This document shows, one piece after another, positions 1 through 24,000 of a stretch of DNA of 24,000 bases (position 1 is the stretch's first letter; every line of letters starts with the position of its first letter). The position numbers were made by a program, and so were the translations under genes. The notes beneath the pieces are model-generated. The model ran no database searches and was not told where the DNA came from. It was given only the letters and a program-made list of their open reading frames with translations. Location: positions 1-24,000 of the forward strand of contig JAENYF010000003.1 in the NCBI GenBank assembly GCA_016841905.1, in the 5' to 3' direction. Origin of the DNA: Desulfoscipio geothermicus (lineage in GTDB: Bacteria > Bacillota > Desulfotomaculia > Desulfotomaculales > Desulfallaceae).

Positions 1-765
1 GGCGACCTGGCCGGCTTCGTGGCAGCTACCTACATGAGGGGCGTACCCTTTGTGCAGCTGCCCACCACGCTGCTGGCCCAGGTGGACAGCAGCGTGGGGG
101 GCAAGGTAGCCGTAAACCACCCGCGGGGCAAAAACATTATCGGGGCCTTCTACCAGCCGTCGCTGGTGATTGCGGACACGGATACACTGTCCACCTTAAA
201 CAACCGGGAACTGCGCTCCGGCCTGGCCGAAGTGATTAAATACGGTATCATCGGCGATGAGCAATTTTTCACCTGGTTGGAGCAAAACCTGCCGCAGGTG
301 CTGACGCTGAAACCGGAAGCGCTGGCGCATGTTATCGTGCAATCCTGCAGCAATAAAGCCCGGGTGGTAGAAGAGGACGAAACCGAACAGGGCGATCGGG
401 CGCTGTTAAACCTTGGCCACACCACGGGCCACGCCATCGAGGCTTTAGCCGGCTTCGGGCGTTACACCCACGGCGAAGCGGTGGCCATGGGCACTGCTGT
501 GGCAGCGAAGCTGGGAGTGCAGCTGGGCAGGCTCAACCGGGCTGCGGCGGATAGAATCACCATCCTGCTGCGCCAGGCCGGTCTGCCCACCACTGTGCCG
601 GCGGAGCTGGCCGGAGCAGACCTGGTCGCAGCCATGCACGGGGATAAAAAGACCGTTGGCGGCGCAATAACGTTTATTCTTCCGGTGGACATAGGCCGGG
701 CGGTTATCCACCCCAATACAGCGGAGGAACACATCAGCCGGGCTATTGAGGCAGCACGAAACTAA
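1..765 (+). CDS. aroB: 3-dehydroquinate synthase, C-terminal part (5' end outside window)
   Basis: The frame is open from base 1 (GDLAGF precedes the first codon of the ORF-track entry). It carries AroB-type motifs GDLAGFVAATYMRG, PTTLLAQVDSSVGGK, GKNIIGAFYQP, LNLGHTTGHAIE and HGEAVAMG. Stop TAA is at 763-765. Confidence 0.9.
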   Translation, partial: GDLAGFVAATYMRGVPFVQLPTTLLAQVDSSVGGKVAVNHPRGKNIIGAFYQPSLVIADTDTLSTLNNRELRSGLAEVIKYGIIGDEQFFTWLEQNLPQVLTLKPEALAHVIVQSCSNKARVVEEDETEQGDRALLNLGHTTGHAIEALAGFGRYTHGEAVAMGTAVAAKLGVQLGRLNRAAADRITILLRQAGLPTTVPAELAGADLVAAMHGDKKTVGGAITFILPVDIGRAVIHPNTAEEHISRAIEAARN

Positions 766-777
766 CTTAACGGGGTA

Positions 778-806
778 AAGCAGCGTAACTAAGTCGCTGC
801 TTTTTT
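778..806 (+). terminator. Rho-independent terminator after aroB
   Basis: Stem GCAGCG (780-785) pairs with CGCTGC (795-800) around a 9-nt loop, followed by TTTTTT (801-806). It lies 13 nt after the aroB stop. Confidence 0.6.
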
Positions 807-864
807 ATACTTTGGGAAATTATGCTCGCCATATTTATGGCAAGCGCTAAGGAATAAATTACTG

Positions 865-911
865 AAAAGCGCGCGCAGAGGAAACCGAATGAGCGCGCTT
901 TTCTTGTTTTT
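865..911. terminator. Second, bidirectional-looking terminator hairpin
   Basis: AAAAGCGCGC (865-874) pairs perfectly with GCGCGCTTTT (893-902) around an 18-nt loop, with a T-rich tail to 911. An A-tract upstream and a T-tract downstream make it symmetric. Confidence 0.4.
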
Positions 912-1004
912 ACGTTTGGGCGTGAGAAAAAGGCAGAACGGATTTTTATACTGGCTTAACTAATGCAAAACATGGCTTATTTTAAATTTATTTTTGTAAA
1001 TACC

Positions 1005-1033
1005 TTGTTATTAATTAGATTTGTTCTTATAAT
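1005..1033 (+). promoter_or_regulatory. Candidate sigma-A promoter of the pilus operon
   Basis: TTGTTA (1005-1010), a 17-bp spacer, then TATAAT (1028-1033), about 105 nt upstream of pilB in an AT-rich gap. Sequence match only. Confidence 0.3.
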
Positions 1034-1142
1034 TTATCTTAATTGGTTAGAATGTGTAACTTAAAGCTCGAACATTGTTTAGCCAGTTAAATAAATAGGT
1101 TAAATGGCTGCCAACTTGATATTAACATGAGGTTAATTGGTT

Positions 1143-2828
1143 ATGATGAACGGGCAAACAAAAAACTTGCTGGGTACCTGGCTGGTTAAAGAGGGCGTTA
1201 TTACCCAGGAACAGCTGGACCGGGCGCTGGAGAAACAAAAAATAAGCCAAGACAAAGAAGACAGCCTGGGTAGAATACTAGTCCGCGACGGGCATTGCAC
1301 TGAAGAGGACATTGCCAGAATAACTGCCAAGAGATCGGGTGCTCCTTATATTTCTCTGGATAATGTAACCATAGACCCCGCAGCCGTAGCAACGCTGCCT
1401 GTGGCAGCCTTGAAAAGATATAGAGCTCTTCCTGTAGCCTTTAACGGGGACAAGCTTACGGTGGCCATGAAGTATCCCAATAACCTCATGGCTATTGATG
1501 ATTTGCGAATAATGACCGGCTTTGATATTAAACCTGTGGTAGTGCCTGACAGCGAGCTGGAGGCGTCTATCGACAAATATAGCCGGGTGGGCATGGATTT
1601 TGAGTACCTCAACGAGGGAGAACAGCAGGAAGAGAATATTAACATAGACTCTGATGAACAGGAATCTAAGCCGGCTGTTCAAATTGCCCATATGATTTTG
1701 GCCCAGGCTGTGGGTTCCAAAGCCAGCGATATACATATTGAACCCTATGAAACCCACTTGCGGGTGCGTTTTCGGATTGACGGGGTACTGCATGATATGA
1801 TGCAGCTGCCCCGTAAAATACATGCGTCTCTGGTTTCACGCATAAAAATCATGGCCAACATGAATATTGCGGAGCGGCGCTTACCCCAGGACGGGCGTAT
1901 GTCTCTGAAAATAGAAGGCAAATCCATTGACGCCCGGGTGGCCTCGCTGCCGGCTAGCTTCGGCGAGAGACTGACCCTGCGGCTGCTTGATCGCTCGTCT
2001 AGAATCATTACCCTGGAAGAACTGGGCGTTGCCCCTGAAATATTGCAGAGGTATCGTGAAGCCTTAGCTATGCCATATGGATGTATACTGGTCACCGGCC
2101 CGACGGGCAGCGGTAAAAGCACTACGCTGTACGCCAGCCTGGCCACAGTGGACAAGGTGGCCAAGAATGTCATTACCGTCGAGGATCCTGTGGAGTACCG
2201 GATGGAAGGCGTAAACCAGGTACAGATTAATACCAGAGCCGGCCTTACCTTTGCTTCGGGACTTCGTTCTATACTGCGCAGCGACCCGGATATCATTATG
2301 GTGGGGGAGATCAGGGACCATGAAACAGCCAAACTGGCCATTGAGTCGGCCCTTACAGGTCACCTAGTTTTTTCTACTTTGCACACCAACGACGCGCCGG
2401 GCGCCGTAAGCCGCTTGACAGAAATGGGCATTGAGCCTTTCCTAATATCATCTTCGCTGGTATGCGTGCTGGCCCAGCGGTTGGTAAGGGTGCTGTGTCC
2501 CAACTGTAAACAATCTTATGAGATGGACCGGGCTCAGCTGGAGGCCATACCCGGCTTCCCCCTGGCCAAAAATGAAACCCGGGTCAAGTTATACCATCCG
2601 GCGGGCTGTATGCGTTGCAGTAATACCGGCTACAAAGGCCGAATAGGGGTATATGAACTGCTGTTTATTTCAGAAACCATCCAAAAAATGGCCCTGGAAC
2701 GTAAATCAGTTAACGAAATAAGAAAAACCGCTATTGCCGAGGGTATGGTAACTTTGCGCCAGGACGGCCTGAACAAAGTTAAAGAGGGTATTACGTCCCT
2801 GGAAGAAATAATGAGGGTGATCATATGA
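1143..2828 (+). CDS. pilB: Type IV pilus assembly (extension) ATPase PilB, GspE family
   Basis: It has an N-terminal T2SSE_N/MshEN-like domain, Walker A GPTGSGKST, VEDPVEY, Walker B IIMVGEIRD, His box TGHLVFSTLHTND and a tetracysteine CPNC...CMRC. The start is ambiguous (TTG 1137, ATG 1143 or ATG 1146), with GAGG at 1129-1132. Confidence 0.93.
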   Translation: MMNGQTKNLLGTWLVKEGVITQEQLDRALEKQKISQDKEDSLGRILVRDGHCTEEDIARITAKRSGAPYISLDNVTIDPAAVATLPVAALKRYRALPVAFNGDKLTVAMKYPNNLMAIDDLRIMTGFDIKPVVVPDSELEASIDKYSRVGMDFEYLNEGEQQEENINIDSDEQESKPAVQIAHMILAQAVGSKASDIHIEPYETHLRVRFRIDGVLHDMMQLPRKIHASLVSRIKIMANMNIAERRLPQDGRMSLKIEGKSIDARVASLPASFGERLTLRLLDRSSRIITLEELGVAPEILQRYREALAMPYGCILVTGPTGSGKSTTLYASLATVDKVAKNVITVEDPVEYRMEGVNQVQINTRAGLTFASGLRSILRSDPDIIMVGEIRDHETAKLAIESALTGHLVFSTLHTNDAPGAVSRLTEMGIEPFLISSSLVCVLAQRLVRVLCPNCKQSYEMDRAQLEAIPGFPLAKNETRVKLYHPAGCMRCSNTGYKGRIGVYELLFISETIQKMALERKSVNEIRKTAIAEGMVTLRQDGLNKVKEGITSLEEIMRVII

Positions 2829-3913
2829 ACGAGCAGCAATTGCCTGACTTGAACAACATCTTGGCCCAAACCGTGGAAATGAAGGGTTCGGACCTGCATA
2901 TTAATGCCGGCGTGTGTCCTGTGGTACGGGTAAACGGGGAACTAGAGCAAATGATAGATTTGCCCCGGCTTACACCCCAGGATATTGAAGACATGGTTTA
3001 TCCAATCCTGAGTCCCAACCAAAGGGAAATGCTTGATAAAGAACTGGAACTGGATTTTTCTTATTCCATACCGGGAGTAAGTCGCTTTCGAGGCAATATC
3101 ATGTGGCAGCGCGGGTCACTGGCGGTGAACTTCCGGGTGGTGGCCGTGAATATTCCCCGTTTTGAAGACCTGGGTCTACCCCCCGCGGTTATAGACCTGT
3201 CCAGGCTGCCCCGCGGGTTGGTACTGGTTACCGGTGCTACCGGCAGTGGCAAGTCCACCACCCTGGCGGCAATTATTAACATGATTAATGAAGAGCGCGC
3301 CCTCAATATCGTCACTGTGGAAGATCCCATTGAATTTTTGCACAGCCACAAGAAATCCATCATTAAACAGCGGGAAGTGGGCAGTGATACCCACTCCTTC
3401 GCGGCTGCACTGCGGCATGTGTTGCGTCATGATCCGGATGTTATCTTAATCGGTGAAATGCGGGACACCGAAAGCATTGCCATAGCCCTCACCGCTGCCG
3501 AAACCGGTCACCTGGTTTTTTCCACCCTGCACACTCAGACTGCCTCGCTGGCCATCCACCGTATTATTGACGTGTTTCCGGAGGGCATGCGCAGCCAGAT
3601 CAGGCAGCAGCTGGCCGACTCCCTGCAGGGCGTGATAGCCCAGCAGCTGGTGCCCAGGACCGACGGGAAGGGCAGAATAGCTGCCATAGAGCTGCTGCTT
3701 ACTAACCCGGCGGTCAAGAATTTGGTTCGCGAAGGTAAGGAACACCAGCTTTACACAGTCATGCAAACCGGCCGCAAAATAGGGATGCAGACAATGGATC
3801 AAGCCCTAGCCAATTTATGTATTACGGGTCTGATATCAAGGGATATGGCACTGGCCCGTGCCGTTGATAAAGTTGAATTGGAACGTGCTCTGCGTAGAAC
3901 TTCGATCAATTAA
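2825..3913 (+). CDS. pilT: Type IV pilus retraction ATPase PilT
   Basis: 362 aa with no GspE_N domain. Motifs are GATGSGKST, VEDPIEF, ILIGEMRD, TGHLVFSTLHT and AVKNLVREGK (the PilT AIRNLIREGK signature). The ATG overlaps the pilB stop (ATGA). Confidence 0.93.
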   Translation: MNEQQLPDLNNILAQTVEMKGSDLHINAGVCPVVRVNGELEQMIDLPRLTPQDIEDMVYPILSPNQREMLDKELELDFSYSIPGVSRFRGNIMWQRGSLAVNFRVVAVNIPRFEDLGLPPAVIDLSRLPRGLVLVTGATGSGKSTTLAAIINMINEERALNIVTVEDPIEFLHSHKKSIIKQREVGSDTHSFAAALRHVLRHDPDVILIGEMRDTESIAIALTAAETGHLVFSTLHTQTASLAIHRIIDVFPEGMRSQIRQQLADSLQGVIAQQLVPRTDGKGRIAAIELLLTNPAVKNLVREGKEHQLYTVMQTGRKIGMQTMDQALANLCITGLISRDMALARAVDKVELERALRRTSIN

Positions 3914-3938
3914 CTTGACACCTGAGGTGGGTTTTTTT

Positions 3939-5147
3939 ATGCCATTATTTGCTTACCAGGCTATAGATAAATCCGGCCTGCCTGTAGATGGTAAACTGGA
4001 GGCCGAGCATGAGTTTTCAGCTATCTCCAAGCTACAGAAAATGGGCTATACCATACTTGAAGTAGAGGAGGCAAAAGAATCAAGTTTTAGCAAGGCTTTT
4101 ACCCTGCAGCGCAAAGTTAAAATCGGTGATTTAAGCTTTTTTAGCCGCCAGCTGGCTGCTATGCTCGTCGCAGGCATTCCCCTGACCCGCTGTTTATACA
4201 CACTGCATGAACAAACCAAACACCCCGTTTTGAAACGGACTGTAGGGGAAGTGGCCCGCAGCGTGGAAGGTGGCATGAGCCTATCCGAGTCTCTCAGCGC
4301 CCACCCGGGTATTTTTTCATCCATGTATATAGATATGGTCAAGGCGGGTGAAATGGGCGGCATGATCGAGGAAATGCTTAAGCGCCTCTCCGAGCAGCTG
4401 GACCGGGACAAAAGCCTGCGGGATAATATTCGTTCCGCCACCATGTACCCTATCATGGTTATGATATTCGCTGTTTGCGTGGTACTGGCGATGATGTTTT
4501 TTATTGTACCCATATTTATTGGCTTTTTCCCCAAAGACGTGCCGCTGCCCCTGCCGACTCAAGTAGTCATGGGTATAAGTAATTCCCTGCGCGGTTACTG
4601 GTATTTATACATACTTGCTTTTAGCCTGGCCACCGTGGGACTGCGTTTATACCTGTCCAGCCCCGGTGGTAAAAAAACTTTGGATATATTGAAATTCAGG
4701 GTACCGGTATTTGGTGAGCTGATGAAGAAAGCCACTGTTGCCCGCTTTGCCCGTACATTATCAACTCTATTAGGTGGCGGTATTCCCGTGCTGCAAGCCC
4801 TGGAAGCCGCCGGTCCGGCGTCCGGCAGCATGCAGGTTGCCGATGCGGTTAAGCAGACAGGTGCAAGTATACTGGAGGGTCAGGGCATTGCCGGTCCTTT
4901 GAAAGTGAGCGGTTTATTTCCGCCCATGCTGGTCAACATGGTGGCGGTAGGGGAAGAAACCGGGCAACTCCCTACGCTGCTGGGCCGCGTGGCCGAGTTT
5001 TACGAGGAAGAGGTAGCCACCATGACCAAAGGTTTAACAGCCATGCTCGAGCCTTTGATGCTTATATTTATCGGATGTATCGTCGGGGCAATCCTCATAT
5101 CTATATATCTGCCAATATTTACAGTGGTAACATCAATGGGAGGTTGA
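3939..5147 (+). CDS. pilC: Type IV pilus platform protein PilC (GspF family)
   Basis: Two T2SSF repeats (FSRQLAAMLVAGIPL... and FARTLSTLLGGGIPVLQAL...) and hydrophobic TM segments. I moved the start to ATG 3939, behind GAGGTGG (3924-3930), because the ORF-track 5' extension overlaps the pilT end. Confidence 0.92.
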   Translation: MPLFAYQAIDKSGLPVDGKLEAEHEFSAISKLQKMGYTILEVEEAKESSFSKAFTLQRKVKIGDLSFFSRQLAAMLVAGIPLTRCLYTLHEQTKHPVLKRTVGEVARSVEGGMSLSESLSAHPGIFSSMYIDMVKAGEMGGMIEEMLKRLSEQLDRDKSLRDNIRSATMYPIMVMIFAVCVVLAMMFFIVPIFIGFFPKDVPLPLPTQVVMGISNSLRGYWYLYILAFSLATVGLRLYLSSPGGKKTLDILKFRVPVFGELMKKATVARFARTLSTLLGGGIPVLQALEAAGPASGSMQVADAVKQTGASILEGQGIAGPLKVSGLFPPMLVNMVAVGEETGQLPTLLGRVAEFYEEEVATMTKGLTAMLEPLMLIFIGCIVGAILISIYLPIFTVVTSMGG

Positions 5148-5150
5148 GAA

Positions 5151-5753
5151 TTGGAACCGGATCAGATTGCGGAGCATATAGCCGCCTATAGAGCAACCCG
5201 GAATGAAGAACAGTTGGCCCGGGTAGTGCAATACGGCAGCAAGCTGGTGTATCACTTCGCTAATCTTTATGCCAGGGGCAGTGTTAGGGACGACCTGGTC
5301 CAGGCTGGTTTTGAAGGACTGCTCAAGGCCATCAAACGTTTCGACCATAAACGGGGGATTGCTTTTAGTACCTACGCCAGCCACTGTATTTTAGGTGAAA
5401 TAAAACATTATATACGCCAGGAAATTTCTATGAATATACATGCAGATGAAACAAAAGCGACCTGGCTAATACTTGCTGACCGGTTGCCCCGCGTTGATAT
5501 TGGGCAAGGTGGCTTGGCTAATGACCATGATTTAGATGATCGCATTGCCGTAAAAGAAGCAATAGGGGGGTTAAATCAACTGCAGCGCAAAGTTATTTAC
5601 CTCCTGTTTTACCTGGGCTTGCCCCAGGTGCAGGCTGCTCAGCGGTTGGGCATCAGCCAGCGCCAGGTTTCACGTGTTTTGCATGAAAGTTTGAACCAAA
5701 TGGCCCGGTTATTACATGACGGAGAAGGAAAACAGGGAGATGGTTCGTTTTGA
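5151..5753 (+). CDS. Sigma-70 family sigma factor, SigF/SigB/SigG-like (group 3-like) with a shortened region 3
   Basis: Region 2 is DDLVQAGFEGLLKAIKRFDHKRGIAFSTYASHCILGEIKHYIRQE. Region 4.2 is an HTH, QVQAAQRLGISQRQVSRVLHESLNQM. The TTG start lies 7 nt after GGGAGG (5138-5143) and 3 nt after the pilC stop. Its stop overlaps the pilM start (TTGA). Confidence 0.8.
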   Translation: MEPDQIAEHIAAYRATRNEEQLARVVQYGSKLVYHFANLYARGSVRDDLVQAGFEGLLKAIKRFDHKRGIAFSTYASHCILGEIKHYIRQEISMNIHADETKATWLILADRLPRVDIGQGGLANDHDLDDRIAVKEAIGGLNQLQRKVIYLLFYLGLPQVQAAQRLGISQRQVSRVLHESLNQMARLLHDGEGKQGDGSF

Positions 5754-6772
5754 GGCTTTTTAAACCGTCCGGCGCCGTAGGATTGGAATTGGATAACGAA
5801 GTAATCAGGGTGATCGAATTAAACGGTACCGGTAATAAGGCCCAACTGGTATCAGCCGGGCAGGTAGAGATTCCCGGAGGCGCGGTGCAGGAGGGTGTAG
5901 TTAAGGATGTGCAGCTGGTGGCCGATGCGCTAAAAGAATTATGGGCCAAAACGGACATTGACCAGCGTGAAGTGGTAATGGGTGTCGCCAACCAGGGCCT
6001 AATGATGCGCCTCGCTACATTCCCCAAAATCGCCGCGGACAAGCTGGCTAAAGCTTTGCGATTTCAAGTAGATGAATACTTCCCCATACCCCTGACCGAA
6101 CTGGTTTTCGATTTTGCCGTGGTAGGCGAAATCGACGGGGACAAAGGCCCGCAGTTAGAGATACTGCTGGTAGCCATTCGAAAGGACCTGCTATATAACA
6201 GTCTGGATGCTCTGAACGCCGCATCCTTGATTCCGAGAGTGGTGGACGCTTCCCCCCTGGCTTTAATGAGAACTATTGACCAGGATGTTTCAGCGTCGAA
6301 TATGGTTCTAGCGGATATATCCAACGATTTGATTACCCTGCTCCTGGTTGGCGGGGGAGTGCCCCGTTTTGCCAGGGTGGTGCCTCATGCGCAGGTCACA
6401 CAAACCGCCGGCCAGCTAATTTCGTTAGAAAAAACAACTGAACAGCAGGTGGCCGCCACTATGGATGAGGATAACCAGACTCGACCCGGCACCTGGTTTG
6501 ACGGCCTGGCCGGTGATATAAGTTCAACAATTACCTATTACATGGCTCAGGGCCAGGCAGCTGTGGTGGATAAAGTGATTGTCAGCGGCAGGGGCTCGTC
6601 TGTGCAGGGGCTTGTTGAGTATTTGCAGGCAGACTTGGAACTGCCCGTGGAAGTTATTAATCCCCTGACTAATTTGCACGGGCCGGTGCAGGCCGGGGAT
6701 GTTAACCTGCACCGGTATGGCCCCGAGTATGCCGTCAGTATTGGGCTGGCCCTGCGAGGCTTGGAGAAATAA
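5750..6772 (+). CDS. pilM: Type IV pilus assembly protein PilM (actin-like ATPase fold)
   Basis: N-terminus is xxAVGLELDNEVIRVIEL. It also has ALRFQVDEYFPIPLTELVFDF and SPLALMR, with a C-terminal YAVSIGLALRG. The TTG start is coupled to the sigma gene. Confidence 0.88.
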   Translation: MRLFKPSGAVGLELDNEVIRVIELNGTGNKAQLVSAGQVEIPGGAVQEGVVKDVQLVADALKELWAKTDIDQREVVMGVANQGLMMRLATFPKIAADKLAKALRFQVDEYFPIPLTELVFDFAVVGEIDGDKGPQLEILLVAIRKDLLYNSLDALNAASLIPRVVDASPLALMRTIDQDVSASNMVLADISNDLITLLLVGGGVPRFARVVPHAQVTQTAGQLISLEKTTEQQVAATMDEDNQTRPGTWFDGLAGDISSTITYYMAQGQAAVVDKVIVSGRGSSVQGLVEYLQADLELPVEVINPLTNLHGPVQAGDVNLHRYGPEYAVSIGLALRGLEK

Positions 6773-6774
6773 AC

Positions 6775-7437
6775 ATGAATGTAAGCATAAATTTAACTCC
6801 TCTGGAAATTAAACTGCGGCAGGAACAGCAGCGCAGGCGCCGCATGTTATTAACCATCGGGGGCTTTACTTTGGTATTCCTGCTGGGCATTTACTGCGCG
6901 CTGCTGGCCGCCACGTTACATATGCGGGCGGAGATAAACCAGCTGTCTGAACAAAGACAGGCTATGGAAAGTGAGATTCCCGCCCTTGCACCATACGCCC
7001 GGCAGCAGGCTTTAGTACATCAAACGGAATCAATCATTAAACAAGCGGTTGGTGAACCGCTTGACTGGGCAGGCATGCTGTCCGATACCGGACGGTACAT
7101 ACCACAGAACGTTTGGCTTACAAACTTTTCAGCTGTTTGCAAACCGGGTAACGATGCTAAGCAGCCTGCTCAAGGCAGTGGACAGGCCGAGCCTGGTACC
7201 CAGCAAAGCCCCGCATCCGTCGGTGAGATAACTATCCAGGGTTACGCCACAGATCATGCTTCGGTGGCCAAATGGCTGGAGGATATGTGCCAAGTATCCG
7301 GCTTAAGCGGCATAACCTGTCAGTTTTCCTCCGAAAAATCACTGGACGGGGAAGCGGCTGTCTATTTTGAAATAAAAGCCGATATTATACAGGACGTTTC
7401 CGAGCAAAATCAAGCGTCAAAGGAGGGCGGCAGTTGA
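6775..7437 (+). CDS. pilN: Type IV pilus assembly protein PilN
   Basis: INLTP motif, an R-rich stretch, a single TM segment, a coiled coil and a periplasmic-type core. The ATG lies 2 nt after the pilM stop. Confidence 0.75.
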   Translation: MNVSINLTPLEIKLRQEQQRRRRMLLTIGGFTLVFLLGIYCALLAATLHMRAEINQLSEQRQAMESEIPALAPYARQQALVHQTESIIKQAVGEPLDWAGMLSDTGRYIPQNVWLTNFSAVCKPGNDAKQPAQGSGQAEPGTQQSPASVGEITIQGYATDHASVAKWLEDMCQVSGLSGITCQFSSEKSLDGEAAVYFEIKADIIQDVSEQNQASKEGGS

Positions 7438-7970
7438 TGGACAAAAAGCTCTCCGGCAATAATACCCTGCTGGTTGCCCTGGGCGTTATAGCCCTCTTAC
7501 TATTACTATTTTTATTTTATGCCCAATTGGGCGCGCTAAAAGAGGCCCGTGTGGCGCTGCAGCAAGAACAACAGGCTTTTGATCTGGCCCAAAACAGGCT
7601 GCAGGAACTGCTGCAGATACGGGATCAGGCCGTCTACTTCGAGGATCAGGCCGAAAGCATGGAAAGATTGCTGCCCACTGAGCCTGAAGAGGATCTACTG
7701 ATGCTGGACATCGACACCATTTGCCAAGATGCCGGCGTGGAACTAAAACAAATCCGATTTGAAAAACGGGTTGACCGGAAGGATTATACGGAAATGCCCC
7801 TTAAAATGACTTTTGAAGGCGGTTACTACAGCATACTCAGCCTGCTCAATCAAATGCAGGAAGGGCCGCGCGCCCTGCGGCTGGATGAAGTTAAAGTCGT
7901 CCAAGGCGGCCAGAATCAGAGCGGTTTGAAAGCGGATATCACAGCCAGCGCTTTTTATGCCGCCCGCTAA
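7437..7970 (+). CDS. pilO: Type IV pilus assembly protein PilO
   Basis: N-terminal TM segment, a coiled coil (LQQEQQAFDLAQNRLQELL), then a ferredoxin-like core (YTEMPLKMTFEGGYYSILSLLNQM...LRLDEV). ATG 7437 (or TTG 7434) overlaps the pilN stop. AAGGAGGG is at 7420-7427. Confidence 0.7.
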   Translation: MDKKLSGNNTLLVALGVIALLLLLFLFYAQLGALKEARVALQQEQQAFDLAQNRLQELLQIRDQAVYFEDQAESMERLLPTEPEEDLLMLDIDTICQDAGVELKQIRFEKRVDRKDYTEMPLKMTFEGGYYSILSLLNQMQEGPRALRLDEVKVVQGGQNQSGLKADITASAFYAAR

Positions 7971-7997
7971 TGTTAACTCCGGAAGGAGCAGTATGAA

Positions 7998-8477
7998 ATG
8001 GCAAGCAAAATATCCAGGGAACAAATTGCCTCATTCATTGAGAAAAACAAAAAGGGTGTAATACTGGGCGGAGTTTTATTGGTTGTCGTCCTGGTTGGTC
8101 TGGTGCTACTTATTAAATTAAATTACGGTTCTACCGAGGAGGACCAGACCCAGCTGCCAAAGGTCGCGGCTGAAGATAAAGAGCAAAAGGTCTCCGCCGG
8201 TCCCGTTACCACCTATCTGCCGGAAACTAAGCGAAAAATAGAGGATACGGGCCCTGAGCCAAGGGACCCCTTTGCCAGGAATATGATTTTAAAAGGGGTT
8301 ATCGTGGGAGGCAATAGTAATCTGGCCATTATTGAATCGGGCGGCACTGCTTATATTGCCGGTGTGGGCGAAAAAATTTCCGGTGAATGGACGGTTGCCG
8401 AAATAACCGGAGATGTAGTGGTTTTACGATCAGGCACACAGACCATGCAGTTGGAATTCCACGGTAACGCCAAATAA
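7998..8477 (+). CDS. PilP-like / GspC-HR-like pilus assembly protein with an N-terminal TM anchor
   Basis: TM segment GVILGGVLLVVVLVGLVLLI and a charged linker, followed by RDPFARNMILKGVIVGGNSNLAIIESGGTAYIAGVGEKISGEWTVAEITGDVVVL. That is the DPF plus beta-sandwich pattern of PilP. GGAAGGAG lies 9 nt upstream. Confidence 0.5.
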   Translation: MASKISREQIASFIEKNKKGVILGGVLLVVVLVGLVLLIKLNYGSTEEDQTQLPKVAAEDKEQKVSAGPVTTYLPETKRKIEDTGPEPRDPFARNMILKGVIVGGNSNLAIIESGGTAYIAGVGEKISGEWTVAEITGDVVVLRSGTQTMQLEFHGNAK

Positions 8478-8513
8478 TGTGCGTCACACCGGGTGAAGGA
8501 GGGGGTTAGGACG

Positions 8514-9764
8514 ATGTCCTGCTCATATGTTAATAAACTTACCTGGGGCGTAGCTATTTTACTTGTTTTAACGGTTATAGCCTGCACTGCGGCATATGCC
8601 GACGGTGAAGCAATGCCGGCTTCCTCAACAACCGAATCCCTCAGCGCAGTGGAGGGTGCTTACGTGGAGGTAGCAGACGAGGAAAGCGGCGAGAAGATTT
8701 CCCTGGATCTGCGGGGTGTGGATTTAAGAGACGCGCTATCCGCGCTGGCCATGGAGATGAACGCCAATATTATCCTGCTGGACCCCAAACCCGTTAAAGT
8801 AAACTTCCAGGCAGATAATACCACCGCCAGGCAGGCCCTGGAATTAATCATCCAGTCTCAGGAACTGGCCTATCTGCAAAACGGCCAGATCATCGTGGTC
8901 GGCCCGGCTGATAAATTGAAAAAGGATTTTTTTAACCAGATGATTTTAACCAGGTTTAGCCTTTTTTACATACCGCCGTCTGAAATGAAGACCTTGCTGG
9001 GCGAACTGGGATTGGATATGACGGCTATTACCGTAAATACCAACGAGAACGCCATTTGGGTGCAGGGCACTGCCCAGGCGTTAAAAAAAGTGCGGGAAAT
9101 AATATATTCGGTGGACAACATGGAAAACCAGGTTTCCCTGGAGCATAAAACCGCTACCCTGACTCAGGTATCTCCGGAAAGGGCCGTGGAATTACTGGCC
9201 GGTGTCGGGGTGGAACTAAAACGCTACGTGCTGCTGGATAACCGGCTGCTGGTATTTGACACCGAAGTGCTCTCCCGCTGGGAGCAGGTGCAAACCATGA
9301 TCGAACAGCTGGATATTCAGGCTGCCAATAAGAACAAGGTGTTTGTATTCCAGCTCAAAAACATAGCAGCCGGTGATGCTGCGGATAGGTTGGAGGAATT
9401 TGGTTTTAGTGAAGTAAAAACCATTGCTTACAACTATGACCGGTTCGGGCATGAATTGATGGTGATCTGCCCACCGTATTTGGAAACCCAGCTGCGCAGC
9501 GCTTTGGTGAGCATGGACACAACCCGTCAGGCAACCAGGGCACCGGTATTAAAAGAATCCGGGGAAAATGCCCATACTAGATTAAGCGCTATGCGTGATT
9601 TACTTAGCGAGTTATCAGGTGTGCCTGTAGCACAGCTTCATATATCAAGGAACCTTTCCGGGGATAAGGATAATCCGGAGTATGTACTCTGGGTGGAGGA
9701 AACACCGGATAAGATTCAGTTGGTTAAGGATTTGATTGACGAGATGGGGGATAAGAAAAATTAG
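8514..9764 (+). CDS. Secretin N-terminal-domain protein (STN/N0 plus several N1-like repeats) lacking the secretin beta-barrel domain
   Basis: A signal peptide with a possible lipobox VIAC or an AYA/D cleavage site. The N0-like stretch is ISLDLRGVDLRDALSALAMEMNANIIL...ARQALELIIQSQELAYLQNGQIIVVGP. N1-like repeats include TRFSLFYIPPSEMKTLLG...IWVQGTAQALKKVREIIYSVD and VFVFQLKNIAAGDAADRLEEFG. The protein ends with no barrel domain. ATG 8514 follows GAAGGAGGGGG. Confidence 0.6.
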   Translation: MSCSYVNKLTWGVAILLVLTVIACTAAYADGEAMPASSTTESLSAVEGAYVEVADEESGEKISLDLRGVDLRDALSALAMEMNANIILLDPKPVKVNFQADNTTARQALELIIQSQELAYLQNGQIIVVGPADKLKKDFFNQMILTRFSLFYIPPSEMKTLLGELGLDMTAITVNTNENAIWVQGTAQALKKVREIIYSVDNMENQVSLEHKTATLTQVSPERAVELLAGVGVELKRYVLLDNRLLVFDTEVLSRWEQVQTMIEQLDIQAANKNKVFVFQLKNIAAGDAADRLEEFGFSEVKTIAYNYDRFGHELMVICPPYLETQLRSALVSMDTTRQATRAPVLKESGENAHTRLSAMRDLLSELSGVPVAQLHISRNLSGDKDNPEYVLWVEETPDKIQLVKDLIDEMGDKKN

Positions 9765-9805
9765 CCAAAAATTTTGGTTAAATGTGTCTAAAAACGAGTG
9801 CGATC

Positions 9806-9814
9806 TGATATAAT
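9806..9814 (+). promoter_or_regulatory. Candidate extended -10 promoter element for pilA
   Basis: TGaTATAAT at 9806-9814, about 65 nt upstream of the pilA ATG. A second TGgTAAAAT is at 9820-9828. There is no good -35. Sequence match only. Confidence 0.3.
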
Positions 9815-9878
9815 GATTTTGGTAAAATGTGCTTTAACCCCTATCGGGGTGAAATTTCATAAAAAAGGAGGTGAAAAA

Positions 9879-10319
9879 ATGTATCAAAAAATTTGTCGTG
9901 CGCTGAGGAACCGTAAAGGGTTCACTCTGGTTGAATTGATGGTGGTTGTGATCATCATTGGTATTTTGGTGGCAATTGCTATTCCGATTTATAATAACGT
10001 TCAAATTAATGCGAAGATAAACGCTCATAACGCAAATGTGCGTACACTTCAAGGGGCTGCCGCAATGATGTATTCAGAGAATGCACCATTATCGGGGGAT
10101 AAAACATGGGCAGCTTCTGACGCCGGTACAACTGCAACAGACTGGAAAAGTTATTTAGCAAAGTATCCAACTAACCCCATTGGTGCTACCATTCCTACTG
10201 GTTATAGTGTTGTCAGTGGTAGCGGTGGAGCTTGGGCAGATGGGTATACGGTTTCGATTACTACTGCCGGTGTTGTAACTGTTACACCGGGTATGCTAGA
10301 AAAAACTGAATCTGAATAA
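9879..10319 (+). CDS. pilA: Major type IV pilin (prepilin with class III signal peptide)
   Basis: AAGGAGGTG lies 7 nt upstream of ATG 9879. Leader MYQKICRALRNRKG is followed by FTLVELMVVVIIIGILVAIAIPIY (G-1, F+1, E+5). It is small, has no cysteines and carries a T/G/S-rich C-terminal half. Confidence 0.9.
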   Translation: MYQKICRALRNRKGFTLVELMVVVIIIGILVAIAIPIYNNVQINAKINAHNANVRTLQGAAAMMYSENAPLSGDKTWAASDAGTTATDWKSYLAKYPTNPIGATIPTGYSVVSGSGGAWADGYTVSITTAGVVTVTPGMLEKTESE

Positions 10320-10326
10320 AGCTAAG

Positions 10327-10356
10327 GGTGCCAGGCACCAAACTTATTAACTTATT
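10327..10356 (+). repeat. REP-like unit copy 1 (GGTGCCAGGCACC palindrome plus AACTTATT x2)
   Basis: GGTGCCAGGCACCAAACTTATTAACTTATT starts 8 nt after the pilA stop. It is the same unit as copies 2-7 below. Confidence 0.8.
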
Positions 10357-10410
10357 CTTTTCTATTATCTAATTATCTGTATCTAATAGTTTAATTAGTT
10401 GCTATTAATT

Positions 10411-10457
10411 AATACGCACTCGAGCAGAAATTAGGGGGTGCGTATTTTATTTTTTTT
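10411..10457 (+). terminator. Rho-independent terminator of pilA
   Basis: AATACGCAC (10411-10419) pairs with GTGCGTATT (10438-10446) around an 18-nt loop, followed by TTATTTTTTTT. Confidence 0.6.
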
Positions 10458-10499
10458 CAATGCATTTTTTTCATGCCTTCGGTTCACAAGCTTGCTGAA

Positions 10500-10566
10500 C
10501 ACCGTATAGTGTGCCAGGCACCTAACTTATCAACTTATTATTGTAATAAGTTTGGTGCCTGGCACC
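10500..10566. repeat. REPIN-like inverted doublet of the REP-like unit (copies 2 and 3)
   Basis: 10511-10530 GTGCCAGGCACCTAACTTAT pairs with 10546-10565 ATAAGTTTGGTGCCTGGCAC at 19 of 20 positions, with a 15-nt loop. The segment 10500-10543 is 44/44 identical to 11779-11822. Confidence 0.8.
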
Positions 10567-10592
10567 TTTTCAAGGAAGGATGACTATAGTTA

Positions 10593-10841
10593 ATGCACAT
10601 CAATGATTTACTTAAACAAGCAGTTGTTCGGGGTGCCTCTGACTTGCATATTATGGCGGGAGTTGCGCCTTTACTAAGAATAAATGGTGAGCTGACTTCA
10701 TTAAACTTCCCACTGTTTACAGCGGATAATACTCTAGAATTGGCCAGGCAAATACTTAACACGGAAAAACTAAACGTGCTAGAGCAGTTTGGTGAGGTGG
10801 ATTTGTCCACTGAATGCCAGGGTTTGGGGTATTTCCGGGTT
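10593..10841 (+). pseudogene. pilT: Truncated second pilT (N-terminal ~83 codons only)
   Basis: MHINDLLKQAVVRGASDLHIMAGVAPLLRINGEL...GYFRV aligns with the N-terminus of the intact PilT (GSDLHINAGVCPVVRVNGEL...SRFRG). Similarity stops at about 10841, and the frame then runs into REP copy 4. No Walker A or any later motif is present. Confidence 0.75.
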
Positions 10842-10864
10842 AAGAAGCTCATTGGAAGCTCATT

Positions 10865-10897
10865 GGTGCCAGGCACCCAACTTGTTAACTTATTATT
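10865..10897 (+). repeat. REP-like unit copy 4 (left boundary of the RAYT array)
   Basis: GGTGCCAGGCACCCAACTTGTTAACTTATTATT. It is directly preceded by a tandem 11-bp duplication of GAAGCTCATTG (10844-10854 and 10855-10865). Confidence 0.8.
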
Positions 10898-10906
10898 GAA
10901 AGCAGA

Positions 10907-10939
10907 AACACCTCTTGTTAAAATGTAACAAGGGGTGTT
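10907..10939 (+). promoter_or_regulatory. 5'-UTR hairpin sequestering the RBS of the RAYT gene
   Basis: AACACCTCTTGTTA (10907-10920) pairs with TAACAAGGGGTGTT (10926-10939) over 14 bp with one G-U pair and a 5-nt loop. The 3' arm contains the SD AAGGGGTG, 7 nt before TTG 10945. Paralogous hairpins lie at 11831-11863 and 11986-12019. Confidence 0.5.
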
Positions 10940-10944
10940 GATTT

Positions 10945-11778
10945 TTGGGTAGGAAACCACGAGTAGAATATTCAGGAGCTTTATACCATGTGATACAACG
11001 TGGAAACAATAGAGAGTACATATTTGAAAAAAGTGAAGATAAGATGTTTTTGTTAAATGAAATTAAAGAAAGAACAACAAACACCGGGTTAAAGCTTTAC
11101 GGTTATGTAATTATGGATAATCATTATCATCTAGTTTTGCAGGTTGGAGATGACCCGTTAAGCAAGCTAATGCACTTTATCAACAGTAGCTATGGCCGCT
11201 ATTATAACCGCGAACATAATCGTACAGGGCATGTATACGATGGCCGTTACAAAGCTATACATATTCAGAATGAAAAATATCTCTTGGCAGTACTAAGGTA
11301 TGTGCACCGGAACCCGGTACAGGCCGGCATATGTGCTCAAGTTAACAAATACAGATGGAGCAGCGACATGTATTACCGCTATAATCGAGAAGGTTTTGTT
11401 GATATAGATTTGCTGTTGGGTATATTATCCAATGATAGGAAAAAAGCAATAATGCATTATACTTCATTTATGGATCAGGAAGATAGTACTGATTATGAAT
11501 GTGGAGAAGTAATTGGCGATAAATCTTTTATGACCTCAATTATTCCACCTAAACAGGAAATTGTTAAAAAGAGCTTGGATGAAATTTTAACCGATACCGG
11601 TGTCTGTTCTACAGATTTTGTGTTAATAAAAAACGGCTCAAGAAAAAGACACCTTGTAAAATACAAAGTGAGCTATGCTGAAGCAGCGTTAAAACAGAAA
11701 TATACCTACAAGAGCATAGGTGAGAATATTAACCTTTCAGCTACTGCAATTTCCAAGCTATTGAGTAGAGTTGATTAG
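10945..11778 (+). CDS. REP-associated tyrosine (Y1, HUH) transposase-like protein, IS200/IS605 TnpA superfamily (RAYT-like), with a C-terminal DnaA-C/Trp-repressor-like HTH
   Basis: Motifs are RKPRVEYSGALYHVIQRGNNREYIF, the HUH motif in YVIMDNHYHLVLQ, GHVYDGRYKA, and a catalytic Tyr context RYVHRNPVQAG...YRWSS. The C-terminal segment SRKRHLVKYKVSYAEAALKQKYTYKSIGENINLSATAISKLL looks like an HTH. The start is TTG. Confidence 0.85.
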   Translation: MGRKPRVEYSGALYHVIQRGNNREYIFEKSEDKMFLLNEIKERTTNTGLKLYGYVIMDNHYHLVLQVGDDPLSKLMHFINSSYGRYYNREHNRTGHVYDGRYKAIHIQNEKYLLAVLRYVHRNPVQAGICAQVNKYRWSSDMYYRYNREGFVDIDLLLGILSNDRKKAIMHYTSFMDQEDSTDYECGEVIGDKSFMTSIIPPKQEIVKKSLDEILTDTGVCSTDFVLIKNGSRKRHLVKYKVSYAEAALKQKYTYKSIGENINLSATAISKLLSRVD

Positions 11779-11822
11779 CACCGTATAGTGTGCCAGGCAC
11801 CTAACTTATCAACTTATTATTG
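11779..11822 (+). repeat. REP-like unit copy 5
   Basis: CACCGTATAGTGTGCCAGGCACCTAACTTATCAACTTATTATTG starts immediately after the RAYT stop. It is identical to 10500-10543. Confidence 0.8.
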
Positions 11823-11868
11823 AAAGAATTAACACCTCTTGTTAGAATATAGCAGGAGGTGTTAATTT

Positions 11869-11928
11869 TTGGGCAGGAAACCACGAGTAGAGTATTCAGT
11901 AGCTTTATATCATGTGATACAGCGATGA
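11869..11928 (+). pseudogene. RAYT gene 5' stub (19 codons plus stop)
   Basis: LGRKPRVEYSVALYHVIQR* preceded by the same hairpin and RBS architecture. Similarity to the full copy is lost near 11935, where REP copy 6 begins. Confidence 0.7.
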
Positions 11929-11940
11929 AACAAAAAGAAA

Positions 11941-11976
11941 TAGTGTGCCAGGCACCCAACTTATTAACTTATTATT
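11941..11976 (+). repeat. REP-like unit copy 6
   Basis: TAGTGTGCCAGGCACCCAACTTATTAACTTATTATT. It is the exact inverted partner of copy 7. Confidence 0.8.
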
Positions 11977-12024
11977 GAAAGCAGAAACACCTCCTGTTAA
12001 AATATTATCAGGAGGTGTTAATTT

Positions 12025-12582
12025 TTGGACAGGAAACCAAGAGTATAGTATTCAGGAGCTTTATACCATGTGATACAGCGTGGAAACAATAGAGAGTACA
12101 TATTTGAAAAAAGTGAAGATAAGATGTTTTTGTTAAATGAAATTAAAGAAAGAACAACAAACACCGGGTTAAAGCTTTACGGTTATGTAATTATGGATAA
12201 TCATTACCACTTAGTTTTGCAGGTTGAAGATGTCCCGTTAAGCAAGTTGATGCACTTTATCAACAGTAGCTATGGCCGCTATTATAACCGTGAACATATT
12301 GATATAGATTTGCTGTTGGGCATATTATCCAATGATAGGGAAAAAGCAATTATGCATTATACTTCATTTATGGATCAGGAAGATAGTACTGATTATGAAT
12401 GTGGAGAAGTAATTGGCGATAAATCTTTTATGACCTCAATTATTCCACCTAAACAGGAAATTGTTAAAAAGAGCTTGGATGAAATTTTAACTGATACTGG
12501 TGTCTGTTCTTACAAGAGCATAGGCGAGAATATTAACCTTTCAGCTGCGGCAATTTCCAAGCTATTGAGTGGAGTTGATTAG
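12025..12582 (+). pseudogene. Decayed RAYT copy (nonsense codon plus two in-frame deletions)
   Basis: It is near-identical to 10945-11778 but has TAG at codon 8 (12046-12048). One deletion joins YNREH to IDIDLLLG, removing GHVYDGRY...RYVHRNP and so the catalytic Tyr. A second deletion removes TDFVLIKNGSRKRHLVKYKVSYAEAALKQKYT. ORF-track entry 12070-12582 is the re-opened remnant. Confidence 0.8.
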
Positions 12583-12598
12583 ACTATAAAGGTTGTCT

Positions 12599-12627
12599 AT
12601 AAGTTAATAAGTTGGGTGCCTGGCACC
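12599..12627 (-). repeat. REP-like unit copy 7 (inverted; right boundary of the array)
   Basis: ATAAGTTAATAAGTTGGGTGCCTGGCACC is the reverse complement of the core of copy 6 (GGTGCCAGGCACCCAACTTATTAACTTAT). Confidence 0.8.
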
Positions 12628-12634
12628 TTATTCT

Positions 12635-12662
12635 TTGATTAACTATTTAATTATGGTATAAT
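12635..12662 (+). promoter_or_regulatory. Candidate sigma-A promoter with extended -10
   Basis: TTGATT (12635-12640), a 16-bp spacer containing TG (12654-12655), then TATAAT (12657-12662), about 25-40 nt upstream of the next CDS. Confidence 0.45.
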
Positions 12663-12685
12663 CCCAATAAAGATGTATAATTTTT

Positions 12686-14320
12686 ATGGAGGTGGTCCGC
12701 TTGTTCAAAAGAACCCTGTTAAATGTTTTATTGGCTGTATCTTTATGTTTTTGTGTGGTTTTGTCTACCAGTGCGGCGCAACCTACTGCGAAAGACCTGG
12801 TCATAGCCAGCATTAAAAACTTTGATTTAGGTGTTGACAAAGGCTTTTACGAAAAGTCTGAGGATGTAACCAGTATTAAGATTACTGAGTTTGACGGGAG
12901 CGTTACTAAAGAGATAGGCCAATTTAAAGGTGCGTCTATTGACCTTTTATCAAAACTAGATGCAGCTAATAATGTTATTAAAGTTAGCTATACCACAGAC
13001 ATTGATGGTAATAAACACAACGGCGATATCTATTTAAAAGATGATAAGGTTATCTTAAATAAAGATATCTTTATCTTACTTAAAGAATTCGGGCTCGATG
13101 CATTTAAGGATAACCCTACCATTTTAGAACAAAGTCCTGAGTACCTATATTTATCTAATGAACAGCTTAAGAGTGTCTGGGAACAGATGCTAAGTTATCA
13201 AAACCAGCAACTACCCGAGGAATACAAAGATTTACTGCTTTTCCTGGTGGAAGCCATACCGGATCAGTATTTCAGCCTATCTGCCAGCAAAGTTACTTTA
13301 CAATTAGACCAAAACGGTTTTGAAGATGTTATATACAACCTGTTAACTAAAATAAAAAATGAGAAAGATAGAGCAGCCGACATTGTAGTTAATTTAAACA
13401 AATACAGTTATGAACAGATGGGAGTTACTCCGGAGCAAATAAAACAATCAATTATTACCGGCATTGACAGCATGCCTGTTATATCCCGGGAGCAAATAAA
13501 ACTGTTTAGCAGCTTCGTGGAAGTCAATGATTTTATTTATGAGGCGTCTCTTATACCCGGCGGGCAGAAAAACTTTAATCTGGACCTAGGCTTTAAATCT
13601 CCCGACGGCTCAGTGGGAGGACAGCTTGCCGTTGTTATAGACAGTGTCGGGACAAAAGATAACCTGGAAGGCACTTACAATATTTCAGGTAACTTTAATG
13701 CTCAAGACGGCCCCCAGTTTAATTTTGAAATGAATTGTTTGTGTAATTACCAAGCAGAGGCCGCTTATACCGATACCACTGTCAAGGCGACAGCTAAAAA
13801 TAATACCACCGGTGAATTATTATTAAACTTTGCTGCTACAGCTGATTCCACCACTAAAGTTAATCATAACCTGGTTGTAAATGCACCGGAATTAAATGCC
13901 GCTAATAGTACCGATATAACATCTTTAATTCCGGGACCGGAGCAGGTAACTGTAATCGAACCACCCATTACTGAGGAAACCGGTTCAATAGTTATAGTAA
14001 ACGGAAATATCATCGATACTGAAGTGAAACCTGCAATTAAAGACAACAAACATCCCATAGTGCCGGCCAGAGCTGTATTGGAAGCACTGGGCTGTGGGGT
14101 TAAATGGTATGCTCCCAATGAGGTGCACATCACCGCAGGTGATAAAACAATTTTAGTATTTATTAATGAAAGCAAATATAAGGTCAACGGGCTGGAAAAA
14201 GCTTTAAGTGTACCGGCCTACCTTGAAGCAGGTCGCACAATGATTCCGACCAGCCTTATTGATGAGGAATTAGGTGCTGTAATTGAACTGGTTAACGGAG
14301 CTGTAGTTATAACAAAATAA
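12686..14320 (+). CDS. Secreted protein with a C-terminal copper amine oxidase N-terminal-like (stalk) domain; N-terminal ~440 aa of unknown function
   Basis: Signal peptide is LLNVLLAVSLCFCVVLSTSAA. The C-terminus IVIVNGNIID...IVPARAVLEALGCGVKWYAPNEVHITAGDKTILVFINESKYKVNG...GRTMIPTSLIDEELGAVIEL matches the Cu_amine_oxidN1 repeat pattern. The start may instead be TTG 12701, behind GGAGGTGG. Confidence 0.8.
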   Translation: MEVVRLFKRTLLNVLLAVSLCFCVVLSTSAAQPTAKDLVIASIKNFDLGVDKGFYEKSEDVTSIKITEFDGSVTKEIGQFKGASIDLLSKLDAANNVIKVSYTTDIDGNKHNGDIYLKDDKVILNKDIFILLKEFGLDAFKDNPTILEQSPEYLYLSNEQLKSVWEQMLSYQNQQLPEEYKDLLLFLVEAIPDQYFSLSASKVTLQLDQNGFEDVIYNLLTKIKNEKDRAADIVVNLNKYSYEQMGVTPEQIKQSIITGIDSMPVISREQIKLFSSFVEVNDFIYEASLIPGGQKNFNLDLGFKSPDGSVGGQLAVVIDSVGTKDNLEGTYNISGNFNAQDGPQFNFEMNCLCNYQAEAAYTDTTVKATAKNNTTGELLLNFAATADSTTKVNHNLVVNAPELNAANSTDITSLIPGPEQVTVIEPPITEETGSIVIVNGNIIDTEVKPAIKDNKHPIVPARAVLEALGCGVKWYAPNEVHITAGDKTILVFINESKYKVNGLEKALSVPAYLEAGRTMIPTSLIDEELGAVIELVNGAVVITK

Positions 14321-14333
14321 TATAAGCGATAAA

Positions 14334-14379
14334 AACCAATCCGCCGCGATGCAAGCTAAAAACGGCGGGTTGGTTTTTT
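14334..14379 (+). terminator. Rho-independent terminator
   Basis: AACCAATCCGCCG (14334-14346) pairs with CGGCGGGTTGGTT (14363-14375) over 13 bp with one G-U pair, followed by TTTT. Confidence 0.75.
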
Positions 14380-14574
14380 GCTATTTAAAAATGTTTTATT
14401 ATTACATAGTGAAATTTAGACGCTCACCAGGGATATTCATGTGTAGCAGACCTATGTTAGTTCTAAGATATTTTAATAAAATACGAGAATCAAAATAATT
14501 GCTAAGTATTTAATTAATAATATAATTTTTTGGTATATAATTTTATTACATAAGCTTTGACTGGGGGCAACATC

Positions 14575-15726
14575 GTGAGTTTACTTGTTCTAGGAAATAA
14601 AAGGGGTGCGGCACTACCTATTGTTCTTATGGTTATGCTTGTATTAGGATTACTGGGAGTTAGCTTGTGGCAATACAGTATGGCAGATACCCTTCAAGTA
14701 TCGAGAGATATAAAACATATGCAAGCACATTATGTTGCTCGTGCAGGGGCTAATATGGGCTTTAAAGTTATAAGTGATTTATTTAATTCTGATAATAAAC
14801 CGGAAAATATTGAAGACCTAAGTACAGAATTGGCATCTCGTGTTATCCAAGGAGATATTGCCACCGGTAACTTCACAGTAAAGTTTCATGATTTTGATTT
14901 AGATAGTAATAAGATTAAAATAACTTCAGAAGGTGTATTAAAAACGGATCCAAGCATTAAGGATTTAGTAGTCTTAACAGTTTTTTTATCAATCTTTGAT
15001 CACGTTATAATAGATATAGAGAGACCCGCTGTTTGGTTTGGGGGCAATAGTCATAATGCTTTACATAAGGCATTTGATAATCCGTTACCCGATAATGGTG
15101 TAATTCTTTATAGTACCAATAACCAATGTCTGCAATATGTGCAAAACCAGGAGAACACTTTTTTAGCATATTCTATTGAATTTCGAGCGCAGGAATATAG
15201 TAAAAACGACACACGAGAGTACAGTTTTGAGGTTAAAGAATCTCGAAGTATTAGTCTGGATGCGAAATATATTATTTTTAAGGGAATTGTATCACTTGAG
15301 GATAAAAAGGATGGTAATAACATGGCAATAATTAACCTTTTATCTTCTTCAACGGAACGAACTTTTGAAGGGTTAGCATTAGAAGAAAAGGGCCTTGACT
15401 TAAGAAATGACTTGGATATTGGGGATAGTATACCTTTAGAAACCATTAGAATGAATCGTTTTGGTGTGGTAGTTTTTGAAGACGATGTGATTTGGAAAAA
15501 AGGAGACAACAGTGAAGAAACAATAATATTGCCTGGATATTATTTATATAATGAAGCAGGAGTTACCTTAGCGCAAGATGTGGTTCATCCAAATAATGTT
15601 GGAGAGTACTATTCTAATAAGTTAATAAAAATCACAAATGAAGAAAAAATTAAAGATATTTTTGAAGATTCAAGAGTAATTAGTTCAGAATATAACATAG
15701 ATAAAATTATATGGGGAAGGGGCTAA
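14575..15726 (+). CDS. PilX-N-like pilus assembly / minor pilin-like protein
   Basis: The N-terminus KRGAALPIVLMVMLVLGLLGVSLWQYS...AHYVARAGANMG fits the PilX N-terminal pattern (RG-A/S-hydrophobic helix ... AEAG). There is no canonical G/F..E cleavage site. GTG 14575 behind GGGGG is preferred over TTG 14557. Confidence 0.6.
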   Translation: MSLLVLGNKRGAALPIVLMVMLVLGLLGVSLWQYSMADTLQVSRDIKHMQAHYVARAGANMGFKVISDLFNSDNKPENIEDLSTELASRVIQGDIATGNFTVKFHDFDLDSNKIKITSEGVLKTDPSIKDLVVLTVFLSIFDHVIIDIERPAVWFGGNSHNALHKAFDNPLPDNGVILYSTNNQCLQYVQNQENTFLAYSIEFRAQEYSKNDTREYSFEVKESRSISLDAKYIIFKGIVSLEDKKDGNNMAIINLLSSSTERTFEGLALEEKGLDLRNDLDIGDSIPLETIRMNRFGVVVFEDDVIWKKGDNSEETIILPGYYLYNEAGVTLAQDVVHPNNVGEYYSNKLIKITNEEKIKDIFEDSRVISSEYNIDKIIWGRG

Positions 15727-15762
15727 TTATTATTTAGAGTATCTGTTTAAGAGGGTGGGTTT

Positions 15763-16113
15763 GTGGGTAAAAGGAAACAGCATGAAAATGGCTTTGCTCT
15801 AGTGGAAGTATTAATAGCGTTGATTATCTTATTAATTATTGTATTTGCATTCGTCTCTCTTTTTAGCTTTAGTTTTTCAGGTGTAATGTCAGCCGGTTAT
15901 AGTAGTGATGCTCTTTATGAAGCACAACAAAAAATGGAGAATGCTTTATTGGATACAACATATTTAGGTGATAATGCCGGAGAAGTAGTGCGAACACCTA
16001 ATACTATAAACGGGATATATGGACAAGAACTAACTGTGAACATTGATTATTTAGACGGCAATGGTAATGTGAGAACAGTTTCTTTGACTACTTTTTTACC
16101 AGATAATATGTAA
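15763..16113 (+). CDS. Minor pilin (prepilin-type N-terminal cleavage/methylation domain)
   Basis: MGKRKQHENG followed by FALVEVLIALIILLIIVFAF (G-1, F+1, E+5). It is small (116 aa). The GTG start follows GAGGGTGGG. Confidence 0.8.
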   Translation: MGKRKQHENGFALVEVLIALIILLIIVFAFVSLFSFSFSGVMSAGYSSDALYEAQQKMENALLDTTYLGDNAGEVVRTPNTINGIYGQELTVNIDYLDGNGNVRTVSLTTFLPDNM

Positions 16114-16134
16114 AATAAATCAGGTGATGCTTCG

Positions 16135-17178
16135 GTGGGTAATGTAAAATTAAACTACATTCAGGGAGAAAATGGTTATAGTTTAGTTGAGTTAATAGTG
16201 GCCATTTTTTTACTATTAATAACTTTGGCGATTGGGTTTAGCTTTTTTTTCTTTGGTTTAAATTCATTTGTAACCGGCGAATTGAATTCCAATGTGCAGC
16301 AAAACGTACGGTTAAAAGCAAAATATATTAGTGATGAAGTTCGTTATGCAACAGAAATGGAAATACTTGCAACTAAACCATCAGATGCTGAATTCAATGA
16401 TAGCTATAACTATATGTATTTAGATGACGGGAAAATAATGGTTAAGAAAGGTGCTGAGGCAGCTTATCAGGTACCTGTTGGTATTTCAGAAGGAATAGAA
16501 TTTTCTTTAGATTTTTATGGTAACGAAATAGAAACTTCTATGATAAAATTCCTTATATCTGGCAAAAAGAATGAAGGTAAAAAATATGAAGTTTCTTCCG
16601 AAGTATCTGTGCTTAATTTAACTTACATCCCAAATGTCAGCGGTACAGCCATAAAATACCGGGATAAAGTTTTTTTAGTAATAACAAATACTGATTTAAA
16701 TTATTCAATAAATGGTGAACCTTATGAACATAAATTTTTAGCTAGAGGCGGTAACCCGCCTTATTATTTCACGGGACAAGGTGAGATTCCCTTGGGACTT
16801 TTTCTTAATAGCGGCGGTGAATTTTCGGGAACCCCTGCTAATGAGGGTTACTTCACCTTTAAGGTTACAGTAACTGACGCCGAGGGTGATATCTCAAGTC
16901 ATGAGTTTACAATTCAAGTAAAACCACCCAAGTTAGGTGCATCTATTGAAACAATTTCGGGCATTACATCTCTACGAATTTCGAATGTAAGAAATGCTGC
17001 TACTATAAAGATTTATAGAGTAAATGAACCAGAACCCGTTTATACGTTCGATGAAGATGGAGACACGTATATTGATTTAGTAAATGATATTTCTTTGACT
17101 AATGGTGATTATTTTACCACCCAAACTGTTAATGGTGTTACGAGTGAACGGTCAGACGTTATCAATATAAGCATTTAA
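16135..17178 (+). CDS. Modular minor pilin: prepilin N-terminus plus a C-terminal Ig-like (He_PIG/putative Ig) domain
   Basis: GENG followed by YSLVELIVAIFLLLITLAIGF (G-1, Y+1, E+5). The stretch ARGGNPPYYFTGQGEIPLGLFLNSGGEFSGTPANEGYFTFKVTVTDAEGDISSHEFTIQV matches the putative-Ig (He_PIG/dystroglycan-type) pattern and is followed by a further beta-rich tail. The GTG start lies 7 nt after AGGTGA. Confidence 0.8.
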   Translation: MGNVKLNYIQGENGYSLVELIVAIFLLLITLAIGFSFFFFGLNSFVTGELNSNVQQNVRLKAKYISDEVRYATEMEILATKPSDAEFNDSYNYMYLDDGKIMVKKGAEAAYQVPVGISEGIEFSLDFYGNEIETSMIKFLISGKKNEGKKYEVSSEVSVLNLTYIPNVSGTAIKYRDKVFLVITNTDLNYSINGEPYEHKFLARGGNPPYYFTGQGEIPLGLFLNSGGEFSGTPANEGYFTFKVTVTDAEGDISSHEFTIQVKPPKLGASIETISGITSLRISNVRNAATIKIYRVNEPEPVYTFDEDGDTYIDLVNDISLTNGDYFTTQTVNGVTSERSDVINISI

Positions 17179-17514
17179 AAATACGTTCTAGTTGATTAAA
17201 CTTCAATTATTCTTTAAGCCTATTTTATTTAAGCACTCTGATATATTAACAGTCCGTTTAAATTTCCTTGTCCCCCCCTGCTTTTAAAACTGACATCCTC
17301 ATAAGCCAAACCGACCGCGGTGGGGGAACAGGTGTTCTTTTCTCGTGCCGAATTATATGGATAAAATTGTTGAAAAATGTCTAAATCTCGAAGGTTTTTC
17401 TTTAGTTTGTCGAGAATTTTTATAAAAATTAGTAGGAGCAAAGATTTTAGCAAAATAATGGAATGTAAACAAACCTTCCGGTTGGTTAACTCCGGAGGAT
17501 TCGAGGTGTTAATA

Positions 17515-19965
17515 ATGTTTTCGACTGCTAATAAGCCTTCAAAGCAACTGAATTTTCCAATTAGTGAATTAAAACAAGTGGAAGAAGCACTGCACAAGAG
17601 CGAAGAGCAGTATCGTCAACTTGTTGAACTTTCACTTGATGCTATTATCATCCACTGCGAAGGCAGGATCGTCTTTGCGAATATGGCTACTGTAAAACTT
17701 TTAGGTGCGGCTAATATCGAAGAAATCATTGGAAAGCCGTTAATGGATATTGTTCACCTGGACTACCGGGAAATCGTCAAAGAGCGCATACGACAAGCAG
17801 AGGAACATGGAAAGACAGCGCCGTTGGATGAAGAGAAGTTCACCCGGTTTGATGGGTCGGTTGTAGAGGTAGAAGTGGCGGCAATTCCTTTCACCTACCA
17901 GGGTAAACCGGCGACGCAAGCTATTGTCCGCGATATCACCGAGCGCAAGTTGGCAGAGAATGCACTTCGGGAGTCTGAAGAGAAGTACCGAACTATTTTT
18001 GAAACTGCCGGTACCTCGATGGTTATTATCGAGGAAAAAGATATAATTTCCCTGGCTAACACGGAAGCGGAAAAACTTCTCGGCTATTCCAAAGACGATT
18101 TGGAGGGCAAGAAAAATTGGACGGATTTTATCGTACAAGATGATTTGGAGAGAATAAAAGCATTTCATCGCACGCGAAAAACTGACCCAAGTGCTGCTCT
18201 AAGGAACTGTAAATTGCGGTTCATTGACAGGCAGGGTAATGTTAAAGACATCCTTATGACTGTTGACATGATTCCGGGAACAAAAAAGAGCGTAGCATCT
18301 TTTTTAGATATTACCGAACGCACAAGGACTGAAAACCGTATCCATCAACTTTACAGAGAGAACCTGCGCCAGCTGAAAACCATCAGTGCGCTATATGATA
18401 ATGCGCAGAAACTCGGGCAAAGTCTGGATTTACAGGAACTGGCCGAAGATGTTACCCGTACCTGTGTGGAAATTTTCGGGGCGAGCTTAGCCGGGCTTAG
18501 TAGTGCCGAAGAGGATGGCCGTGTAAGTTTGCCAATTTACTTTCCCCGGGAGATAAAATATCCGCGGCAAATAACGTTGCGCTGGGATAACTCATCACAT
18601 GGGCAGGGCCCAACAGGCACCGCCATCCGTACCGGCTTGCCGGTTATTATCACGGATATCGCCACCGATCCTATTTTTGCTCCGTGGCGCAAGGCCGCGC
18701 TGGAGCAGGGATATTGCTGTGCCGCCGCATTTCCCCTTATCAGCCGCGGTAAACCTTTTGGCGCACTGATGCTGCACAGCGACCTGTCCGGCTTCTTTTC
18801 ACCTGAGCGCGTTGAATTCTTCCGGGCTTATGCTCAACAAGTCGCCGCTGCGCTGGTAAACGCCCGGCTGTTTAAAGAAATAAAGCGTCACTCCGAACAT
18901 TTGCAGGCCTTGCGCAATATTGATATGGTTATTACCGCCAGTCTGGACCAGCGTGTCACCTTCAACGTTATCCTGGACCAGGTAACCGCCCAACTGGACG
19001 TTGACGCCGCCGGTATTCTGCTGCTTAATAAGTATACACAGACGCTGGAATATGCTGCCGGTCGTGGTTTCCTCTCCAAGGCTATCGAGCGCTCCCGCTT
19101 GCACCTGGGCGAGGGGTACGCCGGACGGGCTGCTCTGGAGCGGCGTATCGTTAAAATCCCCAATTTACCGGAAGCAGAGGGATTCTTTACTTTCACCCAG
19201 CTAATATCGCATGAGGGTTTCATATCCTACTACGGCGTACCGCTTATTGCCAAAGGGCAGGTCAATGGCGTGTTGGAAGTATTTCACCGTGCACAGCTCG
19301 ACCCCGATCATGAGTGGCTGGACTTTCTGGAGGCCCTGGCGGGGCAGGCGGCCATCGCTATTGATAACGCCTCCTTGTTTAATGACCTGCAGCACTCCAA
19401 TGTTGAACTAACCCTGGCCTATGACGCTACCATTGAAGGCTGGGCACATGCCCTGGACCTGCGGGATAAAGGAACCGAAGGCCATAGCCGGCGTGTCACT
19501 GAGATGACAATGTACCTGGCGCGTGCTTTAGGGATGAGTGATGCAGAATTGGTGCACGTACGCCGGGGCGCGCTGCTCCACGACATTGGAAAGATGGGCG
19601 TTCCTGATCGGATACTGCTCAAGCCCGGCCCGCTTACAGAAGAAGAATGGGCAACCATGTACCGTCACCCGGTTTATGCATACGAAATGCTTTCGGCAAT
19701 CGACTACTTACGCCCAGCCCTGGACATCCCCTACTGCCATCACGAAAAGTGGGACGGCACGGGCTACCCGCGCGGGCTGAAAGGCGAGCAGATTCCGCTT
19801 GCGGCACGCATCTTTGCCGTGGTTGACGTATGGGACGCACTTACCTCGGAGCGCCCTTACCGTTCTGCCTGGCCTGAAGGCAAGGTGCGTGAACACATCA
19901 TTGAGCAGGCTGGAAAGCATTTTGATCCCAAGGTTGTTGAGGTTTTTCTAAAAATAGAAGTATAG
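17515..19965 (+). CDS. PAS-PAS-GAF-GAF-HD-GYP protein (c-di-GMP phosphodiesterase type)
   Basis: Two PAS domains (SEEQYRQLVELSLDAIIIH...VRDITERK and SEEKYRTIFETAGTSMVII...FLDITERT) and two GAF domains. HD-GYP motifs are GHSRRV, LLHDIGKMGVP, HHEKWDGTGYPRGL and DVWDALTSERPYR. I moved the start to ATG 17515, behind GAGGTG, because the ORF-track extension is AT-rich and not protein-like. Confidence 0.9.
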   Translation: MFSTANKPSKQLNFPISELKQVEEALHKSEEQYRQLVELSLDAIIIHCEGRIVFANMATVKLLGAANIEEIIGKPLMDIVHLDYREIVKERIRQAEEHGKTAPLDEEKFTRFDGSVVEVEVAAIPFTYQGKPATQAIVRDITERKLAENALRESEEKYRTIFETAGTSMVIIEEKDIISLANTEAEKLLGYSKDDLEGKKNWTDFIVQDDLERIKAFHRTRKTDPSAALRNCKLRFIDRQGNVKDILMTVDMIPGTKKSVASFLDITERTRTENRIHQLYRENLRQLKTISALYDNAQKLGQSLDLQELAEDVTRTCVEIFGASLAGLSSAEEDGRVSLPIYFPREIKYPRQITLRWDNSSHGQGPTGTAIRTGLPVIITDIATDPIFAPWRKAALEQGYCCAAAFPLISRGKPFGALMLHSDLSGFFSPERVEFFRAYAQQVAAALVNARLFKEIKRHSEHLQALRNIDMVITASLDQRVTFNVILDQVTAQLDVDAAGILLLNKYTQTLEYAAGRGFLSKAIERSRLHLGEGYAGRAALERRIVKIPNLPEAEGFFTFTQLISHEGFISYYGVPLIAKGQVNGVLEVFHRAQLDPDHEWLDFLEALAGQAAIAIDNASLFNDLQHSNVELTLAYDATIEGWAHALDLRDKGTEGHSRRVTEMTMYLARALGMSDAELVHVRRGALLHDIGKMGVPDRILLKPGPLTEEEWATMYRHPVYAYEMLSAIDYLRPALDIPYCHHEKWDGTGYPRGLKGEQIPLAARIFAVVDVWDALTSERPYRSAWPEGKVREHIIEQAGKHFDPKVVEVFLKIEV

Positions 19966-20071
19966 ATATTTAAATATTATTATGATAAAATTTAGTAGAA
20001 AATTGCCTCAGTAACAATTATTATCAATTTTATGCTGGATGTGCCAATGCTGATAACCAGGAGGTATGTAA

Positions 20072-20896
20072 ATGGGATTGACTCAAACCTTAACAAATAA
20101 TGTTGAAGAAATTGCACAAGAAACAGCAACGATGATAAAGAATATTCCTCTAGATAATGAGATTGAATATTCTGTCTTGATAAGTCGATTACGCGAATTG
20201 GTCAACCAGTTAATATTAACATTAAAATCAGGTGTAGATGAAGATTATATTAGATTCTTTGATGATTTAATCCGGCAAAAAGTCAATGAAGGCTACAACA
20301 TTAATGATATTCAAAGAATATTGACGGTATTGCGGGATAAGTTAATAGACGTAATTGAAAAGGAATATTATGAGCAACCGGACAAGATAAACGAGTACTT
20401 TAAGGTAATAGTCAAAATTATCGGCGAGTCAAGAATTAGCATAGGCAAAGCTTACATTAAGGTACGGGAGAATACAATAATACAGCAGCAGCAAGCTCTT
20501 AATGAGTTGTCAACCCCAATAATACCGCTTTTTGACAAAATCGTGGTGGTACCGCTAGTTGGCACTATCGATACCTTTCGAGCAAAGCAAACAATAGAGC
20601 GATTATTAAACGCTATAGTCTCCGAACATGCGGAAATTGTTATTATAGATGTTACCGGGGTACCTATAATTGATACAGCAGTTGCCCAAAACCTGCTTAA
20701 CGCAGCTAGTGCAGCTAGGTTGCTGGGCAGCACTTGTATTTTAGTAGGGATCAGCCCTGATATGGCCCAAACCATAATTAAACTGGATGTTAATTTATTT
20801 AGTAGTGTCATAACCAATACCAATTTAAAAAAAGGTTTAGAAACAGCACTAAATATAATCGGCCTGAAAATAACACCCGTGCAAAAGGGTAGGTGA
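20072..20896 (+). CDS. rsbR: Stressosome sensor/scaffold protein RsbR-like (N-terminal sensor domain plus C-terminal STAS)
   Basis: The C-terminal STAS is LSTPIIPLFDKIVVVPLVGTIDTFRAKQ...IIDVTGVPIIDTAVAQNL...LVGISPDMAQTIIKL. AGGAGG lies 8 nt upstream. The gene heads an R-S-T-X gene order. Confidence 0.85.
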   Translation: MGLTQTLTNNVEEIAQETATMIKNIPLDNEIEYSVLISRLRELVNQLILTLKSGVDEDYIRFFDDLIRQKVNEGYNINDIQRILTVLRDKLIDVIEKEYYEQPDKINEYFKVIVKIIGESRISIGKAYIKVRENTIIQQQQALNELSTPIIPLFDKIVVVPLVGTIDTFRAKQTIERLLNAIVSEHAEIVIIDVTGVPIIDTAVAQNLLNAASAARLLGSTCILVGISPDMAQTIIKLDVNLFSSVITNTNLKKGLETALNIIGLKITPVQKGR

Positions 20897-20903
20897 ACAA
20901 ATA

Positions 20904-21248
20904 ATGGAAATCCCTATTTTAAAAATAGACAACTGCTTGGTGGTATCTATCCAGGGCAGTTTAACCGATACGGCGGCCCTTGAGCTTCAAGAGAACCTGG
21001 CCCGGGACATATCACAACAAGAACCTGTGGGAGTACTGGTTGACCTAACCGCGGTGGAAATTGTAGATAGCTTTGTGGCTAAAGTATTAAGCGATATATC
21101 TTCCATGTCCAAGCTAATGGGGGTTAATGTGGTAGTAACCGGAATTCAACCGGGTGTGGCGATTACCTTAATAGAGCTGGGTATTACCCTAGAAGGTATA
21201 CGTACTGCATTAAATTTACAAAAAGGTATTGATCTTCTCCGTGCATAG
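20904..21248 (+). CDS. rsbS: Stressosome STAS protein RsbS
   Basis: IPILKIDNCLVVSIQGSL...VDLTAVEIVDSFVAKVLSDISSMSKLMGVNVVVTGIQPGVAITLIELG is close to my recollection of B. subtilis RsbS, including the phosphorylatable Ser in IVDSF. Confidence 0.9.
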   Translation: MEIPILKIDNCLVVSIQGSLTDTAALELQENLARDISQQEPVGVLVDLTAVEIVDSFVAKVLSDISSMSKLMGVNVVVTGIQPGVAITLIELGITLEGIRTALNLQKGIDLLRA

Positions 21249-21263
21249 TGAGGAGTGAAAAGT

Positions 21264-21671
21264 ATGGAAAGCATGCAAGAAATAAATGTGCATCTTGAAA
21301 ATGAATTGGATATCGTCGCTGCCAGGCAGGCAGTGCGAAATCTTTCTAAATCAATGGGGTTTGGGTTGGTGGACCAAACCAGGATCACCACAGCTATTTC
21401 TGAACTGGCCCGTAATATCGTTCTTTATGCAGGAGAAGGCTCTATATATCTTCGGGCAATTAATAACGGTTTGCGGAAAGGTATTGAAATATTGGCTTCG
21501 GATAATGGACCCGGCATTGATAGTATTCAGCTGGCCATGCAAGACGGCTATACCACTTCACGGGGTCTGGGTGCCGGACTTCCCGGCACCAAAAGATTAA
21601 TGGATGAATTTAGTATACGGTCTGGCTCGGGTGAAGGAACACAGGTGGTTGTGCGTAAATGGTTAAGGTAG
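21264..21671 (+). CDS. rsbT: Stressosome serine kinase / switch protein RsbT
   Basis: DIVAARQAVRNLSKSMGFGLVDQTRITTAISELARNIVLYAG...DNGPGI...GLGAGLPGTKRLMDEFSI...KWLR closely matches my recollection of B. subtilis RsbT. ATG 21264 lies 8 nt after GAGGAG (the ORF track starts at GTG 21255). Confidence 0.9.
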   Translation: MESMQEINVHLENELDIVAARQAVRNLSKSMGFGLVDQTRITTAISELARNIVLYAGEGSIYLRAINNGLRKGIEILASDNGPGIDSIQLAMQDGYTTSRGLGAGLPGTKRLMDEFSIRSGSGEGTQVVVRKWLR

Positions 21672-22234
21672 ACTACGGGGTGGTTTCGAAGCCCAAGAAT
21701 AAGGGTGACTTGAACGGTGATGCTTATCTTGCCATTTCCGAGAGAGACTATGCCTTTTTTGCCGTAATCGATGGTCTGGGTAGTGGTGCAGATGCTTCTA
21801 GGGCCGCCAAGAGAGTAATTAATTTTTTTAAAGAATATACTCATTTAAATGTGAAAAATTTGTTGTTAAACTGTCAACTTTATGTTTTTGGTGAACGAGG
21901 TGCCGCGGCAAGTGTATTGCGGTTAAACCTGGCTTCAGGTGCCTTTGAATATATCGGAATAGGTAATGTCGAAGGTTATATATGGGCGGACAAGCCCATA
22001 AGTTTAGTTAACAATAACGGTACACTAGGCCGTGCTATACCGCAATCACCGTATGTAAATAAAGGGACGGTCCAAAGTGGCAATTACATTTATATATTTT
22101 CTGATGGGATATCACGTGACTTTATCAATAAAAGCACCTATTTACACCAAGAACCCTGGGAAATGGCTCAAAAGATTGAAAAAGATCATATGAAAAACGA
22201 CGACAGAACAATAATGGTTATTAAAATAGTATAA
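21659..22234 (+). CDS. rsbX: PP2C-type feedback phosphatase RsbX-like
   Basis: NGDAYLA...FAVIDGLGSGADASRAA, RGAAASVLRLN, IGNVEG, IFSDGI and DDRTIMVIK parallel RsbX (CGDSF...AVADGLGSG, RGATASILKIN, VGNV, HTDGL, DDLTY). It overlaps the rsbT end by 13 nt. Confidence 0.8.
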   Translation: MVKVDYGVVSKPKNKGDLNGDAYLAISERDYAFFAVIDGLGSGADASRAAKRVINFFKEYTHLNVKNLLLNCQLYVFGERGAAASVLRLNLASGAFEYIGIGNVEGYIWADKPISLVNNNGTLGRAIPQSPYVNKGTVQSGNYIYIFSDGISRDFINKSTYLHQEPWEMAQKIEKDHMKNDDRTIMVIKIV

Positions 22235-22259
22235 CCAACTTAAAAAAGGGGGCGGGCCT

Positions 22260-23645
22260 TTGCTAAAAGACTTCGGGGAGCAATATATAAAAATTTTAAA
22301 AAATTTCTTGGAAGATGAAAGCGAGTCCTGTTTATATCAGGCCTCTTTATTCAGCAAAGAATTAATTAATAAAGGAATAAGGCCCGAGGAAATTGTAGAA
22401 ACACATTTAAAGTCATTTAAGGAATTGCTCAAATCCTACCCCTATTGTGAATGGGTGCAAAAGATCTATAAATCATTTAGTTTATTGATCGAAATTATGA
22501 CCTTTTACGGTAATGTTTATAAAGAATATCTAGAGCTTAAAGATAATTTGCTGCAGGCTATGTCTATGCAAGTAGCATATAAGAGGCTGCAGGTTTATGT
22601 TGATGAAATTGAATTTATAACCCAAAGGCTGGCTTTAATAAACGAAGAACTGGATAGAAAAGTAATGGAACTGGGAACGTTACATAAAATTAGTAAAGCC
22701 ATTAACTCTGATCTAAACTTTGATCGTTTATTGAATCAAATTTTGGTCTGTGTCAAAGAAGTTATTGATTACGAAGATTGTTATATTTATTTAATGGAGG
22801 ATCAATCCACTAAATTAGCATTAATTAAACATTATGAAAGTGCCGTCGGTCAGAGTGAAGCTAAGCTTAACATTTTGCAGCAAGTTAACCAACTGGTATT
22901 GAGCAAAAAGGAAAACCAGGTGGTTGATTTGGGAACCCAGACTTGGGACCATGCTTGTTCCGGTACCGGTACGCTATTGGCCATTCCCATGCTGGTGGAA
23001 AACAGAATTCTTGGTATTTTAAGTATAATTACTGATCAGAAAAAAGAAATTATAGACGAGTTGCTTGAAATGCTTTCCATAGTAGCTTCCCACGCGGCCA
23101 TTGCCATAAAAAATGCCACCGATTATGAATATGTCAAAAAGACAGCTATTACCGATGGTTTAACCGGTCTCTTCAACCATCGTTATTTTTATGAGCGTTT
23201 TAAGAGAGAATTGGATTGGTCCAAACATCATGAATTGCCCGTTTCTCTTCTAATGATCGATATCGATAATTTCAAAGAATATAACGACATCTACGGGCAC
23301 GTTGCCGGAGACAAATTGTTGAAAATAATTGCCGATATATTAAGGTTTTGCACCAGGGATGAAGATGTCATAGCACGTTATGGTGGAGATGAATTCGCAG
23401 TTGTGTTGATGGGAGTTGCCAAAAAAGCTGCCTGTAAAATAGCCGATCGCATCAGGGTGTCAATTGGCTCGGAAAGCTGTATGGATAAGAATGGCAACCA
23501 TGAGTCAGTGAATGTTAGCGTTGGAGTATCTAGCTTTCCCGAGGACGCTTTAACTGTAGGTGAATTGGTAAACATAGCCGATAAAGCATTATATATTAGT
23601 AAAAAGAACGGTAAAAATCAGGTTTCATTCATAAATGTTAAATAG
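22260..23645 (+). CDS. RsbU_N-domain / coiled-coil / GAF / GGDEF diguanylate cyclase (stressosome output protein)
   Basis: The N-terminus EQYIKILKNFLEDESESCLYQASLFSKELINKGIRPEEIVETHLKSFKEL...LLIEIMTFYGNVYKEY aligns with the RsbU N-terminal (RsbT-binding) domain. A GAF domain follows. The GGDEF domain has DGLTGLFNHRYF, an RDED I-site 5 residues before RYGGDEFAV, and a DKALYISKKNGKN tail. The TTG start lies 7 nt after AAAGGGGG. Confidence 0.9.
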   Translation: MLKDFGEQYIKILKNFLEDESESCLYQASLFSKELINKGIRPEEIVETHLKSFKELLKSYPYCEWVQKIYKSFSLLIEIMTFYGNVYKEYLELKDNLLQAMSMQVAYKRLQVYVDEIEFITQRLALINEELDRKVMELGTLHKISKAINSDLNFDRLLNQILVCVKEVIDYEDCYIYLMEDQSTKLALIKHYESAVGQSEAKLNILQQVNQLVLSKKENQVVDLGTQTWDHACSGTGTLLAIPMLVENRILGILSIITDQKKEIIDELLEMLSIVASHAAIAIKNATDYEYVKKTAITDGLTGLFNHRYFYERFKRELDWSKHHELPVSLLMIDIDNFKEYNDIYGHVAGDKLLKIIADILRFCTRDEDVIARYGGDEFAVVLMGVAKKAACKIADRIRVSIGSESCMDKNGNHESVNVSVGVSSFPEDALTVGELVNIADKALYISKKNGKNQVSFINVK

Positions 23646-23811
23646 TTTTATCTATAAGAGGCAAACCTGTTGAAAAACAGTGACACGAAGCCCGTGAGTA
23701 TAAGTTTTCAAAGACTATGACGTTAAGATTGCAATATTAGACGTTATGCCTGTTTGTTCTTCCTCGACAGGTTTTTCTTATGTATGGAGTACATGAGTGA
23801 TATTCAATTGT

Positions 23812-24000
23812 TTACTCTTCGACAATGGCGGCCGCTATGGCAGCTCCAACCCCTGAGCCATCTTTGGTAAGTTTAGTGGTAACAAAGCCGGGCTTATCTT
23901 TGAAGATGTTTTTAAGGATGTTGTTTAACTTATCTGCATACCCGGGCATTAATTCATACAATGAACCGTCTATGGCGATGGTGTGGCGGTGCTCTAAGCC
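23812..24000 (-). CDS. C-terminal end of a hexokinase-family sugar kinase-like protein (5' part outside window)
   Basis: The minus strand is open from 24000 to stop TAA (23812-23814). It encodes GLEHRHTIAIDGSLYELMPGYADKLNNILKNIFKDKPGFVTTKLTKDGSGVGAAIAAAIVEE, which resembles the hexokinase C-terminus (DGS.Y...P.F......L......DGSG.GAA..AA). The fragment is short, so the family call is tentative. Confidence 0.45.
   Translation of the reverse strand, partial: GLEHRHTIAIDGSLYELMPGYADKLNNILKNIFKDKPGFVTTKLTKDGSGVGAAIAAAIVEE

Follow-up and report, generated by a model that had tools for sequence, protein, structure and literature searches.

A widespread clade of Bacillota sigma factors encoded in type IV pilus (T4P) clusters probably switches on the main pilin gene via a conserved promoter, and the copy found in the 24-kb stretch of DNA analysed here (the window) is a derivative of this clade without the sigma3 domain. 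In the mechanism that we propose from sequence comparison, a sigma-A-type promoter ahead of pilB would transcribe the sigma gene together with pilB-pilT-pilC and pilM-N-O. Comparative genomics and the homology of DNA-contact residues suggest that the sigma factor directs RNA polymerase to a dedicated TGTCTAA-N14/15-GGTATAAC promoter near the major pilin gene, and pilin synthesis would then follow and scale with expression of the assembly machine. The window copy appears to be a lineage-specific, ECF-like form in which a disordered linker of about 28 residues joins sigma2 to sigma4, with sigma3 and the region 3.2 motif lost. It would place sigma4 on an intact -35 element, and its sigma2 would contact a -10 element that is slightly altered.

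Genomic context, domains and family of the sigma factor

The gene order in the window is pilB-pilT-pilC-sigma-pilM-N-O (Table 1). The candidate promoter upstream of pilB likely drives this whole operon; it is the sole site of its kind between positions 700 and 1200, where about one is expected by chance (shuffle mean 1.2). The sigma gene is translationally coupled to both pilC and pilM. As read from the sequence, its TTG start lies 3 nt past the pilC stop codon (TGA, 5145-5147) with the ribosome-binding site inside pilC, and its own stop codon (TGA, 5751-5753) overlaps the TTG start of pilM (5750-5752) as TTGA (5750-5753). The TTG start is supported by the alignment with relatives, in which conserved N-terminal positions (e.g. 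Y13) match from residue 5 on.

Table 1. Features of the window discussed in the text.
Feature	Position	Strand	Remarks
Candidate sigma-A-type promoter upstream of pilB	1005..1033	+	TTGTTA-17-TATAAT, 10/12 consensus; consensus match only
pilB	1137-2828	+	T2SSE (3.6e-138) plus MshEN
pilT	2825-3913	+	T2SSE (4.7e-48)
pilC	3939-5147	+	T2SSF (1.4e-59); ATG at 3939 probable
Ribosome-binding site of sigma gene	5138..5143	+	GGGAGG in pilC 3' end, 7 nt ahead of TTG; read from sequence
Sigma gene	5151..5753	+	SigB/F/G-related, pilus-linked; TTG start, 200 aa, without sigma3
Sigma2 domain	5157..5447	+	Residues 3-99; AlphaFold2 pLDDT above 90
Sigma3/region 3.2 remnant, degenerate	5439..5522	+	Residues 97-124; predicted disordered
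Sigma4 domain	5523..5729	+	Residues 125-193; -35-reading S169, Q170, R171 and R175 conserved
pilM	5750-6772	+	Start overlaps sigma stop
pilN	6775-7437	+	Pfam
pilO	7434-7970	+	Pfam
T2SSC/PilP-like gene	7998-8477	+	Pfam
STN plus Secretin_N protein without secretin domain	8493-9764	+	Pfam
Inferred cognate promoter	9785..9814	+	-35 TGTCTAA 9785-9791, 15-nt spacer, -10 GATATAAT 9807-9814
Major pilin gene pilA, inferred target	9879..10319	+	N_methyl (1.4e-9); leader MYQKICRALRNRKG, then FTLVELMVV
STAS/STAS/HATPase_c_2/PP2C module	20072-22234 (with GGDEF 20072-23645)		14 kb downstream of sigma

The encoded protein is a member of the sigma-70 family in which the region 2 and region 4 domains are both present: Pfam recognizes Sigma70_r2 at residues 31-90 (E 2.8e-14) and Sigma70_r4 at residues 137-184 (E 1.2e-9), and gives no match to Sigma70_r3. 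An AlphaFold2 model (pLDDT 81.5 overall) predicts confident, helical sigma2 and sigma4 domains, and residues 97-124 between them, with a pLDDT below 50, are without secondary structure. In an alignment with Geobacillus stearothermophilus SigF (PDB 1L0O), residues 18-96 pair with 26-105 and residues 123-179 with 181-237, leaving a gap between sigma2 and sigma4 of 27 residues in the window sigma against 76 in SigF. Residues 97-124 contain neither RPGW nor (Y)ESFxLPIED, two motifs of the family. A frameshifted sigma3 hidden at the locus was ruled out, the other frames containing stops and no similarity. The window sigma thus has no folded sigma3 in the model and departs from the three-domain (sigma2-sigma3-sigma4) layout of group 3.

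Judged from sequence and fold, the pilus-linked clade is related to SigB, SigF and SigG, and no curated model covers it. The best NCBIfam model for the window sigma is TIGR02980 (SigB/F/G), which matches in two separate stretches with 107.3 bits, below the curated cut-off of 234.35 bits; full-length relatives fail this model too (best E 5e-42 among 24 family members). The scores for sporulation SigF (TIGR02885, 99.3 bits, cut-off 321), SigG (NF006071, 88.1 bits, cut-off 372), SigB (TIGR02941, 83.6 bits, cut-off 315) and FliA/sigma-28/SigD (TIGR02479, 55 bits, cut-off 189.6) are likewise too low, as is that for the 'SigF' model NF005644 (94.2 bits, cut-off 261), which we take to be the cyanobacterial-type model. 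Only the generic superfamily model TIGR02937 is passed (92.7 against 42.9 bits). The closest solved structures by profile are G. stearothermophilus SigF (1L0O, 4.3e-49) and then SigB (1e-45), and SigB is also a top fold match. The window sigma carries the sigma2 and sigma4 residues typical of the clade (GEIRH and LGISQRKVSR). Full-text literature about sigma factors encoded in pilus clusters of Gram-positive bacteria yielded no description of the clade, which is not proof of novelty.

The locus was scanned in 80 relatives from other species, with one genome per species. T4P genes adjoin the sigma gene in at least 72 of the 80 loci, and pilC-sigma-pilM is contiguous in 33; five more (L026, L011, L015, L030 and L068) have an insert of 3.5-4 kb between sigma and pilM. 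An anti-sigma gene was considered for these inserts and dropped, since the one that was checked (L026) encodes minor pilins. The locus occurs in Desulfoscipio, Sporotomaculum, Desulfocucumis, Desulforudis, four heliobacteria, Dethiobacter, Syntrophomonadaceae and Oscillospiraceae. The nearest homologues of the window sigma share 40-54% identity with it and are 221-246 aa long, many with Pfam r3. The closest one (P0121) is on a 1-kb contig. The pilC-sigma-pilM order is therefore a conserved arrangement across several Bacillota classes, neither an insertion nor a stray sporulation sigma gene.

No anti-sigma (RsbW/SpoIIAB) or STAS gene flanks the sigma gene in the window or in the pilC-sigma-pilM loci. 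A partner-switching role in regulating the sigma factor was considered for the Rsb-like module at 20-22 kb, which looks like a stressosome with GGDEF output, and rejected, because the module is not conserved near pilus loci elsewhere. Rfam gave no matches in the window.

These results agree with most of the initial annotation, which had described a 200-aa sigma-70 gene in the T4P operon, its spacing from the pilC stop, its ribosome-binding site and its overlap with pilM, all borne out by the open reading frame and by Pfam r2 and r4. The group-3 SigF/B/G-like sequence that it noted is upheld by the best NCBIfam model and the top structures, though under the cut-offs. Its shortened segment (about 39 aa against about 90 aa) corresponds to the 27 and 76 residues above, and the missing region 3 in an ECF-like two-domain layout to the lack of a Pfam r3 match, the disordered linker and the sigma3-bearing homologues. 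The absence of an adjacent anti-sigma or anti-anti-sigma gene stands as well, the STAS module being distant and not conserved. Its description of the gene as an insertion between pilC and pilM has to be given up in view of the conserved gene order.

A candidate promoter upstream of the major pilin gene

A search of the DNA flanking sigma genes for GTCT[AG]N-N13-16-GNTATAA gave 63 matches in 1.25 Mb, compared to 4.45 ± 1.7 in shuffled sequence, usually one per locus. For 53 of them an open reading frame with a prepilin signal peptide lies within 600 nt downstream (median 100). A position weight matrix (PWM) built from 56 sites describes TGTCTAA, with the first T in 96% of sites, a spacer of 14 (46 sites) or 15 nt (10 sites), and GGTATAA followed by C (78%). 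This candidate promoter is located upstream of pilA in the window and in about 57 related loci. Most loci without the motif are short contigs without the pilA region, which makes a contrast of contact residues between motif-negative and motif-positive loci uninformative. In Syntrophomonadaceae, the pilA leader contains a c-di-GMP-I riboswitch, and the motif precedes it by about 50 nt, where a promoter would be expected to sit.

The site ahead of pilA is the sole PWM match in the window, with a score of 21.3 (genuine sites, 18.8-34.9) and a predicted transcription start near 9821. Its -35 element is perfect and the A-rich upstream flank is preserved. The feed-forward control of pilin promoters suggested by the initial annotation is thus partly retained: the conserved motif points to pilA as a target, and the 12.65 kb and 14.5 kb regions, also named there, contain no PWM match. 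In the loci scanned, neither the sigma gene nor its operon is preceded by a copy of the motif that could serve for autoregulation. A second promoter was sought in a repeated TTGGTWA(N)AATGTG element and discarded, as no matching -10 follows it.

The architecture of the motif fits that of a SigB-type promoter (GTTTWW, about 14 bp, GGGWAW; PMC11156646; PMC2532724), having a G-T-rich -35 element, a spacer of about 14 bp and a GG-TAT -10 element. In Staphylococcus aureus SigB, S235, Q236 and R241 read the -35 element and M237 touches the A opposite -33T (PMC11156646). The first three correspond to S169, Q170 and R175 of the window sigma, and M237 to an Arg that is invariant in the family (R171), a replacement that fits the T-to-C change at the -33 base of the motif.

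Loss of sigma3 and alternative readings of the locus

Loss of sigma3 is not a family trait, though independent sigma3-less relatives exist. Of the species representatives, 78 are complete, and each of these has sigma3 and a length of 221-278 aa; among the 80 representatives the loss is seen in the window genome only. Beyond the representatives, seven relatives (P0123, P0127, P0133, P0137, P0142, P0151 and P0153) have a missing or shortened sigma3. The two whose loci were looked up (P0123 and P0137) are both in T4P clusters and both keep an ESFxLPxED-like region 3.2 sequence that is absent from the window sigma; P0123 has a canonical TGTCTAA-N14-GGTATAAC ahead of its pilin gene. Outside sigma3, the window sigma keeps 32 of 34 conserved positions, the exceptions being R85K and T158P. 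At equal PilB divergence, its sigma2 plus sigma4 divergence (0.550 and 0.608) matches that of intact pairs (0.548 and 0.602), and its sigma2/sigma4 identity to the closest relatives is somewhat low (0.569 against 0.659 ± 0.055). Sequence comparison indicates that both domains remain constrained.

Two other readings concern the identity of the sigma factor and the role of the motif. A housekeeping SigF, SigG or SigB orthologue that landed at this locus by chance, or else a genuine ECF (group 4) sigma, might be supposed from the top database models, the pass of TIGR02937 and the two-domain layout. This very remote reading is contradicted by equivalog scores far under their cut-offs, also for TIGR02980 with full-length relatives, by the pilus synteny, and by orthologues with sigma3, which make the two-domain form secondary and not a sign of ECF descent; the intact region 3 that a sporulation sigma would have brought is absent. 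It is also improbable, if less so, that TGTCTAA-N14-GGTATAAC combines a sigma-A promoter with the site of another regulator and that the sigma factor controls genes elsewhere. TATAAC does equal five of the six bases of the sigma-A -10 element, and G-14 resembles an extended -10; moreover, linkage in a search of sigma flanks could stem from the shared pilus context, and the sigma gene and operon have no autoregulatory copy of the motif. Against this, the TGTCTAA block is set at a rigid distance of 14/15 nt from an invariant GG, which matches SigB-type two-block promoters and their unusually short spacer, a sigma-70 two-hexamer scan does not call the 9785-9814 site, the sigma4 contacts fit GTCTAA including the Met-to-Arg change opposite the T-to-C change, and there is usually one site per locus, at the pilin gene.

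A dedicated pilus sigma being the reading that we favour for the clade, the window copy itself may be alive or dead. In its pilA promoter the -10 element carries G-13A, a base that is G in all 56 other sites, and together with T9806 it reads TGATATAAT, a perfect sigma-A extended -10 (TGnTATAAT, with T-15 and T-7), so that pilA may no longer need the sigma factor. At residue 85, Arg in 83 of 83 relatives, the window sigma has Lys (codon 5403-5405); by alignment this residue falls within the final helix of sigma2, where the upstream bases of the -10 element are read, and adjoins the positions of S. aureus SigB R97 and R100. Mutation of -13 strongly lowers transcription by S. aureus SigB (PMC11156646), so this base matters in SigB-type recognition. 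These changes, together with the loss of RPGW and of the region 3.2 motif that even P0123 and P0137 retain in similar form, the predicted disorder of residues 97-124 and the low identity to the closest relatives, would suit a decaying, dead remnant whose pilA has been taken over by sigma-A. We nevertheless consider this unlikely. The 200-codon frame is intact, with a ribosome-binding site and overlaps on both sides; the conserved sigma2/sigma4 positions are nearly all kept and diverge at a normal rate; TGTCTAA and its A-rich flank are fully preserved, although sigma-A could dispense with them at a purely extended -10 promoter; and TGGTATAAT also occurs in the family promoters of three genomes with intact sigmas (L015, L073 and L074), which means that sigma-A compatibility is not special to the window. 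Loss of sigma3 also recurs among pilus-linked relatives. On this evidence the window copy probably still works. R85K and G-13A may even be a matched protein-DNA pair, as seen in one genome. The idea that sigma3 loss caused G-13A was weakened, as the -14/-13 contacts map to the last sigma2 helix, which is kept in the window, and as the sigma3-less P0123 has a canonical GGTATAAC.

A broader reading, which we regard as possible but put forward tentatively, is that of an ancient dedicated pilus sigma of Bacillota, possibly of wider Terrabacteria, with a single pilin promoter, in which repeated loss of sigma3 has produced an ECF-like series in the same promoter and genomic context. The possible Terrabacteria-wide reach is suggested by the cyanobacterial SigF-pilA1 pair. 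The losses would be those in the window, in P0123, in the P0133/P0137/P0142/P0153 group and in P0151, and R85K/G-13A may be the matched pair of the window.

Significance and comparison with known systems

The regulation of T4P in Gram-positive anaerobes is poorly understood, control by the c-di-GMP riboswitch in Clostridioides difficile being the best-known case. If true, the proposed circuit would provide a simple rule for the timing of pilin production in Desulfotomaculia, heliobacteria, Dethiobacter, Syntrophomonadaceae and many Clostridia, and would give a name and a regulon marker to a family annotated merely as 'sigma-70 family'. The pilus sigma and TGTCTAA-N14-GGTATAAC would also link to the cyanobacterial SigF-pilA1 circuit. 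Repeated sigma3 loss in an orthologous family of fixed context would offer a rare view of how SigB-type sigma factors do without sigma3 at the -10 element, and bears on the origin of ECF-like architectures.

In its inferred promoter architecture the pilus sigma resembles SigB of S. aureus and Bacillus subtilis (PDB 8X6G; PMC11156646), with two blocks and a spacer of about 14 bp (GTCTAA/GGTAT here, GTTTWW/GGGWAW in SigB). The -35 contacts S, Q and R and the Arg contacting -14G (R89) are conserved in the pilus sigma. In contrast to SigB, the pilus sigma fails the SigB/F/G cut-offs, has no adjacent RsbV/RsbW, is encoded in a pilus operon and has an apparent single local target; the window copy in addition has no sigma3, a domain that contributes to -10 reading in SigB (PMC11156646).

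Group-3 SigF of the cyanobacterium Synechocystis acts at a pilA1 promoter with TAGGC/GGTAA (PMC2532724). It resembles the pilus sigma, as proposed here, in being a SigB-related group-3 sigma dedicated to the major pilin gene, for whose transcription experiments show it to be required, and its -12 core GGTAA resembles GGTAT(AAC). However, its -35/-32 element is unlike the motif described here, the window sigma scores far under the NF005644 cut-off, and SigF autoregulates its own gene, whereas pilus sigma loci have no motif upstream of sigma.

As an organelle-specific group-3 sigma that is encoded with machine genes and activates the gene for the filament subunit, FliA/sigma-28/SigD offers a functional parallel. 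FliA is restrained by FlgM, an anti-sigma that is exported, whereas no anti-sigma candidate was found at the pilus sigma locus. FliA also belongs to another clade, with the promoter TAAA-N15-GCCGATAT (PMC2532724).

ECF (group 4) sigma factors, such as SigH and SigL of Mycobacterium tuberculosis, share the sigma2-linker-sigma4 layout with the window sigma, whose linker is about 28-38 residues long. The window sigma differs in belonging to group 3 by affinity and orthologues and in having no cognate anti-sigma neighbour. ECF sigma factors usually have a co-encoded anti-sigma. Comparison with its orthologues indicates that the two-domain state of the window sigma arose by recent loss of sigma3 inside one orthologous family.

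The sigma gene and its surroundings

A type IV pilus (T4P) cluster lies complete in the window, downstream of aroB, and contains a sigma-70 family gene (see table). This gene starts with a TTG 3 nt past the pilC stop, preceded by GGGAGG (5138-5143); at its other end the stop codon TGA shares bases with the TTG of pilM. The initial annotation was correct on location, start, ribosome-binding site and stop overlap. No co-encoded anti-sigma candidate was found.

The initial annotation had further described a SigB/F/G-like sequence in an ECF-like two-domain layout lacking most of region 3, and proposed placement with HMMs. NCBIfam, profile search, SigF alignment and AlphaFold2 bore this out. In Pfam searches, Sigma70_r2 matched residues 31-90 and Sigma70_r4 residues 137-184, with no match to Sigma70_r3. 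The top-ranked NCBIfam model was SigB/F/G (TIGR02980), at 107 bits in two separate stretches against a cut-off of 234, and the protein fell far below each cut-off of the SigF, SigG and SigB equivalog models; full-length family members also miss the SigB/F/G cut-off. The best matches to a profile built from this protein together with its relatives were Geobacillus stearothermophilus SigF (1L0O, 4e-49) and Staphylococcus aureus SigB (8X6G, 1e-45), in agreement with a fold search. In the SigF alignment 76 residues are replaced by 27, and an AlphaFold2 model (pLDDT 81.5) was confident for sigma2 (3-99) and sigma4 (125-193), residues 97-124 being of low confidence and without secondary structure. 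Together, the poor model scores, the profile and fold matches and the sigma3 gap identify a SigB/F/G-related sigma factor with a two-domain, ECF-like layout. Other reading frames of the gene contain no hidden sigma3.

Features of the window and of relatives' loci (L numbers)
Feature	Position	Remark
Sigma-A-like promoter candidate	1005-1033	TTGTTA-17-TATAAT, ahead of pilB
TTGGTWA(N)AATGTG	1043-1056	just downstream of pilB promoter candidate
pilB	1137-2828	
pilT	2825-3913	
pilC	ends 5147	
Sigma ORF	5151-5753 (+)	200 codons; Sigma70_r2, Sigma70_r4
pilM	5750-6772	
pilN	6775-7437	
pilO	7434-7970	
T2SSC/PilP-like gene	7998-8477	precedes STN-Secretin_N gene
STN-Secretin_N gene	8493-9764	423 aa
TTGGTWA(N)AATGTG	9774-9786	overlaps upstream edge of pilA -35
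Promoter matrix match	9778-9819	upstream of pilA
TTGGTWA(N)AATGTG	9819-9831	at predicted pilA transcription start
pilA	9879-10319	pilin; ATG 9879
PilT/PilU-like ORF	10593-10928	111 aa, ATPase N-terminus; just upstream of transposase
IS200-like Y1 transposase	10945-11778	directly after pilA
Second transposase copy	12070-12582	internally deleted
Cu_amine_oxidN1 protein	12686-14320	544 aa; domain C-terminal; between transposase copies and minor pilins
Minor-pilin genes	14557-17178	one with He_PIG Ig-like domain
PAS-PAS-GAF-GAF-HD(HD_5) protein	17377-19965	beyond pilus cluster
RsbR-like STAS, RsbS-like STAS, RsbT/W-like HATPase_c_2 kinase, PP2C phosphatase, GGDEF-motif protein	20072-23645	GGDEF by translation
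Transposase, Desulfoscipio geothermicus	L010 16005-16835	85% identical, same spot after pilA
Second sigma-like matches	L038 8841-9413; L043 8868-9131; L044 2075-2653; L049 8661-8903	also in L056, L057, L059, L060, L062, L067
c-di-GMP-I riboswitches	L039 9747-9832, 10854-10938; L043 8658-8747, 10886-10972; L065 10832-10918; L067 10838-10922	

Several neighbouring features were observed. The STN-Secretin_N protein (N0/N1-type) lacks the C-terminal secretin domain and is conserved in these T4P operons of presumably single-membraned lineages ('SecN' matches in many loci); it may be a remnant of the PilQ N-terminus or a repurposed one. The PilT/PilU-like ORF is possibly a second retraction ATPase cut by insertion, and the Cu_amine_oxidN1 protein has, by eye, a signal-peptide-like N-terminus. 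The genes at 17377-23645 likely serve c-di-GMP and stressosome-like signalling; the stressosome-like module is not conserved beside relatives' pilus loci. The 13-14 nt TTGGTWA(N)AATGTG, a pattern chosen post hoc, has three copies in the window and none in 100 shuffles; it may be an operator for some regulator, and was not seen in pilA upstream regions of the closest relatives.

Pilus linkage and the putative pilin promoter

The closest homologues share 40-54% identity with the window sigma and are 221-246 aa long, many with Sigma70_r3. One (P0002) lies in the order aroB-pilB-pilT-pilC-sigma-pilM-N-O, another (P0003) between a Secretin_N gene and a pilin. Among 80 loci, one genome per species, with neighbours typed by tblastn using the window's Pil proteins, T4P genes adjoin the sigma gene in at least 72; pilC-sigma-pilM is contiguous in 33, minor pilins are interposed in five others, and Syntrophomonadaceae have pilB-sigma(-pilA) instead. 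Conservation between pilC and pilM, a check suggested earlier, is thus confirmed, and the location is conserved rather than accidental; a chance location, or an ECF factor, which this is not by descent, is very improbable. The family includes Desulfoscipio and Sporotomaculum (nearest to the window organism, PilB identity 72%), Desulfocucumis, Desulforudis, four heliobacteria, Dethiobacter, Symbiobacterium, Acidaminobacter and Oscillospiraceae, and a few MAGs labelled outside Bacillota. In many Syntrophomonadaceae loci a second, partial or divergent sigma-like match follows pilB and immediately precedes the pilus sigma, which suggests tandem paralogues.

Inspection of the DNA upstream of pilin genes showed a two-block motif. 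As a regular expression it matched 63 times in 1.25 Mb (4.45 ± 1.7 in shuffles), mostly once per locus, and 53 matches had an ORF with a prepilin signal peptide within 600 nt downstream (median 100). A matrix built on 56 sites starts with TGTCTAA (first T in 96%), followed by a spacer of 14 nt in 46 sites and 15 nt in 10, and continues with GGTATAA plus a C (78%). SigB promoters read RGGXTTRA-N14-GGGTAT in Bacillus subtilis (PMC2532724) and GTTTWW, ~14 bp, GGGWAW in S. aureus (PMC11156646); judged by sequence, the motif has this architecture, unusually short spacer included. Contacts of the S. aureus SigB open complex (PMC11156646) were transferred by alignment: the -35 readers S235, Q236 and R241 align with S169, Q170 and R175, the latter two near-invariant across the family; in place of M237, which in SigB contacts the A opposite -33T, the family has an invariant Arg (R171), fitting the G paired with C of GTCTAA; and R100, which reads -14G, is the invariant R89. 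The pilA leader of Syntrophomonadaceae contains a c-di-GMP-I riboswitch, and the motif precedes it by about 50 nt, at the place expected of a promoter. We infer that it is the family's cognate promoter, with the major pilin gene as local target; that it belongs to something else is improbable. The matrix matched the window once, upstream of pilA, and neither around 12.65 kb nor around 14.5 kb, so of the proposed pilin and minor-pilin targets only the former gained support. The Syntrophomonadaceae riboswitches, with an extra one upstream of the sigma gene(s) in L039 and L043, suggest layered control by c-di-GMP and sigma.

Loss of sigma3 and the state of the window copy

All 78 complete relatives (species representatives) are 221-278 aa long, and among these representatives the window sigma alone lacks most of sigma3.1 along with RPGW (sigma3 start) and (Y)ESFxLPIED (region 3.2), with three separate gaps and degenerate remnants between sigma2 and sigma4. 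It deviates at 10 of 42 family-conserved columns (≥90%), eight of them in sigma3/region 3.2; the others are R85K and T158P. Sigma2+sigma4 is as diverged as in intact pairs matched for PilB divergence (0.550 vs 0.548; 0.608 vs 0.602), so both DNA-binding domains are still under constraint; against the closest relatives only, the identity is somewhat lower (0.569 vs 0.659 ± 0.055). Seven shortened relatives (P0123, P0127, P0133, P0137, P0142, P0151, P0153) emerged when 1.8 billion representatives were searched exhaustively. Two loci were looked up. P0123 (181 aa, complete genome) is a clean excision with RPGF fused to ESFKLPVED, in the order pilT-sigma-pilin-pilB-pilC-pilD-pilM, its pilin preceded by canonical TGTCTAA-N14-GGTATAAC; P0137 has pilins on both sides and TGTCTGA-N14-GGAATAAA. 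Sigma3 loss is therefore recurrent and compatible with retained pilus context and promoter.

This recurrence favours a working two-domain sigma, and together with the constraint on sigma2 and sigma4 it makes a functional window copy the probable reading. A less probable one, though to be taken seriously, is that the sigma decays while sigma-A takes over pilA. The pilA -10 is GATATAAT, departing from a G-13 invariant at the 56 other sites, and with T-15 and T-7 it reads TGATATAAT, a perfect sigma-A extended -10. R85, adjoining the residues that read -13/-14 in SigB, is invariant in 83/83 relatives and K in the window only, and the 3.2 motif is missing although sigma3-less P0123 and P0137 keep it. 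R85K and G-13A were seen in no other examined locus; they may be a compensatory pair, or may mark the handover of pilA to sigma-A.

Proposed circuit and related systems

If the window sigma is functional, the pilB promoter would drive the machine operon including the sigma gene, close coupling to pilC and pilM would link sigma output to machine output, and the sigma would then switch on the pilin promoter in a feed-forward manner. Source records call family members merely 'sigma-70 family' or 'sigma-B factor', and our literature search found no published description of a pilus-linked sigma family; the sequences point to an apparently undescribed pilus-operon-embedded clade with a defined pilin promoter, of which the window sigma is one sigma3-less derivative. 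The family offers a natural series for sigma-domain loss and a testable rule for Gram-positive pilus regulation, not a new principle. Structural neighbours include WhiG with its c-di-GMP-dependent anti-sigma RsiG (PDB 6PFJ/6PFV/7LQ4), a precedent for direct c-di-GMP control of group-3 sigmas that may bear on the c-di-GMP genes and riboswitches near pilus loci. The pilus sigma would read a SigB-like promoter and lies below the membership cut-offs of SigB/F/G, SigF, SigG, SigB, FliA and cyanobacterial SigF. The proposed feed-forward would have its analogues in FliA for flagellin and cyanobacterial SigF for pilA1, both organelle-specific group-3 sigmas for a filament subunit.

Follow-up and report, generated by a model that had tools for sequence, protein, structure and literature searches.

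A probable TIRtron nest resident behind the major type IV pilin gene of Desulfoscipio geothermicus

The locus and its class

Positions 10327-12627 of the window, the whole 24-kb stretch of DNA analysed here, probably constitute a TIRtron nest, in which a TIRYT (a RAYT-like protein of the TnpA_Y1 subclass 2.1 type) and its cognate end sequence of ~29 bp reside in a slot behind the pilin gene and have been rearranged by recombination. The locus is a well-resolved case of a known element type and not a new one. Its protein fits the TIRYT/"TIRtron" class (Di Nocera, 2013; PMC3733652) and TnpA_Y1 subclass 2.1 (Quentin, 2018; PMC6006769) because a C-terminal HTH domain is combined with terminal inverted repeats (TIRs) of ~30 bp. 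Comparison with relatives gives a basic cassette of ~960 bp which consists, in this order, of a left TIR built from the palindrome GGTGCCWGGCACC as its head and a tandem pair of 8-mers, a ~50-nt leader, a gene with a TTG or ATG start, a spacer of 0-35 nt, and an inverted right TIR. The locus does not belong to the classical GTAG-REP/REPIN systems, which are high in copy number; its units have the character of TIRs of ~30 bp headed by a short palindrome, unlike the GTAG-headed REPs.

The earlier note on this DNA regarded the fusion of a Y1 domain with a DnaA_C-like HTH, and its presence in a Firmicute, as unusual. The fusion is not unusual because it is the architecture of subclass 2.1, which is common (14.9% of surveyed strains; PMC6006769), and of the TIRYTs (PMC3733652). 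Likewise, RAYT Group 1 has already been reported from Clostridia (PMC5581495).

The repeat units

The 29-bp unit, GGTGCCWGGCACC-N-AACTTATYAACTTAT, is present as six full copies and one truncated copy within 10327-12627 and is absent from the rest of the window. As previously claimed, its palindrome GTGCCWGGCAC occurs exactly seven times (10328, 10511, 10555, 10866, 11790, 11945, and 12616) and nowhere else in the 24 kb, the count expected from shuffles being 0. When up to two mismatches are allowed, the 29-mer is found at 10327, 10510, 10865, 11789, and 11944 on the forward strand and at 12599 on the reverse strand. The claim that every unit carries two 8-mers stands for these six sites and fails for unit C, which has only one. 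A TAGT prefix precedes three of the seven units (B, E, and F), and the TIRs of the window measure 26-38 nt.

Unit A (10327-10355, forward strand), a full 29-bp TIR of the 'A' variant with no mismatch to the 29-mer, finds its best partner in unit C (26 nt at 96% complementarity, against 10544-10569) and is likely the left end of an emptied cassette. Unit B (10500-10543, forward) holds the 29-mer at 10510-10538 behind the 5' flank CACCGTATAG at 10500-10509, and its 44 nt are identical to 11779-11822 in unit E. Unit C (10544-10566, reverse) is truncated and inverted, and ends 27 nt upstream of the start of pilT2'; a degenerate right-end unit lies at the matching position in D. aquiferis (downstream flank of L086), where it overlaps the transposase stop codon. 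Units B and C together are a miniature left-end/right-end doublet. The REPIN-like hairpin described there earlier is real, with 95% complementary arms of 20 nt (10511-10530 and 10546-10565) and a fold of -33.5 kcal/mol (z = -8.9).

Unit D (10865-10893, forward; one mismatch to the 29-mer) is the TIR at the left end of the intact copy, and the ~17 nt upstream of it share homology with the left flank found in L034, the closest relative. Unit E (11779-11822, forward; 29-mer at 11789-11817) is a chimera, whose left flank and unit are unit B sequence and whose right side runs on as an ordinary left-end leader, and it occupies the place where the inverted right end of the RAYT1 gene is expected. Unit F (11944-11972, forward) is the TIR at the left end of the dead copy and is 94% complementary to unit G; by comparison of flanks, the AAGAAATAG just 5' of unit F is a relic of the ancestral junction between the pilin 3' end and the left end. 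Unit G (12599-12627, reverse; no mismatch to the 29-mer) is an inverted right-end TIR which begins 16 nt past the RAYT3 stop codon and corresponds to the canonical right end of the relatives. The outer units D and G are thus inverted around the gene, as had been proposed, with 97% complementarity over 29 nt.

The intact transposase

RAYT1 (10945-11778, forward) is an intact TIRYT-type Y1 transposase of 277 aa with a TTG start, in which a Y1/HUH domain (residues ~1-150) is joined by a linker to a C-terminal HTH domain (~205-277). It is a RAYT-like, class-2 Y1/HUH transposase, which agrees with the first reading of the sequence: it matches Pfam Y1_Tnp (E = 6e-13), and scores 78.7 bits against NCBIfam REP_Tyr_transpos, 1.3 bits under the cut-off. 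The HUH motif (H60-Y61-H62) and the tyrosine motif (R118-Y119-x-H121-x-N123-P124), on whose conservation that reading depended, are invariant among 41 homologues. In the same set, W138 and S139 are conserved in at least 90% and S140 is invariant. The best PDB match of the AlphaFold model (pLDDT 87) is E. coli TnpA_REP 4ER8 (E = 1.3e-8, TM 0.75), which outranks the IS200/IS605 TnpA structures, and the sequence similarity to TnpA_REP is marginal (profile E = 0.019).

A DnaA-domain-IV-like fold of the C-terminal HTH, suspected in the earlier note, is supported by modelling and by homologues. Modelled separately, the domain has five helices (pLDDT 92), and its only full-length structural alignment is with the DNA-binding domain of M. 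tuberculosis DnaA (3pvp; TMq 0.70, rmsd 2.6 Å, 73 columns), the Foldseek E-values for this small domain being not significant. Homologues at 31-37% identity match Pfam Bac_DnaA_C at the equivalent position (E = 5e-10, 6e-13, and 7e-7), and a profile match to one of the Bac_DnaA_C-bearing homologues falls in the expected register (E = 8e-4). Pfam Bac_DnaA_C gave no match in RAYT1 or in 40 close homologues, and hhalign gave nothing against domain IV of E. coli and B. subtilis DnaA.

Leaders, stub and dead copy

The RAYT1 leader (10896-10939, forward) carries a -35-like TTGAAA and a 14-bp hairpin (10907-10939; z = -2.9) with a TGnTAAAAT extended -10 in its loop. The Shine-Dalgarno (SD) sequence, GGGGTG, lies in the 3' arm, and a T-run and the TTG start come after it. 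This architecture is kept in 18 family members with modest covariation (double changes in 3 of 11 pairs), and the conserved hairpin is predicted to hide the ribosome-binding site. In an account that is part observation and part deduction, the anti-SD arm would pair with the ribosome-binding site next to the T-run, so that read-through transcripts of the pilin gene would be terminated or untranslatable at the leader. Transcription of the element itself would begin within the hairpin, driven by the extended -10 in the loop, and the resulting transcript, free of the anti-SD arm, would be translatable. A leader structure similarly limits transposase expression in IS200.

Reading frames and alignments bear out that the nest holds one intact gene, one 19-codon stub, and one dead copy. 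The second leader hairpin and the stub (11824-11933, forward; z = -5.0) comprise a TTG at 11870, 19 codons, and a TGA at 11927-11929, and homology to the gene stops at ~11933; this copy shows 93% identity with the L034 left end and 87-89% with the neighbouring copies at D and F. The third leader and the RAYT3 pseudogene (11975-12582, forward) have the hairpin at 11986-12019 and the pseudogene at 12025-12582. In RAYT3, the invariant Glu8 of RAYT1 is replaced by a TAG at codon 8. RAYT3 is 276 nt shorter than RAYT1 owing to two in-frame deletions, of which one of 180 nt (60 codons) takes out the RYxHxNP tyrosine motif and the other of 96 nt (32 codons) lies inside the C-terminal HTH.

The pilin slot

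The conserved left neighbour of the element is the major type IV pilin gene (9880-10319, forward; N_methyl motif, E = 1.4e-9), which reads MYQKICRALRNRKG/FTLVELM and whose stop codon lies 7 nt 5' of unit A. A terminator-like hairpin with a T-run at 10411-10457 (forward; -14.7 kcal/mol, z = -4.6), followed by UUUUAUUUUUUUU, is probably the intrinsic terminator of this gene. Further downstream, pilT2' (10593-10843, forward) is a ~84-codon 5' fragment of a second PilT-type ATPase gene (TIGR01420 residues 2-84, E = 8e-15). Its DNA and protein sequences match the start of the full-length L034 gene at 89 and 90% identity, respectively, and it breaks off at the junction with unit D's flank.

The pilin gene is followed by the transposase gene in L034, L025, L083, and L086, within the order pilC-M-N-O-x-secretinN-pilin-transposase in L034, L025, L083, and L086/L070. 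Five species (four named genera and the window organism) have the transposase gene directly 3' of the pilin gene, and this shared slot argues for vertical inheritance. Transposase identities to relatives of 85, 79, and 59% rank as those of the neighbouring genes (64, 57, and 42%), and RAYT1 differs from the L034 gene at 22/17/45 sites by codon position. The conserved position could in principle also arise without inheritance, if the element inserted repeatedly and site-specifically behind the pilin gene. On the inheritance reading, Desulfallaceae and Desulforamulus would carry the cassette as an inherited resident of the site immediately 3' of the major pilin gene.

The unit family and described TIRtrons

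Comparison of related genomes supports a real, dispersed, extragenic family of the unit. A strict 22-mer is found in 82 stretches from ~45 species, mostly Desulfotomaculum relatives, Desulforudis, Syntrophomonas, and Natronincola, at the low copy number of ~1-11 strict matches per related genome. Most unit copies in the relatives have no transposase within 8 kb, and 98 of 100 units lie outside ORFs or at ORF edges in DNA that is 83% covered by ORFs. In the L034 genome, the cassette is the only place where the strict unit was found. Most full-length homologues of at least 46% identity have the architecture and spacing of the window cassette, their left end starting 78-83 nt before the start codon, and in family members the right end lies 0-35 nt past the stop codon. 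The tandem 8-mers vary in concert in separate lineages, both changing together in L087, L091, L128, and L090.

The TIRYTs/TIRtrons (PMC3733652), equivalent to subclass 2.1 (PMC6006769), likewise have a RAYT-like Y1/HUH protein longer than classical RAYTs, a C-terminal HTH of the Bac_DnaA_C/HTH_23/HTH_28 kind, and a Ser motif after the catalytic Tyr region. Their genes are bracketed by long, in some cases partly self-complementary TIRs, which form moderately abundant families of singles, dimers, and clusters. In contrast to the consensus GGGGWSAS, from which GGTGCCAG departs at two positions, the window repeat head GGTGCCAG(GCACC) is a perfect 13-nt palindrome, and the tail of the unit is two tandem 8-mers. 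More distant homologues carry the published GGGGWSAS motif (for example, GGGGTCAGGCTTAACTTTTTAACTTTTG). Residence beside a pilin gene, a leader with hairpin and promoter, and a local array of three copies are not described in PMC3733652 or PMC6006769, the main texts of which do not mention Firmicutes; 'Clostridi' is absent from PMC3733652. RAYT Group 1 is similar by description, being found in Clostridia and Proteobacteria with flanking 16-mers ~12 times per replicon and a duplication rate somewhat above that of other RAYT groups, and its domain architecture and end sequences are not described in that paper (Bertels et al., 2017; PMC5581495).

Competing readings

The earlier note saw the units as REPs and REPINs caught in mid-amplification. 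A classical RAYT/REPIN system, in which the 11-bp palindromes are REPs, the B/C doublet is a REPIN, and the array reflects ongoing RAYT-driven amplification followed by decay, is in our judgement unlikely. It shares with the locus the closest solved fold and the HUH/Tyr chemistry (TnpA_REP 4ER8), inverted copies of a repeat flanking the gene, apparent vertical inheritance, and low copy number per genome; moreover, the units are extragenic, dispersed, and also form palindromic doublets in relatives, and homologues of RAYT1 carry the name RayT in databases. However, the GTAG head is absent, and the palindrome spans only 13 nt within a TIR of 29 bp (classical REPs being GTAG-headed imperfect palindromes of 20-40 nt in >100 copies). 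Relatives have a handful of copies rather than hundreds, TnpA_REP has 165 aa and no HTH domain, and the extra HTH is typical of TIRYT/subclass 2.1 (PMC6006769). Classical RAYTs are also single-copy. The copies here are 2-13% diverged, carry non-element flank at their junctions, and include a chimeric unit, which renders mid-amplification doubtful. The classical RAYT/REP system was reportedly described by Nunvar in 2010, Bertels and Rainey in 2011, and Ton-Hoang in 2012.

Still less probable is an autonomous IS200/IS605-like insertion sequence that inserted repeatedly in tandem by its own end (...ATAG target preference), later copies interrupting earlier ones. Its TnpAs (IS608, ISDra2) have the Y1/HUH fold and single-strand hairpin recognition as the presumed mode of action. 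ATAG precedes three units, the stub ends in ...GAAATAG|T right before unit F, and AATAG stands at the homologous position in RAYT1; distant lineages hold family members in differing genomic contexts, and the leader protects against read-through in an IS-like manner. Yet the ends are inverted repeats, in contrast to the same-strand subterminal hairpins of IS200/IS605, which lacks TIRs. The ATAG flank belongs to a longer conserved GGAAGAATAG that is copied together with the units and is the pilin stop region in D. thermosapovorans, the 5' flank of solitary units elsewhere is not conserved, and the stub junction has 6-7 nt more than a precise insertion at AATAG would leave. Furthermore, the position is kept across the five species. 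IS200/IS605 TnpAs are ~130-150 aa long without an HTH, multi-copy, and horizontally mobile.

It is quite improbable that the units are mainly host regulatory or structural sites (terminators, mRNA-stabilising hairpins, or host-factor sites) kept for pilin expression, with the transposase as a passenger. The units do lie 0-10 nt past the stop codon of the upstream gene, the palindrome has a weak terminator-like score, and the 29-mer is near-invariant across genomes whose transposases are just 46-60% identical. But in many unrelated contexts the unit is tightly tied to the transposase gene, at a constant distance on either side, tail variants change jointly at both cassette ends (L087), and the pilin gene has a separate, better terminator. 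An assembly artefact from mis-joined repeated reads, a danger raised in the earlier note, is barely credible because the three copies differ by 2-13%, each with its own deletions and flanks, and the same nest type recurs in independent assemblies of other species, although short repeats do break assemblies and the 978-nt contig L085 ends exactly at palindromes.

History of the nest

For the TIRtron nest, the 2-13% divergence among copies and the chimeric unit E speak for local recombination between repeats in the past and against an amplification that is still under way. The flanks that accompany units D and F lie outside the element and are homologous to the ancestral junction of the pilin 3' end with the left end, the 44-nt identity of B and E is bounded by different sequence on both sides, and RAYT1 and RAYT3 (2-6% diverged) are grouped by 20 shared derived sites, the other groupings having 6 and 2. 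The slot would have been rearranged by recombination or slippage between direct-repeat units and not by precise transposition. An older cassette may have been gutted, leaving units A...B/C just before pilT2, and a segmental duplication may have put the 5' fragment of pilT2 ahead of a second cassette. A direct unit 3' of the gene could then have undergone unequal exchange with a left-end unit, giving rise to the chimeric unit E and the extra copies, after which deletions and a nonsense codon would have killed two of the three copies. This order of events is one of several possible.

We know of no TIRYT that has been biochemically characterised, so we infer the cleavage sites, the choice of strand, and the role of the HTH. 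By analogy with E. coli TnpA_REP on REP hairpins, the Y1/HUH domain would recognise and cut the repeat head as a single-stranded hairpin, and the DnaA-domain-IV-like HTH may bind the two tandem 8-mers. Occasional mobilisation of isolated ends could have seeded the solitary units and palindromic doublets that make up the extragenic family of low copy number. In L034 and L025, too, similar nests of tandem units lie behind the pilin gene.

Repeat units and gene modules

Judged by its features, the element behind the major pilin gene belongs to the known TIRYT/TIRtron class of RAYT-like transposases bounded by terminal inverted repeats (TIRs), as a representative from the Desulfotomaculum lineage. 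Sequence comparison suggests that it is a resident of this site that has been duplicated and has decayed locally by repeat-mediated recombination. The core palindrome GTGCCWGGCAC occurs seven times in the window against an expectation of zero, and all copies fall between 10328 and 12626, which bears out the earlier note's claims that there are seven units and that none lies outside the array. Six of the seven sites also fit the extended 29-mer GGTGCCAGGCACC-N-AACTTATTAACTTAT with at most two mismatches, and both tail 8-mers are present at these six. By position the units are A (10327), B (10510), C (10544-10566, minus strand), which has kept the palindrome and one 8-mer, D (10865), E (11789), F (11944) and G (12599-12627, minus strand). 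B and C pair as a hairpin with 20-nt arms (-33.5 kcal/mol, z = -8.9); this is the pair noticed as REPIN-like at first reading. In Rfam this hairpin gave only chance matches to miRNA precursor models, and a literature search for the palindrome string returned nothing relevant. A sigma-54 promoter reading of GGCAC-N5-TTAT was ruled out by inspection, as it lacks the GC at -12. Every unit has CCWGG at the centre of its palindrome (10330-10336 in A), the sequence that Dcm-type methyltransferases and EcoRII-type enzymes recognise.

Units D, E and F each precede one module composed of a left end, a leader and a gene start. The intact gene, RAYT1 (10945-11778, 277 aa), follows D, a stub of 19 codons (11870-11929) follows E, and a dead copy, RAYT3 (12025-12582), follows F. 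In the dead copy codon 8 is TAG, and two in-frame deletions have removed 60 codons, with the catalytic tyrosine region, and 32 codons, with a part of the C-terminal domain. The original description of the three modules was accurate in its ORFs and deletions. Misassembly of repeated reads, raised earlier as another source of the structure, is made unlikely by the divergence of 2-13% among the copies (10-13% for the left-end modules).

The unit in related genomes

The TIRs that bracket the gene in the window are 29-38 nt long, 87-97% complementary and inverted in orientation, and the palindrome occupies 13 nt inside a 29-bp TIR. Among homologues of at least 46% identity with both flanks present, the unit in most cases starts 78-83 nt upstream of the start codon, and in most an inverted copy lies 0-35 nt past the stop codon. 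This layout recurs in unrelated contexts: behind the pilin gene, in the comEC/holA gap of Desulforudis and beside a phospholipase gene in a Clostridia genome. Since the arrangement around the transposase gene is mostly constant across such contexts, the units are best read as TIRs of about 30 bp, the outer 13 nt of which happen to be self-complementary. The Desulforudis MAG family member (L088, 129-5470; 52% identity) has the same TIRs and lies between comEA-comEC and holA; that locus is also DNA-uptake-related, an association that may be coincidental.

The palindromic head is far more conserved than the tail. The window TIR has the motif GGTGCCAG, which differs at two of eight positions from the canonical GGGGWSAS, which is found in the TIRs of homologues of 30-42% identity (GGGGTCAG or GGGGACGG). 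A more distant metagenome homologue, L128, has a GGGGTCAGGC head followed by two tandem TAACTTTT, and so bridges the window-type and the GGGGWSAS-type TIRs. The two tail 8-mers co-vary in separate lineages: AACTTAT is doubled in the window, GAACATA in L087 (4918-5006 and 5835-5870), TAAGTTAT in L091 (200-287), TAACTTTT in the flanks of L128 and GACG... in those of L090. As the paired 8-mers change in concert and both cassette ends carry the same variant, the 8-mer is probably a sequence that is recognised in duplicate, and it offers itself as the candidate target of the HTH domain of the transposase.

A search of related genomes with a strict 22-mer of the unit found 82 stretches from about 45 species, mostly of Desulfotomaculum-type genera, Desulforudis, Syntrophomonas, Natronincola and relatives. 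About 13 of the 82 also bear a transposase homologue, and the others have solitary units or perfect palindromic doublets. Strict copies number from 1 to about 11 per related genome; in the closest relative, the Desulfoscipio geothermicus MAG L034, the strict unit occurs at the cassette only. Almost all units (98 of 100) lie outside ORFs or at ORF edges, in DNA with an ORF coverage of 83%. In these relatives, from which both the dispersal and the extragenic bias are taken, the repeat that brackets the gene is also dispersed extragenically, as it is for RAYTs. The viral contig collection gave a single strict match (L169, 3901-3922, in the 30-kb IMGVR_UViG_3300037963_001327). A Logan contig of 978 nt (L085, 1-978) holds the Desulfallas thermosapovorans transposase and ends on both sides exactly at the palindromes, as expected of an assembler that breaks at a repeated sequence.

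The leader, compared in 18 family members, is conserved in all of them: a -35-like TTGAAA abuts the tail and is followed by a hairpin, the 5' arm of which (CACCTCYTG) is complementary to the Shine-Dalgarno sequence CAGGAGGTG. An extended -10 (TGnTAnnAT) lies in the hairpin loop of about 15 of the 18, and a T-run separates the hairpin from the start codon. RNA reading through from the pilin gene would form the hairpin and would be terminated or untranslatable, and the element's own transcript, beginning within the hairpin, would be translatable. The leader appears to keep transcription of the element itself apart from read-through. IS10 and IS200 are protected from impinging transcription, and the proposed role of the leader would be analogous. 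A leader-hairpin remnant is also present behind one unit of Desulfotruncus arcticus (L025, 3180-3215).

The transposase and its two domains

The RAYT1 protein matches Pfam Y1_Tnp (PF01797) with E = 6e-13 and scores 78.7 bits on NCBIfam NF047646 (REP_Tyr_transpos) against a cut-off of 80. The transposase of L034, the closest available genome, has 85% protein (tblastn) and 90% DNA identity to it (86% by BLASTP for the L034 product P0002). In an alignment of 41 homologues of 45-86% identity, N59-H60-Y61-H62 (HUH), R118-Y119-x-H121-x-N123-P124 and W138-S139-S140 are invariant or nearly so; the conservation of HUH and tyrosine on which the first interpretation depended is hence found in a proper alignment. 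With a Y1_Tnp domain, an HUH motif and a single catalytic tyrosine, the protein can be assigned to the Y1 (HUH) superfamily. The AlphaFold model (pLDDT 87) matches 4ER8, 2XMA, 2F4F and 2A6M in Foldseek. The top match is 4ER8, E. coli TnpA_REP with a bound REP hairpin (E = 1.3e-8, TM 0.75), and the IS200/IS605 TnpA structures rank after it (E = 8e-6 or weaker). Likewise, 4ER8 was the only match in a sequence-profile search of the PDB (E = 0.019). Both the model and the profile place the protein closer to TnpA_REP than to IS200/IS605 TnpA.

The last ~74 residues are predicted to form a separate five-helix domain (pLDDT 92), which the earlier note had called a DnaA-C-like HTH. A single full-length superposition was obtained, on the DNA-binding domain of M. 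tuberculosis DnaA (3pvp; TMq 0.70, rmsd 2.6 A), with an E-value that is not significant. By sequence, RAYT1 family members have weak Sigma70_r4/HTH matches, and the searches yield generic HTH signals only. Pfam found no match to the RAYT1 C-terminal piece at E up to 10 and no Bac_DnaA_C in the 41 homologues, a PDB profile search with the piece gave generic HTH matches only, and hhalign against domain IV of E. coli and B. subtilis DnaA (in sequences that may be inexact) gave probabilities below 1%. A direct DnaA_C assignment by sequence was accordingly set aside. Bac_DnaA_C is scored by Pfam at the same position in the more distant metagenome homologues L113, L120 and L128, and the C-terminal profile aligns with one Bac_DnaA_C-scoring homologue in the expected register (E = 8e-4). 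Because this evidence is mixed, we accept the domain as a DnaA-domain-IV-like HTH in the sense of probable divergent homology, not of family assignment. The fold and the distant homologues thus uphold the earlier designation, but direct Pfam assignment does not.

Class of the element

TIRYTs, or TIRtrons, were described as RAYT-like genes flanked by long TIRs, some of them self-complementary; the TIRs make up moderately abundant families, whose copies occur singly, as dimers and in clusters (Di Nocera et al., PMC3733652). TIRYTs have been equated with TnpA_Y1 subclass 2.1, in which the role of the HTH domain is stated as unknown (Quentin et al., PMC6006769). They are common and are not known to have been studied biochemically. 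The window element is like this subclass in its long TIRs around the gene, present also in most full-length homologues, and in its C-terminal HTH, for which the window protein has no direct Pfam Bac_DnaA_C match. The fusion of Y1 with a DnaA-C-like HTH, thought unusual at first reading, is common in subclass 2.1 (PMC6006769). RAYT Group 1 also occurs in Clostridia, with flanking 16-mers in about 12 copies (Bertels et al., PMC5581495).

The REP-type system proposed earlier survives in part. The RAYT-like fold and the inverted flanking units agree with it, but the window unit has no GTAG head and relatives have about 1-11 copies, so that the unit would fall outside classical REPs, which are defined by a GTAG head, an imperfect palindrome of 20-40 nt and typically more than 100 copies. 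An IS200/IS605 insertion sequence fits less well: such elements have same-strand subterminal hairpins without TIRs, multiple near-identical copies and horizontal mobility, whereas the window element has inverted ends, copies 2-13% diverged and a slot conserved across four named genera.

How a TIRYT cuts its DNA, which strand it uses and what each of the two domains does can be proposed only by analogy with TnpA_REP and IS608-type enzymes. The family could help on the role of the HTH, as its end sequence is unusually clear, with a palindromic head and co-changing 8-mers, and in the window intact, truncated, chimeric and miniature derivatives occur side by side, a natural series by which the functional ends are delimited. 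The picture of RAYT-type elements is refined by it and not changed, with some value as an end-recognition model for the subclass.

Origin of the array

Several units appear to have been duplicated together with flanking sequence that is not part of the element. The left TIR of Desulfallas thermosapovorans directly adjoins the pilin stop region GAAGAATAG, and GGAAGAATAG-like sequence precedes the tandem units of L034, units of L025 and window unit F. L034 has three tandem units with a 32-nt period behind the pilin stop codon (6830-6900, minus strand), the first two degenerate and the spacers GGAA(G)AATAG. Similarly, about 17 nt of the flank of unit D is homologous to the left flank in L034. Since non-element flank was taken along, the duplication indicates slippage or unequal recombination and not precise transposition.

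Units A and C, both of the "A" variant, are mutual best inverted partners, and C lies 27 nt before the start of pilT2' (10593-10843), a 5' fragment of a second pilT gene between C and D. In Desulforamulus aquiferis a degenerate right end lies at this position, overlapping the transposase stop codon. Because A and C pair best and C sits at a right-end position, the stretch A...C looks like a gutted older cassette. B-C itself would be a miniature doublet of a left and a right end. Two candidate remnants were rejected: the 55 nt right of A as an inverted transposase 3' end, for which 805 and 455 of 2000 shuffles reach the alignment score, and the left flank of B beyond CACCGTATAG as a decayed gene end, for which the best alignment is elsewhere and weak.

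The fragment pilT2' runs to codon ~84, where the flank of D takes over. Exactly such a junction would result from a tandem segmental duplication that took in the cassette and the first part of pilT2. Unit E shares with B an identical stretch of 44 nt, of which 10 nt are left flank, before it runs on into a normal leader; recombination of a direct unit lying 3' of the gene with a left-end unit would create this chimera, and the same exchange would explain why RAYT1 has no inverted right end. RAYT1 and RAYT3 are sister copies: they have 20 derived sites in common, and the other groupings have 6 and 2. They are 2-6% diverged, with 11 private changes in the pseudogene against 6. As the left-end modules differ by 10-13%, the events in the array are, on these divergences, not recent, and the suggestion that the locus was captured mid-amplification is not sustained.

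A full-length pilT2, expected behind G, is absent. Homology to the Cu-amine-oxidase-N region of the D. geothermicus MAG L043 begins 11 nt past G. An exchange between TIRs was rejected for this junction, as the L043 homology starts 544 nt past its solitary unit and not at the unit. The L043 gene (4558-6177) is an 84% homologue of the window Cu_amine_oxidN1 gene in a non-pilus context; its solitary unit (3923-3951) lies about 600 nt upstream of the gene start, and G lies about 60 nt upstream in the window.

The pilus locus and probable vertical inheritance of the cassette

The window holds the type IV pilus locus of a relative of the Gram-positive sulfate reducers, in the order pilB, pilT, pilC, a sigma-70-family gene, pilM, pilN, pilO, a T2SSC-like gene, a Secretin_N/STN protein and the major pilin (9880-10319), the last pilus gene before the repeat region. 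A Cu_amine_oxidN1-domain protein and minor pilins follow 3' of the repeats. The cassette lies directly behind the major pilin gene in five species, namely the window organism, D. geothermicus (L034), Desulfotruncus arcticus (L025), Desulfallas thermosapovorans (L083) and Desulforamulus aquiferis (L070/L086), which span two NCBI families and comprise four named genera plus the window organism. The rank order of transposase identity is that of neighbour-gene identity, and substitutions between the RAYT1 gene and L034 are enriched at third codon positions; these two observations fit vertical inheritance of the cassette under purifying selection.

What lies past the cassette is different in each of the genomes compared: pilT2, a 4.6-kb block, a mazEF-like pair, an SNF transporter and, in the window, the truncated pilT2 with the copper-amine-oxidase-N-domain gene. 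An intact pilT2 is directly downstream of the transposase in D. aquiferis and 4.6 kb further on in L034. The window fragment, with its 84 5' codons (residues 2-84 of the PilT model), has 90% protein identity to the full-length L034 gene, and the window genome seems, from these comparisons, to have lost the PilT paralogue. The locus documents repeat-mediated remodelling, including this loss, at a conserved pilus locus of sulfate-reducing Firmicutes. In Desulfotruncus arcticus, TIR units that follow the pilin gene enclose an antitoxin-like (82 aa) and a PemK/MazF-like (115 aa) ORF, both recognised by sequence only (L025, 3679-4274).

That the cassette is a domesticated resident of the pilus locus, whose activity or hairpin-forming ends make the DNA downstream of the pilin a recombination hot spot, is a speculative reading that we consider improbable. 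If it were true, a Y1 transposase would be linked to the diversification of the pilus locus, and the system would give the first tractable test of bipartite TIRYT end recognition, in which Y1 would act at the palindromic head and the DnaA-like HTH at the two 8-mers.

Other genes of the locus deserve mention. The sigma-70-family gene that separates pilC from pilM (5151-5753) is ECF-like. A protein of 423 aa (8493-9764) has Secretin_N and STN domains with no secretin C-terminal domain by Pfam, and is odd for a pilus locus of Gram-positive type. Downstream of the minor pilins (17377-23645) are a PAS-GAF-HD(-GYP-type) protein and a partner-switching module composed of two STAS proteins, a HATPase_c kinase, a PP2C phosphatase and an RsbU_N-GAF-GGDEF cyclase, a gene content that suggests c-di-GMP control near the pilus locus.

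Follow-up and report, generated by a model that had tools for sequence, protein, structure and literature searches.

The five genes at positions 20072 to 23645 of the window, i.e. the whole stretch of 24,000 nucleotides that was analysed, very probably represent an orthologue-type copy of the MtR-MtS-MtT-MtX-MtG pathway of Moorella thermoacetica, in which a diguanylate cyclase output replaces sigma-B (probability about 0.85). Five-gene stress-sensor operons of this kind have already been worked out in M. thermoacetica; the present one is set in a type IV pilus gene cluster. The window encodes the following elements of the module, and all five open reading frames are co-directional:

19966..20071, + strand, AT-rich spacer of 106 nt 5' of rsbR; ribosome-binding site AGGAGG, weak promoter-like hexamers
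20072..20896, + strand, rsbR-like stressosome sensor/co-antagonist, 274 aa
20904..21248, + strand, rsbS-like single-STAS scaffold/antagonist, 114 aa
21255..21671, + strand, rsbT-like GHKL serine/threonine switch kinase, 138 aa
21659..22234, + strand, rsbX-like single-domain PP2C feedback phosphatase, 191 aa
22260..23645, + strand, RsbU_N-GAF-GGDEF output diguanylate cyclase, 461 aa

The genes are tightly packed, the rsbR-rsbS, rsbS-rsbT and rsbX-cyclase gaps being 7, 6 and 25 nt, respectively, while the start of rsbX runs 13 nt into the end of rsbT. The promoter-like hexamers and the ribosome-binding site of the spacer are consensus matches only, and no terminator-like site was found in its 106 nt. 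Pfam domain matches of the module's proteins all exceed the curated cut-offs, and nothing in the analysis speaks against the identities of the parts.

Stressosome proteins

The assignment of the first four genes to rsbR, rsbS, rsbT and rsbX, originally made without any database search, was upheld by Pfam domains and motifs and, in the case of RsbR, RsbS and RsbX, by solved structures. RsbR begins with a helical, globin-like N-domain (about residues 1-130), which a long linker helix connects to a STAS domain at the C-terminus (55.3 bits, residues 154-241). A PDB sequence search relates it to Listeria RsbR (2.8e-38), and according to Foldseek its full-length AF2 model (pLDDT 84.1) resembles Listeria innocua RsbR (7b0u, E 1.3e-15). 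The N-domain of the model shares its fold with the MtR N-domain (3zta; TM 0.80 on the target, rmsd 2.7, 20% identity). RsbR has no Pfam match to globin, and RsbRD_N is present in its nearest homologues. The motifs GTIDTFRA and VPIIDT are kept across 23 homologues, and T168 and T202 are the candidate phospho-acceptors.

The STAS domain of RsbS (56.8 bits) is strongly similar to RsbS of B. subtilis (1.4e-35) and Listeria (4.4e-35), with alignments spanning 112-113 residues, and to Moorella MtS (9.2e-29). The phosphorylatable serine that had been pointed out in this protein is indeed kept in a VDSF context, where 'eivDSFvak' pairs with 'dmiDSFiak' of B. subtilis RsbS. Likewise, the kinase motifs attributed to RsbT could be located as ELARN (N-box), DNGPG (G1 box) and GLGAGLPG (G2 box). 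The Pfam scores of RsbT are modest (HATPase_c_2 36.4 bits, HATPase_c 40.4 bits) and no solved structure was matched by sequence (PDB, 1e-3); in the phylum sample, RsbT is 53-62% identical to RsbT of other stressosome loci, including classical RsbR-S-T-RsbU(PP2C)-RsbV loci. RsbX matches PP2C_2 (30 bits) and SpoIIE (28 bits), and its best solved relative is Moorella MtX (3zt9, 1.2e-14), followed by B. subtilis RsbX (3w40, 1.5e-11).

Output cyclase

The fifth gene product combines an RsbU_N four-helix docking/dimerisation domain (residues 7-85, 80.5 bits, E 1.1e-22), a GAF_3 domain (residues 154-258, 47.6 bits) and a GGDEF domain (residues 297-457, 152.9 bits). The proposal that its N-terminus corresponds to that of RsbU was thus borne out by Pfam, and also by a match to the structure of the B. 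subtilis RsbU N-domain (9.4e-12). Equally, the GGDEF motif is intact, with the RxxD I-site five residues upstream, as can be read in TRDEDVIARYGGDEF; GG[DE]EF and RxxD are present in all 14 aligned cyclase orthologues. In the AF2 model (pLDDT 84.2) the domains are connected by continuous helices, a 62-residue linker (88-149) and one of 35 residues (262-296), which fits with the coiled-coil linkers suggested for effectors with RsbU_N, MtG among them (PMC12143880).

No second RsbU_N domain was found in the assembly, which is 93% complete. Therefore, the cyclase, as the carrier of the single copy, is the sole predicted docking target of RsbT. Among 401 genomes sampled from the phylum, the arrangement R-S-T-X-RsbU_N-GGDEF is the commonest context of RsbU_N, being found in about 10 of 19 RsbU_N-holding genomes, this one excluded.

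Comparison with known systems

Quin et al. reportedly described in 2012 (Structure 20:350) a Moorella stressosome of MtR, MtS, MtT and MtX with the diguanylate cyclase MtG, together with the structures 3zta, 3ztb, 3zxn and 3zt9. The sequence-only reading had invoked Moorella as a precedent for a stressosome with second-messenger output, and rightly so: we found the locus, identified by an RsbX open reading frame 100% identical to the MtX fragment of PDB 3zt9, with the same R-S-T-X-cyclase order on one strand. Both operons encode a single-domain PP2C RsbX, are adjoined by HD-GYP genes and have no adjacent sigB. The two cyclases have RsbU_N and GGDEF domains in common, both above cut-off in MtG, as well as the RxxD and GG[DE]EF motifs. 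The GAF match of MtG is sub-threshold in Pfam; a figure legend (eLife 2025, PMC12143880) draws the protein as RsbU_N-GAF-GGDEF. On the other hand, sequence identities are limited (cyclase 30% over the full length, RsbX 27%, RsbT 53%, RsbR 41%), the helix linking RsbU_N and GAF has a 16-residue insertion relative to MtG, and the module here lies among type IV pilus genes, while in Moorella 75 kb separate it from pilB.

With the RsbR-RsbS-RsbT to RsbU-RsbV-RsbW-SigB pathway of B. subtilis and Listeria, in which RsbX acts as feedback phosphatase, the module shares the RsbR, RsbS, RsbT and RsbX families and conserved phospho-acceptor positions. In contrast to that pathway, RsbU_N is joined to GAF-GGDEF and not to PP2C, and rsbX directly follows rsbT. 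None of rsbU, rsbV, rsbW and sigB occurs at the module locus, as had been noted from the open reading frames. A search of the 93%-complete assembly extended this result, in that no SigB was found and the SigB/F/G model TIGR02980 is passed by SigF and SigG alone.

RSTX modules of the Vibrio vulnificus type have two-component or c-di-GMP outputs, some with RsbU_N (Heinz et al. 2022, PMC9237108). They resemble the present operon in that the gene for a signalling protein comes shortly after RSTX. Judged by sequence, however, the RsbR N-domain here is no haem globin-coupled sensor, and the output protein has a clear RsbU_N domain, in contrast to VvD1.

The neighbouring HD-GYP gene

Directly 5' of the module lies a further c-di-GMP gene:

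17377..19965, + strand, PAS-PAS-GAF-GAF-HD-GYP c-di-GMP phosphodiesterase candidate

Its product matches HD_5 (133 bits), two GAF and two PAS domains, has the motifs HDIGK and HHEKWDGTGYP, and has no RsbU_N domain. It is probably the antagonist of the cyclase. This neighbour had been regarded as a notable new feature, a view that does not hold, because in Moorella, too, MtG has two HD_5 genes of the same orientation behind it. There, two short HD-GYP proteins are encoded downstream, as opposed to one large protein upstream. In total, HD-GYP genes flank the module in four arrangements: one in this window and in S. syntrophicum, and one each in D. geothermicus, in Moorella and in genome G032. 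The only orthologue found for the HD-GYP neighbour is that of S. syntrophicum (86%).

Proposed mechanism and sign of the response

From the protein families involved we infer the following course of events. The STAS domains of RsbR and RsbS would build a stressosome that holds the RsbT kinase sequestered. Upon a signal at the globin-like N-domain of RsbR, RsbT would phosphorylate RsbS (the serine of VDSF) and RsbR (T168 and T202) and would then be set free to dock on the dimeric cyclase at its RsbU_N domain. By way of the long helical linkers, docked RsbT may shift the alignment of the paired GGDEF domains and alter c-di-GMP synthesis. Product inhibition could act through the RxxD I-site, and the GAF domain is a possible second input. 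RsbX would reset the system by removing phosphate from RsbS-P and RsbR-P, and the messenger would be broken down by the neighbouring PAS/GAF HD-GYP enzyme.

In Moorella, RsbU_N and RsbT are described as controlling GGDEF activity (PMC12143880), and MtT is reported to bind the cyclase MtG and attenuate it (PMC7647112). In view of the latter, activation of the present cyclase by RsbT, as assumed in the sequence-only reading, cannot be presumed, and either sign is possible. If the Moorella case applies, RsbT released onto RsbU_N would attenuate the cyclase, so that stress would lower c-di-GMP and the HD-GYP enzyme would reinforce the fall. We give this sign close to an even chance, as gene order and domains equal those of Moorella. 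Yet with a cyclase just 30% identical to MtG and a linker helix 16 residues longer, sign and gain are not transferable from Moorella. Linker length can invert the output of helix-coupled signalling proteins. Moreover, RsbT activates RsbU by rigidifying its linker, as described in the same eLife study (PMC12143880).

The opposite sign, to which we assign a somewhat smaller but still substantial chance, would result if RsbT rigidified the linker coiled coil and aligned the two GGDEF domains, so that the cyclase would be activated and stress would raise c-di-GMP. It agrees with the general activation model for RsbU_N and linker and with the AF2 dimer of MtG with coiled-coil linkers, both from that study (PMC12143880), and the 62-residue linker helix is predicted to be unbroken. 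Against it stands that the sole biochemical report on such a system has attenuation (PMC7647112).

Possible coupling to the pilus

The module had been placed beside a complete type IV pilus locus. It is actually inside that locus, as the pilus genes continue past the end of the window. pilB, pilT, pilC, pilM, pilN, pilO and pilin genes are found within the window, whereas the gene for a prepilin peptidase and another four for pilins follow at positions 25610-30807 of contig C89, and pilin genes thus occur on both sides of the module. The locus may be called complete if the latter region is counted, but not within the window alone. The elements relevant to a c-di-GMP response are:

1137..2828, + strand, pilB pilus-assembly ATPase gene (TIGR02538, 624 bits)
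1170-1331, match to an MshE-type c-di-GMP-binding motif in PilB (residues 12-65)

On the basis of the location inside the pilus gene cluster, a link to pilus control is plausible. The sequence-only reading proposed stress-gated control of piliation. Spelled out, the module and the HD-GYP enzyme would set the c-di-GMP level, PilB would read it through its MshE-type motif, and stress would gate pilus assembly. We consider this coupling tentative and rather doubtful. In its favour, the module is 21 kb from pilB, S. syntrophicum has the same synteny, and in D. geothermicus the cyclase gene is 19 kb from pilB and rsbR is abutted by a pilT paralogue. However, the three genomes with this linkage are close kin and hence not independent. 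The slot occupied by the module, which is flanked by the major pilin gene and a hexokinase-like gene, is variable; D. gibsoniae has metabolic genes there, and its module, with an 85% identical cyclase, is located 2 Mb from the pilus locus beside a DDE transposase. The Moorella distance points in the same direction, as does the GC content of the operon (36-46%), which is unlike that of the core pilus genes (about 50%).

As to the receptor, pilus ATPases bind c-di-GMP through MshEN domains (Wang et al. 2016, PMC5013675), and residues 12-65 of PilB pass the MshE-related NCBIfam model NF053729 (52.1 bits versus a cut-off of 38), being the sole such motif in the genome. Despite 10 GGDEF matches and 6 HD_5 loci, the HD-GYP neighbour among them, neither a PilZ domain nor a c-di-GMP-II riboswitch was found in the genome. 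PilB is thus the only receptor candidate found, and locally it would be the most likely protein to respond to the messenger, through its N-terminal motif. Still, the motif is imperfect: half-motif 1 fits the published consensus except at the first position, the two halves have L and S in place of the conserved first Arg, the spacer comprises 8 residues instead of 5, and half-motif 2 is degenerate. A motif-bearing PilB was furthermore present in five of five relatives tested, whether the module is linked or not, and the 42 kb around the locus contain no c-di-GMP riboswitch.

An unlikely alternative: a sigma-factor output

A further gene of the pilus locus bears on the question of whether the stressosome still feeds a sigma factor, the cyclase being a side output:

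5151-5753, gene for a SigB/F/G-like sigma factor without region 3, between pilC and pilM

Although this gene is part of the pilus locus, 15 kb upstream of the module, and contig C5 encodes RsbV- and RsbW-like proteins as a pair together with a PP2C phosphatase, such an output is highly improbable, because the pilus sigma gene has no adjoining anti-sigma/anti-anti-sigma pair, D. gibsoniae has the module yet no sigma gene was seen between pilC and pilM in its pilus locus, and the C5 phosphatase lacks RsbU_N, the genome having only the one on the cyclase. The genome search for rsbVW that had been suggested gave a divided answer: the C5 genes are the one further STAS/anti-sigma-kinase/PP2C set in the genome, but no sigma factor adjoins them. 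The SigF gene, in turn, adjoins SpoIIAA/AB.

A stressosome core and a diguanylate cyclase encoded by adjacent genes

The module consists of five plus-strand genes, whose positions we find to be those given in the sequence-only reading, preceded by a gene for an HD-GYP protein:

17377-19965, same strand as rsbR and 106 nt upstream of it, HD-GYP gene (PAS-PAS-GAF-GAF-HD-GYP)
20072-20896, plus strand, rsbR, 274 aa
20904-21248, plus strand, rsbS, 114 aa
21255-21671, plus strand, rsbT, 138 aa
21659-22234, plus strand, rsbX, 191 aa
22260-23645, plus strand, cyclase gene, 461 aa

Within the module the junctions measure 7 nt (rsbR/rsbS), 6 nt (rsbS/rsbT) and 25 nt (rsbX/cyclase), whereas rsbT and rsbX overlap by 13 nt. 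On the 3′ side of the cyclase gene there is a terminator-like site on the minus strand only, together with a long imperfect hairpin (z -2.3). The Pfam matches of all five proteins exceed the curated cut-offs.

An STAS domain (55.3 bits) covers residues 154-241 of RsbR, and among solved structures the protein matches Listeria RsbR (2.8e-38). Residues 1-130 have no Pfam match; RsbRD_N (PF14361) is carried by more distant homologues whose alignment takes in the N-domain. An AlphaFold2 model calculated from 23 aligned homologues (mean pLDDT 84.1) has a five-helix N-domain, followed by a 45-residue linker helix and the STAS domain. In Foldseek comparisons the whole chain resembles Listeria innocua RsbR in the stressosome (7b0u, E 1.3e-15), and the N-domain superposes on that of MtR from Moorella thermoacetica (3zta; TM 0.80 on the target, rmsd 2.7, 20% identity). 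Because of this superposition we predict, despite the silence of Pfam, that the sensor is of the non-haem globin-like type. Candidate phospho-acceptors in RsbR are T168 within GTIDTFRA and T202 within VPIIDT, which we take to be the positions of T171 and T205 in Bacillus subtilis RsbRA. T202 sits at the STAS position of the RsbS serine, and the preceding D201 is invariant in the 23 homologues.

RsbS is a single-STAS protein (56.8 bits) that aligns with RsbS of B. subtilis (1.4e-35) and Listeria (4.4e-35). Its stretch 'eivDSFvak' pairs with 'dmiDSFiak' of B. subtilis (S59 position) and 'dfiDSFiak' of Listeria, so that the phosphorylatable serine is kept in the context already noticed in the bare sequence. 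RsbT, encoded directly after rsbS, is a GHKL-type kinase (HATPase_c_2 36.4 bits, HATPase_c 40.4 bits); the kinase motifs ascribed to it are present as N, G1 and G2 boxes, and a comparison with PDB sequences gave no match at 1e-3. RsbT is 53-62% identical to RsbT of other stressosome loci in our phylum sample, including loci with RsbU(PP2C)-RsbV downstream. RsbX is a single-domain PP2C (PP2C_2 30 bits, SpoIIE 28 bits), with Moorella MtX (3zt9, 1.2e-14) and then B. subtilis RsbX as its closest solved relatives. Judged from their sequences, the four proteins thus carry all testable defining features of a stressosome core, and the identities first proposed for them hold, by Pfam in each case and by solved homologues for RsbR, RsbS and RsbX. 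One locus of the comparison (L116, G119:C1:599000-618900) has an extra RsbT-like kinase gene between rsbR and rsbS (ORF 12436-12858, minus strand); its product is 41% identical to the RsbT described here, and the resulting order is R-T′-S-T-X-cyclase.

The fifth protein begins with the domain that had been proposed to be the RsbT docking site: Pfam assigns residues 7-85 to RsbU_N (80.5 bits, E 1.1e-22), and the first 105 residues resemble crystal structures of the RsbU N-domain (9.4e-12). GAF_3 (47.6 bits) and GGDEF (152.9 bits) domains follow. The stretch 'TRDEDVIARYGGDEF' contains an RxxD I-site five residues ahead of an intact GGDEF motif (RYGGDEF), as had been read before, and with these motifs intact the active site is predicted to be catalytically competent. 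All testable features of an output protein of the type of MtG, the Moorella diguanylate cyclase, can be recognized in the cyclase sequence.

The cyclase is the only predicted RsbT target in the genome

The assembly amounts to 3.08 Mb in 91 contigs, with 45.5% GC and 93% completeness. In this 93%-complete assembly there is one RsbU_N domain, that of the cyclase, and neither an RsbU phosphatase (RsbU_N fused to PP2C) nor a SigB with an adjacent RsbV/RsbW pair was found. With the SigB/F/G model (TIGR02980), SigF and SigG alone pass. Four STAS proteins are encoded: RsbR and RsbS, an orphan on contig C5, and SpoIIAA, which forms a group with SpoIIAB and SigF behind a dacF-like gene. Sigma-B partner switching, noted earlier as missing from the operon, was thus not found in this assembly either, and since RsbU_N occurs once, the cyclase is the sole predicted docking target of RsbT.

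The orphan, of 100 aa, belongs to a partner-switching set (C5:58770-63324) together with a 144-aa kinase of the anti-sigma type and a membrane PP2C phosphatase whose gene is convergent. No sigma factor lies next to the STAS/kinase pair. The gene before the set encodes a multi-pass membrane protein whose sequence looks MATE-like on inspection and whose C-terminal domain resembles an anti-sigma kinase.

The module belongs to the Moorella kind

We searched 401 genomes, sampled evenly across the phylum, for the RsbU_N family and found it in 20, this genome included. Among the other 19, four have the classical order RsbR-S-T-RsbU(PP2C)-RsbV, about ten have R-S-T-X followed by an RsbU_N...GGDEF protein, and five have RsbU_N-(PAS)-histidine kinases. 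A search of a 5.8-billion-protein index with the full-length cyclase was swamped by GAF-GGDEF proteins lacking RsbU_N, with MtG not among the matches listed, and was replaced by the family search and by a phmmer search with the N-domain alone. The latter retrieved 125 relatives from 1.84 billion representative proteins. RsbU_N was present in 76 of the 77 that are longer than about 250 aa, a sample biased towards the query N-domain, and the outputs among these 77 were histidine kinase (43-46), GGDEF (11), SpoIIE (5), HD_5 (5) and EAL (1). These domain assignments show RsbU_N-GGDEF to be a recurrent architecture.

One sampled genome (G100) carries an RsbX ORF that is 100% identical over 161 residues to the MtX of PDB 3zt9, and its locus is therefore that of Moorella thermoacetica. 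It has the same R-S-T-X-RsbU_N...GGDEF arrangement, so that the precedent invoked in the sequence-only reading is a true counterpart. Its MtG ORF (439 aa) has RsbU_N and GGDEF above the cut-off and GAF below it; the cyclase studied here differs from MtG in being only 30% identical over the full length. By gene order and domain content, our module is a member of the published MtR-MtS-MtT-MtX-MtG kind. Principle, architecture and HD-GYP pairing are already known from Moorella, and the locus adds no new principle. What is specific to it is the embedding in a pilus locus, a longer cyclase linker, and PilB as the only recognizable c-di-GMP receptor in the genome.

Close cyclase relatives occur in Sporotomaculum syntrophicum FB (88% identity), Desulfoscipio gibsoniae (85%) and a Desulfoscipio geothermicus MAG (80%). 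The distribution of the module is patchy (three of six other genomes of the genus, two of 34 other genomes sampled from the same order). It represents a second well-resolved system after Moorella, in a lineage with a cultured relative, S. syntrophicum FB, that has a syntenic locus.

Pairing with a candidate HD-GYP phosphodiesterase

The HD-GYP protein (HD_5 133 bits) has the motifs 'LLHDIGK' and 'HHEKWDGTGYP' and is a candidate c-di-GMP phosphodiesterase. The AT-rich spacer of 106 nt between its gene and rsbR contains weak promoter-like hexamers and lacks a terminator-like site. The protein has no RsbU_N, and its regulation is predicted to come through its PAS and GAF inputs, not from RsbT. 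S. syntrophicum excepted, no orthologue above 53% identity was found in members of the genus.

The adjacency that had been put forward as notable is confirmed but has precedents: in Moorella, MtG is followed by two HD_5 genes on the same strand. The cyclase stop in the D. geothermicus MAG is followed after 4 nt by the start of a GAF-HD-GYP gene. A related genome of the same order but a different family (L094, G032:C144:13000-32900) encodes two tandem RsbT paralogues, an RsbU_N-GGDEF cyclase and an RsbU_N-GAF-HD-GYP phosphodiesterase (ORFs 8897-10309, 11846-13024, 13621-14040 and 14028-14495, all on the minus strand). These two putative RsbU_N outputs suggest that a single stressosome may govern the breakdown of c-di-GMP as well as its synthesis. 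D. gibsoniae is the sole case among the loci compared in which the module has no HD-GYP neighbour. A chance adjacency is unlikely, because our genome holds only six HD_5 loci; with the recurrence of such neighbours, the pairing of cyclase and phosphodiesterase is therefore a recurrent trait of this kind of module.

A GGDEF domain is the direct neighbour of four of the genome's six HD-GYP loci (C5:49232-50191, C5:74733-75773, C51:5313-6284 and C57:8403-9262). Three of these pairs share one open frame; the C57 pair consists of two short frames. In the MAG locus (L007), two KaiC-family ATPase genes (12641-14751) follow shortly downstream of the cyclase/HD-GYP pair, with an intervening ORF of 112 aa (12302-12640).

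A linker insertion and the sign of the RsbT effect

In the cyclase model (pLDDT 84.2), four RsbU_N helices (5-82) are followed by an unbroken 62-residue helix (88-149), the GAF domain, a 35-residue helix (262-296) and the GGDEF domain. The same helix-coupled layout has been proposed for RsbU_N effectors, MtG included (PMC12143880). The linker helix between RsbU_N and GAF contains a 16-residue insertion (LQAMSMQVAYKRLQVY; window 22551-22598, cyclase residues about 98-113), which is shared by the Sporotomaculum/Desulfoscipio cyclases and is lacking in MtG and eight other orthologues; the G032 orthologue is without the entire linker-GAF stretch. The insertion could change the coiled-coil register.

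In the proposed mechanism, RsbR and RsbS, which in a stressosome form a large pseudo-icosahedral complex, would hold RsbT sequestered until a signal leads it to phosphorylate the RsbS serine (VDSF) and T168 and T202 of RsbR. Freed RsbT would then dock on the cyclase at its RsbU_N dimer and, by way of the linker helices, would alter the alignment of the GGDEF domains. RsbX would reset the system, while the I-site would cap the output and the HD-GYP enzyme would clear the messenger.

Docking may lower or raise cyclase activity. Binding of an RsbT homologue to such a cyclase, with an effect on its activity, is reported for Moorella alone, where MtT 'binds to and attenuates' MtG following MtS phosphorylation (PMC7647112). 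Attenuation of our cyclase by RsbT stands at slightly below even odds. It is countered by RsbU itself, which RsbT activates by rigidifying the linker on binding (PMC12143880). Activation of the cyclase in the same manner has a real chance, albeit one we place below even, with the attenuation reported for Moorella speaking against it (PMC7647112). Two other papers give the Moorella pathway as phosphorylation of the cyclase (PMC4976288) and as control of the cyclase by RsbU_N and RsbT (PMC12143880). With attenuation reported for Moorella, activation for RsbU, and a linker 16 residues longer than in MtG, either sign is plausible here, attenuation being slightly the likelier. The extended linker is a natural variant that could test attenuation against activation of such cyclases by RsbT.

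The module occupies a variable slot inside a pilus locus

The pilus part of the window comprises aroB, pilB, pilT, pilC, a gene for a small sigma factor, pilM, pilN, pilO, a PilP-like gene, a pore-less secretin-like gene and a pilin gene. After the pilin gene come two Y1 transposase genes, a gene for a Cu-amine-oxidase-N protein, a PilX-like gene and two minor pilin genes, and then the HD-GYP gene and the module. Past the window end, the contig continues with a convergent hexokinase-like gene, a pilin gene, three minor pilin genes, tldD, a prepilin peptidase gene, pmbA and aroQ. Thus, the pilus genes do adjoin the module as had been said, but 'beside' the type IV pilus locus is not accurate: given the pilin and prepilin peptidase genes past the window end, the module lies inside it.

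S. syntrophicum has the same synteny of pilus genes and module. D. gibsoniae shares the backbone, from aroB to the pilin gene and from the hexokinase-like gene to the minor pilin genes, but its slot between the major pilin and hexokinase-like genes (G005:C1:2672500-2700000) holds PrpF-like, aconitase-like and isocitrate-lyase-family genes, and its module is found 2 Mb away beside a DDE transposase gene. Here, the slot between the major pilin gene and the conserved convergent hexokinase-like gene (window 9798-17178 and contig C89 23812-28418) is filled with the Y1 transposase genes, the Cu-amine-oxidase-N protein gene, minor pilin genes, the HD-GYP gene and the stressosome module. At 36-46% GC, the module is poorer in G and C than the core pilus genes and the HD-GYP gene, which have about 50%. 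A variable cargo slot common to close kin makes position a weaker argument for a functional link.

A transposition route for the module is unsupported, as no convincing direct or inverted repeats flank it between 17000 and 24000, and the D. gibsoniae pilus slot and relocated module locus have no ORFs in common. The small sigma gene (5151-5753), SigB/F/G-like and located between pilC and pilM, has no counterpart by BLAST at that position in D. gibsoniae; there, the pilC/pilM gap measures only 218 nt (ORFs 8710-9921 and 10140-11171 of the pilus locus, reverse complement of L120+L121).

PilB as candidate receptor

Residues 12-65 of PilB match NCBIfam NF053729, an MshE-related c-di-GMP motif, with 52.1 bits against a cut-off of 38, and PilB is the only match in the genome. 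The MshEN consensus consists of two tandem 24-residue motifs, RLGxx(L/V/I)(L/V/I)xxG(L/V/I)(L/V/I)xxxxLxxxLxxQ, with a 5-residue spacer (PMC5013675). The first half-motif of PilB (LLGTWLVKEGVITQEQLDRALEKQ) fits at all positions but the first arginine, beginning with LLG instead of RLG; the second (SLGRILVRDGHCTEEDIARITAKR) is degenerate, and the spacer has eight residues rather than five. A search of the 93%-complete assembly yielded no PilZ domain, and the genome search yielded no c-di-GMP-II riboswitch; the c-di-GMP-I search gave no match either and is uninformative, as its control matched nowhere. A c-di-GMP riboswitch as the pilus link was dismissed, there being no Rfam match at the gathering score in 42 kb (window plus 18 kb downstream). 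PilB hence offers a concrete candidate target, with the only c-di-GMP receptor motif found in a genome that has ten GGDEF matches and six HD-GYP loci.

Five relatives have a PilB with this motif too, irrespective of linkage between pilB and the module. A generic link between c-di-GMP and PilB is plausible from these motifs, while a specific link between stressosome and pili is a tentative proposal, less likely than not. More speculative still, with a probability of about 0.3, is the most far-reaching interpretation, namely that in Sporotomaculum/Desulfoscipio the module and the HD-GYP gene were captured in the pilus slot and form a local c-di-GMP circuit with PilB as its sole recognizable receptor, by which the stressosome would switch pilus assembly. 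To our knowledge, little is understood of what stressosomes outside the sigma-B pathway do in the cell. Work on the Moorella system has reportedly been confined to its characterization in vitro, and we know of no downstream target of its c-di-GMP. If true, the circuit would be the first physiological output for a non-sigma-B stressosome in Gram-positive bacteria, its Sporotomaculum/Desulfoscipio hosts being syntrophic, spore-forming anaerobes.
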